A DNA stretch of 64,000 bases, taken from the NCBI GenBank assembly GCA_003142595.1, contig PLMU01000003.1:6501-70500 (forward strand), written 5' to 3'. The DNA is from Phycisphaerales bacterium (GTDB lineage: Bacteria > Planctomycetota > Phycisphaerae > Sedimentisphaerales > UBA12454). Positions 1 to 64,000 of this stretch are shown in pieces. A program made the position numbers and the translations under genes. How positions within the stretch are numbered: the first letter of the stretch is position 1; each line of letters opens with the position of its first letter. Below the pieces are notes generated by a model that ran no database searches, was not told where the DNA came from, and worked only from the letters and a program-made list of their open reading frames with translations.

Positions 1-1
1 A

Positions 2-655
2 ACGCTGGTGCCTGTTATCGGTTTTGTTCAGGTTGGCAGCCAGGCTATGGCCGATAGGTACAGCTATATTACCCTGACAGGTTTGTTTATTATTATCGCA
101 TGGGGCTTGCCAGAATTGCTGGCAAAATGGACTTCGGCAAGTTCAGTCGGGGCGCGACGTAGAAAAATTGCGCTTCAGACAGCCGGATATACTGTTTTGT
201 GCGTCTTGGCCTCTATTACATACATTCAAACGGGATACTGGAAAAACACTCTGACGCTTTCCGGGCACGCTGTCGAAGTAACCGAAGATAACTTCCTGGG
301 TAATGTCGGTGTGGCGCAGGAATTATTTAAACAGCATCAAATCGAGCAGGTAATCGGGTATTTCTCCGAGGCTATCCGAATCAAATCCGACTACGCCGCC
401 GCTTTCAACGGTCTAGGGGTCGCTCTGTGTTATGCGGGAAGAATCGATGAGGCTATCGTTAATTTCAATAAGGCTCTGGCATTAGAACCTGAAAATGCCT
501 CTGCTCACAACAATCTTGGTATAGCGATTGGCTCGCAGGGAAAATACGACGAGGCTATCGTGCATTTTAAGAAGGCACTGCAAATTGACCCGCAATTTAT
601 CGACGCAAAGAATAATCTCAATCTTGCACTAACAAAAATAAATCAAAAAAAATAA
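2..655 (+). CDS. C-terminal part (5' end outside window) of a TMTC-like membrane glycosyltransferase/TPR protein, paralog of the 3957-13415 array
   Basis: Reading frame of track ORF 8..655 is open to the window edge. It aligns with the last third of the downstream paralogs (VIGFVQVGSQA.ADRY.YI, GLFIIIAWGLPELLAK, then TPR units). Confidence 0.8.
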   Translation, partial: TLVPVIGFVQVGSQAMADRYSYITLTGLFIIIAWGLPELLAKWTSASSVGARRRKIALQTAGYTVLCVLASITYIQTGYWKNTLTLSGHAVEVTEDNFLGNVGVAQELFKQHQIEQVIGYFSEAIRIKSDYAAAFNGLGVALCYAGRIDEAIVNFNKALALEPENASAHNNLGIAIGSQGKYDEAIVHFKKALQIDPQFIDAKNNLNLALTKINQKK

Positions 656-656
656 A

Positions 657-1325
657 TCACTTCTTCAATATCAGGCAATACAAAAGCCCCAGAAACTTTG
701 TTTGGCCTATTTTAAATAACGTTGGCTGGGCCATTGACTGGAAATCGGCCTGACTGTAAAAGGGCTCTTCGAAACTGTGGAGCCAAAAGAGGGTTGTTCT
801 AAACCATCCAAATTGGCGTTTGCAATCGGCCAGAATTGTTTCGGGGGTATCGCTGACAAGGTCGTAAACAAGCACAAAGCCGCCCGGTTTGAGAACGCGA
901 TACGCTTCGTTAAGCCCTTCTGTCGGATGCTTCCAGTGATGCATCGAGACGGTGCTGATGACTATATCAAAATAATTATCAGGATATGGAATCTTGTCGG
1001 CGTTGCCATCTTTTATCTCTATCGACTGGACGCCTGAGGTATTCTCTTTGGCCTTGGCGACCATGGCAGGCGATGAATCGATGCCGAGGAGGCGCAATTG
1101 AGGCGATTTATTATGAAGTGTCAGAAGCAGCCGGGCAGGACCGGTGCCGATATCCAAAAGCGTGCCGCTGCTGCAATAGTTCAATATATCGTCGGCGACC
1201 ATTTGGTAATGACGCTGAAATATTACAGTTGAACTTATCGCGTTATAGAGAACCGAGCCGGGCCATGGAATCGACTCGGGATGAAGACGCTTCATTAGTC
1301 TGCCCATCAGAGAATGTTTTGCCAT
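657..1325 (-). CDS. class I SAM-dependent methyltransferase
   Basis: LLDIGTGPARLL glycine-rich SAM motif; LRLLGIDSSPAMV; VLKPGGFVLVYD. Typical Methyltransf_11/25 layout, 222 aa. Confidence 0.8.
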   Translation of the reverse strand: MAKHSLMGRLMKRLHPESIPWPGSVLYNAISSTVIFQRHYQMVADDILNYCSSGTLLDIGTGPARLLLTLHNKSPQLRLLGIDSSPAMVAKAKENTSGVQSIEIKDGNADKIPYPDNYFDIVISTVSMHHWKHPTEGLNEAYRVLKPGGFVLVYDLVSDTPETILADCKRQFGWFRTTLFWLHSFEEPFYSQADFQSMAQPTLFKIGQTKFLGLLYCLILKK

Positions 1326-1339
1326 TGTATCCAGTCCTG

Positions 1340-1594
1340 TTACGCGGTGATTATGTAAACGTGGTCGCCTTTACGGACCTTGTCGAGGACTTTAATTCCG
1401 ATTGAGTCGCCGGGGTTGGCCTGGGTAACATTTACATTATTGACCTGCATTGAGCTTATCGTCATCTCGAGGTCGGTTGTGTGGCCCTTGATTTTAATTT
1501 TGTCGCCGACTTTCAAGGCCCCTGTCAGCTCAATTCCGGCTACTACCGGCTTTGCAAAAAAATCCGATACTTTTCCAATAATTTCCTCGCTCAT
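1340..1594 (-). CDS. small EF-Tu domain-2-like beta-barrel protein (translation elongation factor-like protein)
   Basis: G.LKVGDKIKIKG...V.SMQV....V..A.PGDSIGIKV.....KGD pattern typical of GTP_EFTU_D2. Start moved to the ATG at 1594, which is preceded by AAGGAG. Confidence 0.6.
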   Translation of the reverse strand: MSEEIIGKVSDFFAKPVVAGIELTGALKVGDKIKIKGHTTDLEMTISSMQVNNVNVTQANPGDSIGIKVLDKVRKGDHVYIITA

Positions 1595-1796
1595 TTTCAG
1601 CTCCTTTCCATTCATTGTTTTATTTAGTATACTTTTATTATTCTATCGCCGGTATTTTCCTCACGCAAGAGGCAAAACCGACAAAAAAGCCCATTTTCCT
1701 GAGCCTTAAATGTATTGTAAATCCGCAGAAAAAATGGTAAAATAGCTTTTAAATCATTCGGCGGTTATCGGCCGAACGCAAAACAAGGAGTTATAT

Positions 1797-3299
1797 ATGC
1801 GCAATAGAGCTTTTTCTGTGTTTGCGGTTTTTGCAGCGGCTGTATTGCCGGCTGCTGTAATGTGCTGCGGTCAAACCGATTCAAATGAACCTAATAAACC
1901 TAATCATTTTTCCGAGGTGCTGCTTGGCACGGTGTCCAATCAAATACTTCACGCTGTCCGCAGCATCGATAATCGGCATATTGCCCTTGTAACCGCCAAA
2001 GGCTCCAAGATTCAGGTTATCGTCGATGGCAAAGTTGAGCCGGAGTATGACAGTCTTATGGAAGGCGCTCTTCTTTTCAGCCCCGACAGCAATCATATGG
2101 CATACCTGGCCAGAAAGGACATAAGATGGCTTGTTGTTGCCGATGGCAAACCAGGAGCGGAATATGACGGCATCAACAAAGAAACTATCGCCTTCAGCCC
2201 CGACAGTAAACGCCTGGCTTACGTTGCAAGAAAAGCAGTCAAATATGTCGTTGTCACTGACGGCAAGAACAGCCCGGATTATAACGGCATTGTAACAAGC
2301 TCTTTTTTCAGCCCCGATAGTAAACATACCGCGTATGCCATCCAGAAGACCGGAAAATGGCAGCCTGTTATTGATGGAAATGCCGGACCGGAATACGAAC
2401 GAATCGGCTTTATCGTTTTCAGCCCCGATGGCAAGCGAGTGGCTTACGTTGCAGTAAACAAAGGCAGACCATTGGTCGTTACCGACGGAAATGCCGGACC
2501 GGGGTATGATTTTATTATGGAAAAAACTCCTATCTTCAGCTCGGATAGTCAGCACCTGATTTATGCAGGTAAAAAAGGCGACAAATGGCAGGTCGTTGTC
2601 GATGGCCAGAGCGGCCCTGAATACGATGGCATCGGCAAAGGACTTCCTCCTATTTTCAGTCCTGATGGAAAAAAAACAGTCTATATAGCCAGAAAAGAAT
2701 ATAAATGGCTGGTCGTCATTGATGGTAATGCCCAGCCGGAATGTGCCGACGTCCAGGAAGGCTCGCTCCTCTTCAGCCCCGACAGCAAACGATTGGCCTA
2801 CGTCGCCGGAATAGCTGGCAAATGGGCGGTTATCGTGGACGGAAAAGCACAATCCCAGTACGATGATATTATGGCAGGAAGTCTCTGTTTCAGTCCCGAC
2901 AGCAGTCGCCTGGCGTATGTCGCAATAAAGGGAATTAAAAAAACGGTCGTTGTCGATGGCCAGGCCGGCGTGGAATACTCCGGAATTATCCCTCCTGTTT
3001 TCAGTCCCGACAGCAAACGTTTAGCATATATAATTCAGAAAGACAAAAAATGGGCCGTCATCGTAGATGGCCAGTCCGAACGGGAATATGACGGAATTAC
3101 CCCAATTGTTTTCAGCAAGGACAGCAAAAAAATAGCTTACGGCATACAGAATAACGCTAAGTGGCAGCTCGTCGTTGATGCTGATGCAGGCCCGATATAT
3201 GATGCTTTTGTGTGCAGCCCCACAACGTCCGGCGAAAATGGTTTTGGGGCAATTGCCGTTCGAGACAATACGTTTTATCGAACGTTATGGAAACCGTAA
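1797..3299 (+). CDS. secreted or lipoprotein with about 11 tandem PD40/TolB-type (WD40-like) beta-propeller repeats
   Basis: AAGGAG SD 6 nt upstream. N-terminal signal peptide ends AAVMCCGQ. About 38-aa units repeat FSPDSKRLAYVA.K..KW.VVVDGK.GPEYDGI. Confidence 0.8.
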   Translation: MRNRAFSVFAVFAAAVLPAAVMCCGQTDSNEPNKPNHFSEVLLGTVSNQILHAVRSIDNRHIALVTAKGSKIQVIVDGKVEPEYDSLMEGALLFSPDSNHMAYLARKDIRWLVVADGKPGAEYDGINKETIAFSPDSKRLAYVARKAVKYVVVTDGKNSPDYNGIVTSSFFSPDSKHTAYAIQKTGKWQPVIDGNAGPEYERIGFIVFSPDGKRVAYVAVNKGRPLVVTDGNAGPGYDFIMEKTPIFSSDSQHLIYAGKKGDKWQVVVDGQSGPEYDGIGKGLPPIFSPDGKKTVYIARKEYKWLVVIDGNAQPECADVQEGSLLFSPDSKRLAYVAGIAGKWAVIVDGKAQSQYDDIMAGSLCFSPDSSRLAYVAIKGIKKTVVVDGQAGVEYSGIIPPVFSPDSKRLAYIIQKDKKWAVIVDGQSEREYDGITPIVFSKDSKKIAYGIQNNAKWQLVVDADAGPIYDAFVCSPTTSGENGFGAIAVRDNTFYRTLWKP

Positions 3300-3323
3300 A
3301 CTTTTTTCGGCTATAATCATTAA

Positions 3324-3767
3324 CTATTGTTTGATTCTCAAAAGCTTAAATCCGCTCGCAGGGTCGGTTTCTCTTACTGCGTCAATTCCGTCTATTTCAA
3401 TAATCGTTACTTCAAGGATTAAAAATATGCTCGCCCCACCGCGCGGACAGCCGACAATATGATTACCCCCCCTGCCCAGTCCGGCGTGCAAATGCAATTT
3501 AGGTTTGCCTGTATCGTCGTAATAAATTGTACCGACGCCGAAAGTCTCGCCCGGCCCTTCGAAATTTACAAAATTCGCCTCTATCCTCGGCTTTTCAGTC
3601 TTCGGCCCGACAACTACATCAGCTTTTCTGATTCCGCCGGTTATCAGGACCGCTGCTGATTTTATTTTTTCTTTTTCAGCAATTGATTCGATTGAGCCGT
3701 AAAGATTTTCGCCCTCAAAGAGCCGCGCCGCGATAACTCTGCCCACTCTGCCAACCGCATATTCCAT
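3324..3767 (-). CDS. PPC (DUF296) domain protein
   Basis: 147 aa with an AGGAGA SD. KLHLHAGLGRGGNHIVG..RGG segment resembles the H.H....GGH core of PPC/DUF296 proteins. Confidence 0.55.
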   Translation of the reverse strand: MEYAVGRVGRVIAARLFEGENLYGSIESIAEKEKIKSAAVLITGGIRKADVVVGPKTEKPRIEANFVNFEGPGETFGVGTIYYDDTGKPKLHLHAGLGRGGNHIVGCPRGGASIFLILEVTIIEIDGIDAVRETDPASGFKLLRIKQ

Positions 3768-3920
3768 ATCTATCTCCTGTAAAACTTTAAAACCTTAACC
3801 AATCGAATAGTTTACTGTAAAAAACAATATGATTAAAGAGAAAAGTTGGTTTAGATCAGCCTCGCTGCCTGCGACGGCGGTTTGTCATTCTTATACACAG
3901 ACCGTAACTGGTTTTGCTCC

Positions 3921-3949
3921 TTGACAACAAATGTTCGTGTAAATATATT
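3921..3949 (+). promoter_or_regulatory. sigma70-type promoter TTGACA-N17-TATATT; the -10 ends 7 nt before the ATG (leaderless geometry)
   Basis: TTGACA at 3921-3926, 17-nt spacer, TATATT at 3944-3949, ATG at 3957, no SD between them. The same block recurs at 5739 and 11694. Confidence 0.55.
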
Positions 3950-3956
3950 ACTGTCT

Positions 3957-5663
3957 ATGCCCGAACAGGTAAAAAAAACTCTTGTCATTTCAATTTATTT
4001 CGCCTTAACAGTCAGTGCATTGCTGGTCTTCTGGCAGGTCAGGAATTTCGATTTTATCAATTATGACGATAAGGATTATGTATCTCAAAATCCCTATGTT
4101 TTAAACGGCCTGACCGCAGGCGCCGCCCGGTGGGCTTTTACGACCGGCCATGCGGGAAACCGGCTTCCTTTGACCTGGCTTTCGCTTATGCTCGATTGTC
4201 AATTGTTTGGCCCCAACGCAGGCAGGATTCATCTTATAAATCTCCTTTTGCACATTGCAAATACCCTGCTGCTCTTTACGGTTCTTAAAAAAATGACCGG
4301 CGCTCTTTGGCAAAGTGCTTTTGTGGCCGCTCTCTTTGCTCTCCACCCGCTTCATGTCGAATCTGTTGCCTGGATAGCGGAACGCAAAGATGTATTAAGC
4401 ACTTTCTTTTGGATGTTGACGTTACTTGCCTATTTTGTTTATGTCAGCCGTCCATCTGTATTTCGATATATTGTGACTCTTGCAGCCTTTGCGCTGGGCC
4501 TTATGGCCAAGCCTATGCTGGTAACATTGCCTTTTGTATTGCTTTTGCTGGACTATTGGCCGCTTGACCGTATTGGCCGTTTTCAATTGCGGACACTCAA
4601 TCGTTTGATTCTGTCCGCAGGACGCCTCACGGCGGAAAAAATCCCTTTTATTGTTATTTCGATTGCATCAAGTGTCATCACCTTTCTTGGCCAGCAAAGC
4701 AGCAAGGCAGTAATATCATTTGCCCAGTTCCCTTTAAAGTTTCGCATCGGCAACGCCTTTATTTCTTATGCCAGGTATATAGAAAAAATGATTTGGCCAA
4801 GCCGCCTGGCCGTGTTTTATCCGCATCCCTATGAAACCGTATCTGTTTCATATGTTGTAATATCAGCCATTCTGCTATTGGCCGTAACGATTCTTGTAAT
4901 TCGATTCGCCAAAAATCACCGATACCTCGTTACTGGCTGGTTTTGGTATCTTGGAACGCTCATACCCGTCATTGGCATTGTTCAAGTCGGTTTGCAGGCC
5001 TATGCCGACCGTTATACTTATATTCCATATATAGGCCTGTTCATAATGCTTGCATGGGGTTTGCCGCAGCTTCTTTCAAAATTGATTTATCGGAAAATCG
5101 CTCTTGGCTTATCGATGGCAATTGTGCTGACGACTTTCGGAATATGTGCTCATCGGCAAGTAAGCTTTTGGAATAACAGTATCACCCTTTTTTCGCACGC
5201 CATCGAGGCAACGCAAAACAATTATATTGCGTATAATAATCTTGGCAATGCTTACAACGGTATTGGTCGCTATCAGGAGGCGATAGAGGAATTCAGACAA
5301 GCCATAAAAATCAGGCCGTATTATGCAGATGCCTACTATAATCTTGGCCTTGCTTACGGCAATCTTAGCCACCACACCGAGGCTATAGAGGCCTTTAAGC
5401 AGGTCATAAAAATCAAGCCGGATGATGCCGAGGCATACTATAATCTTGGCAATGCCTACTACGCCCTTGGCCGCAGCCCCGAGGCGATAGATGCCTATCA
5501 GCAGGCCATAAAAATCAATCCAGATAATGCCGATGCACACGCCAATCTTGGCGTTGCTTACCTGGCGATAGGCGACAAAAATTCCGCTCTGGCAGAATAT
5601 AATATTCTTAAGTCTTTAAACTCAGAACTTGCAAATGATCTCTTAAACCAGATTAACAAATGA
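3957..5663 (+). CDS. TMTC-like GT-C membrane glycosyltransferase domain + 4 TPR (array copy 1)
   Basis: The polytopic N-domain carries NYDD in the first loop and HPLHVESVAWIAERKDVLSTFFW. Four 34-aa TPR units follow, then the conserved tail AYLAIGDKNSALAEYNILKSLNSELAN. Start taken at the Met homologous to the other copies (MPEQVKKTLV). Confidence 0.85.
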   Translation: MPEQVKKTLVISIYFALTVSALLVFWQVRNFDFINYDDKDYVSQNPYVLNGLTAGAARWAFTTGHAGNRLPLTWLSLMLDCQLFGPNAGRIHLINLLLHIANTLLLFTVLKKMTGALWQSAFVAALFALHPLHVESVAWIAERKDVLSTFFWMLTLLAYFVYVSRPSVFRYIVTLAAFALGLMAKPMLVTLPFVLLLLDYWPLDRIGRFQLRTLNRLILSAGRLTAEKIPFIVISIASSVITFLGQQSSKAVISFAQFPLKFRIGNAFISYARYIEKMIWPSRLAVFYPHPYETVSVSYVVISAILLLAVTILVIRFAKNHRYLVTGWFWYLGTLIPVIGIVQVGLQAYADRYTYIPYIGLFIMLAWGLPQLLSKLIYRKIALGLSMAIVLTTFGICAHRQVSFWNNSITLFSHAIEATQNNYIAYNNLGNAYNGIGRYQEAIEEFRQAIKIRPYYADAYYNLGLAYGNLSHHTEAIEAFKQVIKIKPDDAEAYYNLGNAYYALGRSPEAIDAYQQAIKINPDNADAHANLGVAYLAIGDKNSALAEYNILKSLNSELANDLLNQINK

Positions 5664-5738
5664 AAAAGTAACCTTTGCAGGACTTAGGACTTTTACTGCT
5701 CGGCATTCTTACAGGCTGACCGTAACTGGTTTTGCTTC

Positions 5739-5767
5739 TTGACAATAAATGTTTGTGTAAATATATT
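5739..5767 (+). promoter_or_regulatory. sigma70-type promoter TTGACA-N17-TATATT, leaderless geometry
   Basis: TTGACA at 5739-5744, TATATT at 5762-5767, ATG at 5775. Confidence 0.55.
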
Positions 5768-5774
5768 GTTGCCT

Positions 5775-7820
5775 ATGCCCCAACAGGTAAAAAAAACTCT
5801 TGTCATTTCGATTTATTTCGCCTTAACAATCAGTGCATTGCTGGTTTTTTGGCAGACCAGAAATTTCGATTTCGTCAATTATGACGATAATACTTATGTA
5901 TCTGAAAATCCTCACGTTCTAAACGGCCTGACTTTCGACAATATCATTTGGGCTTTTACGGCCGGCCACGCGGGAAACTGGCACCCTTTGACCTGGCTTT
6001 CGCTTATGCTCGATTGCCAGTTGTTCGGTACCAACGCAGGCTGGATGCATCTTGTAAATCTCCTTTTGCACCTTGCAAATACTCTGCTGCTCTTTACGGT
6101 TCTGACTTCGGCAAGCTCAGTCGAGCCTAAAAAAATGACCAGCGCACTGTGGCCAAGCGCATTTGTAGCTGCGGCCTTTGCACTTCACCCGATGCATGTC
6201 GAATCGGTCGCCTGGATTACTGAGCGCAAGGACGTTTTAAGCACTTTTTTTTGGCTGCTTGCGATGTTAGTGTATGTGCGGTATATTAAGCAGCCCACCG
6301 CTGCGCGATACCTGCTTGTCTTATTAATTTTCGCTTTTGGTCTTATGGCAAAGTCTATGCTGGTTACTTTGCCGTTTGTATTTCTTCTGCTGGACTATTG
6401 GCCGCTTAATCGAATAAACGGTTTTAACTGGAAAATAATATACCGGTTAATTTTGGAGAAAATCCCTTTCATCTTTCTATCAGCGGTCTCAAGCGTTATC
6501 ACCTTTTTGGTTCAGCGAAAAAGCGGTGCGATGCCGGGCATTAATATTAATGGTCTTCCTTTGAAGGCCAGGACTGTCAATGCCTTCTTATCTTACGCAA
6601 GATACATAGGGGAAATGTTCTGGCCGCAAAATATGGCGGTATTTTATCCTTTTGACGCCGGCAGCTTTGCGTTCCGGCAGGTGGCGATGTGTGTTTTGCT
6701 GCTGCTTGTTATGTCCATTTTTGTGATTCGTTTCGGACGAAATCAAAAGTATTTGCCTGTAGGCTGGTTTTGGTTTGTCGGAACACTTGTGCCTGTCATA
6801 GGATTTGTTCAGGTTGGCTCGCAGGCCTATGCCGACCGTTACACTTATGTCCCGTATATAGGCCTGTTCATAATGCTCGCATGGGGTCTGCCCGAGTTGC
6901 TGGCAAAATTGCTTTCGGCGAGCCCGGTCGAGTCGCCTCAACGAAAAATCGCTCTCGGCTTATCTATGGTGATTGTGCTGACGACTCTCGGAATATGTGC
7001 CCATCGACAGACAAGTTATTGGAAAAACAGTTTTACACTTTTTTCGCACGCACTGGCGGTAACACAAAACAATTATGTCGCATACGGTAATCTTGGCGTT
7101 GCTTACGTTAATCTCAACAGTTACAACAAGGCGATAGATGCCTATCAGCAGGCCATAAAAATCAATCCGGAATACGCCTTTGCATATCATGCTCTTGGTG
7201 TTGCCTGCGCCAAACTCAGCCGTTATCAAGATGCTATAGAATCCTATAAACAAGCTATCAGGATAAAGCCGGATGAGGCAGATGCACACTATAATCTTGG
7301 CAATTCTTATGCTAAGCTTGGCCGCTGGCCCGAGGCGATAGATGCCTATAAGCAGGCCATAAGAATCCAGCCCGATTTAGCCGATGTATACAGAAATCTT
7401 GGCAATGCCTACGCCAGACTTGGCCGTTATCAAGACGCTATAGAATTCTATAAACAAGCTATCAGGAGAAAGCCGGATGATGCCGAGGCAGAGTTTGACC
7501 TTGGTAATGCCTGCTACGCCCTTGGCCGCCGGCCCGAGGCGATAGAGACATTCAGGCAGGCCATCGGAATCAAGCCGGATTACGCCGAAGCATACTATAA
7601 TCTTGGCATTGCTTATGACGACCTTGGCCGATATGCCGAGGCGATAGATGCCTATAAGCAGGCCGTCAGAATTAAGCCGGATGACGACGAGGCTCACTGT
7701 AGGCTTGGCGCTGCTTACCTGGCGATTGGCGACAAAAATTCCGCTCTGGCAGAATATAATATTCTTAAGTCTTTGAACTCAGAACTCGCAAATAAACTCT
7801 TAAAAGAGATTAACAAATGA
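5775..7820 (+). CDS. TMTC-like GT-C membrane domain + 7 TPR (array copy 2)
   Basis: Same N-domain motifs (NYDD, HPMHVESVAWITERKDVLSTFFW). Seven TPR units. Carries two copies of the 24-nt mini-insertion. Confidence 0.85.
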   Translation: MPQQVKKTLVISIYFALTISALLVFWQTRNFDFVNYDDNTYVSENPHVLNGLTFDNIIWAFTAGHAGNWHPLTWLSLMLDCQLFGTNAGWMHLVNLLLHLANTLLLFTVLTSASSVEPKKMTSALWPSAFVAAAFALHPMHVESVAWITERKDVLSTFFWLLAMLVYVRYIKQPTAARYLLVLLIFAFGLMAKSMLVTLPFVFLLLDYWPLNRINGFNWKIIYRLILEKIPFIFLSAVSSVITFLVQRKSGAMPGININGLPLKARTVNAFLSYARYIGEMFWPQNMAVFYPFDAGSFAFRQVAMCVLLLLVMSIFVIRFGRNQKYLPVGWFWFVGTLVPVIGFVQVGSQAYADRYTYVPYIGLFIMLAWGLPELLAKLLSASPVESPQRKIALGLSMVIVLTTLGICAHRQTSYWKNSFTLFSHALAVTQNNYVAYGNLGVAYVNLNSYNKAIDAYQQAIKINPEYAFAYHALGVACAKLSRYQDAIESYKQAIRIKPDEADAHYNLGNSYAKLGRWPEAIDAYKQAIRIQPDLADVYRNLGNAYARLGRYQDAIEFYKQAIRRKPDDAEAEFDLGNACYALGRRPEAIETFRQAIGIKPDYAEAYYNLGIAYDDLGRYAEAIDAYKQAVRIKPDDDEAHCRLGAAYLAIGDKNSALAEYNILKSLNSELANKLLKEINK

Positions 7821-9637
7821 AAACGCAACTTATGTCCGAACAGGCAAAAAAAACTCTTGTCCTTTCTATTTATTTCGCCTTGGCAGTCAGTGCGTTGCTG
7901 GTTTTCTGGCAGGTCAGAAACTCCGATTTCGTCTATTATGACGATGACGATTACGTATCTGCAAATCCCCATGTTTTAAACGGCTTTTCCCCCAGCAATC
8001 TGGCCTGGGCTTTTACCACCAACCTCTCGTCCCACTGGCATCCTTTGACATGGTTTTCGCTTATGCTCGATTGTCAATTGTTCGGCCCCAACGCAGGCAG
8101 GATTCATCTTATAAATCTCCTTTTGCACATTGCAAATACCCTGCTGCTCTTTATAGTTCTAAAAAAAATGACAGGCGCACTTTGGCAAAGCGCATTCGTG
8201 GCGGCTCTGTTTGCACTTCACCCACTTCACGTCGAATCCGTCGCCTGGATTGCTGAGCGAAAAGATGTATTAAGCACTTTCTTTTGGCTGCTTGCGATGT
8301 TGGCGTATGCGCAATATGTCAAAAAGCCCGACGCCGCGCGATACCTGCTTGTCTTATTAATTTTCGCTTTGGGTCTTATGGCAAAACCTATGCTGGTTAC
8401 TTTACCGTTTGTGCTGCTGCTGCTCGATTATTGGCCGCTCGAACGGATAGGCCGTTTTAGTCGGCAAATTTTTTATCGTTTGGTTTTGGAAAAGGTTCCT
8501 TTCTTCGCTCTTTCAGTCATCTCAAGTATTATCACCTTTTTAGTTATGCGAAGCGGTGGCACGGTGAGTGATATCTTTTCTTTGAACAGCAGAATCGCCA
8601 ACGCTTTTTTATCCTATGCAGAATATATCAGTAAAATGTTCTGGCCGTGCAATCTGGCAGTATTCTATCCTTTTAACGCCGGAAGTATTTCATTCGGGCA
8701 GGCTGCGATATGTGCTTTGCTGCTGCTTGTTATATCCATTTTTGTAATTCGTTTTGGACGAAATCAAAAGTATTTACCGATGGGCTGGTTCTGGTTCGTC
8801 GGAACACTTGCCCCGGTCATCGGCATTGTTCAGGTCGGCCGGCAGGCTTATGCCGACCGTTACACTTATATCCCATATATAGGTCTGTTCATAATGCTTG
8901 CATGGGGTTTGCCGCAGCTTCTTTCAAAATTGCTTTCGGCGAGCCCAGTCAAATCGCCTCAACGAAAAATCGCTCTCGGCTTACCGATGGTAATTGTGCT
9001 GACGACCCTGGGAATATGCGCCTATCAGCAGACAAGCTATTGGAAAAATAGTGTTACCCTATTTTCGCACGCACTGGCGGTAACACAAAACAATTATGTC
9101 GCATACAATAATCTTGGCATTGCTTACGTTGATCTTGGCCGCTGGCCCGAGGCGATAGATAACTGTAAGCAGGCCATAAACATCAAGCCGAATTTAGCCG
9201 AAGCACATGCCAATCTCGGCATTGCTTATGCTGCCCTTGGCCGCTTGCCCGAAGCGATAGACGCCTATAAGCAGGCCATAAACATCAAGCCGGATTTCGC
9301 CAAGGCATATTATAATCTCGGCGTTGCTTACGGCGAGCTTGACCGCAGCACCGAGGCTATAGAAGCCTTTAAGCAGGCCATACTTATCAAGTCAGATTAC
9401 GCCAAGGCATACCTTAATCTTGGCGTTGCTTACGGCAAGCTTGGCCGATTGCCCGAGGCGATAGAGGCCTTTAAGCAGGCCATAAAACTTAAGCCGGATT
9501 ATGTTGAGGCGCACAAAAATCTTGGCACTGCTTACCTGGCGATAGGCAACAAAAATTCCGCTATGGCGGAATTTAATATTCTTAAGTCTTTGAACTCAGA
9601 ACTCGCAAATAAACTCTCAAAAGAGATTAACAAATGA
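7817..9637 (+). CDS. TMTC-like GT-C membrane domain + 5 TPR (array copy 3)
   Basis: ATGA start/stop overlap with copy 2. YYDDDDY loop and HPLHVESVAWIAERKDVLSTFFW. Five TPR units. Confidence 0.85.
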   Translation: MKTQLMSEQAKKTLVLSIYFALAVSALLVFWQVRNSDFVYYDDDDYVSANPHVLNGFSPSNLAWAFTTNLSSHWHPLTWFSLMLDCQLFGPNAGRIHLINLLLHIANTLLLFIVLKKMTGALWQSAFVAALFALHPLHVESVAWIAERKDVLSTFFWLLAMLAYAQYVKKPDAARYLLVLLIFALGLMAKPMLVTLPFVLLLLDYWPLERIGRFSRQIFYRLVLEKVPFFALSVISSIITFLVMRSGGTVSDIFSLNSRIANAFLSYAEYISKMFWPCNLAVFYPFNAGSISFGQAAICALLLLVISIFVIRFGRNQKYLPMGWFWFVGTLAPVIGIVQVGRQAYADRYTYIPYIGLFIMLAWGLPQLLSKLLSASPVKSPQRKIALGLPMVIVLTTLGICAYQQTSYWKNSVTLFSHALAVTQNNYVAYNNLGIAYVDLGRWPEAIDNCKQAINIKPNLAEAHANLGIAYAALGRLPEAIDAYKQAINIKPDFAKAYYNLGVAYGELDRSTEAIEAFKQAILIKSDYAKAYLNLGVAYGKLGRLPEAIEAFKQAIKLKPDYVEAHKNLGTAYLAIGNKNSAMAEFNILKSLNSELANKLSKEINK

Positions 9638-11625
9638 AAAAGCAGCCTATGCCTCAACAGGCAAAAAAAACTCTTGTCCTTTCTATTTATTTCGCCTTAG
9701 CCTTCAGTACATTGCTGGTCTTCTGGCAGGTCAGGAATTTCAATTTCGTCCATTGCGATGATAATGATTACGTATCTAAAAATCCAAACGTTTTAAACGG
9801 TCTCACACCCGCCGCTGTCTCTTGGGCTTTTACAACCGATGTGTCCAGTCATTGGCATCCGCTGACATGGCTGTCGCTTATGCTCGATTGTCAGTTATTC
9901 GGAGCCAATGCAGGCGGGATTCATCTTGTAAATCTCCTTCTGCACATTGTAAATACCTTGCTGCTTTTTGCTGTTCTCAAAAAAATGACCGGCGCTCTTT
10001 GGCAAAGCGCGTTTGTGGCGGCTCTGTTTGCCCTTCACCCGCTTCACGTTGAATCGGTAGCATGGATTTCAGAACGAAAAGATGTATTAAGCACTTTTTT
10101 CTGGCTGCTGACAATGTTGGCGTATGTGCTGTATGTCAAACAGCCGAATGCCGCCCGATACCTGCTGACGATGTTGATGTTTGCTCTGGGCCTGATGGCC
10201 AAGCCGATGCTGGTAACTTTGCCATTTGTGCTTTTACTTTTGGACTATTGGCCATTCCAGCGGAAAATATCCCGGCATCTGCTGGTGGAAAAAATCCCTT
10301 TATTTGCTCTTGTTGCCGTTTCAAGTGTCGTTACTTTTATGGTGATGCGAAGCGGCGGAGCATTAATTAAGATGGATACGCTTCCTCTGAACAGCAGGAT
10401 TGCAAATGCTGTTTTATCTTACGTCAAATATCTATACAAAATGTTCTGGCCGCGGAACCTGGCGATATTTTATCCATTTGGCGCATCTGCAAGTTTCCCA
10501 TTTTGGCAGGTTGCGATGTGTGTTTTGCTGCTGCTTGTTATATCTATTTTTGTAATTCGGCTTGGACGAAATCAAAAGTATTTGCCCCTCGGCTGGTTCT
10601 GGTTTATCGGAACACTTGTGCCTGTAATCGGCATCATTCAGGTTGGTCAGCAGGCCTATGCGGATCGTTATACCTATGTCCCCTATATAGGTCTGTTCAT
10701 AATGATCGCATGGGGTCTGCCGGTGCTTCTTTCGAAATTGCCGCAGCGGAAAATCGCTCTGGGCCTATCTATGGTGATTGTGCTGACGACCCTGGGAATA
10801 TGCGCTCATCAGCAGACAAGCTATTGGAAAAACAGCGTTACTCTTTTTTCGCACGCGCTGGAGGTAACTCAAAAAAATTGGCTCGCATATAATGACCTTG
10901 GCCTTGCTTACGACGATCTTGGCCGCAGCGCAGAGGCGATGGAGAATTTCAGCCAGGCAATAAGAATAATACCGGATTATGCCGAAGCGCATACTAATCT
11001 CGGCATCGTTTACACCAAACTTGGCCGCTGGCAGAATGCTATAGATGAACATAAGCAGGCTATAAAATTCAAGCCGGATTTAGCTTTGGCACACAACAAT
11101 CTCGGCATTGTTTACACAAAGCTTGGCCGCTGGCAGGATGCTATAGATGCCTATAAGCAGGCCATAAAAATCAAGCCGGATTTAGTAGAGGCGTACAATA
11201 ATCTTGGCTATGCTTATTCCGCTCTTGGCCGCCATGCTGAGGCGATAGAGGCCTATAACCAGGCCATAAAATTCAAGCCGGATTTCGTAGACACACACTA
11301 TAACCTTGGCAATGCCTACTACGCCCTTGGCCGCTACCCCGAGGCAATAAATGTCTTCGAGCAGGTCATCAGAATAAAGCCGGATTATGCCGAGGCACAC
11401 TATAATCTCGGCATGACTTATTCCGCCCTTGGCCGCTGGCCCCAGGCGATAGATGCCTATAAGCAGACCATAAAATTAAAGCCAGATTTGGCCATGGCGC
11501 ACGAAAATCTTGGCGTTGCTTACCTTGTAGTAGGCGACAAAAATTCCGCTCTGGCCGAATATAATATTCTTAAGTCTTTAAACTCAGAACTTGCAAATAA
11601 TCTCTTAAATCAGATTAACAAATGA
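9634..11625 (+). CDS. TMTC-like GT-C membrane domain + 7 TPR (array copy 4)
   Basis: ATGA overlap with copy 3. HCDDNDY loop and HPLHVESVAWISERKDVLSTFFW. Seven TPR units. Confidence 0.85.
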   Translation: MKKQPMPQQAKKTLVLSIYFALAFSTLLVFWQVRNFNFVHCDDNDYVSKNPNVLNGLTPAAVSWAFTTDVSSHWHPLTWLSLMLDCQLFGANAGGIHLVNLLLHIVNTLLLFAVLKKMTGALWQSAFVAALFALHPLHVESVAWISERKDVLSTFFWLLTMLAYVLYVKQPNAARYLLTMLMFALGLMAKPMLVTLPFVLLLLDYWPFQRKISRHLLVEKIPLFALVAVSSVVTFMVMRSGGALIKMDTLPLNSRIANAVLSYVKYLYKMFWPRNLAIFYPFGASASFPFWQVAMCVLLLLVISIFVIRLGRNQKYLPLGWFWFIGTLVPVIGIIQVGQQAYADRYTYVPYIGLFIMIAWGLPVLLSKLPQRKIALGLSMVIVLTTLGICAHQQTSYWKNSVTLFSHALEVTQKNWLAYNDLGLAYDDLGRSAEAMENFSQAIRIIPDYAEAHTNLGIVYTKLGRWQNAIDEHKQAIKFKPDLALAHNNLGIVYTKLGRWQDAIDAYKQAIKIKPDLVEAYNNLGYAYSALGRHAEAIEAYNQAIKFKPDFVDTHYNLGNAYYALGRYPEAINVFEQVIRIKPDYAEAHYNLGMTYSALGRWPQAIDAYKQTIKLKPDLAMAHENLGVAYLVVGDKNSALAEYNILKSLNSELANNLLNQINK

Positions 11626-11693
11626 AAAAGTAACCTTTGCAGGACTTTTACGGTTCATCATTCTTACACACCGACCGTAACTCGTTTTGTTTC

Positions 11694-11722
11694 TTGACAA
11701 CAGATGTTTGTGTAAATATATT
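11694..11722 (+). promoter_or_regulatory. sigma70-type promoter TTGACA-N17-TATATT, leaderless geometry
   Basis: TTGACA at 11694-11699, TATATT at 11717-11722, ATG at 11730. Confidence 0.55.
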
Positions 11723-11729
11723 GTTGCCT

Positions 11730-13415
11730 ATGCCCCAACAGGTAAAAAAGCCTCTTGTCATTTCGATTTATTTCGCCTTAGCAATCAGTGCATTGCTGGT
11801 CTTCTGGCAGGTCAGAAATTTCGATTTCGTCAATTACGATGACGATTTGTATGTATATGAAAATCAGCATGTTGTAAGCGGTCTGACTTTCGACAATATC
11901 ATTTGGGCTTTTACGACCATTCACACAGGCTACTGGCATGCCTTAACCTGGCTTTCGCTAATGCTCGATTGTCAGTTGTTTGACCCCAACCCTGAAGGTT
12001 TTCATCTTACTAATCTTTTCTTTCACATCGCAAACACTTTGCTTCTTTTCCTTGTCCTCAAACAAATGACAAAAGCACTTTGGCAAAGCGCATTTGTGGC
12101 GGCTCTGTTTGCACTTCATCCGATGCATGTCGAATCGGTCGCCTGGATTGCCGAACGCAAGGACGTCCTGAGCACTTTCTTTTGGCTGCTTGCGATGTTA
12201 GCGTATGTGCGGTATGTCAGCCGCCCCAACGCCGCGCGCCACCTGCTTGTCTTATTAATTTTCGCTTTAGGTCTTATGGCAAAGCCTATGCTGGTAACAT
12301 TGCCGTTTGTGTTGCTTTTGCTGGACTACTGGCCGCTTGACCGTATTGGCCGTTTTCAATTGCGGACACTCTATCGTTTGATTCTGGAAAAAATCCCTTT
12401 TATTGTTCTTTCAATTGTTTCAAGTGCCATCGTTTTTCTTGTCCAGCAGAGCAGCAAGATATTAATACCATTTGCCCGGTTCCCTTTAAAGTTTCGTATC
12501 GGTAATGCCTTTATCTCTTATGCCAGGTATATAGAAAAAATGATTTGGCCAAACTACCTGGCCGTGTTTTATCCTCACCCTGTTGAAAACGTATCAATTT
12601 TATACGCTGTAATATCAGCCATTCTGCTATTGGCCGTAACGATTCTTGTCCTTCGATTCGCCCAAAATCGCAGATATCTTGTCACAGGCTGGTTCTGGTA
12701 TCTTGGAATGCTCATCCCCGTCATCGGCATTATTCAGGTTGGTGCGCAGGCCTATGCCGACCGTTACACTTATATCCCATATATAGGTCTGTTCATAATG
12801 CTTGCATGGGGTTTGCCGCAGCTTCTTTCAAAATGGCCTCAACGAAAAATCGCTCTGGGCTTATCGATGGTGATTGTGCTGACGGCCCTGGGAATATGCG
12901 CCCATCGGCAGGTAAGCTATTGGAAAAACAACGTTACTCTTTTTTCGCACGCACTGGAGGTCACACAAAATAATTGGCTAGCACACAATAATCTTGGCAA
13001 TGCTTACGCCAGGCTTGGCCGTTACGAAGAAGCAATAGATGCTTATCAGCAGACCATAAAGCTCAATCCGGATTTAGCCGAAGCACCTAATAATCTTGGA
13101 ATTGTTTACGGCAAGCTTGGCCGCTTGCCCGAGGCGATAGATGCCTTCAGCCAGGCCATAATAATAGATCCGGATTACGTCAAGGCACACTATAATCTTG
13201 GCGTTGCTTACGATAAGCTTGACCGCTTGCCCCAAGCGATAGATGCCTATAAGCAGGCCATAAAAATCAAGCCGGATTTAGCCGAAGCGCACAATAAGCT
13301 TGGCGTTGCTTACTTGGTAGTAGGCGACAAAAATTCCGCTCTGGCAGAATATAATATTCTTAAGTCTTTGAACTCCCAACTCGCAAATAATCTCTTAAAT
13401 CAAATTAACAAATAA
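11730..13415 (+). CDS. TMTC-like GT-C membrane domain + 4 TPR (array copy 5)
   Basis: NYDDDLY loop and HPMHVESVAWIAERKDVLSTFFW. Four TPR units. Same C-terminal tail. Confidence 0.85.
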   Translation: MPQQVKKPLVISIYFALAISALLVFWQVRNFDFVNYDDDLYVYENQHVVSGLTFDNIIWAFTTIHTGYWHALTWLSLMLDCQLFDPNPEGFHLTNLFFHIANTLLLFLVLKQMTKALWQSAFVAALFALHPMHVESVAWIAERKDVLSTFFWLLAMLAYVRYVSRPNAARHLLVLLIFALGLMAKPMLVTLPFVLLLLDYWPLDRIGRFQLRTLYRLILEKIPFIVLSIVSSAIVFLVQQSSKILIPFARFPLKFRIGNAFISYARYIEKMIWPNYLAVFYPHPVENVSILYAVISAILLLAVTILVLRFAQNRRYLVTGWFWYLGMLIPVIGIIQVGAQAYADRYTYIPYIGLFIMLAWGLPQLLSKWPQRKIALGLSMVIVLTALGICAHRQVSYWKNNVTLFSHALEVTQNNWLAHNNLGNAYARLGRYEEAIDAYQQTIKLNPDLAEAPNNLGIVYGKLGRLPEAIDAFSQAIIIDPDYVKAHYNLGVAYDKLDRLPQAIDAYKQAIKIKPDLAEAHNKLGVAYLVVGDKNSALAEYNILKSLNSQLANNLLNQINK

Positions 13416-13534
13416 AAATGTGCCCCTTTTAAGTTTGTTAATTTACGCAGAGTTTAACGACTATATAGACTATGCCAAGTATTCTCATAAGGATTTTATT
13501 TGCAATTACTTGCGACAGGTATTATTTTCCCGTT

Positions 13535-13969
13535 ATGTCTAAATCTCATCTTGTCATTTTAAAAAAAATATATCTTGATAAGATACTTAACGGCTCTAAA
13601 ACAATAGAGTTACGCCTGTTAAAAGCCGCCTTTCCGCCATTTGGCCACGTTGCCGCTGACGACAGATTATTTTTAAAAGAATCTTCCGGCCCCGTCTGTG
13701 CCGTTGCGCAGGTATCGGCATTTACTGAATTCATGAATCTTACACCTGCAAAAATTATCCGTCTCAAAGCTGAATTTAATAATCTGATTCTCGGCAATGA
13801 CGAGTATTGGAAATTAAAATCAGACAGTAAATTTGCCGTTCTCGTCTGGATAAAAAAAGTCAGAGCCATAAAACCTGTAAGAATTTACAAAAAAGATTGG
13901 CGTGCCTGGGTGGTATTGACTGAGAGGGAAAATTTCGGCTTATTTACTTCTGCCGATATTATTGACTAA
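13535..13969 (+). CDS. ASCH domain protein
   Basis: Start moved to the ATG at 13535. The N-terminus HLVILKKIYLDKILNGSKTIELRL matches the ASCH beta-barrel opening pattern (yfd.I..G.KTiE.R). Confidence 0.55.
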   Translation: MSKSHLVILKKIYLDKILNGSKTIELRLLKAAFPPFGHVAADDRLFLKESSGPVCAVAQVSAFTEFMNLTPAKIIRLKAEFNNLILGNDEYWKLKSDSKFAVLVWIKKVRAIKPVRIYKKDWRAWVVLTERENFGLFTSADIID

Positions 13970-15163
13970 TCCTACGGACACGATATTTACCAATAGACTC
14001 GACCCGCCATAACTTACAAACGGCAGCGTAATTCCGGTAATAGGCATTATGCCGATATTCATACCGATATTTACAAGCACCTGGATTGCGAAAATTATGC
14101 TTATTCCCGCGGCGACATAACTTCCAAATACATCACTGCTCGCGGCTGAAATTTCCAGTCCGCAAACTACGAGCAACGCGTATAATCCCATTATTAAAAC
14201 TGCACCGGCGAATCCCCATTGATGGCTGATGAGAGCGAAAATAAAATCGTTATGCCTTTCCGGCAGAAATTTATATTTCACAAACGGTCCGCTTCTGTAG
14301 CCTTGACCGCTAAGTCCGCCGGAGGCAATCGCAAGTTTAGAGCGCGTAAGCTGATAGCCTTCGCCGCCTTCCCAGTTGCGAAGCCGTTCGCTCGAGACGC
14401 CGAAAATATTTGCAAGCCAGGCGTGTTTTGCGCTCTGCTGTTTTAGCCAGCTTTCGCTGCCGTCGATACCGCTTTGAAAAAGCACAGAACTTACGCGCAT
14501 CCGCTGATAGTCGTGCATTTGCATCCAGAGAATCGGAAACGCCAGTATAGCAAGTGCAATTATAACGATAAGATGTTTAACCTTCGCGCCGGCAAGAAAC
14601 AGCATCGTTAAAAATACCGGCATCATTAAAAGCACCGTTCCCAAATCCGGCTCAAGCAAAATCAACGCCATCGGCAAAATCGTCAGCAGAAACGGCGGTA
14701 TAAGCGCGGATAATCTCCGATAATTGCTTCTGTAACGCAAGTGCCAGCCGAGGGCTATTATGTAAATGAGTTTGAAAAACTCCGACGGCTGAAACTGCAG
14801 AAGCGAACCTAAAACAATCCACCGGCGTGAGCCTTTCTTTATCGGCACGAAGGGCAAATGCACAACGCGGTCCAAAAGCAGAATTGAAAGCAAAATAATT
14901 ATACCGGCGTAAAGCCAGAAACTTGCGGGGCCTAATTTCTTATAGTTGAATGAATTGATAAAAATAAAACCAATGAATCCCACAGCGGTGAAAATCGCCT
15001 GCTTCTTCCACATATCCGCAGATGAGCCTGCGGCTGAGTCAGCAGGATTGCCGGAGGCGTAAATCATCATAATGCCAATGGCTACAAGCGAACCTGCCGC
15101 AGCCAGCATTATCAGCCGGGTAAATTGCTGCCTGCCCTTTAAAAAGTCAAACATATCAAACAT
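13940..15163 (-). CDS. rodA: SEDS-family peptidoglycan polymerase (RodA/FtsW type)
   Basis: About 10 TM segments. QPSEF.K, EPDLGT, ERHNDFIFA and the C-terminal GITLPFVSYGGSSLL are SEDS signatures. No adjacent PBP gene, so RodA versus FtsW is uncertain. Confidence 0.8.
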   Translation of the reverse strand: MFDMFDFLKGRQQFTRLIMLAAAGSLVAIGIMMIYASGNPADSAAGSSADMWKKQAIFTAVGFIGFIFINSFNYKKLGPASFWLYAGIIILLSILLLDRVVHLPFVPIKKGSRRWIVLGSLLQFQPSEFFKLIYIIALGWHLRYRSNYRRLSALIPPFLLTILPMALILLEPDLGTVLLMMPVFLTMLFLAGAKVKHLIVIIALAILAFPILWMQMHDYQRMRVSSVLFQSGIDGSESWLKQQSAKHAWLANIFGVSSERLRNWEGGEGYQLTRSKLAIASGGLSGQGYRSGPFVKYKFLPERHNDFIFALISHQWGFAGAVLIMGLYALLVVCGLEISAASSDVFGSYVAAGISIIFAIQVLVNIGMNIGIMPITGITLPFVSYGGSSLLVNIVSVGLVNNIGRSK

Positions 15164-15216
15164 AATCAGAATAATACCAAAAATGAGAAAAAAAGAAAGT
15201 ATTCAGAACTTAGCTT

Positions 15217-15564
15217 TCAAGACAACTTAAAAGCTTTAAATCTTTTTTTACAAGCAGGACACCTTTTAATTAAATCTTTTAGAGACTTCTCAACATCAAC
15301 CCTATACTCCTGCTGGTCTTTGGGCAGATAATATATGCTGAAACGGGGCAGAGGAGATTTGTGCGACATCAGTCTTTTTCGCATCTGGCGGGCGAGAACA
15401 TTGTGCCTTTGGGCCAGACTCTTCGGCTCAAGAAGATTAAAGGCAATATAATTTGTAATCTTCCTTTTTCTAATCAGATGGCCTGCAAACATGTGACATT
15501 CTACGTGTTCGCCAAGAAGGTGCTTATTACAAAGTACTAAAGGGTCAACCATCCACATCCGCAT
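15217..15564 (-). CDS. pyrimidine-dimer DNA glycosylase/endonuclease V superfamily-like protein (TIGR02328-like)
   Basis: The N-terminus MRMWMVDPLVLCNKHLLGEHVECH resembles the MR.W...L....HLLGEHRE.H opening of this family. 115 aa. Confidence 0.45.
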   Translation of the reverse strand: MRMWMVDPLVLCNKHLLGEHVECHMFAGHLIRKRKITNYIAFNLLEPKSLAQRHNVLARQMRKRLMSHKSPLPRFSIYYLPKDQQEYRVDVEKSLKDLIKRCPACKKRFKAFKLS

Positions 15565-15663
15565 TTTAAAACTCCGGCAATAAAACCGCTATCAATAATA
15601 ACAGAAAACGTGCAGAAAAAAATGTTTATTGGCCGATAAAATGGCAGGAAGGGACCGTGTCCT

Positions 15664-16140
15664 ATGAAGTCTGATGAGATTAAAAAATTAGCAATCAGCT
15701 GCCTGGCGGTTTTGGGGGCCGGGTTTGCAAGCTCAGTTTTTGTTACAAGCACATCGGGATGGTATGAATCGCTAAAAAAGCCGGTATTTACTCCGCCGGG
15801 GTGGGTATTCGGGCCGGTATGGACTGTGCTTTATCTGCTTATGGGAATCGCATTGTTCCTGGTATGGCGGAAGGGATTTTCAAACGCGGCGGGAAAAACG
15901 GCACTCGCGGCATTTATCCTTCAAATGGTTTTCAACGTAATCTGGACTCCGATTTTCTTCGGATTCAACCAGCCATTGATTGCGCTTGGTGATATTGTAA
16001 TGCTGTGGCTGGCGGTGATAACGACAATTCTGAGCTTCTGGAAAGTTTCGCGATTGGCGGGGATTTTACTTTTGCCATATATAATATGGGCCAGTTTCGC
16101 GGCGATTCTGAACGCCGGTATCTATTTGCTTAACCAATAA
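15664..16140 (+). CDS. tspO: TspO/MBR tryptophan-rich sensory protein
   Basis: WYESLKKPVFTPPGWVFGPVWTVLYLLMG and five TM segments. Classic TspO. Confidence 0.9.
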   Translation: MKSDEIKKLAISCLAVLGAGFASSVFVTSTSGWYESLKKPVFTPPGWVFGPVWTVLYLLMGIALFLVWRKGFSNAAGKTALAAFILQMVFNVIWTPIFFGFNQPLIALGDIVMLWLAVITTILSFWKVSRLAGILLLPYIIWASFAAILNAGIYLLNQ

Positions 16141-16150
16141 AAAGTCCAGG

Positions 16151-16435
16151 CTAACCAATACCGCCAAGCTGGTGCTGCAACTGCTGCATTAAGTTAAGCA
16201 AGAAAGCTTTCAATATCATGTAAATCCAAATGGAAATAATGGTAATAATAATAACCAGTATAGATACAATCCATTTGGTTCTGGGATTATAACGGGGATT
16301 GAACCAGACAAGAGGTAGTGCCAGTGGACCGAAACACAGTAAAGCGATTACAACCCAATAATTTGTAAAATACCACTTTTCTTTAGGCTGGTCCTTTTCG
16401 TCGAACTCTTTGCCGCAATAAGGACATTTTATCAT
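16151..16435 (-). CDS. zinc-ribbon membrane protein (hypothetical)
   Basis: Start moved to the ATG at 16435, preceded by GGGAGG. The N-terminus is CPYCGKEF, followed by two TM helices. Confidence 0.5.
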   Translation of the reverse strand: MIKCPYCGKEFDEKDQPKEKWYFTNYWVVIALLCFGPLALPLVWFNPRYNPRTKWIVSILVIIITIISIWIYMILKAFLLNLMQQLQHQLGGIG

Positions 16436-16541
16436 AGGTACCTCCCTGTCATAAAAATCGCCCTTCATAGGCTGGAAAATCAATATACCGCCGGAGAAAT
16501 GAAAAGTAAAGACCCCTTATTGAGCAGGGCAAGTTTTGTAT

Positions 16542-16569
16542 TTGAGACGACTTAAATTGCTGGTATAAT
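16542..16569 (+). promoter_or_regulatory. promoter of tRNA-Ser: TTGAGA-N16-TGgTATAAT (extended -10)
   Basis: TTGAGA at 16542-16547. TG at 16561-16562. TATAAT at 16564-16569. The tRNA 5' end lies 18 nt downstream. Confidence 0.6.
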
Positions 16570-16586
16570 TGGAGATAATCTAATCC

Positions 16587-16675
16587 GGAGAGGTGTTCGA
16601 GCGGCTGATGTTGCTGGTTTCGAAAACCAGTGTGCTCTTTACCGAGTACCGCGGGTTCGAATCCCGCCCTCTCCG
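16587..16675 (+). tRNA. tRNA-Ser (anticodon CGA), class II with long variable arm, no encoded CCA
   Basis: Acceptor GGAGAGG pairs with CCTCTCC. Anticodon stem CTGGT/ACCAG has loop TTCGAAA. T-arm is CGGGTTCGAATCCCG. A long variable arm is present, and a T-run follows. Confidence 0.9.
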
Positions 16676-16708
16676 TTTTTAAGTTTCGATAAAAAAGGGG
16701 AATTGAAA

Positions 16709-17353
16709 ATGCAAAGGATAATGAATCGCGGGGCAGCATTCATCGGGCTGCTGATAGTAATTTTAATCATGGCAATATTGTATCTGATTGACTTTACGGC
16801 GATGTTCGGGCCGATAGATATAAACCGCGCCTACGATGAACGCCCATGGTTCGAGGAACAAAGACTGCTGGACAAAGAAGCATTTCCTGTGAAACAGACC
16901 GGCAAAAAAGGCAAGGCTGTTATAAAAGAAAAAACCGTTCTCAGCGGGCAGGTTTGGCGGAAAAACGAGCACAGAGGCAATATCGAAATTGTTATTGAGC
17001 CAAACGGCATGGCAAAAGGACACTGGCAGTGCGCATATAGCTATACAGACAGCAACTATACCGTAACCGCGGATTTTAAAGGCAATATCGACCCGACAAA
17101 AACATTCGAAGACCCAAAAGGAAAAAATAAAAAACTGCTGTATTTTATTACGAAGGGAACCTATCAGGAGATAAAGACGGATGAAAAAACAGGCAATCAA
17201 TGGCCGACCAAAGCACCAATCTATGTCGTCGGATGGATCGATAAAGATTATTCGGCGAAAGGTAAACTATTTTTGATGGCAAACAACGATACAGAAAGCC
17301 ATGGAAACGCGGAATACGACTGGAAGACAAAACAAAACGAACCGCATAATTAA
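16709..17353 (+). CDS. hypothetical N-terminally membrane-anchored protein
   Basis: ATG at 16709 after AGGGGA. A hydrophobic N-terminus (AAFIGLLIVILIMAILYLI) is followed by a soluble domain. No family recognised. Confidence 0.5.
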   Translation: MQRIMNRGAAFIGLLIVILIMAILYLIDFTAMFGPIDINRAYDERPWFEEQRLLDKEAFPVKQTGKKGKAVIKEKTVLSGQVWRKNEHRGNIEIVIEPNGMAKGHWQCAYSYTDSNYTVTADFKGNIDPTKTFEDPKGKNKKLLYFITKGTYQEIKTDEKTGNQWPTKAPIYVVGWIDKDYSAKGKLFLMANNDTESHGNAEYDWKTKQNEPHN

Positions 17354-18651
17354 TTTTCGAATTGGTTCAACTTACGACACATATCTTTTATTCTGTTTAT
17401 TTTTTCGCTGCCGAGAAGAATTATCGGAAACGCGGTTTTGCTGTGTAAAAGCGGTTCGCTCAGATCAATATATTTTTCGCAGAACTTTCCGTCTACTGTG
17501 CCGGGTATGGGCGAAAACTCGGCAAGCATAATTTTCACGCCGAGACTACCTCCGGCAAATTTCATCGATTCCTCGATTTCCTGAATTTCATAATGCGGAT
17601 GACCTAAAATCAAATACGCCGTTATGCTGTTTATATCCGCACCGGCGGTAATTAGCGTTTTTACGGCATTGGCAAACTCATCATCGTAAATTTTTGAGCC
17701 GGTCTGTTTTTGAAACTCCTGCGAGCGGCTTTCAAAACCAAGATAAAAACTTTTGAAGCCTGCCTTGATTAAAAGAGAGGCAAGTTCGCTGTCAATAAAC
17801 CTGGCGTTAAGTGCGTTGGGAGTATGAAAAGAAACATCAATTTTATTTTCTATTACATAGTGTAATAATGGTTTCAATACTTCATCACTTTTATACAACA
17901 GTGCATCATCGTAAAAGGCGATATTTTTTACGCCAAGGGAAATCAAAAATCTTAATTCATCAATTGCCTGCTGCAGCGGTTTTGTGCTAAAGCCATCGCA
18001 AAATATCGGCACTGTGCAATACGTGCATTTGAACGGACAGCCCTGCGTAATCTTCATCGCGGCAGTATCAATCTTTTTATAAAGATTCCATAATGGCAGT
18101 TGTTTAGCCCCCGCACCTGTCGAAGACCCTGTAAGGGTGGCGGGGGTTTGTTCATCACCATAAATAAAATCCGCTCCAAGATTTCTGGCGTGTTCCGGAC
18201 AAATCATTGTGTAAGGCCCGCCTAAAACAATTTTAGTCCTCGGCCAGTATTTTTTTAGCTCATTTATCACCTCCTGATAGCCTAAATACCAGTAAGTCAT
18301 AACGGTTTGGACAAAAACAAAATCGCAGGGCTTGTTTGTTTTCAAAAAATCTATAAAAATTTCAGCAGGCAGGCCGAATCGGCGGTAATACCTTGGAATT
18401 TTCTTAAGCACATCTGGTTTTGGGATTACAGTTGAAAAAAACCGGCCTCTGCCCCAGGGGTCGCTTTTAAATTGAGGTTTGTCAGAATAAAATTGGTGAT
18501 TCCTGTCTAAAAAATCGAATAGCTGGAAATCTGTAGCATTTGCGATTTTTCCTGCGGCAGTTAACATTCCCAGGGGCTTGAGCCAGAAGTCAAAGGCCGC
18601 GAAATCATAAATCGGCGGATTTACGAGAAGAATAGACGGTTTATCATTCAT
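17350..18651 (-). CDS. radical SAM protein with B12-binding-like N-terminal domain
   Basis: CxxxCxxC cluster motif in ITQGCPFKCTYCTVP. The N-terminus LLVNPPIYDF is typical of class B radical SAM proteins. 433 aa. Confidence 0.8.
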   Translation of the reverse strand: MNDKPSILLVNPPIYDFAAFDFWLKPLGMLTAAGKIANATDFQLFDFLDRNHQFYSDKPQFKSDPWGRGRFFSTVIPKPDVLKKIPRYYRRFGLPAEIFIDFLKTNKPCDFVFVQTVMTYWYLGYQEVINELKKYWPRTKIVLGGPYTMICPEHARNLGADFIYGDEQTPATLTGSSTGAGAKQLPLWNLYKKIDTAAMKITQGCPFKCTYCTVPIFCDGFSTKPLQQAIDELRFLISLGVKNIAFYDDALLYKSDEVLKPLLHYVIENKIDVSFHTPNALNARFIDSELASLLIKAGFKSFYLGFESRSQEFQKQTGSKIYDDEFANAVKTLITAGADINSITAYLILGHPHYEIQEIEESMKFAGGSLGVKIMLAEFSPIPGTVDGKFCEKYIDLSEPLLHSKTAFPIILLGSEKINRIKDMCRKLNQFEN

Positions 18652-18808
18652 ACCGATATATTACCCCGCACCTTCTTTTTATTCAATTTTCATTTGATAT
18701 ATTCAAATATATCAAACCATTATTTTTTTATGATTTCTCAAAATATATTTCTGAATATTTAGAAGGTGCGGGGTTGATTCCTCAGATAATGCAAAATTAC
18801 TTTTTTGC

Positions 18809-20086
18809 TTATGCGGCACAGAGGGCTTGTTTTGCCTTTAGACGCAGATGTTTTTTTGTTTTTTTAATCGTCCGAATATTGAATATCAAAAGCGTTGAAA
18901 TTATCAATGCCACTCCAAAAAATCCGCTGAAAATATACAGTGTTGCCGAATAACTTTGCGTCTTGTCCTTAACCAATGAAAGAAACATCGGACCGAAAAT
19001 TCCCGCCGCCGACCATGCGGTTAATATATATCCGTGAATAGCGGAAACCTGTTTTGTGCCGAAAAGGTCGCTGATATACGCAGGCACAGAAGCGAATCCG
19101 CCGCCGTAACAGGTCATAATCAAAAAAATAACTGCCTGAAAAAGAACGGGATGCGTAATTCGCGGCAAAGATAAAAATGCAATTAACTGAATTATAAAAA
19201 ATATCGTCCACGCCCTGGGTCTGCCGATGTGGTCTGAAATGCTCGACCAGCCGATTCTGCCCAGCCCATTAAAAATGCCGATTATCGCGACCATTCCCGC
19301 TGCTGCCGCGGCAGATAAACCCGCCAGTTCCTGACCCATCGGCGAAGCGACAGAAATTACCGCTATGCCGCAGGAAATATTTATAAACAACATCAGCCAG
19401 AGAAAATAAAATCTTAATGTTTTGACCGCTTCATTAGCGGTAAGCTGCGAAAGGTCTGACCTGATTCTTTTTGTCCCATTATCCAGCTTGGCCTTAAAGC
19501 CCGCAGGAAGCCAGTCTTTCGGTGGCGGCGCAAGATACTGTGCCGAGCTGAACATAACAAGAAAATATATTGCGCCCAGAACGTAAAACATACCTTCAAC
19601 GCCGACCGACGGAATTGACATCAATTTTTTCATCAGGAAACTGGCGATAAACGCGGCAAAACCGAAACCCATAATCGCCATACCTGTCGCCATACCCCTT
19701 TTATCTGGAAACCATTTTATCAGTGTCGATACAGGTGTGATATATCCGGTTCCCAATCCGATTCCGCCTAATACGCCGTAACATAAATATAAAAGCCACA
19801 GAGAATGGAACCTGATTGCAAGGCCGGAAGCCGCTACGCCTATGCCAAAGAAACAGGCCGCCAGCATTCCCGCTTTTCGGGGGCCTTCTTTTTCGACAAA
19901 ATGGCCGAGGAAAGCAGCGCTTAATCCGAGAAAACAAATCGCGATGGCAAAGGTAAGTGTTACCTGTGAAATTGAACATTTGAAAAGGTTCATTATCGGC
20001 TTGGCCGCAACAGACCAGGCGTAAACAGAACCAATGGAAATATGAATACCGACGGCGCTTAAAGCGATTAGCCACCTGTTTTTCAT
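18809..20086 (-). CDS. MFS transporter, oxalate/formate antiporter (OFA)-like family
   Basis: 12 TM segments. The N-terminus MKNRWLIALSAVGIHISIGSVYAWSV is typical of the OFA family. Start moved to the ATG at 20086 (GGAG upstream). Confidence 0.8.
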   Translation of the reverse strand: MKNRWLIALSAVGIHISIGSVYAWSVAAKPIMNLFKCSISQVTLTFAIAICFLGLSAAFLGHFVEKEGPRKAGMLAACFFGIGVAASGLAIRFHSLWLLYLCYGVLGGIGLGTGYITPVSTLIKWFPDKRGMATGMAIMGFGFAAFIASFLMKKLMSIPSVGVEGMFYVLGAIYFLVMFSSAQYLAPPPKDWLPAGFKAKLDNGTKRIRSDLSQLTANEAVKTLRFYFLWLMLFINISCGIAVISVASPMGQELAGLSAAAAAGMVAIIGIFNGLGRIGWSSISDHIGRPRAWTIFFIIQLIAFLSLPRITHPVLFQAVIFLIMTCYGGGFASVPAYISDLFGTKQVSAIHGYILTAWSAAGIFGPMFLSLVKDKTQSYSATLYIFSGFFGVALIISTLLIFNIRTIKKTKKHLRLKAKQALCAA

Positions 20087-20105
20087 AATATCACTCCGTA
20101 CTGTC

Positions 20106-20134
20106 ATTCCCGCGAAAGCGGGAATCCATTTTTT
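20106..20134. repeat. REP-like GC hairpin ATTCCCGC-GAAA-GCGGGAAT followed by a T-run on the + strand
   Basis: Perfect 8-bp stem with a GAAA loop at 20106-20125 and TTTTTT at 20129-20134. It lies between two minus-strand genes. Confidence 0.6.
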
Positions 20135-20261
20135 CGTCTTTTACCTTTTGGAATTGGGATAACATACCTTATTTGCTTATGGCAGGTCAATAATGATTGT
20201 GAAAAAATAAACGAAAATTGCAGAGTTTTTTTCGCAAACCGGCAGAAAATGGATAAAACCG

Positions 20262-21638
20262 CTACAGTTGGGCGATGTCAACGTTCTTTGCCGCGGCCGT
20301 TTCGTCAAGCCTGCCAACGGGCGTAGTTATCGGCGCAGCTGTTAGTTTTTCCGGCTCCTGTTTTGCCATCTCGGCAAGTTCTATCATTGTTTGAATAAAG
20401 GCATCAAGCGTTTCCTTGCTTTCCGTTTCCGTCGGTTCAATCATTATCGACTCTTTGACAATCGACGGGAAATAAACGGTAGGCGGATGGTAACCCCTAT
20501 CGATAAGGCCTTTTGCGATATCAATGGCGTGTATGCCGGTTTCGATTTGCCTTGATGCACTGAAAACACATTCGTGTTTGCAGACCTGGCCAAATGGAAG
20601 TTCGTAATATTTTTTGAGTTTTTCTTTTACGTAATTTGCGTTTAATACGGCATTTTCAGCTACACGTTTAAGGCCTTCTTTTCCGAGCATAAGGATATAA
20701 ACATACGCACGAAGTATTATCGCGAAGTTGCCGTAAAACGGCGCGATGTAGCCGATGGATTTTGGTCTGTCGTATTCGAGCGCGAAAGTGCCGTCATCTC
20801 TTTTTACGACAAGCGAGACGGGCAGAAAATCGAGCAGTTTTTCAACAACGCCAACCGGCCCAGCGCCCGGTCCGCCTCCGCCGTGAGGGGTAGCGAAGGT
20901 TTTGTGAAGATTGAGATGCACAATATCGAAACCGAAATCGCCGGGGCGAGCCTTGCCGACAATGGCGTTGAGATTCGCGCCGTCATAATAACAAAGGCCG
21001 TCAACGGAATGGATGATTTTGCAAATTTCTTTTATGTCAGGCTCGAAAATTCCCAGCGTGTTGGGACAGGTCAGCATTATGCCCGCGGTTTCGGAATTAA
21101 CTGTCTTTTTTAACGCGTTTAGGTCCACTACGCCCCTGCTGTCGGGAATTAAAACCGTAGTTTTTTTATTTCCCTTGTCGCGATGATACGCGGCCATAAT
21201 CATAATGCCTGTAAGTTCGCCGTGAGCGCCGGCCATTGGCTGCATCGTGAAGCCCGCCATTGCGGTTATTTCGCAAAGCATCTTGTCCATATCATATAAA
21301 ACTTCCAGCGCGCCCTGCGTCAAAATTCCGCCCATTCGCAGCTGCGGCATAAGCGGATGAAGATGCGCAAAGCCCGGATATGCGGCGATTCGCTCAGCGA
21401 CTTTAGGATTGTATTTCATCGTGCAGGAGCCGAGCGGATAAAAATTAGTATCGACGCCGAAATTTCTGCGCGAAAGCTCGGTAAAATGCCTTACAACGTC
21501 AAGCTCGCTAAGCTCTGGCAAAGCGGCGTCTGAACTTCTCAATAATTCTTTCTTTATATGTATCGTACTGGCCACATCATTTGTCGGCGGCAAAACACCA
21601 TGGCGGCCCGGAACACTTTTTTCAAAAATCAGTTTCAT
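20262..21638 (-). CDS. gcvPB: glycine dehydrogenase (decarboxylating) subunit 2, apparently lacking the SAHGTNPA segment
   Basis: HLNLHKTFATPHGGGGPGAGPVGV PLP-lysine motif. ATGA overlap with gcvPA. 458 aa, about 25 aa shorter than the homologs I recall. Confidence 0.85.
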   Translation of the reverse strand: MKLIFEKSVPGRHGVLPPTNDVASTIHIKKELLRSSDAALPELSELDVVRHFTELSRRNFGVDTNFYPLGSCTMKYNPKVAERIAAYPGFAHLHPLMPQLRMGGILTQGALEVLYDMDKMLCEITAMAGFTMQPMAGAHGELTGIMIMAAYHRDKGNKKTTVLIPDSRGVVDLNALKKTVNSETAGIMLTCPNTLGIFEPDIKEICKIIHSVDGLCYYDGANLNAIVGKARPGDFGFDIVHLNLHKTFATPHGGGGPGAGPVGVVEKLLDFLPVSLVVKRDDGTFALEYDRPKSIGYIAPFYGNFAIILRAYVYILMLGKEGLKRVAENAVLNANYVKEKLKKYYELPFGQVCKHECVFSASRQIETGIHAIDIAKGLIDRGYHPPTVYFPSIVKESIMIEPTETESKETLDAFIQTMIELAEMAKQEPEKLTAAPITTPVGRLDETAAAKNVDIAQL

Positions 21639-22966
21639 AACACGGCCTCCAGCGATTCAGCGAGCATACCAATCTGTTGTTTGGTTCTTTTCTCGGTAAC
21701 GGCAACGAGCAGCGAATTTTCCATACCGCTGTAATACCTGCTAAGCGGAAAACCTGCGGCAAAACCTTTTTCAATCAGTTTGCCCGCGACATCTGCGGCG
21801 TTGGCGGGCAATTCGAGCACAAATTCATTAAAAAACCATTTTGCGTTAAATCGCGGTTTTACGCCCTTTATCGCGGTCATTCGCTGCCAGGCGTAACTTG
21901 CCTTGTCGGCACATAACTGGGCCGTTTGCTTTAGCCCTTCTTTGCCGAGCAGCGACATATATACAAGAGCAGTCAATGCACAAAGGGCTTCGTTAGAACA
22001 AATATTCGATGTCGCTTTTTCGCGGCGGATATGCTGCTCGCGCGCCTGAAGAGTCAGAACGAAACCTGTTCTGTCTTTATTATCTTTTGTCCTGCCGACA
22101 ATTCTGCCTGGCATTTTGCGGACATAATCTTTTTTCGTCGCCATAAATCCCAGATACGGCCCGCCAAATGACATTGCTAATCCGAGGCTCTGGCCTTCGC
22201 CGGTAACAATATCTGCGCCCATCGCGCCGGGGGTTTTTAAAATGCCAAGTGAAATCGGATAACAGGAAACGATAAGCAGTGCGCCTTTGGCGTGAGCAGC
22301 CTCTGCGATATCCGTAAAGTCATCGATGCAACCAAAGAAATTCGGGTTCTGAACAATCACCGCGGCAGTGTTATCATCGAGTTTGTTTAAAAGTTCCTTG
22401 CGGTTAATCAGACCCTGGTCATTTTGGGTTTCTTCGAGGTTTATGCTGAGATTTTTTGTATAAGAATTAAGCATTACACGATAAATCGGATTGACGCTGT
22501 CATCGACGAGGATTTTATTTCTGCCGGTGATTCGCAGCGCCATCATCATCGCTTCGTAAAGAGCGGTGCCGCCGTCGTAAAGCGAAGCGTTCGCGGCTTC
22601 CAAACCCGTCAACCTGCAAATAAGCGACTGATATTCGAAAATCGCCTGCAAGGTGCCCTGCGAAATTTCCGGCTGATAAGGCGTATAAGCGGTATAAAAC
22701 TCACTCCTGCTGATAATGGCATAAACGGCAGCGGGAATGAAATGGTCGTAAAAACCGCCGCCCAGAAAACATGTCAGGCCGATATAATTTTTTCCGGCAA
22801 GCTCGGCAAGACGATTGCGGACTTCAAATTCGCTCATTCCCGCAGGCAGATTAAATTCCTTCGACAGAAATTCTTTTGGAATATCGGCGAATAAGCCATC
22901 CATCGACAGACCGATTTCCTTGAGCATCTGGTTTTGCTGCTGCGGCGTATTTGCGATAAAAGGCAT
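21635..22966 (-). CDS. gcvPA: glycine dehydrogenase (decarboxylating) subunit 1
   Basis: 443 aa. SEFYTAYTPYQPEISQGTLQ motif. Operon position is consistent. Confidence 0.9.
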   Translation of the reverse strand: MPFIANTPQQQNQMLKEIGLSMDGLFADIPKEFLSKEFNLPAGMSEFEVRNRLAELAGKNYIGLTCFLGGGFYDHFIPAAVYAIISRSEFYTAYTPYQPEISQGTLQAIFEYQSLICRLTGLEAANASLYDGGTALYEAMMMALRITGRNKILVDDSVNPIYRVMLNSYTKNLSINLEETQNDQGLINRKELLNKLDDNTAAVIVQNPNFFGCIDDFTDIAEAAHAKGALLIVSCYPISLGILKTPGAMGADIVTGEGQSLGLAMSFGGPYLGFMATKKDYVRKMPGRIVGRTKDNKDRTGFVLTLQAREQHIRREKATSNICSNEALCALTALVYMSLLGKEGLKQTAQLCADKASYAWQRMTAIKGVKPRFNAKWFFNEFVLELPANAADVAGKLIEKGFAAGFPLSRYYSGMENSLLVAVTEKRTKQQIGMLAESLEAVL

Positions 22967-22978
22967 TTTTACCTCAGG

Positions 22979-23356
22979 CTAAATAGTTTTAAGATATTGC
23001 TCATATTGAGCGGCGTTCATTAAATTTTTTGTGTCGGGGTTTGCGACTTTCAGTTTACAAATCCAGCCGGCATTAGAGCAATCCTGATTAATCAGCTCAG
23101 GCTTTGAAGAAAGCTGGTTATTAACTTCTGTTACCACACCGGCGATTGGACTGAAAACATCGCTGGCGGCTTTGGAACTTTCCACAACCGCAATAACGTC
23201 GTGAGCCTTGAGCTGTTTTTTGGCGGCGGGAAGCTCAATAAATGTAATTTCGCCGAGTGAATGCTGGGCGTAATCGGTAATGCCGACTGTCGCAGTATCG
23301 CCTTTAATCTGCACCCATTCATGGTCTTTCGTATAAAAAGTATTTTCCGGTGCCAT
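22979..23356 (-). CDS. gcvH: glycine cleavage system H protein
   Basis: Start at the ATG at 23356 after AAGGAG. YTKDHEWV, GITDYAQ and VVESSKAASDV (lipoyl-lysine) motifs. Confidence 0.9.
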   Translation of the reverse strand: MAPENTFYTKDHEWVQIKGDTATVGITDYAQHSLGEITFIELPAAKKQLKAHDVIAVVESSKAASDVFSPIAGVVTEVNNQLSSKPELINQDCSNAGWICKLKVANPDTKNLMNAAQYEQYLKTI

Positions 23357-23380
23357 TGATAACTCCTTTTTAATCTTTAT

Positions 23381-23407
23381 AGCCACTAAGGCACTAAGAC
23401 ACAAAGA
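23381..23407. repeat. triple-octamer intergenic motif CCACTAAG-GCACTAAG-ACACAAAG
   Basis: Lies in the gcvT-gcvH spacer. Same family as 25991-26016, 29871-29897 and 48745-48765. Confidence 0.7.
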
Positions 23408-23430
23408 ATTTAAGATTTAAAATTGCCGAT

Positions 23431-24690
23431 TTAAAACTTTTCGAACCTTTCAACAACTTTCCCCTGTATGTCCGCTGTCAATCTTTCACCAACCGAAACT
23501 TTTTCTTTCCTGCCCTGCTGAATATGCCCTGCATTTCGAGCCAGGTAATAAATGCCGACCGATTTTCCTGTAATGTTATACTGCTTTTTAATCAGAGCAA
23601 GAGCAATCTGTCTATCATTTACGCCCGCACAGCTCAAAACCTGACCTATGCAAATCCCGTCATCGCTTAAAATGCCGTCCAACTGCCTGATTGGCCTTAC
23701 GCCTTTGCTGCCGTCAAATTTCAGCCTTGCAACTTCTGTATCGAAATTTGCCGCTTTTTTCGTAATCGCATCTTTGCCGATAAAGTTTTTCTTCTGCAGT
23801 TTTACCGCCCATGGGTAACCAGCCTGGAAAGGCGAGATATTAAAATCGCCGTCTAGCTCGTGGCCGTATAAAGGCAGGCCCGCTTCGATTCGCAGGCTGT
23901 CTCTTGAACCAAGGCCGCAGGGAATTACTCCGAGAGATTTTCCTTCTTTGAGAATCGTATCCCAAAGCAGCGCAGCTTTTGACGGATGAACGAATAATTC
24001 GTAACTTACTTTTGCGCCGGTATAACCGGTTGAAGTAATAATCACATCGAGGTCTTTAGATTTGGCGAAGACAAATGACAGGGATTTAAGGCCGGTTACA
24101 TCGACGCCGAAAATATTTTTAATACATTGAGCCGAAGCAGGCCCCTGAAGCGCGATATCAACTCTCGCATCCGGCAAAGACGCGTTCTTGAGGTCTTTAA
24201 TATCAACCCCGTTAGAGACAGGCCATTTGCTGGCCGTCAAGCCTAAGGCTTTGTCTCTAACGGGGTCAACCTGCAATTCGCTGCAAAACTCCACGAGAAC
24301 TTTGGCAATCCAGTCTTTTACCTTCTGCTCATTGGAAGCGTTTGCGACCATCATAAAATTTTCCGGCGCGATATAATAAATAATAATATCATCAACTATG
24401 TCGCCTGCGGGGGTGAGGATGTATGAATACTGGGCCTTTCCCGGCTTTAACATTGAAACGTCGTTGGTGGCGAGAACATTCAGGAAATTGGCCGCGTCTT
24501 TGCCGGTAATTTTCAAGACGGCCATATGTGTGCAGTCGAAAAGCCCTGCCGTTTTGCGAACTGCTTCGTGCTCGGCACGAATTGAAGTGAACCACAGCGG
24601 CATCAGCCAGCCTCCAAAAGGGACAATCTGGCTTTTGGCCGCTAAAGCCGCGTGTTTTTCAAACAAAACTGTCTTTTTTGCTTCAGTCAT
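23431..24690 (-). CDS. gcvT: aminomethyltransferase (glycine cleavage T protein), divergent long form
   Basis: FGGWLMP, EHEAVRKTAGLFD, GYTG and PCGLGSRDSLRIEAGLPLYGHEL. It has an insertion of about 35 aa after the first domain. Start taken at the ATG at 24690. Confidence 0.85.
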   Translation of the reverse strand: MTEAKKTVLFEKHAALAAKSQIVPFGGWLMPLWFTSIRAEHEAVRKTAGLFDCTHMAVLKITGKDAANFLNVLATNDVSMLKPGKAQYSYILTPAGDIVDDIIIYYIAPENFMMVANASNEQKVKDWIAKVLVEFCSELQVDPVRDKALGLTASKWPVSNGVDIKDLKNASLPDARVDIALQGPASAQCIKNIFGVDVTGLKSLSFVFAKSKDLDVIITSTGYTGAKVSYELFVHPSKAALLWDTILKEGKSLGVIPCGLGSRDSLRIEAGLPLYGHELDGDFNISPFQAGYPWAVKLQKKNFIGKDAITKKAANFDTEVARLKFDGSKGVRPIRQLDGILSDDGICIGQVLSCAGVNDRQIALALIKKQYNITGKSVGIYYLARNAGHIQQGRKEKVSVGERLTADIQGKVVERFEKF

Positions 24691-24696
24691 TTCCAA

Positions 24697-24724
24697 AATT
24701 TAAGCGAAATAGTATTATTGTCAA
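24697..24724 (-). promoter_or_regulatory. gcv operon promoter TTGACA-N16-TAAATT; the -10 ends 6 nt before the ATG (leaderless geometry)
   Basis: On the minus strand the sequence reads TTGACA ataatactatttcgct TAAATT ttggaa ATG. Confidence 0.5.
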
Positions 24725-24876
24725 ACAGAAATTAGAAAACTTATGCTTTGGCAAGTTATTATGCATTTCAGTATATAATGGAAACAACAACCTATAAAAT
24801 AAACGACCTTGTATTATTACTTTTTGATTTTGCATACCTGAATAAAAAGATACGCAGAGGCACAGAGGTAACAGAC

Positions 24877-25797
24877 TTACTTGCCTTTGGCCGCATCCAT
24901 ATCCTTGAGGAACGACTCGACTTCCCCGAAGAAGAACTCAGGCTCATCCAGTTGGATGAAATGCCTGGCCTTGGGCGCAAAGACAACCTTGTGCCTCGGC
25001 ACTGCTGCAACCTGAAGCCTGTAATTCTCCTGGGCCGCCTTCCTCTGGTTAGGGTCCGTTATGGACGCTGTAGCCCCGATGAGCAGAACGGGCATCTTGA
25101 TCGCCTTGACCTCGTTCCGCAGGTCGGTGGTCATCAATTCATAGGTGGCCTGCCCCACCGCTTTGTGGTCGGACTTCTCGCCAAGCTGGCAAATCTTCTC
25201 AACATCCTTCTGGTCGGTTATCATCATTGCCAGAAACGACCGGAAACCCATAGCGAACTGCTCAGGCGTTTGCGCCTTGTACATCGCACGCATGCCTTCC
25301 GCAAATGGTTTTACCGACTCCGCCGTGGCCTTGGTATCGTTCAGCGCCGCGAAAAACGGCACGCCATCGACGGCGATAATCGGCCCGACCTGATCCGGCG
25401 CCGTCACGCCGAGCCAGAATGCCATGAATCCTCCCAAACTGTGTCCGACGATTATTGGCCGCTCCAGTTTCTTCTGGCCAATGTAATCGACCAGGCCCTT
25501 GCGAACCTGCTCCAGGAACGGCTCCCCGATGGCCGGCTGACCTGCAAAGCCTGCCAATGTCACGACATGGCACTCATAGCGGTCCTTGAAGTGGGCCACC
25601 GTTCCGTCCCAGACATTGCCTCCACATCCCAACCCGGGGATCAGAATCATCGGTCGTCCTGACCCTGTCACCTTCACTGTAAAGGCTGCGGGCTTTGGCC
25701 CGCCATCTTTTTCCTCAGCCTTCAGGAGACCTGCCTGGTAGAGGGCTATCGCGAAAACTAACACCCATATCCGGTACGCTGCTCTTGCATTTGTCAT
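24877..25797 (-). CDS. secreted alpha/beta hydrolase, GC-rich relative to its surroundings
   Basis: Signal peptide. GHSLGG nucleophile elbow, then later Asp and His. Two 60-nt samples count 57-58% GC, against about 30-42% in flanking samples. Confidence 0.8.
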   Translation of the reverse strand: MTNARAAYRIWVLVFAIALYQAGLLKAEEKDGGPKPAAFTVKVTGSGRPMILIPGLGCGGNVWDGTVAHFKDRYECHVVTLAGFAGQPAIGEPFLEQVRKGLVDYIGQKKLERPIIVGHSLGGFMAFWLGVTAPDQVGPIIAVDGVPFFAALNDTKATAESVKPFAEGMRAMYKAQTPEQFAMGFRSFLAMMITDQKDVEKICQLGEKSDHKAVGQATYELMTTDLRNEVKAIKMPVLLIGATASITDPNQRKAAQENYRLQVAAVPRHKVVFAPKARHFIQLDEPEFFFGEVESFLKDMDAAKGK

Positions 25798-25990
25798 GTT
25801 TTGCGTTCCTTAAAACTCGTGCTGCAGACTCTGTTTCGTCATCTTCCTTATCGGTGAACTTTCTTCTATTTCTGGGCTCCATTATCGCCAGTCCTCACCA
25901 GATAGACAAGAATAAATCGGGAACGTTTACCTATTTTTGAATTTTAATCTGTCATTTTTATTTTTGATATTTGATTTTTGATATATTTCT

Positions 25991-26016
25991 CTTCGTGTCT
26001 TTGTGCCTTAGTGGCT
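25991..26016. repeat. triple-octamer motif (reverse complement AGCCACTAAG-GCACAAAG-ACACGAAG)
   Basis: Direct reading. About 50 nt upstream of the tsaC-fusion start. Confidence 0.7.
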
Positions 26017-26067
26017 ACGAATAAACTTCTTCCTTTTTGCCCTGTAATCCTGTATTTTAGTGTATAA

Positions 26068-27225
26068 ATGAAAACAGAGATTTTGAAAATAGAGGACCAT
26101 ATAAAGGATATCGAGGCATTAAAAAAAGCCGCTGATTGCGTCGATTCGGGCGGGCTGGTCGTGTTCCCCACCGAAACGGTCTACGGCATCGCCTGCAAAG
26201 CTGATAAAAAAAGCTTAGAGCGACTCGATGAAGTAAAAAAAAGAGATACGGAAAAAAGATACACCCTGCACATCGGCGATAAAAATAAACTGTCCGATTT
26301 TGTCCCCGCTGGGACGAGTCTGACTCCTCCGGCAAAAAAACTCGTAAAAATCGGCTGGCCGGGACCGCTTACAATTGTTTTTGAAATCAACCAAAAAGAC
26401 TTTGCCATGCTTGTCCCGTTAGAGACAGGCCGCCACGGTCGGCCGACAGGCGTCATTGACGACTCGTCTCTAATGGGACTTTACAAAGACAATACCATCG
26501 GCATCCGCTGTCCGGAAAATGATATAGCACGCCAGTTTCTAAATCTATGCAAAAACGCGATAGTAGCCCCGAGCGCAAATACCGCCGGCAAAGAGCCGGC
26601 GACAAACGCCCAGGACGCGATAGAGCAACTCGACGGAATAGTTGATATGATTATCGATGGAGGAACGTGCAAATATAAAAAGAGCAGTTCGGTAGTGAAA
26701 ATTTCGTCGGCGGGCTGGGAAGTTCTGAGGGAAGGAGTATTTTCCAAAAGGCAGATACAAAAAATGCTCACTGTAAATATTCTTTTTGTCTGCACGGGAA
26801 ATACCTGCAGAAGCCCTATGGCGGCAGGCTTTGCAAAAAAAGCATTGGCCGAAAAACTTGGATGCAATATTGACCAGTTGGGGCAGATGGGGTATAAGGT
26901 AGCTTCCTGCGGCATTTCAGCGACGAATGGCATTGGCGCAACTAATTATGCCATAAAGGTTTGTGATTCGAGGAATGCGGATATATCCAATCACAAAAGT
27001 AGAAATATTACGGCAGAAATGATTAAAGAAGCTGATTATATTTTTACGATGTCAGAAGGACAAAAAAGTGATATAATCCAGCTTTCGCCGGACGGGCGGC
27101 AGAAGTGTATGCTGTTGGATGAAAATAAAAATATAAATGACCCTATCGGCGGCGATTTTGAAACGTATAAGATATGCGGTCAAATAATAGAAAAAGCAGT
27201 TATTAAAAGGATAAGCGAGCTATGA
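26068..27225 (+). CDS. tsaC: fusion: L-threonylcarbamoyladenylate synthase (TsaC/YrdC) domain + low-molecular-weight protein phosphatase (YwlE-like) domain
   Basis: The N-terminal part has GGLVVFPTETVYGIAC and APSANTAGKEP. From about aa 234 it has ILFVCTGNTCRSPMAAG (CX5R P-loop) and DPIGGD (general acid). There is one uninterrupted frame. Confidence 0.85.
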   Translation: MKTEILKIEDHIKDIEALKKAADCVDSGGLVVFPTETVYGIACKADKKSLERLDEVKKRDTEKRYTLHIGDKNKLSDFVPAGTSLTPPAKKLVKIGWPGPLTIVFEINQKDFAMLVPLETGRHGRPTGVIDDSSLMGLYKDNTIGIRCPENDIARQFLNLCKNAIVAPSANTAGKEPATNAQDAIEQLDGIVDMIIDGGTCKYKKSSSVVKISSAGWEVLREGVFSKRQIQKMLTVNILFVCTGNTCRSPMAAGFAKKALAEKLGCNIDQLGQMGYKVASCGISATNGIGATNYAIKVCDSRNADISNHKSRNITAEMIKEADYIFTMSEGQKSDIIQLSPDGRQKCMLLDENKNINDPIGGDFETYKICGQIIEKAVIKRISEL

Positions 27226-27698
27226 AAGTAGCAGTAGCAAATGACCATAGAGGTATTGAAGCCAAGGAACAGATTAAAATCATTGTAACCGAACTGGGCA
27301 ACGAGTGCGTTGATTTCGGAACAAACGGCGAAGGGCCGGTCGATTATCCGGATCTGGCATATTTGGCGGCTACTGCCGTATCGAAGCATGAAGTCGATAT
27401 GGCAATCCTCGTCTGCGGAACCGGAATTGGGATGTGCATAGCGGCAAATAAAGTGCACGGCGTTCGCGCGGCATTGTGCTATGATGAACTTAATGCGCGA
27501 ATCAGCAGGCAGCATAACGATGCAAACGTGCTGTGCCTGAGCGGCGATTTGCTCGGCTCACAAGTCCTGAGAAAAATAGTCGAAGTCTGGCTGTCAACGC
27601 CATTCGCAGGCGGGAGACATCAAAGAAGAGTTAATAAAATCGCGGCTATCGAACAGGGTCTTGACCCTAAAACCATAAAAAACAGCGGTAAACAGTAA
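27222..27698 (+). CDS. rpiB: ribose-5-phosphate isomerase B
   Basis: ATGA overlap with the upstream gene. MKVAVANDHRG, VCGTGIGMCIAANK and the RpiB/LacAB pattern. Confidence 0.9.
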   Translation: MKVAVANDHRGIEAKEQIKIIVTELGNECVDFGTNGEGPVDYPDLAYLAATAVSKHEVDMAILVCGTGIGMCIAANKVHGVRAALCYDELNARISRQHNDANVLCLSGDLLGSQVLRKIVEVWLSTPFAGGRHQRRVNKIAAIEQGLDPKTIKNSGKQ

Positions 27699-27855
27699 CA
27701 CCCTTAAGGGTGAGAAATTTCGCGATGAAAATCGCAATTTCCTTTAGAAGGTGTTACCCGCGGATTATCGAAAATGTTAAACTGAGCCTAGTATAACGCA
27801 TTAAAAAAGGGCAAATACCGGATTTTTTTATGTTCGATATTCTGTCCTTATCCTG

Positions 27856-27888
27856 TTGAAAATAGACCCATTTGTGATTAAAATCACA
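27856..27888 (+). promoter_or_regulatory. aconitase promoter TTGAAA-N17-TAAAAT overlapped by a perfect TGTGA-N6-TCACA palindrome
   Basis: TTGAAA at 27856-27861. TAAAAT at 27879-27884. TGTGATTAAAATCACA at 27873-27888. A second palindrome, TTGATAAATCAA, lies at 27891-27902. Confidence 0.5.
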
Positions 27889-27917
27889 TCTTGATAAATC
27901 AAAAACTGGAGTATCAA

Positions 27918-29870
27918 TTGGCAAAAACACTAACATATAAAATCATCGAAAACCACCTCGTTGACGGCCAACTTGAAAAAGGAAAGGCAATCGGGGTCAA
28001 AATCGACCAGACACTAACGCAGGACGCCACGGGCACAACCGCGTTTTTACTGTTCGAGTCAATGGGGCCCTCCGAACGCGTCAAGACCGAATTATCGGTA
28101 AGTTATATCGACCATAATATGAGCCAGTTCGGGCCGGAAAATCATAACGATCATCTCTATCTGCAGAGCATCGCAGCGAAAACAGGCGTATATTTTTCTC
28201 GGCCGGGCAACGGAATTTGTCATCAGGTCCATCTCGAACGATTCGGCAAACCCGGCGCAACACTTTTGGGCAGCGATTCACACACGCCTACCGGAGGCGG
28301 GATTGGAATGCTGGCTATCGGAGCGGGCGGACTTGATGTCGCTGTCGCGATGGGAGGCGGAGCATTCTATATCAACTGTCCGAAAGTTATCGGTGTGAAA
28401 CTTGTCGGCGCTCTTGCTCCGTGGGTCGCAAGCAAAGATATAATTTTAAAATTGCTGAGTATCCTCACAACCAAAGGAAATGTAGATTGTGTAGTCGAAT
28501 ATTTCGGGCCGGGAGTGGCAACGCTGAGCGTGCCGCAAAGAGCAACCGTAACAAATATGGGCGCGGAACTGGGCGTAACGTCAAGCGTCTTTCCGTCCGA
28601 TGAACTGACGCGAAAATTCCTGGCGGCGCAGGGCAGAGAAAAAGATTATAAGCCTTTGGCTGCCGATGAAGGCTGCGTGTATGACCGTGTAATCGAAATC
28701 GACCTATCTAACTTAGAGCCGATGGCGGCGTGTTCGCCTTCGCCGGACAATATAAAGACGATAAAATCGCTTGCGGGCACAAAGGTAAACCAGGTTATCA
28801 TCGGAAGCTGCACAAATTCGAGCTTTACAGACCTGATGATGGTCGCAAAAACGCTTAAAGGCAAAACGATTCATCCTGCTGTTGAATTCGCAATCTCGCC
28901 GGGCAGTAAACAGATTATGAATATGCTCGCGAGCAACGGGGCATTGGCCGATATAGTCGGGGCAGGAGCGAGAATTCTCGAATCGGGCTGCGGGCCGTGT
29001 ATTGGTTTGGGATTTTCGCCGGCGGACGGAATTGTAACGGTGCGGACTTTTAACAGAAACTTTACAGGCAGAACGGGCACGAAAAACGATAATGTATTTT
29101 TGGTAAGCCCGCAGGTCGCAGTTATAGCGGCGCTGAAAGGCGAAATTGTCGACCCGCGGGAAAGCGGAATTGAAGAGCCAAAGGTTGAAATGCCATTCGA
29201 GTTTACCATCGACGATAATATGATTCAAAAACCGCTGCCGGCGAAAGAAGCGAAGGCAGTGAAAGTTCTGCGAGGTTCGACAATCGTGGTGCCGGAACCT
29301 GCGGTGAAACTGCCCGATACTTTGCAGGGCAAAGTTGTTCTTAAATGCGGCGATAAAATTACAACAGACCATATTATGCCGGCAGGAGCGCTTTTGAAAT
29401 ATCGTTCGAATGTGCCGGAGTATTCAAAATATGTTTTCAACTGCTTTAACGAGCAGGGAAAACCAACTTTTGCGCAAAGAGCACTTGAACTGAAGAAAAA
29501 AGGTATCGGCGGCGTTGTAATCGCAGCCGAAAGCTATGGGCAGGGTTCGAGCAGAGAACACGCGGCGCTTTGTCCGATGTATCTGGGCGTAAAAATGATA
29601 ATCGCAAAGAGTATTGAAAGAATCCATAAGGCAAATCTGATTAACTTTGCCGTTCTGCCTGCTGAGTTTGAAAACCCGGCGGATTATGAAAAAATCGGAG
29701 CCGGCGATGAGCTTGAAGTGAAAAATCTTAATGACGCGATAAAATCGGCGGATGTAATTACAATAAAAGATAAAAGCGGAAATTTTGAATTCAAAGGCAA
29801 ATTGACTCTTTCTCCGAGAGACAGAAAAATACTTCTTGCTGGTGGATTGCTTAATTTCACTAAAGGTTAG
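27918..29870 (+). CDS. acn: aconitate hydratase (about 650-aa form)
   Basis: IDQTLTQDATG, GSDSHT, IGSCTNSS, CGPCIG and the C-terminal swivel domain with GQGSSREHAA. Start proposed at the TTG at 27918 after GGAG; the track start 27891 is also possible. Confidence 0.85.
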   Translation: MAKTLTYKIIENHLVDGQLEKGKAIGVKIDQTLTQDATGTTAFLLFESMGPSERVKTELSVSYIDHNMSQFGPENHNDHLYLQSIAAKTGVYFSRPGNGICHQVHLERFGKPGATLLGSDSHTPTGGGIGMLAIGAGGLDVAVAMGGGAFYINCPKVIGVKLVGALAPWVASKDIILKLLSILTTKGNVDCVVEYFGPGVATLSVPQRATVTNMGAELGVTSSVFPSDELTRKFLAAQGREKDYKPLAADEGCVYDRVIEIDLSNLEPMAACSPSPDNIKTIKSLAGTKVNQVIIGSCTNSSFTDLMMVAKTLKGKTIHPAVEFAISPGSKQIMNMLASNGALADIVGAGARILESGCGPCIGLGFSPADGIVTVRTFNRNFTGRTGTKNDNVFLVSPQVAVIAALKGEIVDPRESGIEEPKVEMPFEFTIDDNMIQKPLPAKEAKAVKVLRGSTIVVPEPAVKLPDTLQGKVVLKCGDKITTDHIMPAGALLKYRSNVPEYSKYVFNCFNEQGKPTFAQRALELKKKGIGGVVIAAESYGQGSSREHAALCPMYLGVKMIIAKSIERIHKANLINFAVLPAEFENPADYEKIGAGDELEVKNLNDAIKSADVITIKDKSGNFEFKGKLTLSPRDRKILLAGGLLNFTKG

Positions 29871-29897
29871 AGCCACAAAGACACGAAGGCACAAAGA
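29871..29897. repeat. triple-octamer motif CCACAAAG-ACACGAAG-GCACAAAG
   Basis: Begins immediately after the aconitase stop codon. Confidence 0.7.
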
Positions 29898-29980
29898 AAA
29901 TTTTTAATTTTTAATATTGAATTGAGGAACCGCTGAGTGCGGGTTAAAGTTAAAAACTAAAAGTGAATAGTGAAAAGTTT

Positions 29981-31270
29981 ATGAACGAAGAGAAAAACAA
30001 CAAGTCAGAACCCCAGAAGGAACAGGCAGAGAAGCCCAAGCTGAATGAAGAACAATACAAATTACTCCTAAGCTGTTCTGAGAAAAAAGACATTACGGCT
30101 TGGAACAAATATCGCAAAGAGCATCCGGACGAGGAAATCTGGTTGCAGGGTGCCGACCTTAGGAAATTCAAGCTGCAAGATGCCCACCTTAGTGAAGCTA
30201 ATCTGCAAAGTGCCAACCTTGATATGGCCAATCTGCAAAGTGCCAACCTTGATATGGCCAATCTGCAAAGTGCCAACCTTCAGGGAGCCAATTTGCAAGG
30301 TGCTGACCTTCAGTACGCCAATCTGCAAGGTATCTATCTTCTCTTCGCCAATCTGCAAGGTGCTGACCTTAGTAAAGCCAATTTGCAAGATGCCCGCCTT
30401 ATGACGGCCAATCTGCAAGGTGCCCACCTTAGGGAAGCTAATCTGAAACACGCCAACCTTGATATGGCCAATCTGCAAAGTGCCAACCTTCAGGGAGCCA
30501 ATCTGCAAGATGCCTTTATTTCATTAACCAATCTCATAGGTGCCGACCTTATACAAGCCAATCTGCAAGGCGCCTATCTCGCGGGAGCCGATTTGCAAGG
30601 TGCCAAACTTAGGGAAGCTAATCTGGCAGGTACTAATTTTGAGATTGCGGTTGTCGATGGCGGAACGTTGATTTGGAAATGCAAAATAAACCGTTACACC
30701 AACTTTGAGGGTGTTGGGCTTGACAGTGCACAAATAGACTCGGCAACAAAGCAGCTTCTCGAATACAATATAAGGCGTAAAAATTGGGAGGAATGGTATA
30801 AGAGTGAGTCAAAGAATAAGTGGATTATAAAAATGCGCCGCTTGACAACTTTCCCCATCCGTTTATTCTGGTGGATAAGTAACTATGGCATTTCAACAGT
30901 GCGAATCATATTATTGTTCTTTTTATGCTCTTTTATGTTTACGAGTATATATTATATCTGGGGCATGATTGCCTCGCCGGGGATTGTAGATAACCTATTT
31001 GTTGATAAAAATGGTATTGCGATAGAGTCGTGGATTGTGCCCTTCCGAACCATGTACTTTTCGACAGTCACAATGACAACGTTAGGATTTGGAGATATAT
31101 ATACAAACGCGCATAGCGTGTGCGGCCATATCCTAATTAGCCTTCAGGTAATTTTGGGCTATTTTCTCTTGGGAGCTTTGGTGACACGGTTAGCAGTTTT
31201 GTTTACGGCAGGCGGACCCGCTGGCAAATTCGCCAAAATGAATAACGAAAAGGCAGTTGAACCCCGATGA
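29981..31270 (+). CDS. pentapeptide-repeat domain fused to a 2-TM potassium-channel-type pore domain
   Basis: About 170 aa of A(N/D)LxG pentapeptide repeats. These are followed by TM1, the pore helix and filter FSTVTMTTLGFGD, and TM2. Start at 29981 (ATG) or 29963 (GTG). Confidence 0.8.
   Translation: MNEEKNNKSEPQKEQAEKPKLNEEQYKLLLSCSEKKDITAWNKYRKEHPDEEIWLQGADLRKFKLQDAHLSEANLQSANLDMANLQSANLDMANLQSANLQGANLQGADLQYANLQGIYLLFANLQGADLSKANLQDARLMTANLQGAHLREANLKHANLDMANLQSANLQGANLQDAFISLTNLIGADLIQANLQGAYLAGADLQGAKLREANLAGTNFEIAVVDGGTLIWKCKINRYTNFEGVGLDSAQIDSATKQLLEYNIRRKNWEEWYKSESKNKWIIKMRRLTTFPIRLFWWISNYGISTVRIILLFFLCSFMFTSIYYIWGMIASPGIVDNLFVDKNGIAIESWIVPFRTMYFSTVTMTTLGFGDIYTNAHSVCGHILISLQVILGYFLLGALVTRLAVLFTAGGPAGKFAKMNNEKAVEPR
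30201..30280 (+). repeat. perfect 30-bp tandem repeat (2.7 copies) inside the pentapeptide coding region
   Basis: ATCTGCAAAGTGCCAACCTTGATATGGCCA repeats at 30201, 30231 and 30261 (the last is partial). A roughly 50-bp exact copy recurs near 30453-30502. Confidence 0.85.
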
Positions 31271-31297
31271 ATATCAAATAGGTGCGAGATAAAAACA

Positions 31298-31825
31298 ATG
31301 AGCGAAAAAGTCGTAACAATTTTCGGAACGAGCAAAGTAAAAGACGGGGATAAGGTTTTTAACCTCGCGAACGAACTTGGCAGACTTTTGGCCGAAGCGG
31401 GGTTTGTAATCGCCAACGGCGGATACGGCGGAACAATGCTGGCGGCGGCTAAGGGAGCTAAAAGAGCCGGCGGAAAGACAATCGGAATCACCTGCAAAGC
31501 ATTCGGCAAGAAAAATCCAAACGAATTTGTAACTGAAAATATAACGACCGAAAACCTGACCGAAAGAATAGCGAAACTAATCGAAACAGGCGATGCTTAC
31601 GCTGTTTTGCCGGGCGGAACGGGCACCCTGCTTGAATTTGCCGAAATATGGGAACTGGTAAACAAAGGCTTTGTAAATCCGGCGAAACCTATTATACTTA
31701 TTACGGATTTCTGGAGGCCGCTGGTTGAATTGATGGCGATTGACGACCCGGCAAGCAGCGGATGTATAAGGATTGCCTCCAGCGCTGAAAATGCAGTGAA
31801 AATGTTAAAGGAATGCCTGAAATGA
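31298..31825 (+). CDS. LOG / TIGR00725-family Rossmann protein (nucleotide phosphoribohydrolase-like)
   Basis: ANGGYGGTMLAAAKGA and LPGGTGTLLEF match the GGGxGxM and PGGxGTxxE motifs of the LOG family. Confidence 0.7.
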   Translation: MSEKVVTIFGTSKVKDGDKVFNLANELGRLLAEAGFVIANGGYGGTMLAAAKGAKRAGGKTIGITCKAFGKKNPNEFVTENITTENLTERIAKLIETGDAYAVLPGGTGTLLEFAEIWELVNKGFVNPAKPIILITDFWRPLVELMAIDDPASSGCIRIASSAENAVKMLKECLK

Positions 31826-32802
31826 TAAAAGCTGAAAACTTAAAGCTTAAAACCAAAAACCAAAACTCAAAATTAAAAACTTCCGGCCAAAGGCCGTTCG
31901 ATAGTTTTAAACTTTCAGCTTTAACTTTTAACTTCATCTCCCCTTCGATGTTCGGATTTCTGATTTTTCTTATAACAATTTTATTAATATTAAATAATGT
32001 TTGTCTGGCGAAAGATAAATACTGGATGCAAAAACAGGGTAACCCACCACAAAAGCAGAACCTCCCACAAACGACAAAGTCAAAGATAATACCGGTTCGG
32101 GACGGCTTTATTCTTGACGGCGTCGACGGAAAAATAACAGAAGTAAACGAGCAGTGGTATTTTACGGTTTTCGAACCGCTGACAGACGGTAAAGGGGCCA
32201 TTAGTCCGCAGACTCCTGTCGAGATTTTGCCTTCGAGCACGCTCGAAAAACTTTCATCTGTCGTCTCGAAAGAAAAAAATTCATACCGCATCTGGGGCAA
32301 GTTTACAAAATTCGGAAATAAAAATTATATTTACCTGTCTTACTTTCTGCCGGTCGCCCCGGCCGAGGAACCGGCGCAGCAGAGCGATGAGGACAGCAAC
32401 GATGTTAACGCTGTTAATAATGTTAATGATGTTAATGAAACCAAAATCATACCCGAAGACGCTCTTTTGCTTTTGAAGCCAAAGAGAATTATAAGTCTGG
32501 CCGAGCTAAAAAAACCAATCAAAACCGGCGCTGACGGAGTATTAATCGACAAGACTGGTTTTTTGAAAACAACAAAAGACGGGCTTTATTTCGGATTCGA
32601 CGAAATGGGCAGAAATATAAATTTGCTGCAATTGCCGCTGCTTCAATGCGAGGAAGTTGAAAGAATAGCCGCGGAGCAAAAGACGACTGTGACGCCATTG
32701 CGATACAGTATTTCCGCTATCGTTACGAGATATAAAGGCAGAAACTACCTGCTGCTGCAGCGGGCGGCAAGGGCATATAATTACGGCAATCTTGTAAAAT
32801 AA
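31813..32802 (+). CDS. hypothetical secreted protein
   Basis: Track ORF. The more likely start is the ATG at 31948 (MFGFLIFLITILLILNNVCLA signal peptide), because 31813-31947 is low-complexity AT-rich sequence with a CGGCC-AAA-GGCCG hairpin. Confidence 0.5.
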   Translation: MPEMIKAENLKLKTKNQNSKLKTSGQRPFDSFKLSALTFNFISPSMFGFLIFLITILLILNNVCLAKDKYWMQKQGNPPQKQNLPQTTKSKIIPVRDGFILDGVDGKITEVNEQWYFTVFEPLTDGKGAISPQTPVEILPSSTLEKLSSVVSKEKNSYRIWGKFTKFGNKNYIYLSYFLPVAPAEEPAQQSDEDSNDVNAVNNVNDVNETKIIPEDALLLLKPKRIISLAELKKPIKTGADGVLIDKTGFLKTTKDGLYFGFDEMGRNINLLQLPLLQCEEVERIAAEQKTTVTPLRYSISAIVTRYKGRNYLLLQRAARAYNYGNLVK

Positions 32803-32809
32803 TAAATTT

Positions 32810-32827
32810 GACGCTGATTTCGCTGAG
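32810..32827 (+). repeat. solo copy of the GACGCTGATTTCGC(A/T)GA motif that frames the GxxExxY cassette
   Basis: GACGCTGATTTCGCTGAG lies 6 nt upstream of the hisD ATG. Confidence 0.6.
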
Positions 32828-32832
32828 AAAAA

Positions 32833-34143
32833 ATGGAAAAAGAACTAAAAAAAATATTACTGTCATACACATCTAAAAACTTTGAGCAAAAACTTTCAGA
32901 TTTGCACGCAAAAGTCTGTGAAACGGCAACCTTCAATCCCGGCAGTCCTGAAGGAAAAAAAGTTGCCGAGATTATCGGCAAAGTACGGAACAACGGCGAC
33001 AAAGCGGTCGCTTTTTATACTAATCAATTTGACAATGTAAAAATTTCGCCTGCACAATTTAGGATAAATAAGCAGGAATTGAAAAAAGCTCATCAGCAAA
33101 TAGACAAAAAACTTCTTTCATCAATCCGCAAAGCAATAGCAAACGTAAAAAAATACCAACAGGAAATTTTTATAGGCAAAAATAAATCCTTCGGCGACAC
33201 AGGAATAAAATATACTCCTATAAGCCGTGTGGGCTTATGCATACCCGGTGCATCGGCTCCGCTGCCGTCAACAGTAATTATGACGGCAGTTCCTGCTCTG
33301 GTTGCGGGAGTAAAAGAAATTGTGGTTATTTCACCGCCTCGCTGCAAAGGCAGTATTCATCCGACTATTTTGGCAACTTGCTATGAACTTGGAATCAAAG
33401 AAGTCTATCGCATCGGCGGCGTTCAGGCTGTTGCAGCCCTTGCTTATGGAACGCCAACGATAAATAATGTTGATAAAATTGTTGGACCTGGAAATCGCTG
33501 GGTCCAAATGGCAAAAAAGGAAGTTTTTGGTAAAGTAAGTATAGACTCCATCGCAGGTCCGAGCGAAGTTTTGATAATAGCAGATAAAACCGCAAACCCC
33601 GCCTATATCGCCGCTGATATGCTCAGTCAGGCGGAACACCCTGGAAGCGCTGTATTATTTACAGACTCATTAAAACTTGCTCAAAATGTCATTAATGAGA
33701 TCGAAAAACAACTTAACGATTTAACAAAAGCTGAAGATACGCTTCAATGCTTATCCAATTACAGCCTTATAGCATGTTTTAAAAACATGAATGATGTAAT
33801 TATGTGGGCAAATAAATTCGCAACCGAGCATCTCGAAATTCAATGCGGAAAAAACAGTAAAAAAATTGCCGAAAAAATTAAAAATGCCGGCGCGATTTTT
33901 ATCGGTGAATATTCGCCTGTCGCTGTCGGCGATTATTTCGCAGGGCCGAGCCATACGCTGCCGACAGGCGAATGCGCGAGATTTTCAAGCGCACTTACCA
34001 GTAATGATTTTGTCAAATCTATAAGCATTATCGAATATGATAGAAATAAAATTTTAAAAAGTGCTGGAGATATTATCCGGCTTGCAGAAGCTGAAGGGCT
34101 TGACGCGCACGCGAAAAGCGTAAAAATACGGTTGGAAAAATAA
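32833..34143 (+). CDS. hisD: histidinol dehydrogenase
   Basis: 436 aa. [19 protein letters not shown] and SQAEH motifs. Confidence 0.9.
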
Positions 34144-34147
34144 CGAA

Positions 34148-34169
34148 CCCCGCCAAGGTGTTGGCGGGG
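34148..34169. terminator. GC-rich hairpin between convergent hisD and alaS (possible bidirectional terminator)
   Basis: CCCCGCCAA-GGTG-TTGGCGGGG, a 9-bp stem. No clear U-run. Confidence 0.45.
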
Positions 34170-34190
34170 CTAACCACGAAACAAACAAAG

Positions 34191-36881
34191 TTATTTTCGC
34201 AGTTTAGCTTTTATAATTTCTGTCGCTCTTGCCAGGGCATCGTCAAGTTTTGAAGGGTCTTTCCCGCCGGCCTGAGCCATTTGCGGCCGTCCGCCGCCGG
34301 CACCGGAAACTATGGGTGCAATTTCCTTAACCAAATCGCCTGCTTTTAAGCCCTTTGGAATTAAATCATCAGTAACGGCAGCGAGCAGTGTAACTTTATC
34401 GTCGCCTTCGGTCATACCAAAGAAAACCGCGGCAGAGGCGGCTTTGCTCTTTATCATATCAATAGCGGCCCGAACCTGTTCGATGGGCGTGGTGTCGATT
34501 TTGCTTATTACTAAAACGGTTGTGCCGATTGACTCGGCCTTTTCGAGCAATTGTCTTGCCTTATCGAGAAAATTAGTGCCATTGCTCTGCGAGGGAGCGG
34601 ATTTGGCCTGTTTGGCAAGTTTTTTATTTTCATCGATAAGTTTATTCACGCGAGCGGGCAAATCTTCTGCTCTGACTTTTAAAGTCTGGCAAAGCTGTTC
34701 GATAATATCGCTTTGTGCGGTAAGAAAATCCATCAGGGCATTGCCGGTAAGAGCGGTTATTCTTCGGACGCCTGCTGAAATGCTTTCCTCTTTTATTATT
34801 TTAAGGCCGAGGATTTTGCCGGTATTGTTAACGTGCGTTCCGCCGCAGAATTCGCGGCTGAAGGCTTGCGCAATATTTTTTTCGTCCGGTGCGCCAATAG
34901 CGATGACTCTTACGGTATTGCCGTATTTTTCATTGAACAGCGCCATAGCGCCGAGTTTCTTTGCCTGGTCAATCGGCAGAACAACACTGGTTACCGGAAG
35001 ATTTTTGCGGATTTTTTCGTTGGCAAGTTTTTCAACTTCCTTAATTTCATCCGGCTTTAATGCACGCGGAGCGGTAAAATCAAATCTCAGGTACTCCGGG
35101 CAAACCAAGCTGCCCTGCTGAGCGACATTCCTGCCGAGAACCTGCTGCAAAGCCCATTGCAATATATGCGTTGCGGTGTGATGTTTCCTGCTCTGCTGCC
35201 TTGAATCATCGACAATCGCATCGACTTCATCGCCGACCTTCATCGAACCTTTCGCCAGCGTTCCTTTATGAATGACACAGTCTGCGGTTTTTTCGGTCGC
35301 CTCGACAGCAAATTCGCCTGACTGAGATTTAATAATTCCCTTATCGCCGACCTGCCCGCCCGACTCGGCGTAAAAACAGGTCTTGTCGAGTATGACGGCA
35401 ACCTGTGCTCCAATGGCAAGTGCGCCGCTGCCGGCGAAACCGGACTCATTCAAAAAGCCTGTGATTTTAGTTCGTATTTTATCCGAATTATATTTTGCCG
35501 AATCATCGGTCGCAGGCAACTTAACATCGGTAACAATCGAGGTAAAGCTGCTGGATTTTTGCGAGGCTCTAGCTCGCTGGCGCTGCTGGTCCATAAGTTT
35601 TTCGAAACCTGCGGTATCAACCGAAAAATTTTGCTCTCTTGCCATAAGCTGCGTTAAATCAAGCGGGAAACCAAAAGTATCGTAAAGCTGAAACGCATCT
35701 TCGCCGCTGACAACTTTCGAGCTTTGGGCTTTTTCGGCGGCGGCAGAAAATATCTCAAGGCCTCTGTCCAGTGTCCGGCCAAAACTTTCTTCTTCGGATT
35801 TTATTACGGTTTTAACAAGCTCCGCTCTTTGTTTGATTTCCTCAAAAGCATGGCCCATCGAATTAACAACCACATCAACCAATCTATAAATGAACGGCTC
35901 GTGCATCCCGAGCGTTCGGCCGAACCTTGCGGCGCGTCTTAAAATTCTGCGGAGAACGTATCCCCTGCCATCGTTGCTCGGCAGGCAGCCGTCGGTAATC
36001 GCGAAGACGAGCGTTCGCAAATGGTCTGAGATGACGCGAAAGGCAATGTCAGATTTATTATCCATAGTCGCGGCGTATTGCTGATTGCACAATATACCAA
36101 TCGCATTAAGTATCGGTGTAAATAAATCAGTATCGTAATTAGATTGCCTGCCCTGCAGAATACGGGTTACTCTTTCAAGACCCATACCTGTATCGACGTG
36201 CCTTGCGGGCAGAGGCGTTAATTTGCCGGCTGTATCACGATTATATTGAATGAAAACAAGATTCCAGATTTCAATTACGCTTGAGTTATCTTTATTAATA
36301 AATTTTGCACCGGATTTGTCAGCCGTGCCATCATAATGAATCTCGCTGCATGGGCCACAGGGGCCGGTATCGCCCATTTCCCAGAAATTATCTTTTTTGT
36401 TGCCTTTGTGAATTCTCTCATCGGGCAAATATTTTCGCCATAAATTCAGCGCCTCGTCATCTGGCGCGAGATTATCGTGCGGGTCGCCCTGAAAATAAGT
36501 CGCGTGCAGGCGCGACGGGTCGATCCCCCACTGCTTTGTCAAAAGTTCCCATGCCCACTCAATCGCCTCGGCCTTGAAATAATCGCCGAAGGACCAGTTG
36601 CCGAGCATCTCGAAAAAAGTGTGATGATAAGTATCGGTGCCGACATCCTCAAGGTCGTTGTGCTTTCCGCCGGCACGAATACATTTCTGGCTGTTGACCG
36701 CGCGATTGTATCCGCGGGAGCCTGTGCCGAGAAAAACATCCTTAAACTGATTCATTCCTGCGTTTGTAAACAGAAGAGTATCATCGCCAATCGGCACAAC
36801 GGGCCAACTGGGTACAAAGGTATGATTTTTTTTGACAAAAAAATCTATAAATGAACTTCTGATTTGTGCAGCAGTCAACAC
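34191..36881 (-). CDS. alaS: alanine--tRNA ligase
   Basis: 896 aa. FTNAGMNQFK, the class II core, the HTATH editing domain and a C-terminal DHHA1-like domain. GTG start. Confidence 0.9.
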   Translation of the reverse strand: MLTAAQIRSSFIDFFVKKNHTFVPSWPVVPIGDDTLLFTNAGMNQFKDVFLGTGSRGYNRAVNSQKCIRAGGKHNDLEDVGTDTYHHTFFEMLGNWSFGDYFKAEAIEWAWELLTKQWGIDPSRLHATYFQGDPHDNLAPDDEALNLWRKYLPDERIHKGNKKDNFWEMGDTGPCGPCSEIHYDGTADKSGAKFINKDNSSVIEIWNLVFIQYNRDTAGKLTPLPARHVDTGMGLERVTRILQGRQSNYDTDLFTPILNAIGILCNQQYAATMDNKSDIAFRVISDHLRTLVFAITDGCLPSNDGRGYVLRRILRRAARFGRTLGMHEPFIYRLVDVVVNSMGHAFEEIKQRAELVKTVIKSEEESFGRTLDRGLEIFSAAAEKAQSSKVVSGEDAFQLYDTFGFPLDLTQLMAREQNFSVDTAGFEKLMDQQRQRARASQKSSSFTSIVTDVKLPATDDSAKYNSDKIRTKITGFLNESGFAGSGALAIGAQVAVILDKTCFYAESGGQVGDKGIIKSQSGEFAVEATEKTADCVIHKGTLAKGSMKVGDEVDAIVDDSRQQSRKHHTATHILQWALQQVLGRNVAQQGSLVCPEYLRFDFTAPRALKPDEIKEVEKLANEKIRKNLPVTSVVLPIDQAKKLGAMALFNEKYGNTVRVIAIGAPDEKNIAQAFSREFCGGTHVNNTGKILGLKIIKEESISAGVRRITALTGNALMDFLTAQSDIIEQLCQTLKVRAEDLPARVNKLIDENKKLAKQAKSAPSQSNGTNFLDKARQLLEKAESIGTTVLVISKIDTTPIEQVRAAIDMIKSKAASAAVFFGMTEGDDKVTLLAAVTDDLIPKGLKAGDLVKEIAPIVSGAGGGRPQMAQAGGKDPSKLDDALARATEIIKAKLRK

Positions 36882-36905
36882 TTAGCAATCACCTGAATTT
36901 AAGAC

Positions 36906-37952
36906 TTATTTTTCTTTTACGCCAATCGTGACAAGAATTTTGTCGGCGATTTCTTTAGTAAGTTTTTTATCTTCGATAAGGAGCTTTCTGGCATTTTCCT
37001 TGCCCTGGCCGAGTTTCGTATCGCCATAGAGGAGCCATGCGCCGCTTTTAGTGAGAACGCCGCAGGTGCAGCCGAGGTCAAGCAGGTCGCCTTCGTAACT
37101 TATGCCGCTATCGAACATTATGTCAAATTCCGCTTCGCGGAATGGCGGAGCAATCTTATTTTTTACCACGCGAGCCCTCACCCTGCTGCCGATGGCATTG
37201 ACCGCATCCTTTATCGTTGAAATCCTTCTGACGTCCAGTCTGACGGAGCTGTAAAATTTCAGGGCGTTGCCGCCGGTTGTGGTTTCGGGATTGCCGAACA
37301 TAACGCCGATTTTCATTCTAATCTGGTTGATGAAAATAAGACTTGTTTTGCTTTTGCTGATGACACCGGTGAGTTTTCTCATCGCCTGGCTCATAAGTCT
37401 TGCCTGAAGTCCCATATGCGACTGACCCATCTCACCAGCCAGTTCGGCAGCCGGTATAAGAGCCGCGACAGAATCTATTACAATAACGTCAACTGCGTTT
37501 GACTTTATCAGCATCTCGGCGATGTCCAATGCCTGTTCGCCGGTGTCGGGCTGGCTTACCAGAAGATTGGTAACATCGACGCCAAGGCGCTTTGCCCAGG
37601 TGGTATCGAGGGCATGTTCTGCATCGATAAACGCCGCGATGCCGCCGGTCTTTTGGGCGTTGGCAATAATATGCAGCGCGAGGGTCGTTTTGCCGCTGGA
37701 TTCGGGGCCGAACAATTCTATCACCCTGCCGCGAGGAATTCCGCAGCCGCCGAGGGCAATATCAAGCGAAATGGAACCTGTGTTAATGCCCTGAATCCTT
37801 GCATAACGACTTTCGTCCATCTGCATAATTGAGCCGTTGCCGTACTGCTTTTCTATCTGGGCAATCGCCCTTTCAAGAGCAACGTTCTTTGTCGTTGGTT
37901 TTTCCGCTTTCTCGTCAGCGGCCGTCTTCTTTGCTTTGTTTGTTTTAATCAT
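36906..37952 (-). CDS. recA: recombinase RecA
   Basis: [12 protein letters not shown] Walker A, the L1 and L2 regions, and the [15 protein letters not shown] motif. Confidence 0.95.
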
Positions 37953-37970
37953 TATTATCCTTCCTCAATT

Positions 37971-38537
37971 CTAAATCTGTCCGAAGTTTATTTTTCTCAA
38001 CAGAGTATATACAGGACCGGCCGATGTCAACTGGCTTTTATAAAAGCATACCGAATCAACGGTTATCGAGCCTGCATTGACTTTGCCGAAATTGTCTATA
38101 AACTCCGCTAACTGCCTGTTTGGGCGGTCGTCTTTTATCCGGGCAAGCGTAAGATGAGCACTGAAAGGCCTTTGCTCTTTTGCAAATCCAAGCTCTTCAA
38201 AGCTCTGTTCGATATCCTGAACAAGTTTTTCAAGCTCGCTGCTTTGTTTTTCCCCGCCCAGCCAGAGCACTTTGGCCGGTCTGCCGAAAGTTCCTACTGT
38301 TGAAAATTCAAGTTCAAAATTTTTTTGCTCCGCACAGACCAGTTGAATCGCCTCGGTAATCTCGCCGGCTCTCTGGTCTTCAACATCGCCTAAAAATTTG
38401 AGGGTAAGATGAATAAGCTCGGGTTTGACCCATTTTATGCCGGTTTGATTTTTTATCCGCCTCTTAAACTCACTTTGGAGTTTTTCTATCTCTTTGCGAA
38501 GTCCATCATTAATATCAGCCGCAATAAAACATCTCAT
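37971..38537 (-). CDS. thpR: RNA 2',3'-cyclic phosphodiesterase (2H family, ThpR/LigT)
   Basis: Two HxTx motifs (HLTLKF and HLTLAR). 188 aa. Confidence 0.8.
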   Translation of the reverse strand: MRCFIAADINDGLRKEIEKLQSEFKRRIKNQTGIKWVKPELIHLTLKFLGDVEDQRAGEITEAIQLVCAEQKNFELEFSTVGTFGRPAKVLWLGGEKQSSELEKLVQDIEQSFEELGFAKEQRPFSAHLTLARIKDDRPNRQLAEFIDNFGKVNAGSITVDSVCFYKSQLTSAGPVYTLLRKINFGQI

Positions 38538-38539
38538 AA

Positions 38540-39445
38540 TCAGAATTCAGTCATTTCTTTCAATTCGCCCAGTCTTTTGTCAATCAGGCTTCTGCCGATA
38601 GCGGCGATTGACGATAACGAAAACCCTTCGATAACAATTGAGGCGGTAACCGTACCATAAGCAATCGCTGTTTTGAGATGTTTCGTATCCGTCCGGTCGG
38701 CCGAGGCAAGATAACCCATCAGAGCGCCGGCAAAAGCATCGCCTGCACCTGTGGGGTCTTTCAAATGGACTGTCGGATAGGCGCCGAGCATAAACCAGTG
38801 GCCGTCGCTGTCCAATGTAATCGAACCATTAGAGCCTTTCTTGATTATCACTGCCTTTGGCCCCATCTTTATCAGCTCCTGCGCGGCAAGAGCGAGATTA
38901 TCGCATTTAGTCAGCATTTTAGCTTCACCGTCATTCAGGATGAGGACATTAATCCTCTGCAGCAATTTTTTTAATTCATCGGGCTGGCTGTCGATCCAGC
39001 AGTTCATCGTATCAGCGACAATAAATTTCGGTTTTTTAAGCTGGTCAAGAAGCTGCATCTGCAATGTCGGATGAGTGTTTGCCAGAAACACGTATTCGCT
39101 GTCCCTGAAATGCTCGGGCACAATCGGCGGCCGTTCGGCAAGAACATTTAATTGAAGAGCATCGGTCAGTGCCTGGCTCATATCGCCCTGATAAGAACCT
39201 TTCCATCTGAAAGTTTTGCTGCCGGGGCGAACCTCAAGGCCTGAAAGGTCGATATCTCTGCCTGCAAAGACTTTTGTTAAATCGAACGGACAATCATCTC
39301 CGACAACGCCGACGAATCGCACCGGCGAAAAGAAACTTGCCGCCATCGAAAAATATACAGCAGAGCCGCCAAGACAGTTTTCACTTTTGCCCAGCGGGGT
39401 CGTAACTGTGTCAATACCAATCGAACCTGTTACAAGAACACTCAT
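38540..39445 (-). CDS. PfkB-family carbohydrate/nucleoside kinase
   Basis: DPTGAGDAFAGALMGYL ATP-site motif. N-terminal GGSA. 301 aa. Confidence 0.8.
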   Translation of the reverse strand: MSVLVTGSIGIDTVTTPLGKSENCLGGSAVYFSMAASFFSPVRFVGVVGDDCPFDLTKVFAGRDIDLSGLEVRPGSKTFRWKGSYQGDMSQALTDALQLNVLAERPPIVPEHFRDSEYVFLANTHPTLQMQLLDQLKKPKFIVADTMNCWIDSQPDELKKLLQRINVLILNDGEAKMLTKCDNLALAAQELIKMGPKAVIIKKGSNGSITLDSDGHWFMLGAYPTVHLKDPTGAGDAFAGALMGYLASADRTDTKHLKTAIAYGTVTASIVIEGFSLSSIAAIGRSLIDKRLGELKEMTEF

Positions 39446-41088
39446 TTTATCTCCTTTACAATCTTATCGGCAAATTTTTTAATCGTTCGTTCTATCCTTC
39501 GAACTGTTGCCTCAAGACCGAGCATATCTATTGACTCGAATATCGGCAATGAAATCGTCGTGCCGCAAATCGCCAATCTCAGCGGCTGAGCGACCTTGCC
39601 AAGACCGACCTGCTTTTGCTCCGCAAGACCCCGCAGCATATCTTCTATCGTTTTATCATTTAACGTCGGAAGATTTCTCAAATGTTCTTTTAATTCCGCA
39701 AGCATTGTAAGGCCCTGGCCATTATTGTTAAGCAATACTTTATCAACGTCTTTTTGGTTATATTCAATCTTGTCGTCTTCGGTAAATAAAAATCTGCTTT
39801 TGTGGTCTATTTCCGCCAGCGTCCTTGCGCCTTCGCTTGCCTTTAGCACTCTTTTAAGCAGAGCATCATCGGCCTTTGCGGCAGGCGAATTTACCACTTT
39901 AAGGAAATCTTTATACCTGCTCAAAAGTTCATCCGCTGAAAGCAGTTTTATATGCTCCATATTAAACGAAAGCAATTTTTTGCGATCAAACAGGCTGTTT
40001 GTCTTGTTAAACCGCGACGAGTCAAACGTATCAATCAATTCCTGTAATGTAAGAACTTCCTTATCAACAGGCGCACTGTAGCCTAAAAGAGCAATGAAAT
40101 TAACGAGCGCCTGCGGCAAATAACCGCTTTTGAAAAAATCGACAATGTTAATTTCCGGCAGGTCCATATGCAGGTATTCGGCCATCGCATCGACAGCAGG
40201 AGTATCGGGCATCGCATCTCCGCTGATAAATTCCTCAAGTTCGGTTATGTTTATGCCGCCGGCGGAAGCAAGAGCTTCCATATCGAGGCCCTGGGATTTT
40301 TTTATCGCTTCTTTTAAAACCTTCGCCCTGTCGCGCTTCGACATTTTACCGCCGCCTTCGCTGACGGTTAAAGACATATGTGCATAAACAGGCGTTTTAA
40401 AACCGAGCGCCTTTTGCAGCGCGATATGGCCGGGCGTATTCATCAGATGTTCCTGTCCCCTGATGACGTGGGTAATACCCATAAGCTCATCGTCAACAAC
40501 GCAGGCAAAATGATAAGTTGGAAATCCATCGTTTTTGAGAATTATCAAATCACTTATTTCGCTGCCTTTGAATTTTACCTGTCCGCGAATTACATCATCA
40601 ACAACAATTTCCTCTTCCGGCATACAGAAGCGAACTACCACGTCTCTGCCTTGTACTTTTGCCTTTTCAACATCGCTCGCATTGGGAAATGTTTTCGGAC
40701 GTTGATAGATAAAATTCTGTTTTTTTGCAGCGGCTTGTTTTCGCATCTGTTCCAGCTCATCAGCCGACTCAAAGCAGTAATAAGCTTTGCCGGAATCCAA
40801 AAGCTGTTTGATATACTTATTATAAATGTCGAGTCTTTGAGACTGAAAATAAGGCTCTGCAGGGCCTCCAACCTGGGGCCCCTGGTCCCACTGAATTCCC
40901 AGCCATTTTAAATCGTCCATTACCTGTTTAGCCGCGGTGGGACTGTTTCGGCTTTGGTCGGTATCCTCAATTCTGAGGACAAACTTTCCGCCTGTCTTCT
41001 TAGCCCATAAAAGGTCAAAAAGAGCCGTACGTGCCCCGCCAATGTGAAGATAACCCGTAGGGGAAGGTGCAAACCGTGTAACTGCCAT
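39442..41088 (-). CDS. gltX: glutamate--tRNA ligase
   Basis: RFAPSPTGYLHIGGART (HIGH) and KMSKR motifs. 548 aa, longer than the usual size. Confidence 0.9.
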   Translation of the reverse strand: MAVTRFAPSPTGYLHIGGARTALFDLLWAKKTGGKFVLRIEDTDQSRNSPTAAKQVMDDLKWLGIQWDQGPQVGGPAEPYFQSQRLDIYNKYIKQLLDSGKAYYCFESADELEQMRKQAAAKKQNFIYQRPKTFPNASDVEKAKVQGRDVVVRFCMPEEEIVVDDVIRGQVKFKGSEISDLIILKNDGFPTYHFACVVDDELMGITHVIRGQEHLMNTPGHIALQKALGFKTPVYAHMSLTVSEGGGKMSKRDRAKVLKEAIKKSQGLDMEALASAGGINITELEEFISGDAMPDTPAVDAMAEYLHMDLPEINIVDFFKSGYLPQALVNFIALLGYSAPVDKEVLTLQELIDTFDSSRFNKTNSLFDRKKLLSFNMEHIKLLSADELLSRYKDFLKVVNSPAAKADDALLKRVLKASEGARTLAEIDHKSRFLFTEDDKIEYNQKDVDKVLLNNNGQGLTMLAELKEHLRNLPTLNDKTIEDMLRGLAEQKQVGLGKVAQPLRLAICGTTISLPIFESIDMLGLEATVRRIERTIKKFADKIVKEIK

Positions 41089-41326
41089 TTACCGCCTTTC
41101 ATAACAAATAAGAAGCTGTTGCTAAATTTAAGTGCCATAAATAGTAATGTCAAGGACATAAAACCCCCTATTGTTGTATTCTATGCTCCATTAAGTCCTA
41201 TAACGGGTTTTCAAAAATAGCTCAAATCGACACTTCGGGCAAATAAGACATTTTTGGTCTTTTTGTTGTTTTTTCCCTTTTTTATGTCTATTTTTCTTTT
41301 CTATTCTATTTAGTTTATTTTTTCTA

Positions 41327-41355
41327 TTGACAGGCTTTGGATATGATGTTATATT
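41327..41355 (+). promoter_or_regulatory. orphan consensus promoter TTGACA-N17-TATATT, about 380 nt upstream of the next gene
   Basis: TTGACA at 41327-41332 and TATATT at 41350-41355. These are the same hexamers as the TMTC-like array promoters. Confidence 0.4.
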
Positions 41356-41737
41356 TATATATGTGTTATGGAAGCCAGATAAGGCTGGGCTAAATCATAA
41401 TTTAATAGAATGTCATTATAAGTTTTAATTTTTCATATTAGTATTGCCCATCTTTTCGGACCTCTTTCACACACCTTTTAAAGTTAAGCTGTACTTCTTA
41501 CGATGTAATCTAAGATTCGCGTCATTGCAGACTAAATGAATCTTTGTCGCTTTTTAAAAAAACGTAAAAAGTGCTGTTCTTTGGCCAAATAGCATTATCA
41601 ACAGAGAGATTTGCAAAAGAACCGACCAAAGACCGAATTTGCAGTATAAGCGTGTATGCTCTTATAAAATTACAAACGTCGCCGAAGACAGCACTTGACG
41701 TAACTCTCTCGGCTGAAAAATTAGAAAGGAACATATT

Positions 41738-42844
41738 ATGGAAAGGCAGAAAATGAAAAAGAAAGGCTTTACACTGGTTGAATTGCTGGTGGTTATCGCC
41801 ATTATAGCAATGTTGCTGGCAATCCTTATGCCGGCTTTGAGCAAAGTAAGACAGCTTGCTCAACGTATTATGTGCAGCACGAACCTGTCAGGTATCGGCA
41901 AGGCGATGCTGACTTACAGCACAGATGACAAATATGAATCTTTCCCGATATCCGGAAGCCCCAGCGCTTATTGGGACAGGGGCAGCGGCACAAAGGCAGG
42001 TATTTGTTCATGGAACTGGATAGATCCAAAAGCATTTCCGGAAACAGTAGCCTCCACTGCTTACAGGGCCACCGTTAGTTCATGTCTCTATCTGCTTATA
42101 AAATACGCAGATGTATCGTCCAACCAATTCATTTGCCCGGGTTCAGACATGAAAAAATTCGAATTGAAAAATTATAATATGGGCAGCGACGTATTTGCAA
42201 ATAATACTTCAACTGATGTGTGGGATTTCGGCTCGAAACTCGGACTAAGTGGAGTAGGTGGAGAAAAAACACCAGGAACCCGGGGTAAAGGACATCAAAG
42301 TTATTCTTATGAGCTGCCTTTTGTATTTAATGGGATTAAGGACAATGGGAGTGCTAAGGCAAGCGTCACCGCAAGCTGCCATCCTGCAACGGCCACATCT
42401 AATCCTTCCAAGGCTGTTCTGGCTGACAGAAACCCATACTGGCAATATCCTTCTGATTCCGGAAGAACTACGGCTTTTCTATATGTATGGGATTCTACAA
42501 GCAACAGGGTACACCCGAGTTCTATTGCTAAAGGAAACGCCATATATCATCAAAGCGATGGCCAGAACGTTCTCTATGTTGACCAACATTCAAAATTCGA
42601 AAAAGGTGCTAATTGCGGCATTGAATCGGATAACATTTACACTACCTGGAGTTCGTCGCTTGGTGGTCCTGCTACCCCAGGAGTAATTGGTAACGGTGAA
42701 GAAAAATTTAGACAGTGCGGAGCAGGCGCGGCGAACTATCCTGCTAGCTCTCCTGTGCTGAATGTTGAACCAGGGGATGATTCGTATTGGCCGGTTAGTG
42801 GAGACGACAACTATCTGGTTTCCGACCTGGATAGTGATGTTTAA
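41738..42844 (+). CDS. prepilin-type N-terminal cleavage/methylation domain protein (DUF1559-like pseudopilin)
   Basis: KKGFTLVELLVVIAIIAMLLAILMPAL prepilin signal. The C-terminal GQNVLYVDQHSKF resembles the H-X9-DG tail of the DUF1559 family. Confidence 0.8.
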   Translation: MERQKMKKKGFTLVELLVVIAIIAMLLAILMPALSKVRQLAQRIMCSTNLSGIGKAMLTYSTDDKYESFPISGSPSAYWDRGSGTKAGICSWNWIDPKAFPETVASTAYRATVSSCLYLLIKYADVSSNQFICPGSDMKKFELKNYNMGSDVFANNTSTDVWDFGSKLGLSGVGGEKTPGTRGKGHQSYSYELPFVFNGIKDNGSAKASVTASCHPATATSNPSKAVLADRNPYWQYPSDSGRTTAFLYVWDSTSNRVHPSSIAKGNAIYHQSDGQNVLYVDQHSKFEKGANCGIESDNIYTTWSSSLGGPATPGVIGNGEEKFRQCGAGAANYPASSPVLNVEPGDDSYWPVSGDDNYLVSDLDSDV

Positions 42845-42889
42845 TAAATACTAATAACAGAATAAAGACTGTATCAGGCTGCAGTCGTA

Positions 42890-42928
42890 CCGGCCTTTCG
42901 TATATATTGCGAAAGGCCGGTTTGTTTT
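42890..42928 (+). terminator. intrinsic terminator
   Basis: CCGGCCTTTCG-loop-CGAAAGGCCGG (11-bp stem) followed by TTTGTTTT. Confidence 0.8.
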
Positions 42929-43035
42929 ATATAAAGCAGAATATAGGACAGGGGATAGCAAATACAATCACCCTGGAAAAGGCTGTTTTGAAATTTAAAA
43001 TTTTCAATCCGCCGCAGGCGAACAAGTCTTAAATT

Positions 43036-44298
43036 TTAAATTTGTTTCACTTCTAATATTGAATTATATTCCCCGAACGGATTTAGCTCAATATTCTCAT
43101 TGTATGGGTCCTGCTGCCATTGGCCGTCAACGACCATACGATAGCGGTATTTTCCCGGAGCAAGCTCCATGGCCAGTTCCCATTTGCCGTCTTTGCCCGG
43201 CTGCATAATTGTCTGTTGCGGTTTCCAATTATTAAAGTCTCCGGCAATCTGCACCTTTTGGGCACGCGGATAAAGCGTAACAAACTTGATGGAATTGCCT
43301 AATTGGCGGGCGCCATAAAAATCATTAAGTTTATCATTAATATCTTTCTTCACTCTTGTTTTTGTTTCACCCTTTAGACCGGCAAGAAGCTCCTGTGCCG
43401 AGGAGCTTATCGACTCAAGGTTATTATCCAACTCCTCGATAATCTCTTTTCTTTCCTTTGCCTGTATAGAGGCCTGTATCACCGGTTCGTGTTTATCAAC
43501 AGCAACCGCAATCTTCTTTTGCTCGACAAGCGTATCTGTGGCAATTAATTCCTGGGCCAAACCCTGAAAGTCCTTGTGTCCTCTGCTGGCAGGGTCATAT
43601 TCGCATATAGGCTGGCCAAGACTGGCGGCTTCTTTCAATTTAGTGTTAAAATTGACAACGGTCCAGAACATCCTGCCTGCAAAATTCTTTCGAAGCTCCG
43701 CTAAAATCTCCCTTCCCATCTTTGTGCGAATATCATACATACTGGCAAGAACCATAACATTTATATGCTGTGAGCACTGTTTGCACAAAATACTGAGAGT
43801 ATCGAGTTGCCTGCTGAGACCGTGAAGCGAAAAGTATCCGGTCTCTACCGGCACAATAACATCTGTCGATGCACGCAGAGCATTGAACGTCAGCAGATTT
43901 ACCGCCGGAGGACAATCCACTATTACATAGTCAAAATCCCTGGCAACAGCGGCAAGCACATCCTTTAAACAATTTTCACGGTCCGTCATTCCATTAGTCT
44001 GCTGCTCAAACGCAGCGAGGTCTATACTTGCCGGTGCAAGTTCAAAGTTATCGCTAATCTCCCACAATACTTCGGTAAGCTTTATCGGCTCACCTCGCCG
44101 TGAACTGAGCAACACATCATAAATACCCTGTTCAATTTGCTCATCAGGCACAGCAAGACCTACGGCGCAATGGCCCTGCGGATCCATATCAATCAGTAAG
44201 GTCTTCTTGCCTTCGTCAGCGAGAGCGCTGGCAAGATTTATCGATACGGTAGTTTTCCCACATCCGCCCTTCTGATTAATCACCGCTATAGTTCTCAT
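43036..44298 (-). CDS. ParA/MinD-family ATPase fused to a C-terminal AMPK-beta/CBM48-type glycogen-binding domain
   Basis: Deviant Walker A INQKGGCGKTT. The C-terminus is QIAGDFNNWKP...GKYRYRMVVDGQWQQDPYN, very close to the AMPK beta GBD (GSFNNW...YKFFVDGQW.HDP). Start at the ATG at 44298 after AGGGA. Confidence 0.8.
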   Translation of the reverse strand: MRTIAVINQKGGCGKTTVSINLASALADEGKKTLLIDMDPQGHCAVGLAVPDEQIEQGIYDVLLSSRRGEPIKLTEVLWEISDNFELAPASIDLAAFEQQTNGMTDRENCLKDVLAAVARDFDYVIVDCPPAVNLLTFNALRASTDVIVPVETGYFSLHGLSRQLDTLSILCKQCSQHINVMVLASMYDIRTKMGREILAELRKNFAGRMFWTVVNFNTKLKEAASLGQPICEYDPASRGHKDFQGLAQELIATDTLVEQKKIAVAVDKHEPVIQASIQAKERKEIIEELDNNLESISSSAQELLAGLKGETKTRVKKDINDKLNDFYGARQLGNSIKFVTLYPRAQKVQIAGDFNNWKPQQTIMQPGKDGKWELAMELAPGKYRYRMVVDGQWQQDPYNENIELNPFGEYNSILEVKQI

Positions 44299-44327
44299 AA
44301 GATAATCCCTTATCAACCTAAATATTT

Positions 44328-44347
44328 CGTTTTTAATATTAAAAACG
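44328..44347. promoter_or_regulatory. perfect 20-bp palindrome CGTTTTTAATATTAAAAACG upstream of the ParA-fusion gene
   Basis: Direct reading. It sits 30 nt upstream of the ATG at 44298. Confidence 0.4.
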
Positions 44348-44661
44348 GCACTTTAAGCGTATGGGAAAAGATAGTCCCATATCTGAATTTTCGGCCTTTG
44401 TAATGTAAAAACTTTAGGCTTTATCGGACAAAAGATGATTTTCCGCCTTTTTTAATACTGAAACTGCCCTTTTTCAGCAGAAATTACTAATTACGTATAT
44501 GTTATTTTTCAGTCTTTAGTTAGCATAATCCGATATAAAATAAGTATTTATGTCTATGAGAGCTTGAAATATAGACCTTTTTTTGCTATTCTTCGTACAA
44601 ATGTTATGCAGCCAAAATATAGGTGTAACGCGATTTTTGTTTATATTATTATGGAGCTATA

Positions 44662-47160
44662 ATGCAGCTAAATAGCGATAAATCACTTGAGGAGCTAACT
44701 GTTCCAAACAATAGATGGCTGACATCCAGGATTAGCCTGTTAATAGTTCTGATAGTTGCCGTTTGTGCAGCAGTTCTTATAACACATTGGCCCGCTTTGT
44801 CGGCAAAGGCTTTATCTTTCGATGACAATCGATATTTTCAAGAAAATTTTCTCGTGCGGAGTCCCAGTTTAGAGTCGGCATGGCGGTTTTTAACAGAGGT
44901 TCTTAATCCGTCAACCGTAGGCGGATACTATCAGCCATTAACTATGATTTCACTGATGCTGGACTATGCTATAGGCGGACAGACAGATAATATAATGACG
45001 TTTCATAGAACCAGCCTTCTGTTTCATGTTTTGAATACTGCGCTAATAATTGTGCTCCTTTATCAGTTGTTTGGTTCAGAATGGATAGCGGCAGGGGTGG
45101 GGTTGCTTTTCGGGGTACATCCTTTGACAGTAGAAACAATCCCCTGGATAGGTGAACGCAAAACCCTGCTGGCTGCATTTTTTGCATTTTGGAGTCTAAT
45201 TCTTTACGTTCGTTTCGCCCGCAGCGGTAATTCCAAAGCTCGTATAGGCTCTATTGTTATGTATGCGCTGGCTCTAATGTCCAAGCCAACAAGCACACCG
45301 CTGCCTGTTTTGATGCTGCTGATGGACTACTGGCCGCTGAGACGGTTAACACGACAAACTATTATAGAAAAATGGCCGTTTTTTGTTATCGGCGGCATAT
45401 CTGCTGTTGTAACATATATTTCACAAAGCCTTACCGCTTCAGTAATTCTGCCTGAATCATACGGTATAATGCGGGTTCCGCTGGTTATTTGTCATAATAT
45501 TATTTTCTATCTTTTTAAAATGGTTTGGCCGGTAAATCAATCTTCGCATTACGCCTTTCCAGACCCGCTTGGATTTTCTACTCCGATGGTAAGGATTGGC
45601 ATCATAGGTACTTTAATACTGATTCCTTTATTGATAATATCATTGCGGTGGACACGGGCGGCACTAGTCGGCTGGCTGATTTTCTTTGTGATGGTTTTTC
45701 CAACAATGCAGATGCTTCAATTCAGTGACGTTATCGCTTCAGATAAATTTGTTTATCTGCCTTCGATAGGAATACTGATGGCACTGGCGGCATTCTTGAG
45801 TTGGATATGCCGTGTCGATGATGTTCGCCGGCATATGGCAAGATATGCAGTGATGGCAATTGTGGTTATAACGCTGGCGGGTGCAGAATCTTTTGCCACA
45901 CGGCAGTATCTTGCGGACTGGAAAGATACAACCAGTCTTTTCGAACATATGACTAAAGTAACTCCTAATGCCGTATCTCCATATAATAATATGGGGGCGG
46001 CTCTTGGTGAAGCAAATGATTTAGAGGGAGCTGCAAGATGTTTTGAAAAAGTGCTAACAATAAAGCCCAACAATATTGATGCGCACATTAATCTGGGCAA
46101 AATATATGCCGACCAGGGTAAATATGATGAGGCTATGTTACATTATAACAAAGTGCTGCAAATAGACCCTGGAGAGGTTAGCGCATATGTTCATATAGGT
46201 GTTATGCTAACCAAACAGGGACGCATTGATGAGGCAATATCGCACTACCGTAAAGCAATAGAGCGTAAAATGCGGTATCCTGCTCCTTTACATGTTGGAC
46301 TTGGTACGCTTTTTCTCCAGCAGGGCAAATTAGAAGAGGCAATATATGAGTTCAATTACGCTCTGAAATTAAAGCCCGATGCAACAACCTACAATAATTT
46401 GGGAGTAGCATTGAGTTTAAAGGGCAGAATAAGTGAGGCAATGGAATGTCACAAGAAGGCTATAGGGCTTGACCCCAAAAATGCTGAGGCACACTATAAT
46501 CTTGCAAACACTTTGCTCGCACAAAACAAGTTCAGGCAGGCGATTAGCGAATACGAGGAAGCAGTGTACCTCAATCCCAAATACACCAAAGCGCACATTA
46601 ACCTCGCTGTTGCGTTGATGCAGGAAAACCGGTTCGATGAGGCAATCGAACATGCTGCTGAGGCGGTAGATATTGAGCCGAATAATGTCAATGCGCAATA
46701 CAACCTTGCTGCAGCATTAAGCCAGCGAGGCCGACTTGATGAGGCCATTGACCACTTTAACAAAGCGGTGAAGATTGAGCCGAATAACGCAGATACGCTT
46801 TACAATCTCGCAATAGTACTTGGCCAAAGTGGACGATTTGACGAGGCAATTGACCGCTTTGCCGAGGTGGTAAAAATCGATCCTAATAATATCAATGCGC
46901 ATTACGGTTTAGCTCAAGCCCTGGTTTACAAAGGTCGATTTGATAAATCCGCCGACGAATATCGTCAGGTATTGAGATTACAGCCGCAGGATGCCGATAC
47001 GTATTGTCTTCTCGGCAATGTTTTTGCCAGGCAGGGCAAGACTGAGCAGGCAGCCGCCGAATATCGTCAGGCGCTTAAAATAAATCCCCAACATTCCGCA
47101 GCACAGGAAGGGCTCAAGAGCGTTTTGTCTCTACAGGACGCAAATCAAATAGCAAAATAA
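44662..47160 (+). CDS. TMTC-like GT-C membrane domain + about 11 TPR (divergent distal paralog)
   Basis: FDDNRYF first-loop motif and HPLTVETIPWIGERKTLLAAFFAFW (same signature as the array). Eleven TPR units. GGAG SD. Confidence 0.85.
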   Translation: MQLNSDKSLEELTVPNNRWLTSRISLLIVLIVAVCAAVLITHWPALSAKALSFDDNRYFQENFLVRSPSLESAWRFLTEVLNPSTVGGYYQPLTMISLMLDYAIGGQTDNIMTFHRTSLLFHVLNTALIIVLLYQLFGSEWIAAGVGLLFGVHPLTVETIPWIGERKTLLAAFFAFWSLILYVRFARSGNSKARIGSIVMYALALMSKPTSTPLPVLMLLMDYWPLRRLTRQTIIEKWPFFVIGGISAVVTYISQSLTASVILPESYGIMRVPLVICHNIIFYLFKMVWPVNQSSHYAFPDPLGFSTPMVRIGIIGTLILIPLLIISLRWTRAALVGWLIFFVMVFPTMQMLQFSDVIASDKFVYLPSIGILMALAAFLSWICRVDDVRRHMARYAVMAIVVITLAGAESFATRQYLADWKDTTSLFEHMTKVTPNAVSPYNNMGAALGEANDLEGAARCFEKVLTIKPNNIDAHINLGKIYADQGKYDEAMLHYNKVLQIDPGEVSAYVHIGVMLTKQGRIDEAISHYRKAIERKMRYPAPLHVGLGTLFLQQGKLEEAIYEFNYALKLKPDATTYNNLGVALSLKGRISEAMECHKKAIGLDPKNAEAHYNLANTLLAQNKFRQAISEYEEAVYLNPKYTKAHINLAVALMQENRFDEAIEHAAEAVDIEPNNVNAQYNLAAALSQRGRLDEAIDHFNKAVKIEPNNADTLYNLAIVLGQSGRFDEAIDRFAEVVKIDPNNINAHYGLAQALVYKGRFDKSADEYRQVLRLQPQDADTYCLLGNVFARQGKTEQAAAEYRQALKINPQHSAAQEGLKSVLSLQDANQIAK

Positions 47161-47220
47161 GGTTGATGAGTTGTGTTTGAAGTAAATAAATTAACGGCAG
47201 AAATATAAAATATCCCTCGT

Positions 47221-47883
47221 TTATTTGATGACAATTTTGGAAAAAACTATTTTATCGGGATTTTCGTTTATATAATTAACATCCGGAAAAGTCGCTCCTT
47301 CCAGCCAACCAACACTTTGCCATTCGGCATTCCAGGTATTGCCGTCTTCGGTAACCGGCCCAGTAAAATAATCTTCAATCCTGCCTTTAAGGTTGCCGGC
47401 CGGCATTTGCATTTCATAATATTCTAAAACAATCTTTACTTTCAGTGTTTTAGTGGTCTTATTATATCTTGCTATGCAAGGTCCCATTATAAACGCAGCA
47501 TAAGTATTTGGATCAGGACCGGTTATATCGACTCCCCCTTTTGCTAAATCTATTGGGCCGCCCAAAAAGTGAATAATTTTCTTAATGGAACCATCCGGTT
47601 CAAATTTAATGCCCCATTTGCTGGCGTCTCTTTCATTTACTACTGCCTCCCACACACCAACCATTGATTTAGGAAACGCGCCGGTTTTGGAATACCCTTT
47701 GAAAAAATCAGGCAACACATTTCCTACCGGGGTTTTGCCATCCCAAACTGAATTAGGGCCTTGAACAGTATTTGGGCCTTGCGGCGTCGGCGTCATCGAT
47801 ATTTTTTCATTCTGGCGGTTACAGCCGGCTAAACCTGTCAAAAAACATATAAGACTCATTATTAACATATCTCTTGCATTCAT
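47221..47883 (-). CDS. hypothetical lipoprotein
   Basis: Signal peptide with lipobox LTGLAGC. No recognised domain. Confidence 0.6.
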   Translation of the reverse strand: MNARDMLIMSLICFLTGLAGCNRQNEKISMTPTPQGPNTVQGPNSVWDGKTPVGNVLPDFFKGYSKTGAFPKSMVGVWEAVVNERDASKWGIKFEPDGSIKKIIHFLGGPIDLAKGGVDITGPDPNTYAAFIMGPCIARYNKTTKTLKVKIVLEYYEMQMPAGNLKGRIEDYFTGPVTEDGNTWNAEWQSVGWLEGATFPDVNYINENPDKIVFSKIVIK

Positions 47884-47954
47884 AACAGAACTCCAAATAT
47901 ATCGACACCCGTTAAAACAATTAATTTGCGGATTTTAACCAGTATCCCCAAAAA

Positions 47955-47991
47955 ATCAACAAAAAAGAGGCGTCCCATTTCGGGGCGCCTC
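47955..47991 (-). terminator. intrinsic terminator of PEP-CTERM gene A
   Basis: GAGGCG.CCC-loop-GGG.CGCCTC hairpin followed by a U-run on the minus strand. Confidence 0.65.
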
Positions 47992-48027
47992 TTAAAATCA
48001 CCTGTTTCTGACTTCCTGAACAGCGTC

Positions 48028-48552
48028 TTATTTGCGACGACGCAGGAACAATCCGCCAAGACCCAATAGTGCCATTGTAACCGGTTCTGGAACAATCGTA
48101 ATAGTGTTGCTCTGCAGGTCTACATCATCAAAGTTGCCATCAGCGCTCTGAAAAGCGGTGATAGTATTGCCAGCAACTGCACCACTATAGGTTACTGTTA
48201 GCCAAACACCTTCTGGATAAACACTGGTAAAGGACGTCATGGTCCAGATTTCTCCGTTGCCATAAGTTGCATCACTACCGTTTCCCAGCATTGCCAGACT
48301 AGCCTCAGTATCTGCTGAATCTGTCGGAGCATTAGCGCCAATAGTGCCCAAGCTCAAAGTACCAACACTACCACCCGTGGCCTTTTTGATGCAAATAGCC
48401 ATCTGAAGATCAATCTGATCACTGGAAGGCACAACGCTAAGGTTTATAGTGCCTGAACCGGGAGTGTTGTCGCCGCTTAGCGTCATAGATACTGTTGCAC
48501 TAGCCAACGAGGCCATTCCAAGAACTAATACTAAAGTTAACATTTTTTTCAT
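48028..48552 (-). CDS. PEP-CTERM sorting-domain secreted protein (paralog A)
   Basis: Start at the ATG at 48552 after GGAGA. Signal peptide MKKMLTLVLVLGMASLASA. The C-terminus is VPEP + TM + RRRK. Confidence 0.85.
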   Translation of the reverse strand: MKKMLTLVLVLGMASLASATVSMTLSGDNTPGSGTINLSVVPSSDQIDLQMAICIKKATGGSVGTLSLGTIGANAPTDSADTEASLAMLGNGSDATYGNGEIWTMTSFTSVYPEGVWLTVTYSGAVAGNTITAFQSADGNFDDVDLQSNTITIVPEPVTMALLGLGGLFLRRRK

Positions 48553-48744
48553 TGTTCGGTCTCCATACATAAAAATTAACAACTTAATTGCTTTAGCCTG
48601 AAACCAGGCACAATTTACATTAAAAACGTTTGCGCGTTTTAAAGTCGATTCGATAGCCACAAAGCTTGCCCGCCTTAGGCGGGGTACTAATACATAGAAT
48701 CTAAGCTAATGACTAATTGATTGTTTTCTCGACCCCGATTAAAT

Positions 48745-48765
48745 AGCCACTAAGGCACAAAGAAG
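48745..48765. repeat. triple-octamer motif copy (CCACTAAG-GCACAAAG-AAG); partial copies at 48655-48664 and 48827-48838
   Basis: Direct reading. Three copies lie within about 190 bp, upstream of PEP-CTERM gene A. Confidence 0.65.
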
Positions 48766-48970
48766 TAAATAAATATATACTTGCGGCTATTTACAGATTA
48801 AATTGCCAAAAAGCTATTACTATTTCAGCCACTAAGAATAAAAAATCTAATTAAAATACTTAGTGAGTTTTCTTCCCGCCTTGGTAGTAATAACTTCATC
48901 TCAACCCCATTTACTTTGTGTATTATAGCAGGTTGGATAAGTGAATGCAAGAAAAAAATAAAAAAATTTT

Positions 48971-49664
48971 AGACACTGATTTCGCAGACTAACGCAGAAC
49001 TCTAAATAACTATATTATTAGACGCTGATTTCGCAGAGTGACGCAGAGATATTTAAACCGCTTTTTGACGCTTATTTCGCAGATTTCACAGGCTTATTTC
49101 AAACAATTTTTGCGGGCAGTCTGAAATATCTTGCGTTTAACGCTCAACGATTCGCCGAAATTCAACAGTAGGCCGACATCTATATTTGTTGCTTTTAGGT
49201 AATTGACCAACTGTACTTCATGTGCCGAATTGAGCGTCTGAACAGCTTTAATTTCAACGATGACTTTATCGGACACTACAATATCGGCAAAATATTCTCC
49301 TACAATTTGATTTGCATAATGAACGGTAATAGGTTTTTCCGCCACAGCCGAAAGCCCTATACTTTGCAATTCTATTACCATTGCTTTGTGGTAAATTTTT
49401 TCGAGAAAATCGTACCCGAGAGTATTGTGAACATTGTGGGCTGCTTTTATAATCTTTTCCGTAAGATCCGAATGTTCATACATAATTATCTCCTTTAGCG
49501 TCAATCAGCGAAATCAGCGTCTAAAAGACCGTTTTGCGACAGTATATCTCAACTTCAGGCAGTTTACAATCCAAAAGAGTTATAAACATATCGGTAAAAT
49601 CAGCGAAATCAGCGTCAAAAAATAGTTATTTAGAGTTCTGCGTCAATCTGCGAAATCAGCGTCT
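48971..49664. mobile_element. candidate non-autonomous or novel cassette: GxxExxY gene framed by three nested pairs of inverted repeats
   Basis: The outer arms 48971-49013 and 49622-49664 are 40/43 identical in inverted orientation. Inner copies of AGACGCTGATTTCGCAGA lie at 49020 and 49066 (forward) and at 49496-49522 and 49597-49617 (inverted). Confidence 0.55.
49094..49483 (-). CDS. GxxExxY protein (PD-(D/E)XK nuclease-fold family)
   Basis: Start at the ATG at 49483 after AAGGAG. GYDFLEKIY is the GxxExxY motif. ADIVVSDKVIVEIKAV gives a D...ExK pattern. Confidence 0.8.
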   Translation of the reverse strand: MYEHSDLTEKIIKAAHNVHNTLGYDFLEKIYHKAMVIELQSIGLSAVAEKPITVHYANQIVGEYFADIVVSDKVIVEIKAVQTLNSAHEVQLVNYLKATNIDVGLLLNFGESLSVKRKIFQTARKNCLK

Positions 49665-49703
49665 AAAAAAACAAAAAAAGAGGCAGGTCCGAAAACCTGC
49701 CTC
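49665..49703 (-). terminator. intrinsic terminator of PEP-CTERM gene B
   Basis: GAGGCAGGT-CCGAAA-ACCTGCCTC hairpin followed by a long U-run on the minus strand. Confidence 0.8.
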
Positions 49704-49740
49704 CTACATTTTTACTAAACAAGCTTCTAAAAGTTAAAGC

Positions 49741-50244
49741 TTATTTTTTCTTCCTGAGCAGCAGTCCGCCGAGGCAAAGCAGGGCGATTGTTGCTGGTTC
49801 TGGAATCACAATAGTGTTACTCTGCATGTCTACATCATCAAAGTTACCATCAGCGCTCTGAAAAGCGGTAATAGTATCGCCGGCAACTGCACCAGTGTAG
49901 TTTACTGTTAGCCAGACACCTGTTGGATAAACACTGGTAAAGGACGTCATGGTCCAGATTTCTCCGTTGCCATAAGTTCCATCCACACCCATCATTGCCA
50001 AACTAGCATCAGTATCTGCTGAATCTGTCGGAGCAGAAACGCCCATAGTACCCAAGTCCAGAGTACCCGAGCCTATGAGGCCAATAGCCATCTGAAGGTC
50101 AATCTGACCAGTGGGTGAAGGCACAACATACATACTTATAGTGCCTGAACCAGGAGTGCTGTCGCCGCTTAGCGTCATAGACACTGTTGCACTGGCCAAC
50201 GAGGCCATAGCAAGAACTAAAACTAAAACTAACAACTTCTTCAT
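49741..50244 (-). CDS. PEP-CTERM sorting-domain secreted protein (paralog B)
   Basis: Closely similar to paralog A along its whole length. The C-terminus is IPEP + TM + RKKK. GGAGG SD. Confidence 0.85.
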   Translation of the reverse strand: MKKLLVLVLVLAMASLASATVSMTLSGDSTPGSGTISMYVVPSPTGQIDLQMAIGLIGSGTLDLGTMGVSAPTDSADTDASLAMMGVDGTYGNGEIWTMTSFTSVYPTGVWLTVNYTGAVAGDTITAFQSADGNFDDVDMQSNTIVIPEPATIALLCLGGLLLRKKK

Positions 50245-50346
50245 CTTAATACCTCCTTAAATTAAATTAACATTCGAATGTTAAACTTTCTACATTCTTT
50301 AAATGTTTACATTATTAACTTTTACGTTACGTTACGTTACTTTACT

Positions 50347-51591
50347 TTAATTCATCCAGAAATTATACAAACCAACTACCGGTGCTGTATCGCATTGCGG
50401 AACAACAGTATTCGCTTTGTTATAGTAAGCCTTTAAAATAGTCAAGTCAGAAGCCATTACGGGCTTCAAGGATGAATCTTTGCGATCAAAGTCTGCACAA
50501 ATAGCAGGGTAGCCAGTAACTACAAGATCCCTAACAACGGATCCGGCCTTGTTATAGCCTCCCTTTAAAATAGTCAAGTCAGAAGCCATTACGGGCTTCA
50601 AGGATGATAGTTTGCCATCGGCATCGCCGCGACATTGCTTCCTATAGCACCAGCAGTCAGGTCTGCCATATGTGACCCATCTGTTGTACTCTGTAGCAGT
50701 ACTTTTCATACATTCTTCAACTCTGAAGCTCCAAATATCGCCGGTTGTTGTGCCGACAGTATTCTTTTCATCGATGCGCCAATAGTAGACTTTGCCCTGA
50801 GCCATTGTGCCAGGTATGGCATAGCTTGTGCCGGCCTGGTTTCCAATGTATATTCCAGGACTTACTGTTCCGAAATAGACATCGTGTGAATCAACAGTAC
50901 CAGTTCCAGCAGTCCACGTTAAGCTTGTACCGATACGAGCAACGCCGGTATCTCCATTATGATTTGGACCGGTTGCCTTGCCTGGAGCTGCAAGCGTGGT
51001 ATAAATAAACGTCTTGTCGGCAGCAGTTAAATCCTGTGTGCCGTTTTCAAGAACTAGACCACCACGATAAGTAATCTCATCACTCATTATGATGGGTGGA
51101 TTGCTTACCGCACCTGGATTAACCGTGAATTTGCAAAGTGTTCCGCTTGTTGGCGGAGCATTTGTGTCGGTAGCTGCAGGATTGTCATAATACAATGAAG
51201 CGAACTCAAGCACCATGTGCGATGATGGAAGAGCAGCGCCTGCACCTGGGTCTGCTGGCGATGAAACATTTGAATCAGCCAGTGGAGTGCCCCAGTTCTG
51301 TACTACGCCGGCGGTGTCAAGACTTATCCTTGCCGGATAAATACCATAGCCCCTATGATTGGGCTGGTTGCTCTCGCCGGTCATATAGCTGCCGCTCACA
51401 ACACTTGAAAACTGTGCGCCGGTTGGGAACGTCAAATCCAAAGCAAATGCCCTTGGAAGATTAGTCGAGCACGCATCGCTATAGGTGAGATCAATGACAT
51501 TGGTCGTGCCTTCTCTAGTCAGATTGACAGACAAAGCAAAAACTGGTGAAGCCATTAAAGCAATCGCTAAAACTAAAATCAGCTTCTTCAT
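50347..51591 (-). CDS. secreted protein with two C-terminal dockerin-like repeats
   Basis: Start at the ATG at 51591 (signal peptide MKKLILVLAIALMASPVFA). The internal segment VYFGT...YYWRIDE...GDIWSF is present. The segment D.DGK/DRKDSSLKPVMASDLTILK..YNKA is duplicated. Confidence 0.7.
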   Translation of the reverse strand: MKKLILVLAIALMASPVFALSVNLTREGTTNVIDLTYSDACSTNLPRAFALDLTFPTGAQFSSVVSGSYMTGESNQPNHRGYGIYPARISLDTAGVVQNWGTPLADSNVSSPADPGAGAALPSSHMVLEFASLYYDNPAATDTNAPPTSGTLCKFTVNPGAVSNPPIIMSDEITYRGGLVLENGTQDLTAADKTFIYTTLAAPGKATGPNHNGDTGVARIGTSLTWTAGTGTVDSHDVYFGTVSPGIYIGNQAGTSYAIPGTMAQGKVYYWRIDEKNTVGTTTGDIWSFRVEECMKSTATEYNRWVTYGRPDCWCYRKQCRGDADGKLSSLKPVMASDLTILKGGYNKAGSVVRDLVVTGYPAICADFDRKDSSLKPVMASDLTILKAYYNKANTVVPQCDTAPVVGLYNFWMN

Positions 51592-52233
51592 TTCATACCT
51601 CTCTAAAATAATTCTCTTTTTCTTCTTACGATATTCACATTTTTCGCTGAGCAAACAACTCAACAAGGTTCTGGTTTCTTTTTCTTTCTATTACCATTTT
51701 GCTCGAAAGAAACCCAACAAGCAAAAAAAACTCAAACGTCAATCAGACTCACAAAGCAAGTCTGACTCGAGTTTTCTCCTTTTTCCAGCACCTCCTTTCG
51801 GCCTAATGGCAAAAAGAAAAGACATTGTTTCTTTAGTGCTAATATCGTTCGGCAACATAAGCACAAGCCTATATTATCATTCTGCCATACAAAAATCAAG
51901 GAAAAAATAAAAAAAATGCTGATTTCAGTGCTGAAAACGGCATTAAAGAGCCTAAAGAGCGACATATCTTTGCCTATTTTGTAGTATAGTATGTCCTATA
52001 AAAGTAGGACCTATTTTAAAAAATTTTTTACAGAAAATTATTCTTACTATTAACTACAAAAATGCGTACTTTCTTAAAATAAATCGAAATATTTTTTTTT
52101 TATAGGAATTTATATGCAAAAGACAATATGAACACAAAACATCTTGTTATCTTTAATTTCACCTTAAAAAAGTGCACAAAAAAGACATTTAATATATAAT
52201 TAATGAAAAATTTCAAAAATTTATACAAATAAT

Positions 52234-52262
52234 TTGACTTTTTTGAATTAAATTCCTAATAT
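52234..52262 (+). promoter_or_regulatory. pckG promoter TTGACT-N17-TAATAT
   Basis: Hexamers at 52234-52239 and 52257-52262. About 80-nt leader, with GGAGG SD before the ATG at 52350. Confidence 0.5.
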
Positions 52263-52349
52263 CCGTCGGTTTTTACGCGTAACCAAAGCAAAAAATATTG
52301 CTGGCGAAAACCTCTAAAATACTCCTCGTTTATAAAAATCGGAGGCACT

Positions 52350-54236
52350 ATGGCAGTAGAAAACGCTAAAGAGTTCTTACAGGAAAAACTGGACAAAGAC
52401 AATTTCAGTAAATTATCAGCTATCGCAAACGATAAGCTTTACCAGTTTATCGCTGACGCCGTTGAGCTGACAAAGCCGGCAAAGGTCTTCGTTTCTACAG
52501 ATAAGCCGGAAGATATCGAATATACTCGCAAGCAATCTGTAGCAACCGGCGAAGAAAAGCCTCTCAAAATTAAAGGACATACTATTCACTTCGACGGAAT
52601 GGAAGACCAGGGCCGCGATAGAGAAGTTACCAAATACCTCGTTCCGCAAAACGAGACCCTCAGCAAAGCCCTTAACCAAATCGAAAGAGAACAAGGCTTG
52701 AAGGAAGTTCGCGGCCTGCTGGCAGGGGCGATGCAAGGCAGAATAATGGTTGTCCGCTTTATGACGCTGGGACCAAATAATTCAGAATTCAGCATTCCCT
52801 GCGTCGAATGCACCGATTCTTTCTATGTTTCGCATAGTATGAACCTGCTGTATCGGCTTGGCTATGAAGAGTTTAAACGCTTAGGGGCAAAGGCGAAATT
52901 TTTCGCTACGCTGCATTCCTGCGGCAAAATGAGCGACCGTATGGTCAGCGTCGAATCCGACAAAAAACGCATCTATATAGATTACACGACCGATTCCGTT
53001 TATGCCGTCAATACCCAATACGGCGGAAATACAATCGGTTTGAAAAAACTCGCTCTGCGACTAACTATCCGAAAAGCAGACCGCGAAGGATGGCTTGCGG
53101 AGCATATGTTCCTTGCCGGCATTTACGGCAAAGGCGGAAGAAAAACTTATCTGGCCGGTGCATTCCCGAGCGCCTGCGGCAAAACCTCAACAGCAATGCT
53201 GCCGGGCGAAACAATTCTCGGCGACGATATCGCATATTTCCGAAACGTCGATGGCAAATGCAAGGCCGTCAACGCTGAGTTCGGCATCTTCGGCATTATT
53301 CAGAATGTTACCGAAAAAGACGACCCTGCTATTTGGGATATGCTGACAAAGCCGGGCGAAGTGATATTCTCCAACGTGCTGATAAAAGACGGAAAACCTT
53401 ACTGGCTGGGTATGGGAATCGATATTCCTGCTGACGGCGAAAACTATTCAGGCCAGTGGACCAAAGGCAAAAAAGACGCCAAGGGCAACGAAATACCCTG
53501 TGCACATAAAAACGCCCGATATGCAGTAGCTTTGGATGCATTGAAGAACTGCGACCCGGAATTGGACAATCCGAAAGGCGTGGATTTAGCGGGCATTATG
53601 TATGGCGGACGCGATGCGAAATCATACGTTCCCTGCCAGCAGGGCTTCAACTGGGAACACGGCATTGTCGCTTACGGCGCATCGCTGGAAACCGAAACGA
53701 CTTTCGCAACTATCGGCAAAGAAGGCGTGCCGGAAATTAACCTGATGAGTATCCAGGACTTCGTCGCGATTTCGCTGGGCAAATATGTCAAAAATAACCT
53801 CGATTTCGGCAAGAAATTCAAAAATCCGCCTCTGGTGTTCGGCGTAAATTACTTCCTGCGCGACCAAGACGGCAAATTCGTCAACGGCGTTCGCGATAAA
53901 CACGTATGGGTCAAGTGGATGGAACTTAGGATTCATGGCGAAGCAGATGCTGTGGCAGCACCGACCGGATTAATTCCAAAATTTGAAGACCTCAAAAAGT
54001 TATTCAAGGAAGTTCTCAAAAAAGATTATACTCAGGCCAACTATGTCAATCAGTTTACAATCCGCGTAAAAGAGAACCTTGACAAGATAGACAGGGTCGA
54101 GAAATTTCACCGTGAACACGTGGCTGAAGCGCCTGCTGAAGTATTTAAGGTTTTGGCTGCACAGAAAAAACGGTTGGAAGAAGCGGGTAAGAAGTATGGC
54201 GATTTTATTTCGCCGTTCGACCTTGATAAAAAATAA
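52350..54236 (+). CDS. pckG: phosphoenolpyruvate carboxykinase (GTP)
   Basis: 628 aa. GAFPSACGKTS kinase-1a motif and the overall GTP-PEPCK pattern. Confidence 0.9.
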   Translation: MAVENAKEFLQEKLDKDNFSKLSAIANDKLYQFIADAVELTKPAKVFVSTDKPEDIEYTRKQSVATGEEKPLKIKGHTIHFDGMEDQGRDREVTKYLVPQNETLSKALNQIEREQGLKEVRGLLAGAMQGRIMVVRFMTLGPNNSEFSIPCVECTDSFYVSHSMNLLYRLGYEEFKRLGAKAKFFATLHSCGKMSDRMVSVESDKKRIYIDYTTDSVYAVNTQYGGNTIGLKKLALRLTIRKADREGWLAEHMFLAGIYGKGGRKTYLAGAFPSACGKTSTAMLPGETILGDDIAYFRNVDGKCKAVNAEFGIFGIIQNVTEKDDPAIWDMLTKPGEVIFSNVLIKDGKPYWLGMGIDIPADGENYSGQWTKGKKDAKGNEIPCAHKNARYAVALDALKNCDPELDNPKGVDLAGIMYGGRDAKSYVPCQQGFNWEHGIVAYGASLETETTFATIGKEGVPEINLMSIQDFVAISLGKYVKNNLDFGKKFKNPPLVFGVNYFLRDQDGKFVNGVRDKHVWVKWMELRIHGEADAVAAPTGLIPKFEDLKKLFKEVLKKDYTQANYVNQFTIRVKENLDKIDRVEKFHREHVAEAPAEVFKVLAAQKKRLEEAGKKYGDFISPFDLDKK

Positions 54237-54256
54237 TTGATTACTCAAGTAAACTC

Positions 54257-54309
54257 AAAAACCCCGGTATCCTTCGACTTCGCTCAGGACAAGCATGCCG
54301 GGGTTTTTT
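54257..54309. terminator. bidirectional intrinsic terminator (pckG / hydrolase)
   Basis: AAAAACCCCGG ... CCGGGGTTTTTT, with a loop of about 30 nt. A-run and T-run flank the stem. Confidence 0.7.
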
Positions 54310-54310
54310 A

Positions 54311-55207
54311 TTATCTAAGAAAATCTTTAATCTGCGAAAAGACTTCCTGACGTATTTTTTCGGATTCATTAAATAATTCGTGGCGGCAGTTTTCAATCAA
54401 TTCTATTTCGTAATTTTCAAATTTAGACTGAATAAACCTGATATTGTGCCGCCAATTAATAATGTTATCTTTTAAGCCCTGGATGACCAGTATCGGGCGA
54501 GCGGAAGTTTTCGCATCGGCAATCCTTCGGTCCCATTTAAACATAGCACCAACCCATTTTAGAGAAATCTTTTTGGCCTGCAGCGGATCTTTGTATTTTA
54601 CAAATTTTAAAAATTCTTCATCAGAAGAAACCCTGCGAAAGACTCTGGGCACAAACCTGCTAAACAAGCGGCTTATCAAAAACCCGATTTTTTCCAATAC
54701 CCACCAGTCGGTCCGTTCTAATGGTGCTGTTAAAATCACTTTATCAAAGCAATCATCCCTGCTTGTGCTGAGCCGGGTCGAAGCACCTTCGAGCAGATAT
54801 TCCAATATTATCGCGGCGCCGGTGCTGTGGCCGATTATATGGAACGGGGCGTGTAATTTTGGTTTTATTGTCTTTAAAAAATCGCTTAGCGATTGGCTGT
54901 ATTGCGCGAAATCGTCAATCGACGTAGTCTCACCTGAAGACAGGCCGTGGCCGGGCAAATCATAAACGGCAACGGCAAAACCTGCTTCAACCAGATATTT
55001 GATAAGTTTAGCGAGCAAGCCGCAATGATTCAAATAGCCGTGAAGAATAACTACTGTCGCTTTGTAATCTTTTGGTTTAAAAGTATGGCCTGCCAATTCA
55101 AAGTCGTTTGATTTAAACTGGACAAATTCGTGCGAAGCAACAGCGATGTTGAGGCCGTAAAACTTAAGATAACTTTCAATTGAATCAAAGTAGCGATTAT
55201 TAAGCAT
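54311..55207 (-). CDS. alpha/beta hydrolase (lysophospholipase/monoglyceride lipase-like)
   Basis: VVILHGYLNH, GHSTGA nucleophile elbow and a C-terminal H in CRHELFNE. Confidence 0.8.
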   Translation of the reverse strand: MLNNRYFDSIESYLKFYGLNIAVASHEFVQFKSNDFELAGHTFKPKDYKATVVILHGYLNHCGLLAKLIKYLVEAGFAVAVYDLPGHGLSSGETTSIDDFAQYSQSLSDFLKTIKPKLHAPFHIIGHSTGAAIILEYLLEGASTRLSTSRDDCFDKVILTAPLERTDWWVLEKIGFLISRLFSRFVPRVFRRVSSDEEFLKFVKYKDPLQAKKISLKWVGAMFKWDRRIADAKTSARPILVIQGLKDNIINWRHNIRFIQSKFENYEIELIENCRHELFNESEKIRQEVFSQIKDFLR

Positions 55208-55604
55208 CTTTAGCCTTGTTTTTCATTTCGAATATACGGACGATGACATAGGCCACCAGCGCAACCACAAAGAAAACCAAAAGCATCCACGCGATACCCT
55301 GAAGTGTTTCGATTATTGTTCGATAAATTTCCAGCACCCAGCGTTCTGTGGTCAACTGGACTATTTCAGCTTCTTTATAAAATTGTGGTTTTGTGATATA
55401 CTTTTCGAGATTCCATATTCTTACACCGCTGGAGATACCGGTAACGTATATGGCGAATTTAAGATATTTCGACCATGCTTTGCTTATCTGGTCAGAGATG
55501 ATTCGGTCGAGAATGTTATCCAGCGGCCGGCTGAAAAATAAAACTACAATCGTTGAGACAACAAACGCAATTACAAACGTCGCAGCTAATAGTGTGATAA
55601 ACAT
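55200..55604 (-). CDS. hypothetical membrane protein
   Basis: Start at the ATG at 55604 after AAAGGAG. TM helices at both ends. 8-nt overlap with the hydrolase gene. Confidence 0.5.
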   Translation of the reverse strand: MFITLLAATFVIAFVVSTIVVLFFSRPLDNILDRIISDQISKAWSKYLKFAIYVTGISSGVRIWNLEKYITKPQFYKEAEIVQLTTERWVLEIYRTIIETLQGIAWMLLVFFVVALVAYVIVRIFEMKNKAKDA

Positions 55605-55640
55605 TTTTTCTCCTTTCAATAATTCGTTAATACTATTGTA

Positions 55641-56012
55641 TCATACGCTGCTTTTCTTTGAAATCTGTTTTAAATACCAACTAATCAAATACAGAATAGC
55701 AGTTAGTTCAAAACATCCAAAGAACAAGTTCAGAAAAAATTTTCGCTCTACGATGTGAAATACAATCATACCTGCAATGATTAAAATACCGCCAATGCCC
55801 TGCCATTTAAGCCCGATAAGTAAACCGAGGAATATGCCGAACATTGCAAACGTCTCGGCTGCCTCCGGCAACGACCCAGCGAACGGATTAGGCGGACCGC
55901 CCTGGCCTATCGCAAAGGCCAGCAGCAGAGCAGCCAAAAGGCCTGCAATTATTCTGGCCATCCAGCAGACGGCAGGAATCCAAAACCTTCGAGATGTAAA
56001 AAGGTCATTCAC
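55641..56012 (-). CDS. hypothetical 4-TM membrane protein
   Basis: Track ORF in the same operon orientation. Hydrophobic segments throughout. Confidence 0.5.
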   Translation of the reverse strand: MNDLFTSRRFWIPAVCWMARIIAGLLAALLLAFAIGQGGPPNPFAGSLPEAAETFAMFGIFLGLLIGLKWQGIGGILIIAGMIVFHIVERKFFLNLFFGCFELTAILYLISWYLKQISKKSSV

Positions 56013-56067
56013 TTTTAAATCCTTTCATATATATTGTTAATACATTAACTATTTTATTAAAATTTTT

Positions 56068-56541
56068 TTATTTCCTCAAATTCGTTCTCACTTTTTCAAG
56101 AGTTGTTATCAGTTTTTTCAGTTCGGACTGATTGAAGCCGGTCATTGCCTGTTTTATCTGCTTCAAATAAACAGGTTCGGCTTTTTCAAACGCTTTTTTG
56201 CCTTTGGCGGTCAGCTTGATAATATTCGTCCGCCTGTCATCAGAATCGCTTGTGCGAACGACCATTGCTGTTTTTTCCATTCTATCTATCAGTGTCGTTA
56301 TATTGGCGCGGTTGACAAGCATCATATCGCTTAGTTGTGCCTGGCTAAGACCGAATTCATCGCCTCCCTGATAAGTAAGAAGCATTAAAACATTAAACTG
56401 GACATCCGTCAGGTCCAGCGATTTAAAAAACTCATCGGCACTTTTCTTCAGGCCCGTTGCCGTATAGTAGATATTCAGCACCGCTTCGTGCTCGAGCATC
56501 TCGAACCCTCTTTTCAATTTTAATTCTTCTTTAAGTGCCAT
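56068..56541 (-). CDS. MarR-family transcriptional regulator
   Basis: Start at the ATG at 56541. Winged-helix region LSQAQLSDMMLVNRANITTLIDRMEK....R..D..DRR. Confidence 0.8.
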   Translation of the reverse strand: MALKEELKLKRGFEMLEHEAVLNIYYTATGLKKSADEFFKSLDLTDVQFNVLMLLTYQGGDEFGLSQAQLSDMMLVNRANITTLIDRMEKTAMVVRTSDSDDRRTNIIKLTAKGKKAFEKAEPVYLKQIKQAMTGFNQSELKKLITTLEKVRTNLRK

Positions 56542-56709
56542 AATTAACTTTCCATGATTTATTGTTAATATATAAACTATATACATACTAACAAATTGTC
56601 AATAAAAATTTTTAAGTTTTTTAAATAATTTTTAATTCAAACTACTGTTTGCCTCTTGAAATATGCGGCAAAGCCATATAAAATATAAACTTACCAAAAA
56701 TGGATTAAA

Positions 56710-57309
56710 GTGTCTGGAATAAGTATGCCAGCTGAAAAAAACCAATTTATTCTCGCATCCGCATCGCCGCGAAGAAAGGACCTGCTTACAAAGGCAGGCT
56801 ACAAATTCGATATAATTGTCTCAGATGTGGATGAATCCGCCCTGCCGTTAAAAGGAGTATCGCCCGCGGAATTTGCGTGCAATGCCGCTATCGCCAAGGC
56901 AAATGATATAGCCCGGCGATTTAAAAACAGGCTCGTAGTCGCCGCCGATACTGTAGTGGACTATAACGGCGAAATTATCGGCAAAGCCCAAGACGTTAAA
57001 CACGCAGAAGAAATAACGAGAAAGCTTTTTAGCGGGCCGCACAAGGTTATAACCGCAATCGCAATGGTTAAAAAAGATATCGGCCTTGAAAAAGTAGAAT
57101 ACGACTCGACAACTGTTTATCCTACAGGAATGAGTGAAAAGCAAATCGAGGAACATATCGCATCGGACGTCTGGAAAGGCAAGGCCGGTGCCTACGGAAT
57201 CCAGGAAGGCGGCGATAAATTTATCGACCATATTGAAGGCAGCGAAACCAACGTTATGGGCTTCAGTATGGAATTATTTGAAAAAATGATAAAAAAAGTT
57301 CACTTTTAA
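56710..57309 (+). CDS. maf: Maf-family nucleoside triphosphate pyrophosphatase
   Basis: ILASASPRRKDLL, the AADTVV motif and KAGAYGIQ. The start is ambiguous (GTG at 56710 or ATG at 56725). Confidence 0.85.
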   Translation: MSGISMPAEKNQFILASASPRRKDLLTKAGYKFDIIVSDVDESALPLKGVSPAEFACNAAIAKANDIARRFKNRLVVAADTVVDYNGEIIGKAQDVKHAEEITRKLFSGPHKVITAIAMVKKDIGLEKVEYDSTTVYPTGMSEKQIEEHIASDVWKGKAGAYGIQEGGDKFIDHIEGSETNVMGFSMELFEKMIKKVHF

Positions 57310-57464
57310 AAATAATCGGGCTTTATAACTCCATAAATACAAATAACTTGTATAATAAGATGACGTATATAATATAGATTAAAGGGCATTGCATTATAAA
57401 TGTAATTATGCTAATATGGGCAAACTTGTATTTGTAATAATATTTTTTCATTCAGGAACTAAAA

Positions 57465-58736
57465 ATGGCCGGAATGTTTTACACATTGCAGGAAGTCATC
57501 GAAAAGCTCGGCAAGACCGAAGCTGAAATTAAAGTATTTGTCAGAGAAGGCAGGCTTCGCGAATTTCGCGACGGAGCAAAACAGCTTTACAAGACTGAAG
57601 ATGTCGACGCACTGTTGGGCTCTGCTGCAAAGCACGATACAGCGATACTCGACGACTCGCTTCAGATTTCCATAGATGAAACCGGAGACGTATCTCTTGC
57701 ACCCGAAGAGCTCGATGCTCTTATGAATCAGGACACCTCCAAAGGTAAGACAAAGAAAATGGATATCCAGCTTGATGAGACCGGAGAGCTTCTGGCTGAA
57801 GAGACGCTGGGCGGCACACCGAAAAAACCTTCTAAAGAAAAAACCCGCAAACCGAAAGCGGATGATGAAATCGAGCTTATGCCCGCCGAAAGCACAAATG
57901 CAGGAACAAAGGCCCCATCAAAACCCGCTTCAGACAGCCTTTCACTTATTGACTCCAAGCAGGGCGCGGACGTATCAAACGAAGATACCAGAATTTCGCC
58001 AGGCGGCGACAGCATAAACGTATTAAGCGAAAGCGAGGGCGATTTCAAAATCTCCGACGATACAAGCAGCAAAACAAAAATGATGCAGCCGAAACCGAAA
58101 GCTCTTGACGCAAAAGGCGGCGGTGGAAGACTTGATGACGACGTTAATCTCGACGCAGGCGGAAGCGGTTCAGGGCTTCTGGACCTTTCGCTGCAGGCCG
58201 ATGATACATCTTTGGGTGCTGTGCTCGATGATATTTATCCTGAAAGTCCCGGCGGTACACCGGCCGCAGGGCAAACTCCTGGCGCGGGAGTCGCGGTAGA
58301 AGCCGAAGCAGAAAAAATTCTCGAACAGCCGGAATCCGCCGAAATTCCCCAAGGCACTGTTCCGCAGGAGGCCGCAGTGCCAGCCGGCGCGGTATTTGCC
58401 GTCGAAGCGCCGCCGGACAGTTCCAGCAATATTTTCGGTATTATCCTTTTTGTGCCTCTTATCGTTCTTACATATACTACCATAGTTGTAATCTCCGGCT
58501 ATAAACCCATATTAAATCTCCAAATATCATCCTCTATTGAGCCTATGATCTGGTATTTTGCCGCAGGTATCGCTGCAGTAGTGGTTTTGGTCGCTCTTAT
58601 CGGCTCTTTTTCCGGCAAAGGCGGTCCTAAAAAGCCTAAAGCTCCAAAAGAGCCTAAAGTCAAAAAAGTCAAACCTCCGAAGGAAAAAAAGGGTAAAAAA
58701 GGCGCCGAGCAGCCCCCTGCCGCCGAAGCCAAATAG
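57465..58736 (+). CDS. hypothetical protein: N-terminal HTH-like domain, long acidic disordered region, two TM helices, Lys-rich tail
   Basis: MFYTLQEVIEKLGKTEAEIKVFVREGRL resembles an excisionase/MerR-type HTH. This is followed by D/E/S/P-rich low complexity, then the TM pair IFGIILFVPLIVLTY... and a PKKPKAPKEPK tail. Confidence 0.55.
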   Translation: MAGMFYTLQEVIEKLGKTEAEIKVFVREGRLREFRDGAKQLYKTEDVDALLGSAAKHDTAILDDSLQISIDETGDVSLAPEELDALMNQDTSKGKTKKMDIQLDETGELLAEETLGGTPKKPSKEKTRKPKADDEIELMPAESTNAGTKAPSKPASDSLSLIDSKQGADVSNEDTRISPGGDSINVLSESEGDFKISDDTSSKTKMMQPKPKALDAKGGGGRLDDDVNLDAGGSGSGLLDLSLQADDTSLGAVLDDIYPESPGGTPAAGQTPGAGVAVEAEAEKILEQPESAEIPQGTVPQEAAVPAGAVFAVEAPPDSSSNIFGIILFVPLIVLTYTTIVVISGYKPILNLQISSSIEPMIWYFAAGIAAVVVLVALIGSFSGKGGPKKPKAPKEPKVKKVKPPKEKKGKKGAEQPPAAEAK

Positions 58737-58878
58737 TTAATCTGCCTGAAGTTAACGAGGATATTTTTTCGTCAAATTTTTCTCTGGCATTTCTACGTGC
58801 TTGTGATAGATTTTATTTCCTATTTGGTTTAATTAATAAAAAGGGATTACTGGTTTTTGTCAGGAAAGGACAAATAAA

Positions 58879-59661
58879 ATGCAAACTAAAAACATAATAT
58901 GCCTTCTTGTTGTATCGCTCACCGTCGCTCTGCTGGCCGGCGGCTGCAACTCTCAGCAACAATACGATGACGTGAAGCTGCGAAATCAAAGTCAACAACA
59001 GAGAATAGACGAACTCGAAAGCCAGCTTAATGTAACAAAATTAAAACTTACGCAAACCGAGAAACAACTCGCTGAACTGCAGGCGTCATCTGCTGCGGAT
59101 ATCGATGCACTGAACAAAAAAATCGAAGCGCTGCAGAACGATATCACAAAGAAAGAAGAATTGATTAAGACGCTGCAGGCTTCACTGGGCGGCGCTGTTC
59201 TTCCGCCGGAACTTGCCAGCGAACTGCTGAAGTTCGCCGCTGAAAACCCGGATATGGTTACCTTCGATGAAGCGACCGGAATGGTTAAATTCAAGAGCGA
59301 CCTGCTGTTTGAAAAAGGCAGCGACGTGGTTGCGCCTCAAGCGGCCGAATTGATGAAAAAGCTTAGTGAAATCATCAACTCGAAAGCCGCCGAAGGCTTC
59401 GATGTTATAATCGTCGGCCATACCGATGATATTCCGATTAAAAAATCAGATACTATGACTATGCATCCGACAAACTGGCATCTGTCAGTGCACAGAGCTA
59501 TCGCTGTTGAAAAACTTATGGAATCAGAAGGCGTAAAGCCGACACGATTGGGCGTAAAGGGCTACGGCGAATACAGGCCTCTTGAAGCCAACGAAGCAGG
59601 CAAAAAAGGTAATGCAAAGAACAGACGCGTTGAAATTTATCTTGTGCCGGCCGGAAAATAA
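58879..59661 (+). CDS. OmpA/MotB-family lipoprotein with N-terminal coiled coil
   Basis: Lipobox LLAGGC. Coiled-coil heptads. The C-terminal peptidoglycan-binding domain has GHTD....N..LS..RA and NRRVEIYL. Confidence 0.8.
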   Translation: MQTKNIICLLVVSLTVALLAGGCNSQQQYDDVKLRNQSQQQRIDELESQLNVTKLKLTQTEKQLAELQASSAADIDALNKKIEALQNDITKKEELIKTLQASLGGAVLPPELASELLKFAAENPDMVTFDEATGMVKFKSDLLFEKGSDVVAPQAAELMKKLSEIINSKAAEGFDVIIVGHTDDIPIKKSDTMTMHPTNWHLSVHRAIAVEKLMESEGVKPTRLGVKGYGEYRPLEANEAGKKGNAKNRRVEIYLVPAGK

Positions 59662-59681
59662 TTTTTAGTGAAAAGATAAAT

Positions 59682-59721
59682 ATCCCGCACCTGAATAAAT
59701 TCCTTTAGGTGCGGGATTTTA
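59682..59721 (+). terminator. intrinsic terminator
   Basis: ATCCCGCACCT-loop-AGGTGCGGGAT (11-bp stem) followed by TTTT. Confidence 0.75.
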
Positions 59722-59728
59722 TATTGAT

Positions 59729-60175
59729 ATGAACGAAAGAACCTTAATAATCATAAAACCGGATGGTATGCAGCGGCGGCTTGCCGGCGAAATTATCGGC
59801 CGGTTCGAGAAAAAAGGCCTCAAAATCGTCGCAGCCAAATTCCTCCAGATTGGCCTCGAACTTGCTAAAAAACACTACGCTGTGCATAAAGGAAAAGATT
59901 TTTTCGACGGGGCAGTAAAATATATATCTTCCGGGCCGGTGCTTGTAATGGTTCTGGAAGGTGAAAAAGTTATTGAAATTACCAGAAAAATGATGGGAGC
60001 AACCTTCGGCTACAACGCCGAGCCGGGAACAATCCGCGGCGACTTCGGCACATCACAAACTTTCAATCTCATCCACGGCTCAGATTCCCCCGAAACCGCC
60101 AAATATGAAATCGGCCTGTATTTTAAGCCTGATGAGATTCTCGATTATCAAATGCCCGACCAAAAGTGGGTATAA
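59729..60175 (+). CDS. ndk: nucleoside diphosphate kinase
   Basis: ERTLIIIKPDG and NLIHGSD (active-site His). Confidence 0.95.
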   Translation: MNERTLIIIKPDGMQRRLAGEIIGRFEKKGLKIVAAKFLQIGLELAKKHYAVHKGKDFFDGAVKYISSGPVLVMVLEGEKVIEITRKMMGATFGYNAEPGTIRGDFGTSQTFNLIHGSDSPETAKYEIGLYFKPDEILDYQMPDQKWV

Positions 60176-62214
<2,039 letters not shown>

Positions 62215-62215
<1 letters not shown>

Positions 62216-63282
62216 TGGCCGCAGATATAAATTTTATGAAATCTGCGATGCTCCTTGCAAGAAAAGGCCTCGGCAATGTTGAGCCGAATCCTGCGGTCGG
62301 ATGCGTAATTGTAAAAAACGGCAAAATCATCGGCAAAGGGTGGCACAAAAAATTCGGCGGGCCGCACGCGGAAATAAACGCATTGAAAAACTGCAAAAAG
62401 TCCCCTGCCGGGGCAACAATGTATGTAACACTTGAGCCGTGCTGCCATTTCGGAAAAACGCCGCCTTGCACAAACGCGATTATTAAAGCAGGTATTAAAA
62501 AAGTCGTCGCCGCAGTCCAGGACCCGACAAGGAAAGTGGCCGGCAAAGGTTTTAAAATCCTGAAAAAAGCAGGAATTGAAGTTAAAACTGAAATCTGCAA
62601 AACGGAAGCTGAAAAATTAAACGCTCCGTTTTTCAAATTCGCCAAAACAAAAAAACCATGGGTAATTATCAAATGGGCGCAAAGTTCTGATGGTTTTTTG
62701 TCGCGAAACGATAAAAAACGATGGATAACTAACTCAGCAAGCAGAAAAGACGTTCAAAAAACCAGAAAAAAAGTCCAGGCAATCCTCGTCGGCATAAATA
62801 CCGTTCTTGCAGATGACCCAATGCTCACAGTAAGACCCGACAGAGGCAAACAACCATTAAGAGTTGTTTTAGACAGCCAATTAAAGATTCCGCGAAACTG
62901 CAATTTAATTAAAACTGCGGAAAAAACGCCGGTTTGTATCTTTACGACAACTAATAAAACAAAAATAAAACAAAAAGGCGTTGAAATCATAAAAATTGGA
63001 AAATATAAAGGCGAAACAGACCTTAAAGCAGTGCTCGCCGAACTTGGCAAAAGAAATATTCAGCAAATTCTCGTCGAAGGCGGAGAAAAAGTCATAACAT
63101 CGTTTCTCAAACGTAAACAGGCAGATGAAATTATAATTTATACTTCAAATGAAAGACTTGGCAGAAAAGGCAAAGTTAAAACTTCACAAATTATGAAAAA
63201 CCTGTATAATCGTTTCAAAATCAATCACTTCGATAAAAGATTATTCACTAAAGATGTTCGATTAACAGGTTTAACTAAATGA
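62215..63282 (+). CDS. ribD: bifunctional riboflavin biosynthesis deaminase/reductase
   Basis: HAEINAL and TLEPCCHFGKTPPC deaminase motifs. C-terminal reductase domain. Confidence 0.9.
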
Positions 63283-64000
63283 AAAAAATTGAATTACTGG
63301 GTTTGCAGACGATACCTGAAATTAAAGCGGGCGATAATCTCGCTCAAATTATTTGCGATTGCGCAAAAAGCGAAAATGTCGGCATAAATGAAAAAGACAT
63401 TCTTGTCCTGACAAGCAAAATTATTTCAAAATATCTCGGCCTGACAAGAAAAAAATCAGATGTGATAGTAAGCCAAAAAGCGATTAACATCTCCAAAAAG
63501 ACAGGCAAAGACCCGGTATGGGTCCAGATGGTTCTCGATGCCGGTCACGAGATTATAGCGGTCGTACCCCTCGGCGGCACAGTAACGGACTATATCGTTT
63601 CCGTTTCTGGCGACGCCGAAACCAGCAAAAGGCTTTGCGACAATGAAAAGTGTCTTTTCATAACCAAAGGCCCGACCGGCCGCATTCATACCTGCGATGC
63701 GGGAATCGACGGCTCAAATCATCCCGATGGAATCTTCAGCCTGTTTCCCGATAATCCGGATGGCGAAGCAGCTAAAATCAGAAAAGAAATCCAAAAAATA
63801 TCCGGCAAAAATATCGCTGTTGTTCTGGCAGATACAGAACTGGTTCTTTATGGCACTATTGATGTAGCGGTAGGCTCTTCGGGCATTAATCCCTGCTCGT
63901 TAATGTTCGGCAAAAAAGATAAATTCGGCAAACCGAAATTCGGCGGCGTCGATTTGGTCAGCTGGGAAATGACCTCCGCTTCGGCTCTTCTTTTCGGCCA
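63279..64000 (+). CDS. CofE-like (F420-0:gamma-glutamyl ligase family) protein, 3' end outside window
   Basis: Not in the ORF track because there is no stop within the window. My own translation from the ATG at 63279 (ATGA overlap with ribD) gives MKKIELLGLQTIPEIKAGDNLAQ..DILVLTSKIISK...DAGIDGSN...NPDGEAAKIRKEI..ISGKNIAVVLADT. This matches CofE motifs as I recall them. Confidence 0.7.
   Translation, partial: MKKIELLGLQTIPEIKAGDNLAQIICDCAKSENVGINEKDILVLTSKIISKYLGLTRKKSDVIVSQKAINISKKTGKDPVWVQMVLDAGHEIIAVVPLGGTVTDYIVSVSGDAETSKRLCDNEKCLFITKGPTGRIHTCDAGIDGSNHPDGIFSLFPDNPDGEAAKIRKEIQKISGKNIAVVLADTELVLYGTIDVAVGSSGINPCSLMFGKKDKFGKPKFGGVDLVSWEMTSASALLFG

Follow-up and report, generated by a model that had tools for sequence, protein, structure and literature searches.

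The animal proteins TMTC1-4 (CAZy family GT105) are Dol-P-Man-dependent protein O-mannosyltransferases for cadherins and protocadherins. TMTC1 and TMTC2 were initially described as TPR adaptor proteins, their transferase role being recognised later, and mutations in human TMTC genes lead to brain malformation and hearing loss. In the PgfS/PgfM1/PgfM2 system of S. mutans and the GtrB/PgtC2 system of S. pyogenes, the polyprenyl-phosphate sugar is the product of a GT2 enzyme, and a partner GT-C enzyme moves the sugar onto Ser/Thr-rich regions of exported proteins (PMC12041528; PMC5856776). Full-length prokaryotic TMTC homologues have been mentioned earlier without being studied (PMC7801869), and a characterised bacterial TMTC homologue was not found in the literature searched.

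Organization of the gene array

The window, that is, the whole 64-kb stretch of DNA that was analysed, from the genome of an uncultured planctomycete, carries the following genes and promoter-like elements.

8-655, + strand: g0, C-terminal 215 aa (last TM helices and ~3 TPRs) in the ORF listing, clipped by the window start
657-1325, - strand: methyltransferase, between g0 and g1
1797-3299: PD40 beta-propeller repeat protein, between g0 and g1
3324-3767, - strand: PCC-domain gene, between g0 and g1
3921-3949, + strand: promoter-like TTGACA-17-TATATT (11/12 matches), ending 7 nt before the g1 ATG
3957-5663, + strand: g1, TMTC-like GT-C domain (~1-410) and ~4 TPRs, 568 aa
5739-5767, + strand: promoter-like TTGACA-17-TATATT, ending 7 nt before the g2 ATG
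5775-7820, + strand: g2, TMTC-like GT-C domain and ~7 TPRs, 681 aa
7817-9637, + strand: g3, TMTC-like GT-C domain and ~5 TPRs, 606 aa
9634-11625, + strand: g4, TMTC-like GT-C domain and ~7 TPRs, 663 aa, the protein used for modelling
11694-11722, + strand: promoter-like TTGACA-17-TATATT, ending 7 nt before the g5 ATG
11730-13415, + strand: g5, TMTC-like GT-C domain and ~4 TPRs, 561 aa
44662-47160, + strand: g7, divergent family member with ~11 TPRs, 832 aa, in a separate chromosomal context

The ORF listing bears out the five complete same-strand genes and the divergent extra copy that the preliminary description had reported, as well as their common architecture: in g0-g5 and g7, a polytopic domain of ~400 aa precedes 3-11 C-terminal TPRs, the units of which follow a 102-nt period in g1-g5. 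The N-domains of g1-g5 are 67-79% identical to one another and their TPR parts 62-75%, while g7 is ~32% identical to these five proteins. The family HMM scores g1, g2, g3, g5 and g7 at 660, 664, 675, 674 and 452 bits, respectively, and g2 has an 8-aa insert in the TM2-TM3 loop. An FtsW/RodA gene lies just downstream of the array.

A truncated sixth copy had been placed at the window start. The fragment is real, but it belongs to a complete gene standing apart from the five: on an identical metagenome contig (L005, 10671-12284, - strand), g0 encodes 537 aa, scores 616 bits against the family HMM and carries the motifs FDD, NWHPLT, HPLHVESVAWVSERKD, AKPMLVT and ADRYSY. It is not contiguous with g1-g5, since the unrelated methyltransferase, a small ORF and the PD40 and PCC-domain genes intervene. 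On the same contig a Fic gene and restriction-modification genes come before g0; therefore, the array does not continue upstream of the window, as had been thought possible. The PD40 repeat protein was considered as a conserved partner and rejected, as it is not a recurrent neighbour of family genes in other loci. A gene at the end of another contig (L007), considered as a strain-level copy-number deletion, proved to be g3 truncated where the contig stops (99.6% identity).

Translational coupling is restricted to g3 and g4, the starts of which overlap the stops of g2 and g3, respectively, by 4 nt (ATGA). Upstream of g1, g2 and g5, one copy each of a duplicated, promoter-like leader of ~85 nt is conserved. 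The array would have originated by tandem duplication of gene plus promoter, its mosaic being maintained by gene conversion. The promoter spacer contains an imperfect palindrome, ACAAA-TG-TTTGT, in which the position or kind of mismatch differs between all three copies; we do not claim it as an operator.

Homology to animal TMTC proteins

Judged from profile comparisons, the proteins encoded here appear to be genuine bacterial relatives of the TMTC protein O-mannosyltransferases of animals, and the TMTC reading of the preliminary description is largely right. With hhalign, the bacterial N-domain profile aligned to animal TMTC1-4 at 99.8% (E 9e-29, 374 columns, 23% identity), and in hmmsearch the bacterial profile gave 69-104 bits for animal TMTC1-4 versus -6 bits for ArnT. 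The reciprocal search is specific to these genes: the animal TMTC profile scored g1 at 72, g2 at 79, g3 at 80, g4 at 86, g5 at 81 and g7 at 53 bits, with everything else in the window at or below 3.5 bits.

The membrane domain had also been called DUF1736-type, which does not hold. Pfam DUF1736 (PF08409) gave no match at E<=1 in any of the six N-domains, its loop signatures DNP and DW are absent, and most TMTC-to-profile alignments pass over the DUF1736 region (TM7-TM8 loop). Pfam PMT_2 (PF13231), at its gathering cut-off of 26.1 bits, recognises g1 (30.2 bits), g3 (30.8 bits) and g4 (38.7 bits); g5 falls under the cut-off (23.4 bits), and the g2 and g7 N-domains show no match, that of g7 being without any Pfam match. 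Searches of the PDB with the N-domain, as a single sequence or a 17-sequence profile, returned no matches, the full-length profile retrieved TPR proteins only, and no NCBIfam model covers the N-domain.

Predicted fold and membrane topology

The AF2 model of full-length g4 reached a pLDDT of 86 and a pTM of 0.79. Because FoldSeek searches with this model were swamped by TPR structures, the N-domain was also modelled alone, with modest confidence (pLDDT 68, pTM 0.72). Against the PDB, ranks 1-27 for this modest-confidence N-domain model were all GT-C proteins, namely STT3/PglB/AglB, Pmt4, Pmt1/2, ArnT, DPY19 and EmbB (E 3e-4 to 8e-2, query TM-score 0.34-0.49), which, together with the PMT_2 scores above cut-off in g1, g3 and g4, supports the GT-C fold proposed initially. 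The best structural matches of the TPR part are OGT, SPY and CTPR (OGT/SPINDLY at E 1e-14, 26-28% identity).

The AF2 helix pattern and the positive-inside rule predict 11 TM helices with a cytoplasmic N-terminus. In this topology the density of K+R is 0.26 in cytoplasmic loops versus 0.06 in periplasmic loops, so that the acidic loop, as anticipated, and the TPRs are predicted to be periplasmic.

Conserved residues and divergence among copies

The acidic motif reads NYDD in g1, g2 and g5, YYDDDD in g3, HCDD in g4, SFDD in g7 and TFDD in g0. The signature HP(L/M)HVESVAWI(A/T/S)ERKDVLSTFFW occurs in g1-g5, its equivalents being HPLHVESVAWVSERKDVLSTFFW in g0 and the diverged form HPLTVETIPWIGERKTLLAAFF in g7; all motifs quoted at the outset were thus recovered, that of g7 in altered form. 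The DD pair (g4 residues 42-43) lies in the loop after TM1, is invariant in all 106 members with an N-terminus present, and aligns with the TMTC DD and with ArnT D55/E56 in a published alignment. Across 121 members from many phyla, DD, H135, E140, R148, K190, D344, R345 and Y348 are near-invariant.

The bacterial motifs map onto those of TMTC as DD to DD, WHPLT to YRPLT, HPLHVESV..ERKD to HPIHTEAV..GRAD, AKPMLVT to VKETGIT and ADRYTY.P to AERVLY.P. In terms of the published TMTC motif set (M1 DD, M2 SHKSYRP, M3 RxD, M4 KE(T/Q)xxT, M7 ERxxY; PMC7801869), M1 is present and invariant, M2 retains (W/Y)(H/R)PLT alone, and M3 and M7 are present as ERKD and DRYTY. Motif M4 keeps its Lys and Thr, but at its Glu position no acidic residue occurs and 102 of 121 members have Pro; the Asp position of the TMTC DW is F, L, Y or I, with D or E in 0/121. 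Both residues that were modelled as metal ligands in TMTC are replaced family-wide (Glu by Pro, Asp by Phe/Leu), and therefore catalytic details may differ.

This loss would fit inactive transferases: proteins that serve as TPR scaffolds or chaperones, retain a degenerate GT-C domain as their anchor and were amplified recently without functional differentiation. The RLPLT of g1, which departs from the near-invariant W-H of WHPLT, and the earlier description of TMTC1 and TMTC2 as adaptors point the same way. Nevertheless, DD and about ten further periplasm-facing polar residues are near-invariant across phyla, the N-domain is more constrained than the TPRs (dN/dS 0.14-0.24 versus 0.38-0.64), and dS between copies is 0.6-1.0; the duplications are therefore old and the amplification is not recent. 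We consider a scaffold role highly improbable. The near-invariant periplasmic residues and the low dN/dS of the N-domain instead lead us to predict enzymes rather than relics, with a catalytic core that would be under purifying selection. Sequence variability is concentrated in the periplasmic loops EL1 and EL4.

Distribution of the family

Public data already show both the family and comparable arrays of its genes. At 50% identity the family comprises ~85,000 clusters from many phyla, including most major environmental bacterial phyla, in agreement with the large, uncharacterised bacterial family first suggested. In 29 of the 80 unrelated foreign loci, spread over several phyla, the family is present as an array of 2-6 copies; the array described here is a further instance of a known but uncharacterised bacterial family, neither unprecedented nor the extreme local expansion it had seemed. 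In genome annotation, family genes usually appear just as 'tetratricopeptide repeat protein' or, wrongly, as 'pilus assembly protein TadD/PilF'.

Neighbouring genes and the nature of the acceptor

Among the 80 foreign loci, the commonest conserved neighbours belong to two GT2 families, one ArnC/PgfS-like and the other AglJ/PpgS/dolichyl-phosphate hexose transferase-like. Nine such GT2 genes lie <900 nt from a family gene, and the association is limited to ~10 of the 80 loci. These neighbours point indirectly to a lipid-linked monosaccharide as the donor. No donor-synthesis or flippase gene was present among the ORFs scanned in the 64-kb window, nor did the window yield a cadherin-like candidate acceptor. 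Two PEP-CTERM proteins are encoded beside g7; as candidate acceptors they were set aside, being neighbours in only 10/80 foreign loci, with no clear enrichment because PEP-CTERM proteins are abundant in those phyla.

The GT2 neighbours bear on a reading in which fold and donor chemistry stay the same and the acceptor is a glycan or lipid, not a protein: LPS or lipid A, exopolysaccharide, peptidoglycan or another envelope polymer. Such enzymes would be comparable to ArnT, or to the GT-C component of Gtr-type three-component modification systems, and their TPRs would serve to dock with machinery for export or assembly. Periplasmic TPR modules are indeed typical of polysaccharide export proteins (BcsC, PelB, AlgK), and ArnC-like GT2 genes as top neighbours and the FtsW/RodA gene beside the array are consistent with this reading, as is the common modification of periplasmic glycoconjugates by pairs of GT-C and ArnC/GtrB-like GT2 enzymes (PMC11127046; also Mann & Whitfield 2016, as cited by others). 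We nonetheless regard a glycan or lipid acceptor as rather unlikely, given that the sequences are specifically related to TMTCs, which modify proteins, rather than to ArnT (104 versus -6 bits), that no polysaccharide or LPS gene cluster was found around the array, and that 5-7 paralogs with varied TPR lengths are more easily explained by many protein acceptors.

Proposed function

We favour, with moderate confidence, the interpretation that the genes specify GT-C glycosyltransferases of the inner membrane, belonging to a bacterial family that is sister to the TMTCs; the copies would share the chemistry of a common core and may differ in their acceptors. Most likely, the reaction moves one sugar from a polyprenyl-phosphate donor to an acceptor in the periplasm, and the acceptors are probably proteins chosen by the TPRs, as the TPR arm itself suggests. 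In this scheme, a cytoplasmic GT2 would charge polyprenyl phosphate with a single sugar, and the lipid-linked product would be flipped to the periplasm. There, a pocket for phosphate and sugar may be formed by EL1 (DD and W-H-P-L-T), EL2 (HPxHVE...ERKD), EL3 (Lys190) and EL5 (D-R-x-x-Y), residues that are conserved and whose binding role is proposed by analogy with TMTC, ArnT and PMT. The first Asp of DD would activate the acceptor hydroxyl, and the TPR arm, by comparison with TMTC and OGT, would pick the acceptor, most likely exported proteins. Varying TPR number, a higher dN/dS in the TPRs than in the N-domain and variable EL1 and EL4 lend indirect support to the initial proposal that each paralog may have its own acceptor through its TPRs, and would fit a set of enzymes with a common chemistry and different acceptors.

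More tentatively, the family might represent the prokaryotic stock of the eukaryotic TMTCs and serve a widespread, unrecognised periplasmic protein O-glycosylation, domain- or client-specific, in Planctomycetota, Verrucomicrobiota, Acidobacteriota, Desulfobacterota and others, using a variant chemistry without the Glu/Asp pair that was modelled as metal ligands in TMTCs; arrays would then be acceptor repertoires in which TPRs are gained or lost to create diversity and gene conversion does the shuffling. We consider this broader picture possible, although doubtful as a whole.

If the proposed function is true, a very large family runs a periplasmic glycosylation system that has so far gone uncharacterised. 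A tractable bacterial homologue could give the first experimental structure and mechanism for the TMTC branch of GT-C, the family-wide loss of the two modelled ligands offers a concrete test of the TMTC metal model, and the array, whose members combine one core with differing TPRs and loops, supplies natural variants in specificity through which acceptor choice could be mapped.

Comparison with known glycosyltransferases

O-GlcNAc transferase and SPINDLY likewise use a TPR superhelix as the acceptor-selecting module of a glycosyltransferase. The likeness is confined to the TPRs, as these enzymes have a soluble GT-B (GT41) catalytic domain and use nucleotide sugars in the cytoplasm. The PgfS/PgfM and GtrB/PgtC2 systems follow the same GT2 plus GT-C logic as proposed here, and a PgfS-like GT2 is a recurrent neighbour; their GT-C enzymes, by description, differ in belonging to other families (e.g. 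YfhO), lacking TPRs and coming from Gram-positive bacteria.

ArnT (GT83; undecaprenyl-phosphate-L-Ara4N:lipid A transferase, PDB 5ezm/5f15) shares the GT-C fold, an acidic residue in the first periplasmic loop, an EL3 Lys without a following Glu and, in other genomes, the ArnC-like GT2 partner. In contrast, the family profile detects no sequence match to it (-6 bits), and ArnT has 13 TM helices, a small soluble C-terminal domain without TPRs and a lipid acceptor. The PMT/Pmt enzymes (GT39; yeast Pmt1/2/4 and actinobacterial Pmt) share the fold (matches to Pmt4, 9i5k and 9e6i, and to Pmt1-Pmt2, 6p25) and an acidic pair in the first loop; by analogy, their polyprenyl-phosphate-mannose donor and extracytoplasmic protein Ser/Thr acceptors may be common features as well. 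However, PMTs lack TPRs and have, within one loop, an inserted luminal MIR beta-trefoil domain, and the generic Pfam PMT_2 model alone matches the bacterial genes, weakly (23-39 bits).

With animal TMTC1-4 the bacterial proteins share an 11-TM GT-C domain followed by extracytoplasmic TPRs (the bacterial topology being predicted) and the motifs DD, (Y/W)xPLT, HPxH(T/V)E(A/S)V...R(A/K)(D/E)(L/V)L, KxxxxT and (E/D)RxxYxP. They differ in lacking a DUF1736 match and the DNP and DW of EL4, in having Pro for the Glu of KE(T/Q)xxT and Phe/Leu for the Asp of DW, and, in most copies, in having fewer TPRs (4-7). As they would work in the bacterial periplasm instead of the ER, their carrier would be a bacterial polyprenyl phosphate, unlike that of TMTC. 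Among prokaryotic proteins, this family is the closest relative of the human TMTC enzymes.

Organization of the array

The family genes of the window, which encode bacterial TMTC-like GT-C proteins, and two neighbouring genes at the 5′ end of the array are as follows:

L005 12281-13156, Fic-domain gene, 291 aa, just upstream of window position 1 and overlapping the start of g0 by 4 nt (L005 is a public contig identical to the window that reaches further upstream)
8-655, g0, 3′ gene fragment in the window
1797-3299, + strand, PD40 beta-propeller repeat protein, 500 aa, secreted, with signal peptide, between g0 and g1
3957-5663, + strand, g1, complete
5775-7820, + strand, g2, complete
7817-9637, + strand, g3, complete
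9634-11625, + strand, g4, complete
11730-13415, + strand, g5, complete
44662-47160, g7, apart from the array

All seven family genes share a hydrophobic N-terminal domain (N-domain) of ~400 aa followed by TPRs, and carry the acidic motif (N/Y/H/F)(Y/C/F)DD; the signature HP(L/M)HVESVAWIxERKDVLSTFFW is present in g1-g5 and, in a diverged form, in g7. The N-domains of g1-g5 are 67-79% identical to one another and their TPR parts 62-75%, the TPR units forming 102-nt periodic repeats (~4, 7, 5, 7 and 4 units, respectively); g7 is ~32% identical to these copies. The paralog array reported in the preliminary description is therefore real, its motifs are found as described, and the similarity is far beyond chance.

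In public metagenome contigs identical to the window, g0 is a complete 537-aa family member, and its 4-nt overlap with the Fic-domain gene indicates that the two are probably co-translated. Upstream of the Fic gene is a restriction-modification island in which two genes for DNA methyltransferases are accompanied by an ICEA-like and an EcoRII-C-like gene; the array therefore ends at g0 and, contrary to what had been suggested, does not continue upstream. Separating g0 from g1 are four ORFs, all unrelated: those of a methyltransferase and of the PD40 protein, a PCC-domain gene and one small ORF. The PD40 protein comprises ~12 tandem PD40-type repeats (FSPDSKRLAYV...W.VVVDG...EYD), has TmcD_fam as its top NCBIfam match (179 bits, under the cut-off) and is not a recurrent neighbour of family genes elsewhere. 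Otherwise the window carries ordinary chromosomal genes (glycine cleavage, aconitase, AlaRS, RecA, GltX, HisD, PEPCK, LigA, RibD), and the homologues named at NCBI indicate an uncultured member of the Sedimentisphaerales (Planctomycetota).

Relationship to animal TMTCs

The N-domain alignment of TMTC1-4 that Eisenhaber et al. published in 2021 as supplementary data (PMC7801869) was used, and a bacterial profile was built from 17 diverse bacterial N-domains. This profile scored human and fly TMTC1-4 at 69-104 bits and ArnT, from the same file, at -6 bits. When the bacterial and TMTC profiles were compared with each other by hhalign, they aligned along the entire domain in 374 columns, with a probability of 99.8% and E 9e-29; the animal TMTC profile, run reciprocally against all window ORFs, recovered g1-g5 at 72-86 bits and g7 at 53 bits, the next best ORF scoring 3.5 bits. 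In the residue map, DD corresponds to the TMTC DD, WHPLT to YRPLT within motif M2, HPLHVESV...ERKD to HPIHTEAV...GRAD (M3), AKPMLVT to VKETGIT (M4) and ADRYTYxP to AERVLYxP (M7). Scores and residue map thus identify the window's family genes as true TMTC homologues, nearer to TMTC than to ArnT or PMT, and the proposed TMTC relationship is supported by these direct tests. Full-length, uncharacterised prokaryotic TMTC homologues have been noted previously (PMC7801869), and some relatives carry the JGI label 'protein O-mannosyl-transferase'.

The domain had also been described as DUF1736-type, an assignment that could not be maintained: Pfam gave no DUF1736 match at E<=1, the DUF1736 loop of TMTCs (the predicted periplasmic loop EL4, TM7-TM8) is poorly alignable with the bacterial family, and its signatures DNP and DW are missing there. 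Across a conservation set of 121 family members from many phyla, the DW-Asp position is occupied by F/L/Y/I/V/P and the Glu position of KE(T/Q)xxT by Pro in 102 of 121, neither ever being acidic. These two positions, filled by Phe279 and Pro191 in g4 numbering, are the ones modelled as metal ligands in TMTCs (PMC7801869). Nearly invariant in the same set are DD, H135, E140, R148, K190, D344, R345 and Y348, as well as the cytoplasmic D204-x-W-P motif (g4 numbering). Because the DUF1736 signatures and both modelled ligand residues are absent, the genes are classed as a bacterial sister family of TMTC, outside the DUF1736-defined family.

W-H-P-L-T, the counterpart of the TMTC SHKSYRP motif, is found in 110 of the 112 aligned family members (of 121) and in all copies here but g1, which alone has RLPLT (residues ~66-72; window 4150-4170); the activity or sugar specificity of g1 may be altered.

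Fold and membrane topology

The generic GT-C model of Pfam, PMT_2 (cut-off 26.1 bits), which had been named alongside DUF1736, fared better, exceeding the cut-off in g1 (30 bits), g3 (31 bits) and g4 (39 bits) and scoring 23 bits in g5, with no match in g2 and g7. Pfam finds no other model for the N-domains, NCBIfam is without one, and PDB sequence searches with the N-domain found nothing. The full-length AlphaFold2 model is confident (pLDDT 86, pTM 0.79), and Foldseek retrieved only TPR proteins with it (OGT, SPINDLY, designed CTPRs). For the N-domain-only model (pLDDT 68, pTM 0.72), ranks 1-27 are all GT-C enzymes (STT3, PglB, AglB, Pmt4, Pmt1-Pmt2, ArnT, DPY19, EmbB), with E 3e-4 to 8e-2 and TM-scores of 0.34-0.49; the anticipated GT-C fold is therefore supported with moderate strength.

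The model's helices correspond to 11 TM segments. There are 18 K+R in 70 residues of the loops assigned to the cytoplasm versus 11 in 172 for those assigned to the periplasm, a skew by which the N-terminus would lie inside; in this prediction the periplasm is accordingly faced by the TPR domain, the DD loop and EL2 to EL5, as had been expected of the acidic loop. In TMTCs, the DD loop, EL2-EL5 and the TPR domain likewise lie on the extracytoplasmic side.

Family size and evolution of the array

In a full scan of 1.84 billion representatives with the N-domain alone, the threshold of E<=1e-3 was passed by 84,775 clusters and that of E<=1e-30 by 21,348. The best 80 loci in species-representative genomes (45-67% identity) belong to Planctomycetota, Desulfobacterota, Nitrospinota, Acidobacteriota, Verrucomicrobiota, Gemmatimonadota, Hydrogenedentota, Myxococcota, Armatimonadota and Nitrospirota.

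Table. Family genes within +-10 kb in the best 80 loci
Copies per locus: loci
1: 51
2: 13
3: 7
4: 5
5: 3
6: 1

With 2-6 copies in 29 of these 80 loci, the window array (five contiguous genes and one nearby) ranks among the larger examples of a common arrangement and is no outlier, so that the expansion cannot be called extreme, as it previously had been. For the N-domain, dS values of 0.6-1.0 between copies mark the duplications as old, and dN/dS there is 0.14-0.24 versus 0.38-0.64 in the TPRs. Nucleotide identity is mosaic, reaching 99% over codon alignment columns 76-105 for g1/g3, 211-240 for g1/g5 and 361-390 for g3/g5, stretches of 30 codons (90 nt) each in pairs that are ~75% identical overall, which suggests repeated gene conversion between paralogs within the array (3957-13415). 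The least conserved regions are EL1 just past DD, the cytoplasmic loop past DYWP, EL4 and the TPRs. In other GT-C enzymes (PglB, ArnT, PMT) the acceptor side is lined by EL1 and EL4, so this variability fits, without proving, divergent acceptor specificity.

Promoter-like sites and probable transcription units

Near-consensus promoter-like sites, given here with the gap to the ATG, precede three genes:

3921-3956, g1
5739-5774, g2
11694-11729, g5

Of the five genes g1-g5, two (g3 and g4) overlap the stop codon of the gene before them, and the others, g1, g2 and g5, each have their own conserved upstream segment of ~85 nt containing TTGACA-17-TATATT; transcription therefore probably proceeds in three units, g1, g2-g3-g4 and g5. 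The duplicated unit comprised gene and promoter, including the whole ~85-nt leader. In these three genes only 7 nt, devoid of a Shine-Dalgarno sequence, separate the -10 element from the ATG, so their mRNAs may be leaderless.

Surroundings of g7 and other window features

16586-16676, + strand, tRNA-Ser (CGA), the only RNA gene found in the window by ARAGORN and Rfam
26068-27225, + strand, Sua5/YciO/YrdC, the tRNA modification enzyme acting at the threonylcarbamoyl-AMP step, fused to a phosphotyrosine phosphatase domain of the low-molecular-weight type
29963-31270, + strand, pentapeptide-repeat protein whose C-terminal part is a two-TM ion-channel domain (Ion_trans_2)
41738-42844, + strand, protein with prepilin-type N-terminal methylation motif, 368 aa, upstream of g7
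43036-44316, - strand, ParA/MinD-type ATPase (AAA_31, CbiA) fused, unusually, to a glycogen-binding module (CBM48/AMPK1_CBM) at the C-terminus
47221-47883, lipoprotein beside the PEP-CTERM pair
48028-48660 and 49741-50244, both - strand, two paralogous secreted PEP-CTERM proteins close to g7
50347-51666, secreted protein, 439 aa, beside the PEP-CTERM pair

The PEP-CTERM pair is Ser/Thr-rich (20-21%) and carries the sorting signal VPEP...LLGLGGL...RRRK. It is conceivable that the secreted proteins near g7 are acceptors; PEP-CTERM neighbours occur near family genes in 10 of the 80 foreign loci, where enrichment is not clear. The prepilin-type protein has a weak DUF1559 match and 18% Ser/Thr, and proteins of this type are abundant in Planctomycetota.

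Putative donor and acceptor

For this family, homology and fold are evident, as are purifying selection and the conservation of polar residues that face the periplasm; in view of the conservation pattern, the proteins are unlikely to be non-enzymatic. In an all-against-all clustering of ~900 neighbouring ORFs from the 80 foreign loci, the commonest recurrent neighbours of family genes were two GT2 families, one similar over its full length to ArnC at 184 bits and to PgfS at 147 bits, and a second resembling AglJ, PpgS and dolichyl-phosphate hexose transferases. Of the GT2 genes, nine are within 900 nt of a family gene; no more than roughly one in eight of the loci shows the association, and no such gene was found among the scanned ORFs of the 64-kb window. 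ArnC/PgfS- and AglJ/PpgS-type GT2 enzymes make polyprenyl-phosphate monosaccharides, and the GT2 neighbours elsewhere suggest that a compound of this kind, made by a GT2 enzyme, would serve as donor.

A second, distinct PMT_2-type GT-C gene lies <=300 nt from the TMTC-like gene in five foreign loci of Acidobacteriota, Udaeobacter and Vicinamibacterales (L070 3851-6010; L026, L051, L052, L068). The L070 gene, the sole one domain-scanned, also has TPRs, and different GT-C families appear to cluster together.

Three features favour exported proteins as acceptors: the enzymes have a TPR arm, they are kin to the TMTCs, which modify proteins, and they occur as many paralogs, each of which might serve one acceptor. 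A glycan or lipid in place of a protein is a serious rival, with precedent in three-component modification systems (PMC11127046); for protein acceptors, the Pgf and GtrB/PgtC systems are bacterial precedents of O-glycosylation by GT2 and GT-C enzymes outside the cytoplasm (PMC12041528). Overall, the observation of the preliminary description is confirmed and its central TMTC reading supported, while DUF1736 type, extreme expansion and upstream continuation need correction. The array is a member of a known but uncharacterised bacterial family, and its value lies not in any oddness of the locus but in the size of the family and its link to the human TMTCs.

Follow-up and report, generated by a model that had tools for sequence, protein, structure and literature searches.

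ATPases of the ParA/MinD group are general placers in bacteria, and act on chromosomes, plasmids, carboxysomes, chemoreceptor arrays and division sites. To our knowledge, every studied case depends on a separate partner protein that joins the ATPase to its cargo. The classical ParA ratchet requires an activator of the ATPase on this cargo. The gene analysed here, from the chromosome of a member of the Phycisphaerae (Planctomycetota), encodes an ATPase of this group that is fused to a carbohydrate-binding module (CBM), and it can be compared with known systems on both sides of the fusion.

The Soj/ParA proteins of the ParABS systems (PDB 1wcv/2bek, H. pylori Soj 6iub, 8ray) have the same fold and size as the ATPase part of the fusion protein, with 36-41% sequence identity. 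The deviant Walker A motif with its signature lysine, the catalytic aspartates and the equivalents of the DNA-binding arginines are common to both. Unlike Soj/ParA, the fusion protein has a 160-aa C-terminal extension (linker and CBM48) and a histidine at position 43, falls into a separate group in a neighbour-joining (NJ) tree, and is encoded without ParB or parS nearby in the regions searched. The McdA-McdB, PpfA-TlpT, ParC-ParP and PomZ-PomXY systems are comparable in a proposed way, in that a ParA-type ATPase uses the nucleoid to spread a large cytoplasmic cargo other than the chromosome. McdA (6non/6nop) superimposes on the fusion ATPase with a target TM score of ~0.75, at low sequence similarity (E ~4e-9). 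In systems of the McdAB type, the cargo adaptor or activator is a separate protein and the cargo is a protein assembly, whereas in the fusion protein the cargo-binding module is built into the ATPase and the proposed cargo is a polysaccharide.

On the carbohydrate side, the best match in sequence and structure is the CBM of the AMPK beta subunit (1z0n, 1z0m, 2f15, 4yee). The identity is 26-29%, and AMPK beta residues W100, K126, W133 and N150 are kept. The AMPK module is part of a kinase scaffold subunit, whereas the module studied here is attached to a P-loop ATPase. It also differs by an extra N-terminal strand (DFYGxRQ), which it has in common with bacterial stand-alone CBMs. Finally, PhaM and PhaF tether polyhydroxybutyrate (PHB) granules to the nucleoid. 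They are not ATPases, and their binding is not switched by nucleotides. The proteins are unrelated to the fusion protein, but the proposed outcome is the same, namely that a storage granule is bridged to DNA for sharing at division. A preliminary description of the locus had counted PHB granules among the cargoes of ParA-like ATPases; such ATPases are not known to position these granules, a task carried out by PhaM and PhaF.

Architecture of the fusion protein

The fusion gene is complete and encodes a product of 420 aa, which consists of a ParA/Soj-type ATPase domain, a variable linker and a C-terminal CBM48/AMPK-beta module. Its features, and one intergenic element, are located as follows in the window, by which we mean the whole 64-kb stretch of DNA that was analysed.

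43036..44298, minus strand: ParA-CBM48 fusion gene including the stop codon, 420 aa (ORF list and translation)
43525..44298, minus strand: ParA/Soj-type deviant-Walker-A ATPase domain, aa 1-258 (Pfam, PDB sequence matches, Foldseek)
44248..44271, minus strand: deviant Walker A motif K10-G-G-C-G-K15-T-T with signature lysine K10 (read from the sequence)
44170..44190, minus strand: D37-M-D39-P-Q-G-H43 motif, with His43 where the canonical Soj motif DPQGN has Asn
43633..43728, minus strand: candidate nucleoid-binding basic residues R191, K220 and K222 (alignment to T. thermophilus Soj)
43342..43524, minus strand: variable linker, aa 259-319 (low conservation, low pLDDT)
43378..43464, minus strand: conserved linker helix, aa 279-307, a possible coiled coil (AlphaFold2 helix, pLDDT ~60)
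43039..43341, minus strand: CBM48/AMPK-beta-type module, aa ~320-420 (Pfam, PDB 1z0n, Foldseek)
43063..43227, minus strand: predicted sugar-binding residues (alignment to AMPK beta1, codons verified)
43225-43227, 43138-43140, 43117-43119, 43075-43077 and 43063-43065, minus strand: codons of W358, R387, W394, F408 and N412, respectively
42889..42921, no strand assigned: hairpin with a 14-bp stem between convergent genes (terminator scan)

On the minus strand, the ATG codon of Met1 is found at 44296-44298 and the stop codon at 43036-43038. The mechanically called ORF extends further upstream, to a TTG at 44316, but Met1 is invariant in 65 aligned homologues. The preliminary description of this ORF as a ParA/CBM48 fusion is confirmed by the translation and by matches to Pfam AAA_31, CbiA, AMPK1_CBM and CBM_48, each above its gathering score. 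The motifs that it quoted (KGGCGKTT at aa 10-17, GDFNNW and YRYRMVVDGQWQQDP) are all found in the translation.

The assignment of the N-terminal part to the ParA/MinD ATPases with a deviant Walker A motif is well founded. AAA_31 matches aa 1-180 with an E value of 2.8e-49 (167.9 bits, cut-off 27), and CbiA matches with 2.8e-19 (69.7 bits, cut-off 25.4). Among PDB sequences, the domain matches ParA of entry 8ray (4.7e-49) and T. thermophilus Soj (1.2e-44), and Foldseek comparison with Soj/ParA structures gives target TM scores of 0.79-0.84. None of the 135 family members that are ungapped at that column lacks K10 or K15, and the motif residues K10, K15, D37, D39 and D128 are all conserved across the wide family. 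No catalytic motif known from Soj-type ParA proteins is missing from the domain. His43 can serve as a family-specific marker: it is found in 135 of 136 members of the fusion family, while all five canonical ParA/Soj sequences read DPQGN, DAQGN or DPQGA at this site.

In the alignment with T. thermophilus Soj, R191 is equivalent to R189 and K220 to R218. The role of positions 191, 220 and 222 in DNA binding is one that we carry over, by assumption, from B. subtilis Soj. Positions 191 and 220 are both conserved in the close family, where R191 is invariant, yet in the wide family just 64 of 139 members have the arginine equivalent to R189; a basic residue is found at position 220 in 88/139 and at position 222 in 127/139. 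The low count for the arginine may mean that nucleoid binding is not universal, or that the alignment is weak in this region.

Across the family, linker lengths range from almost nothing to over 250 aa. The AlphaFold2 model has pLDDT values below 50 at aa 256-279 and 307-319, which flank a single predicted helix. The helix has the consensus R.E.V..L..KL.AISSSA.ELLA, in which conserved hydrophobic residues follow the 3-4-3-4 spacing of a heptad pattern. A301 and L304 are invariant, and conservation reaches 90% or more at L294, I297, S298, S300, E303 and L305. Relatives with short linkers (e.g. P0398 and P0306) do not have the helix. Of the coiled-coil linker proposed earlier, the helix and its hydrophobic pattern therefore stand, but the coiled coil itself is only possible.

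The C-terminal domain resembles the AMPK beta module, as the preliminary description had suggested. AMPK1_CBM matches aa 346-419 with an E value of 1.3e-13 (51.4 bits, cut-off 26.8), CBM_48 with 1.5e-9 (38.5 bits, cut-off 22.4), and among PDB sequences 1z0n is matched at 3.6e-8. The domain model has a pLDDT of 93.5, and its CBM48 core is preceded by the extra strand mentioned above. The best Foldseek matches are the AMPK beta1 CBM entries 1z0n and 1z0m (target TM 0.82); CBM48 domains of branching enzymes rank next. The rmsd is 2.5 Å for 1z0n, and 1.4-1.7 Å for CBMs inside full AMPK structures.

The alignment pairs W100, K126, W133, L146 and N150 of AMPK beta1 with W358, R387, W394, F408 and N412. 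We take L146 and N150 to be carbohydrate-binding residues of the AMPK module. For W100, K126 and W133, roles in carbohydrate binding are supported by mutation data (PMC6274970). In a set of 139 diverse members, the tryptophan at position 358 is present in all 139, W394 in 134, arginine or lysine at position 387 in 133, and asparagine or aspartate at position 412 in 119. The carbohydrate-binding aromatic residues, on which the earlier assignment hinged, are thus in place, and conservation within the domain is highest at the equivalents of the sugar contacts. As far as sequence can tell, the C-terminal domain is an AMPK-beta-type CBM48 with its predicted sugar-binding site intact.

A gene joined by an error of assembly or gene calling from two adjacent ones would also present as a fusion, and in a few database entries (L006, L009) the two halves do appear as separate ORFs. 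We considered whether these represent a natural two-gene version, with ParA and a separate CBM adaptor, and rejected this because the ORFs overlap out of frame, as is typical of frameshift errors, and one of the ParA tails is frameshift junk. The identical 420-aa protein (P0001) is found on 24 independent public contigs. Among the 80 best species loci in GTDB, all 74 complete genes are fused, and both AAA_31 and AMPK1_CBM are found in 99 of 106 representatives of 50%-identity clusters, sampled from the top 150 matches and reaching down to ~35% identity. These counts already refute an artefact, which we regard as practically out of the question. The same survey of the distribution places members of the family among proteins of Myxococcota metagenome-assembled genomes (MAGs), and 524 species genomes in GTDB match patterns of the CBM subtype. 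For distant family members, the taxa named in two cluster look-ups were Phycisphaerales and Myxococcota only. Two of the related loci lie on long sequences: L069, with the fusion near 5.056 Mb of the Sedimentisphaerales chromosome OY970194.1, and L035, on the 2.9-Mb scaffold JBGLNQ010000001.1. Mean column conservation is much higher in the ATPase (0.86) and the CBM (0.77) than in the linker (0.49). Its presence in the relatives and the strong conservation of both domains relative to the linker show that the fusion is genuine and maintained by selection.

Genomic context and relation to chromosomal ParA

The fusion gene forms a single-gene unit between one divergent and one convergent neighbour. 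The convergent neighbour, on the plus strand, ends at 42844 and the fusion gene at 43036; the hairpin between them is probably a bidirectional terminator that closes the unit. Pfam annotation of 38 ORFs, together with precomputed Pfam matches for the close neighbours, identified housekeeping genes only. Scans for Rfam families and tRNA genes found a single tRNA-Ser in the window, far from the fusion gene.

The 64-kb window contains no parB, no second parA and no plasmid genes. A tblastn search of the window with two real ParB/Spo0J proteins gave no match, and the parS consensus was matched once at three mismatches, compared with 1.5 matches expected by chance. None of the PLSDB plasmids carries the fusion. 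A plasmid origin was considered and discarded, because the PLSDB matches are limited to the ATPase, at no more than 42% identity, and the CBM query finds only genes of the GlgB type. The lack of a parB gene, a parS cluster and a plasmid context, noted in the preliminary description, is thus borne out for the window. The same applies to related loci: a scan for the GERRxRA motif and tblastn did not find parB within 10 kb of the fusion gene in any of 80 species loci. A weak ParB match 8 kb away in locus L060 was the only one; it was set aside because the ORF is ParB-nuclease-like, has a GHHR motif and lies in an apparent defence island. In the canonical controls (L095, L096), parA and parB adjoin each other as soj-spo0J pairs.

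In the NJ tree, which is unrooted and contains only five canonical Soj/ParA sequences, none of them from Planctomycetota, the fused ATPases are split from the canonical ones in 96/100 bootstraps. According to BLAST scores, fused ATPase domains are also closer to one another across phyla than to canonical Soj. In view of this likeness across phyla, the split in the tree, His43 and the lack of a nearby parB, the fusion protein is not a canonical chromosomal ParA, judging from its sequence and surroundings. It could still be a chromosomal partition ATPase to which a glycogen sensor was added, so that segregation or replication control would respond to carbon stores in a manner akin to AMPK. Such a role would fit the fact that, among solved structures and annotated records, the ATPase is most similar to chromosomal Soj/ParA, and that the equivalents of the DNA-binding arginines of Soj are kept. 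A precedent is provided by AMPK, whose CBM mediates inhibition by glycogen (PMC6274970). The missing parB in the window and the 80 loci, the missing parS in the window, the adjacency of canonical soj-spo0J pairs, the bootstrap split and the exchange of Asn for His43 all argue against a partition ATPase, which we consider distinctly unlikely. The occurrence of the fusion in Myxococcota MAGs points in the same direction, as the studied members of that phylum keep a canonical ParABS system.

When three neighbours on each side were clustered for the 80 loci, no universal neighbour gene emerged. Secreted proteins, a TIM-barrel isomerase, DUF1559, GltX and Hsp20 recur in a lineage-specific manner only, and do not amount to a conserved partner gene. 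There is no adaptor or activator of the McdAB type beside the fusion gene, and no neighbour family is kept across the 80 loci. These findings also bear on the possibility that the protein is an ATP switch anchored on glycogen, which recruits or regulates other proteins (glycogen enzymes, or a division or localisation factor) in the way of MinD, FlhG or BcsQ, without involving the nucleoid. In the ParA/MinD family, a C-terminal appendage usually sets the working surface, as does the membrane helix of MinD. The patchy presence of the R189-equivalent arginine in the wide family, a weak similarity to BcsQ (Pfam, E 4.7e-13), and genes of unknown function that follow the fusion gene in the same direction in two distant loci would agree with a recruiting role. 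However, no partner gene is conserved across the family, close family members retain both basic DNA-binding positions, and MinD, FlhG and BcsQ are much more distant from the ATPase than Soj is. A switch of this kind, independent of the nucleoid, therefore appears unlikely.

Link to glycogen and proposed function

The nearest stand-alone homologues of the CBM (P0236, P0223) match it along the entire module with 54-56% identity, and share even the N-terminal extension of the fusion protein. They lack an ATPase domain, and their genes belong to glycogen clusters: stand-alone homologues are located in GlgA(GT5)-GH57 operons in five loci. It is this location that connects the CBM of the fusion protein to glycogen. 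Pfam annotation did not reveal glg genes in the 64-kb window around the fusion gene. In one Myxococcota locus, a phosphoglucomutase-family gene is found three genes away, the sole neighbour of this kind.

The beta-sandwich could in principle bind another glycan, or serve in protein-protein interactions. Modules of the CBM48 fold can bind xylan, and feruloyl esterases (6rzn, 8bf3) are among the fold matches; the CBM of AMPK beta also contacts protein within the AMPK complex. Against this, the sugar-contact equivalents are what the domain conserves best, the closest stand-alone relatives belong to glycogen operons, and the protein has no signal peptide, with alpha-glucan being the obvious polysaccharide of the cytoplasm. 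A ligand other than glycogen is thus very improbable.

From the domain content, we infer a dedicated, partner-less ATPase of the ParA family that has glycogen as its cargo and holds the particles through its CBMs while bound to the nucleoid as a dimer, a proposal to which we give about an even chance of being correct. In the ATP-bound state, two ATPase domains would form a sandwich dimer through the signature lysine K10, and the dimer would bind nucleoid DNA non-specifically via the basic patch of R191, K220 and K222. Each subunit would carry its CBM on a linker of ~60 aa, and the two CBMs would grip alpha-glucan chains of glycogen via W358, R387, W394 and N412. The two subunits may be held together by the linker helix, as by a zipper. 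With many dimers on each particle, glycogen would be fastened to the nucleoid, and ATP hydrolysis would free the dimers, so that the attachment would be dynamic. As a result, glycogen would be distributed along the chromosome, and both daughter cells would receive a share. If there were no tether, it would be expected to gather in the nucleoid-free poles.

The latter is the situation in E. coli, where glycogen forms phase-separated, nucleoid-excluded condensates at the old pole that are inherited unequally, displace the nucleoid and skew division (PMC12706056). The unequal inheritance of these condensates makes the need for a glycogen-positioning system plausible. Whether the fusion protein would only tether glycogen, or also space the particles in a directed way as in ParA-ParB and McdA-McdB, hinges on stimulation of the ATPase by something at the particle. 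As no activating partner or conserved neighbour was found in the 80 loci, the classical gradient mechanism is unsupported as such. The distribution or tethering of glycogen suggested in the preliminary description is backed in part, by the residues of the sugar site, the lack of an adjacent parB in the window and the 80 loci, the relatives in GlgA-GH57 operons and the separate group formed by the ATPase, but an activator on the cargo was not found.

Our literature search did not find a description of a ParA-CBM48 fusion or of ParA-driven glycogen positioning, in agreement with an earlier remark to this effect. A paper on the essential genes of Planctopirus (PMC10632474) contains nothing on ParA, ParB or glycogen. 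Tentatively, and with somewhat less than even confidence, we suggest that the protein represents the first dedicated positioning system for polysaccharide particles and the first ParA with built-in cargo recognition, which would bridge glycogen to the nucleoid under the control of ATP, and would prevent polar condensates like those of E. coli in more than 500 species.

The module may be of use as a genetically encoded tether of glycogen to DNA, or as a glycogen reporter. For the cells that encode it, a nucleoid tether would be the obvious countermeasure to polar glycogen of the E. coli type (PMC12706056). The fusion family also raises the question of whether a ParA can function without an activator like ParB. 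A large and conserved family of ATPases with a glycogen-binding module of its own would add carbohydrate polymers as a class of cargo, and a minimal architecture, to the systems by which bacteria position the contents of their cells.

Architecture and distribution of the fusion

The ParA-CBM gene, its two neighbours and a parS-like match lie in the window as follows:

43036-44298, minus strand: ParA-CBM gene, a single ORF of 420 codons plus stop
44662-47160, plus strand: TPR/PMT_2 membrane protein gene (832 aa), divergent neighbour
41738-42844: DUF1559/N-methyl protein gene, convergent neighbour
43043-43058, minus strand: sole parS-like match in the window, within the 3' end of the ParA-CBM gene

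Upstream, the mechanical ORF continues to a TTG at 44316. AAGGGA precedes the ATG at 44296-44298, whose Met1 is invariant in the 65 aligned homologues. Matches to AAA_31 (aa 1-180, E 2.8e-49), CbiA, AMPK1_CBM (aa 346-419, E 1.3e-13) and CBM_48 (E 1.5e-9) all exceed the curated Pfam cut-offs. The preliminary description had proposed a fusion of a ParA-type ATPase with a CBM48 module; the motifs that it quoted are present, and the match is far beyond chance.

The identical protein occurs on 24 public contigs. An initial homology search gave 120 homologues with 60-100% identity. Almost all of them are complete fusions, and those with names are labelled Phycisphaerae, Sedimentisphaerales or Anaerohalosphaeraceae. 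The phylogenetic survey suggested earlier was carried out as a scan of GTDB, with one genome per species and CBM-specific patterns, and it detected a relative in 524 species; among the best 80 loci, all 74 genes that lie wholly within their contig encode the fusion. When 1.84 billion representatives of 50%-identity clusters were searched exhaustively with HMMER, the best 150 matches listed had identities down to about 35%. Pfam analysis of 106 of these found AAA_31 in all 106 and AMPK1_CBM in 99, and one fused cluster derives from Myxococcota MAGs. The contig, GTDB and cluster counts therefore indicate a large, old family, and the probability that the fusion is an assembly artefact is negligible. 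The few entries with separately coded ParA and CBM halves were traced to frameshifts.

The linker (aa 259-319) is poorly conserved and variable in length. AlphaFold2 predicts a single helix in it (aa 279-307, modest confidence), which is missing in short-linker relatives. Its conserved hydrophobic positions (287, 290, 294, 297, 301, 304) have heptad-like spacing. Of the coiled-coil linker put forward earlier, the predicted helix and its spacing thus stand; they are compatible with a coiled coil, but do not prove one. In the distant family member P0373 (446 aa, ENA metagenome), the linker carries an insert that resembles an excisionase/MerR-type helix-turn-helix (EEIAEYLDKEVSTIRSWA...EWKFNREEIDEWLEK). 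If real, it would place a second DNA-binding element between ATPase and CBM.

The ATPase domain and its genomic setting

The ParA-CBM protein belongs to the ParA/MinD superfamily. Among solved structures, those nearest in sequence to its ATPase domain are chromosomal ParA/Soj proteins (8ray ParA, E 4.7e-49; T. thermophilus Soj, 1.2e-44; H. pylori Soj, 2e-37), and the whole-protein AlphaFold2 model matches ParA/Soj structures with target TM 0.79-0.84. The catalytic residues (signature lysine K10, K15 of Walker A, and the aspartates D37, D39 and D128) are present, and are kept in every member of the 139-sequence alignment that is ungapped at those columns.

The window otherwise has ordinary chromosomal content (RecA, AlaS, GltX, HisD, aconitase, glycine-cleavage P and T proteins, LigA, RibD, FtsW/RodA, PEPCK). 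Pfam analysis of its ORFs found no ParB, second ParA, glycogen gene, plasmid or phage module. A tblastn search of the window with two genuine ParB/Spo0J proteins from annotated parAB operons gave no match, the single match to the parS consensus has 3 mismatches and is below chance expectation, and PLSDB contains no plasmid with the fusion. The lack of a parB gene, parS cluster or plasmid context, noted before from the sequence, is thus confirmed for the window. Because its neighbours are divergent and convergent, and the convergent gene ends are separated by a hairpin (14-bp stem), the ParA-CBM gene appears to be monocistronic.

No parB was found within 10 kb of the fusion gene in 80 species loci, whereas canonical parA and parB in the comparison loci are adjacent. 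Against a canonical set without Planctomycetota, fused ATPase domains across lineages score 178-273 bits mutually and 138-181 bits versus canonical ParA/Soj, which reach 215-234 bits among themselves; in a neighbour-joining tree with the same restriction, 41 fused and 5 canonical domains separate in 96/100 bootstraps. His43 (DPQxH motif) marks the fused ATPases (135/136). The missing parB, the bit scores, and the tree split together with His43 argue against a mere chromosomal ParA. As tested, the protein falls outside both canonical ParABS and two-component McdAB-type systems. That it is a variant of Soj equipped with a glycogen sensor would agree with its closest structures, less so with these separations, and appears distinctly unlikely.

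The TPR protein at 44662-47160 resembles five tandem paralogues of 592-693 aa at 3882-13415 (plus strand), with an N-terminal membrane region and C-terminal TPR arrays, and is the sixth of its kind; three of the five (3882-5663, 7817-9637, 9634-11625) weakly match a PMT_2-type glycosyltransferase. This TPR/PMT neighbour is found in 7 related loci as well. Two paralogous secreted proteins (48028-48660 and 49741-50244, both minus strand), with a PEP-CTERM-like tail (VPEP..., hydrophobic stretch, RRRK) and no Pfam domain, flank a PD-(D/E)XK (PDDEXK_3) gene at 49094-49504. In two Anaerohalosphaeraceae loci (L004 11364-13958, L005 11388-13985), but not in the window, ftsK (DNA translocase) is convergent with the ParA-CBM gene. 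In one Phycisphaerae MAG, a 209-aa ParB-nuclease-like ORF (L060 1029-1658, minus strand, GHHR motif) lies 8 kb from the fusion gene, next to putative acetyltransferase and DUF488 genes and an ABC-type ATPase gene; the region resembles a mobile or defence island more than a partition locus. In a distant lineage (P0250, 44% identity), a 424-aa gene without Pfam match follows the fusion gene and abuts or overlaps its end (L093 9350-10624, L094 1721-2995); it could be a lineage-specific partner. In a Myxococcota metagenome contig (L090 14465-17101), two adjacent ArsA/Get3-like ATPase genes, about 5 kb from the ParA-CBM gene, are followed by a small gene and a PHB_acc_N/phasin-domain gene; the fusion gene there is also flanked by a phosphoglucomutase-family gene and a Ppx/GppA phosphatase.

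The CBM48 module and alpha-glucans

The C-terminal domain is a CBM48. In the PDB it is closest in sequence to the carbohydrate-binding modules of AMPK beta1 and beta2 (1z0n, E 3.6e-8), followed by those of pullulanase, plant glucan phosphatase and GlgB. Foldseek with the model of aa 320-420 (mean pLDDT 93.5) placed 1z0n and 1z0m on top (target TM 0.82), ahead of CBMs that form part of complete AMPK structures (rmsd 1.4-1.7 A) and of branching-enzyme CBM48 domains. HMMER aligns W100, K126, W133, L146 and N150 of AMPK beta1 with W358, R387, W394, F408 and N412. Glycogen binding by the AMPK module is lost with W100G or K126Q and weakened with W133L (PMC6274970). Loss of the binding aromatics would have spoken against a glucan ligand; W358 is present in 139/139 and W394 in 134/139 wide-family members, alongside Y386 (139/139), R/K387 (133/139) and N/D412 (119/139).

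A CBM-only query retrieved mostly pieces of fusions, plus true stand-alone proteins. Two of these, P0236 (54% identity) and P0223 (56%), have the complete module together with its N-terminal YG.R.V extension. Their genes directly follow those for a GT5 glycogen synthase and a GH57 enzyme in five loci, two of which have adjoining GH77 and GH57/DUF3536 genes. These stand-alone relatives connect the CBM subfamily with alpha-glucan metabolism without recourse to the comparison with AMPK. A CBM fold adapted to another ligand is, in view of the conserved residues, very improbable. Among the best matches to the full-length query are also P0243 (1812 aa) and P0374 (1436 aa), whose respective 17 and 7 separate matches to the CBM point to CBM48 repeat arrays.

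A possible link between nucleoid and glycogen

In the most likely reading, the ParA-CBM protein would tether glycogen particles to the nucleoid. ATP-bound dimers would sit on the nucleoid, and the two CBMs of each dimer, on flexible, perhaps zipped linkers, would hold glycogen particles. Many weak, nucleotide-switched links could then keep the particles attached to the chromosome and distributed along it, and hydrolysis would let the links go. Domain content, motifs, conservation, distribution and the missing partner are results of the sequence analysis; that the protein dimerises, binds DNA and glucan, and acts on glycogen in the cell in this way is inferred.

In B. subtilis Soj, DNA binding is mediated by arginines R189 and R218. 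They align with R191 and K220 of the ParA-CBM protein, which are candidate DNA-binding residues. All members of the close family keep R191, but only 64/139 wide-family members do; in the latter, K/R220 occurs in 88/139 and K/R222 in 127/139. A glycogen-anchored recruiter, for which the nucleoid has no role, would fit the variability of R191 in the wide family better than its invariance in the close one, and seems unlikely. The remaining probability falls to roles beyond those considered here.

The weakest step of the tether reading is the cargo, on which no ATPase activator is known; one would be needed for directed spacing, not for simple tethering. The proposed working mode is that of orphan ParA cargo-positioning systems, from which the ParA-CBM protein differs in carrying its adaptor on the same chain as the ATPase and in having a polysaccharide as its proposed cargo. 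The literature searched contains no description of a ParA-CBM fusion or of glycogen positioning by it.

To our knowledge, E. coli has no ParA-CBM protein. Its glycogen forms condensates at the poles, where there is no nucleoid; these are passed on with the old pole and displace the nucleoid from the centre (PMC12706056). A nucleoid tether would counter exactly this type of polar glycogen condensation.

Follow-up and report, generated by a model that had tools for sequence, protein, structure and literature searches.

The window analysed here, a stretch of 64,000 nucleotides from a Phycisphaerales bacterium, contains a small gene of the GxxExxY family that is framed on both sides by copies of a short repeat and that lies between two genes encoding PEP-CTERM proteins, which are 75% identical to each other. 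All genes of this local setting are carried on the minus strand. The repeat core GACGCTGATTTCGCAGA, with up to 3 mismatches allowed, occurs 8 times in the 64-kb window compared with 0.16 copies expected, and none of 100 shuffled sequences reached 8 copies. Six of the eight are found at the locus itself, three in forward (48972, 49021 and 49067) and three in reverse orientation (49505, 49600 and 49647), where three forward and three reverse units of ~47-50 nt, composed of 9-nt subrepeats CGCWGATTN, frame the gene encoding 129 amino acids. The features of the locus, together with the single copy located elsewhere in the window, are the following:

32807-32829, plus strand: solo arm copy TTTGACGCTGATTTCGCTGAG, core at 32810, sense-oriented, within the 30 nt that separate hisD from an upstream ORF
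48922-48950, minus strand: TTGCAT-17-TATAAT before the downstream PEP-CTERM paralogue, read directly from the sequence; one boundary of the element
48967-49016, plus strand: unit A, outermost downstream arm unit and partner of unit F (inverted repeat I1)
49015-49062, plus strand: unit B, second downstream arm unit, found by repeat and core search
49062-49110, plus strand: unit C, innermost downstream arm with its core at 49067-49083, overlapping the stop codon at 49094-49096
49094-49483, minus strand: GxxExxY / PD-(D/E)XK nuclease-fold gene, 129 aa (PF13366, 3e-40; TIGR04256, 8e-39)
49479-49526, minus strand: unit D, innermost upstream arm, on the gene strand TTTTAGACGCTGATTTCGCTGATTGACGC, leading into the RBS AAAGGAGA and the ATG
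49527-49572, minus strand: non-repeat spacer of 46 nt between units D and E, with a promoter-like TTGTAA-17-TATACT at 49569-49541
49573-49621, minus strand: unit E, second upstream arm unit, with a 9-nt period reported by TRF at 49597-49614
49619-49668, minus strand: unit F, outermost upstream arm unit and partner of unit A (I1), with a 9-nt period reported by TRF at 49637-49663
49678-49705, minus strand: canonical intrinsic terminator serving the upstream PEP-CTERM gene, a 12-bp stem followed by TTTTTTTGTTTT; the other boundary of the element

A sequence-only reading of this locus had proposed three nested inverted-repeat pairs with outer arms at 48971-49013 and 49622-49664 (40 of 43 positions identical), additional forward and inverted core copies inside them, innermost copies adjoining the ORF, a position between two similar PEP-CTERM paralogues and a solo core copy just upstream of hisD. 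The outer arms were recovered as units A and F (48967-49016 and 49619-49668), which form the inverted repeat I1 of 50 nt with 92% complementarity, and the inner core copies, the contact of the innermost copies with the ORF, the two paralogues and the solo copy are likewise borne out. Three units per side are indeed present, with the 46-nt spacer between D and E; instead of three nested pairs, the layout is more aptly seen as a single arm pair of the family type next to the ORF, to which tandemly amplified units have been added. The placement of unit C agrees with the reverse arm that adjoins the stop codon throughout the family, and that of unit D with the family-wide forward arm within 50 nt upstream of the gene. 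The copy before hisD, a gene identified by a Histidinol_dh profile match of 2e-148, is the only genuine copy outside the element in the window; the eighth core match, a weak one at 58977 with 3 mismatches, is probably due to chance. Concerning the candidate promoters, TTGTAA-17-TATACT in the spacer matches 9 of 12 consensus positions in a consensus scan and is promoter-like only; the spacer is kept in the related locus L130 and missing in L126. The TTGCAT-17-TATAAT stretch is missing from the list of the promoter scan because its -35 hexamer matches the consensus at only 3 of 6 positions, and it is retained in L126, L130 and L131. A reading of the arm units themselves as sigma-70 promoters (TTGACG-16-TATTTT) was dismissed, since their 9/12 match is no better than that of shuffled sequence, and a resemblance of the arms to IHF sites or DnaA boxes was unconvincing in a check by eye. 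Rfam returned no match at the locus, the sole sub-threshold match being an L20-leader that falls on the terminator.

The encoded protein matches the profiles TIGR04256 (GxxExxY) and PF13366 (PDDEXK_3) with 132.6 bits (cut-off 35) and 137.7 bits (cut-off 22), which places it in the GxxExxY family, and PF13366 is its only significant Pfam match. In the name-giving motif, which had been noticed before and is expected in helix 2, the first Gly is replaced by Asp (DFLEKIY, within GYDFLEKIY), orthologues reading GFLEKVY. The nuclease fold suspected earlier from the sequence is well founded. Residues E28, D67 and K79 are invariant among 36 homologues and E77 is conserved in at least 90% of them. The AF2 model (pLDDT 89.9, pTM 0.85) shows the order ααβββαββ as in the PD-(D/E)XK core, and a Foldseek comparison with the PDB retrieved Cas4 SSO0001 (4ic1; E = 2e-4) as well as lambda exonuclease, LHK-Exo and MGME1, while a sequence search of the PDB found no relative among solved structures. 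Predicted structure and conservation together give an αβββαβ core with D…(D/E)xK and a Glu in the first core helix. The nuclease fold, as modelled, and the catalytic residues are intact, and dN/dS values of 0.09-0.16 were obtained in comparisons with close orthologues. The family is very large, with 23,346 representatives of clusters formed at 50% identity that fit the profile at E <= 1e-3.

The association of gene and repeat was followed in 80 loci collected from metagenome contigs by a protein-alignment scan, the relatives at 50-95% identity representing one subfamily. The motif ACRCNGAT, which was defined after inspecting these 80 loci and of which the core variant in the window element is GACGCWGATTTCGCWGA, occurs within 200 nt of the gene in 80/80 of them, in forward orientation upstream in 75 and in reverse orientation downstream in 63, so that the link between gene and repeat is strong and general and has an oriented arrangement. 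Within 50 nt of the gene its density reaches 15 per kb upstream (forward copies) and 19 per kb downstream (reverse copies), and it falls to ~0.3 per kb at more than 1 kb from the gene, a local enrichment of ~50-fold. The arms adjoin or overlap start and stop codons, the consensus at their outer end is roughly (A/T)T(A/T)G(A/G)ACRCNGAT(K)A(C)RCNGATT, and each arm consists of 2-4 phased subrepeats of 9-10 nt, successive cores being spaced by 9 nt in 55 cases, by 10 nt in 25 and by 18-20 nt in 19, i.e., about one helical turn. The two arms of one element are alike at 22.05 of 35 positions compared with 17.6 ± 0.46 after permutation (maximum 19.3 in 1000 permutations), and the core N position often differs between them. 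Elements with more similar proteins also tend to have more similar arms (Mantel r = 0.36; permutation maximum 0.22). Arms and gene are shown by these comparisons to travel together, that is, to be co-inherited. More distant copies fit into this picture: a Treponema megaplasmid copy (43% identity) carries ACACGGAT arms, a Fusobacteria plasmid copy (49% identity) has the motif on each side, and a Planctomycetes paralogue (L027) is framed by another 9-nt subrepeat, CACGAAG. The gene-repeat unit and the nuclease fold hold far more generally than at one locus.

Arms occur also apart from the gene. A 17-mer scan of genomes, for which our own arithmetic gives ~140 chance matches expected in 596 Gb, returned mostly single matches in coding sequence of Proteobacteria and Actinobacteria, which represent chance, and ~25 genuine intergenic arrays or hairpins in Planctomycetota, Bacteroidota, Chloroflexota, Acidobacteriota and one betaproteobacterium. 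A profile search for divergent genes found a GxxExxY gene within 8 kb of only two of these ~25 arrays (L063 and L027), and the ORFs beside the arrays are unrelated, namely an MjaI-like endonuclease, YkuD and a nucleotidyl transferase. The typical gene-less form is an arm-loop-arm hairpin of 80-110 bp (L048, L106, L031 and L099), often in tandem. Furthermore, contigs that do bear a GxxExxY gene, for example L137, L146, L189, L192 and L202, contain gene-less arm pairs in other intergenic regions, and these pairs agree with the arms of their co-resident element at 24-27 of 30 positions compared with 16-18 for the arms of other loci; on L189 and L202 gene-less copies far outnumber gene-bearing ones. 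Gene-less pairs are thus related to the element as MITEs are to an IS or REPINs to a RAYT. The many intergenic hairpins that lack a gene nearby are also what would be expected if the arms were generic host repeats of the REP/BIME type, gathered around the gene by coincidence. This explanation is already contradicted by the presence of the motif at all GxxExxY loci in fixed orientation and with its strong local enrichment, by arms that touch start and stop codons and by the co-variation of protein and arm sequences, and we consider it very improbable.

The elements are 402-909 bp long (median 517 bp) and are separated from the host genes by gaps of typically ~1-35 nt. Their neighbours are mostly co-directional (59/62 upstream and 44/52 downstream), and they are found between nuoJ and nuoK, between the genes for aconitase and PrpD, between those for an amidohydrolase and a CN-hydrolase, among capsule epimerase genes and upstream of polA. 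Within a Bacteroidia clade, the nuo operon carries the element in L149, L156, L223/L224 and L226/L227, and the element is absent from L222, in which nuoJ and nuoK are joined as TAA-cgt-ATG, and from L228/L229 (TAG-t-ATG). The flanks place L222 as the sister of L149 (84% and 83% identity) and L228 as the outgroup (~73%), and within the clade element identity tracks flank identity; a single gain with a later clean loss on the branch of L222 would be the simplest history. Clearly, related elements are insertions into conserved operons that show presence or absence among close relatives. A search for target-site duplications, which the sequence-only reading had suggested, revealed no surplus of matches in 57 family loci when offsets of 0-7 and lengths of 2-8 were compared (maximum z 2.4). 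As for a phage or plasmid vehicle, 2 weak viral contigs and 7 plasmids were found, so that phages and plasmids are not the main habitat.

Insertions of this kind could be brought about by a selfish nuclease of the homing type, which would cut gene-less hairpins or empty intergenic sites and be copied in by repair through arm homology, the arms representing the split target. Small PD-(D/E)XK homing endonucleases exist, I-Ssp6803I for example, homing would be in line with the missing target-site duplication, and the gene-less pairs L048, L106, L031 and L099 resemble 'empty' forms with a short loop in place of the gene. However, the relatives with an empty junction of nuoJ and nuoK have no arm hairpin there, which indicates that the arms came with the gene, and the excess of gene-less copies on L189 and L202 is the pattern of trans-mobilised derivatives. 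Homing is granted a small chance.

As for the copy in the window, several metagenomes together contain at least 23 contigs that encode the identical protein, in the same context every time, and relatives at 62-95% amino acid identity lie in the same p439 / PEP-CTERM / GxxExxY / PEP-CTERM / p220 cluster, the synteny holding across L130-L142. An empty site between the PEP-CTERM genes, which had been named as something to look for, was found neither among the orthologous loci, all of which have the gene in the same place, nor among 23 contigs encoding the identical upstream PEP-CTERM protein (gene in 23/23); the window copy is consequently an old, fixed resident. The proposal of a mobile cassette is supported for the relatives by their insertion polymorphism between nuoJ and nuoK, but not for the window copy, for which no such polymorphism is seen. 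Judged by the refuting condition that the sequence-only reading had set, orthologous loci without any empty site, this copy is not recently mobile and, as far as the comparison of orthologues indicates, is inherited vertically under purifying selection. In comparison with L131/L132, synonymous sites are saturated (pS 0.79-0.83) while the arm core TTAGACGCTGATTTCGCAGATTACGCAGA is almost unchanged, which means that the arms are constrained or continually homogenised. In this Phycisphaerae-like lineage the arm unit is tandemly amplified to three ~47-nt units per side.

The orthologous loci vary in the number and orientation of arm copies, L132 for example having a forward copy on both sides of the gene. 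L126, which is from the same species, has one hybrid unit in place of F and D and lacks unit E and the spacer (a 142-bp deletion), and in L130 (95% amino acid identity) the inner 589 bp align in reversed orientation at 90.8% identity with both flanks collinear and with sequence changes of their own at the junctions. Both rearrangements, known from short-read assemblies that are able to mis-resolve repeats, appear to have arisen by recombination among the element's own repeats. In L141 the orientation of the gene is opposite to that of its neighbours. These reversals, and the neighbouring surface-protein paralogues, recall an inverton, in which a repeat-flanked segment flips and thereby controls the neighbouring PEP-CTERM surface proteins. 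Such a switch has a very slim chance of being the explanation: the downstream gene has its candidate promoter beyond the repeats, no invertase was found nearby, and a single orientation is present in 23/23 contigs of the window's species, although assemblies hide minor variants. The opposite orientations in L130 and L141 are differences between genomes. Moreover, the inversion in L130 may be an assembly choice across 50-nt repeats, and the co-directionality of 95% of upstream neighbours family-wide indicates that flipping is rare.

A further property of the locus concerns RNA. A transcript of 741 nt is predicted to pair end to end, with -237 kcal/mol and z = -8.5. This prediction is consistent with an RNA-level cassette similar to the intervening sequences (IVS) of rRNA, in which the arms would pair in the operon transcript and the stem would be cut by RNase III or would stabilise or insulate the mRNA; the arms would then be no DNA recombination sites, and the gene would spread by ordinary recombination or horizontal transfer. 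The elements do lie in sense orientation within operons, and they have the same size and layout as the Coxiella IVS, an element of 428 nt that carries its ORF in the loop of a 28-bp terminal stem and is cut by RNase III (PMC4990558). In addition, the nuo operon of L228 holds a PF05635 gene with an inverted repeat of its own around it. A stem, however, needs complementarity only, which leaves unexplained why ACRCNGAT is conserved across phyla, why the direct subrepeats are phased at 9-10 nt and why the N position is mismatched. Solo arms, direct-repeat flanks (L132 and L230) and outward-facing pairs (L005) are unable to form a stem, and Rfam gives no match. As the main rival explanation this RNA-level role is unlikely, and it is compatible with a mobile element, the two not being mutually exclusive. 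Homing, inverton and coincidental-repeat models fit the data less well than these two leading ideas.

The preferred explanation, to which we give an even chance of being correct, is a compact element made of a nuclease gene and its terminal arms, the protein of which would synapse and cut the ends and act in trans on gene-less pairs. One core kept across phyla and the helical phasing of its copies point to a sequence-specific, multimer-binding protein at both ends, and the GxxExxY nuclease, with its conserved catalytic residues, is the only protein that is always present, which favours it for this role. An oligomer of the nuclease may bind the phased subrepeats at both ends, draw the ends together and cut at or near them, so that gene and arms would form the mobile unit. 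Arm pairs without a gene would be moved in trans in a manner similar to REPINs by RAYT or MITEs by IS, with an unrelated enzyme. The architecture, its generality, the co-inheritance of gene and arms, the gene-less copies with the same arm variant and the gain and clean loss in nuo are shown by the comparisons; DNA binding, cleavage and the mode and chemistry of transposition we infer. A PD-(D/E)XK core of 125 amino acids cannot ligate and has no obvious separate DNA-binding domain, and host functions would be required. Against a mobile element speak the lack of a target-site duplication and of an empty site at this locus, the single outside copy in 64 kb, the N position that is mismatched between arms and the variable orientation and number of arms among orthologous loci. 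In its broader form, which we put forward tentatively and with some doubt, the idea would be a new and very large class of mobile elements of minimal size (~0.45 kb), with GxxExxY proteins as their enzymes. Such elements would occur in many phyla, preferentially in sense orientation within operons, and a bare PD-(D/E)XK nuclease would recognise phased arms and mobilise its own gene as well as abundant gene-less pairs, as a counterpart of REPIN/RAYT or IS/MITE systems with another catalytic fold.

A full-text search of openly accessible literature returned only passing mentions of the GxxExxY family and no description of a nuclease gene framed by such repeats. The framing of all 80 sampled relatives points towards a compact kind of selfish DNA that is widespread and apparently not yet described. 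The conserved, oriented motif at both ends of the gene provides the first concrete and testable substrate for a huge protein family of unknown function, and the gene-less copies and the gain and loss in operons strengthen the case for this substrate. If the nuclease acts on the arms, it would represent a new class of enzymes for the mobilisation of repeats or elements, and compact pairs of a sequence-specific nuclease and its site might be a by-product. If true, the element would also offer a candidate source for a class of short hairpin repeats that lie between genes in Planctomycetota, Bacteroidota, Chloroflexota and other phyla. The same logic may cover the genes of four-helix-bundle 'IVS proteins', which are apparently framed and inserted alike.

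Several known systems share features with the GxxExxY element. In 23S rRNA, IVS that carry an ORF (S23p / PF05635; Coxiella and Leptospira) are ~430 bp long, with an ORF of ~120 amino acids in the loop and a terminal stem (PMC4990558). Similar to the GxxExxY element, these are small ORF-bearing elements with terminal inverted repeats that lie within a transcribed unit and are inherited vertically. In contrast, they are located in rRNA helices and not between protein-coding genes, their ORF encodes a four-helix-bundle protein and not a nuclease, and their stem has no conserved phased motif. Removal by RNase III is demonstrated for the IVS, whereas end-to-end pairing of the GxxExxY element is predicted (z = -8.5). 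Minimal IS and MITEs (IS200/IS605; Correia/NEMIS and Nezha) resemble the element in being tiny, in having one short ORF and structured ends and in giving rise to gene-less miniatures that share these ends, and terminal inverted repeats are present in the GxxExxY element too. It differs from them in lacking a DDE or HUH transposase, in showing no target-site duplication and in having arrays of phased subrepeats as its ends. Free-standing homing endonuclease genes likewise place a small nuclease gene between host genes with presence or absence in relatives; I-Ssp6803I is a PD-(D/E)XK homing endonuclease, and such genes are small selfish inserts present in some relatives and absent from others. 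To our knowledge, homing endonuclease genes have no conserved inverted arrays around them and no gene-less repeat derivatives. An integron cassette was rejected as an identity for the locus: on reading the sequence the arms contain no GTTRRRY core, there is a single gene and not an array, and no integrase was called within ±5 kb.

Closely similar, too, are REPIN-RAYT systems (REPtron/TIRtron), in which a small nuclease-type gene lies between inverted short repeats, gene-less inverted doublets are scattered over intergenic regions of the genome, often as tandem clusters, and the RAYT gene persists vertically at a fixed locus (PMC3733652). Flanking inverted copies together with gene-less doublets (L137, L146, L189, L192 and L202) and vertical inheritance at a conserved locus (L130-L142 and the nuo clade) are likewise found for GxxExxY. 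The differences lie in the enzyme, RAYT being an HUH/Y1 transposase of the IS200/IS605 type and the GxxExxY protein a PD-(D/E)XK nuclease, and in the repeat, a REP being a single short palindrome with a GTAG or CGTC tag and the GxxExxY arms being arrays of direct 9-10-nt subrepeats. Furthermore, the GxxExxY gene is embedded in sense orientation within operons, and dispersed copies look rare in the window's genome, with one solo copy in 64 kb. CGTC-tagged REPs, which have no known dedicated transposase, occur in several phyla including Planctomycetes and have stems of 8-9 bp with loops of 4-5 nt (PMC3733652). The outer end of the window arms reads …GCGTC, which is a lead only; an identity with the CGTC REPs was rejected, as the structure of an 8-9-bp stem and a 4-5-nt loop is not seen in the window arms. 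With neither an HUH nor a DDE enzyme, without a target-site duplication and with a location outside rRNA, the GxxExxY element falls outside the definitions of REPIN/RAYT, rRNA IVS and IS/MITE, and by analogy it appears to work like the REPIN/RAYT group.

At the site syntenic to that of the window, the orthologous GxxExxY gene on a compared contig (L139:470-853) has an in-frame stop where the catalytic Glu would be encoded (…VIL*IKAV…) and is apparently a decaying copy. The conserved neighbour genes p220 (window 47221-47883) and p439 (window 50347-51666) accompany the PEP-CTERM paralogues in every relative examined, and neither has a match in Pfam or NCBIfam.

Arm sequences are also found in other arrangements. 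At window 32807-32829, the 30-nt spacer that separates hisD from an unannotated 329-aa ORF contains a solo arm copy in sense orientation, which could be either a stand-alone arm or what is left of an element. In L005 (4640-4900) arm pairs face outward (…ATCAGCGTC-tttttattt-GACGCTGAT…) and are present twice in tandem; the duplicated stretch includes the 3' end of the gene upstream. In L137 (2961-3170), from a relative of the window's organism, a PEP-CTERM gene is followed by a gene-less array of arm units of approximately 34 nt, four of them forward and two reverse; p439 is present there in two copies, and the GxxExxY gene is located after the second of these. Most contigs with close homologues are shorter than 2 kb, which fits assembly breaks at the flanking repeats and thus implies that the arms are multi-copy in those genomes.

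A second 9-nt subrepeat family, CACGAAG(G/A)(A/C), is arranged in inverted orientation on either side of a more divergent GxxExxY paralogue (L027:5880-5925 and 6410-6445), and this paralogue and its arms may constitute a distinct pair of protein and arm specificity. Arrays of the same subrepeat family are also present in other intergenic regions of Planctomycetes (L043, L120, and L131). Arrays mixing several subrepeat types, namely GACGCTGAT, CACGAAT/CACGAAG, and CACTGAT, directly adjoin a gene for an MjaI-type restriction endonuclease (PF09568, 1.6e-34) in L043 (500-1570). A GxxExxY gene from Pirellulales (L063) has inverted arrays of the CACAGATT type in its flanks, of which the arm directly upstream of the gene is only partly readable due to a masked N run (1502-1600).

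Among the 150 top-ranking representatives of the family, approximately 20 have a length of 250-280 aa and contain two tandem GxxExxY domains; these proteins could be fused dimers or result from read-through of tandem elements.

Examples of two-domain GxxExxY proteins
P0241-P0245, P0258, P0279, among others

In the outgroup nuo operon (L228:3320-3740, also in L229), a gene for a PF05635 "23S rRNA intervening sequence protein", a four-helix-bundle protein, is inserted between nuoK and nuoL in sense orientation. It is accompanied on both sides by an inverted repeat of its own (…AACTATAAACGAT / ATCGTTTATAGTT…), and this suggests a second, parallel class of cassettes that are framed by inverted repeats and reside inside operons.
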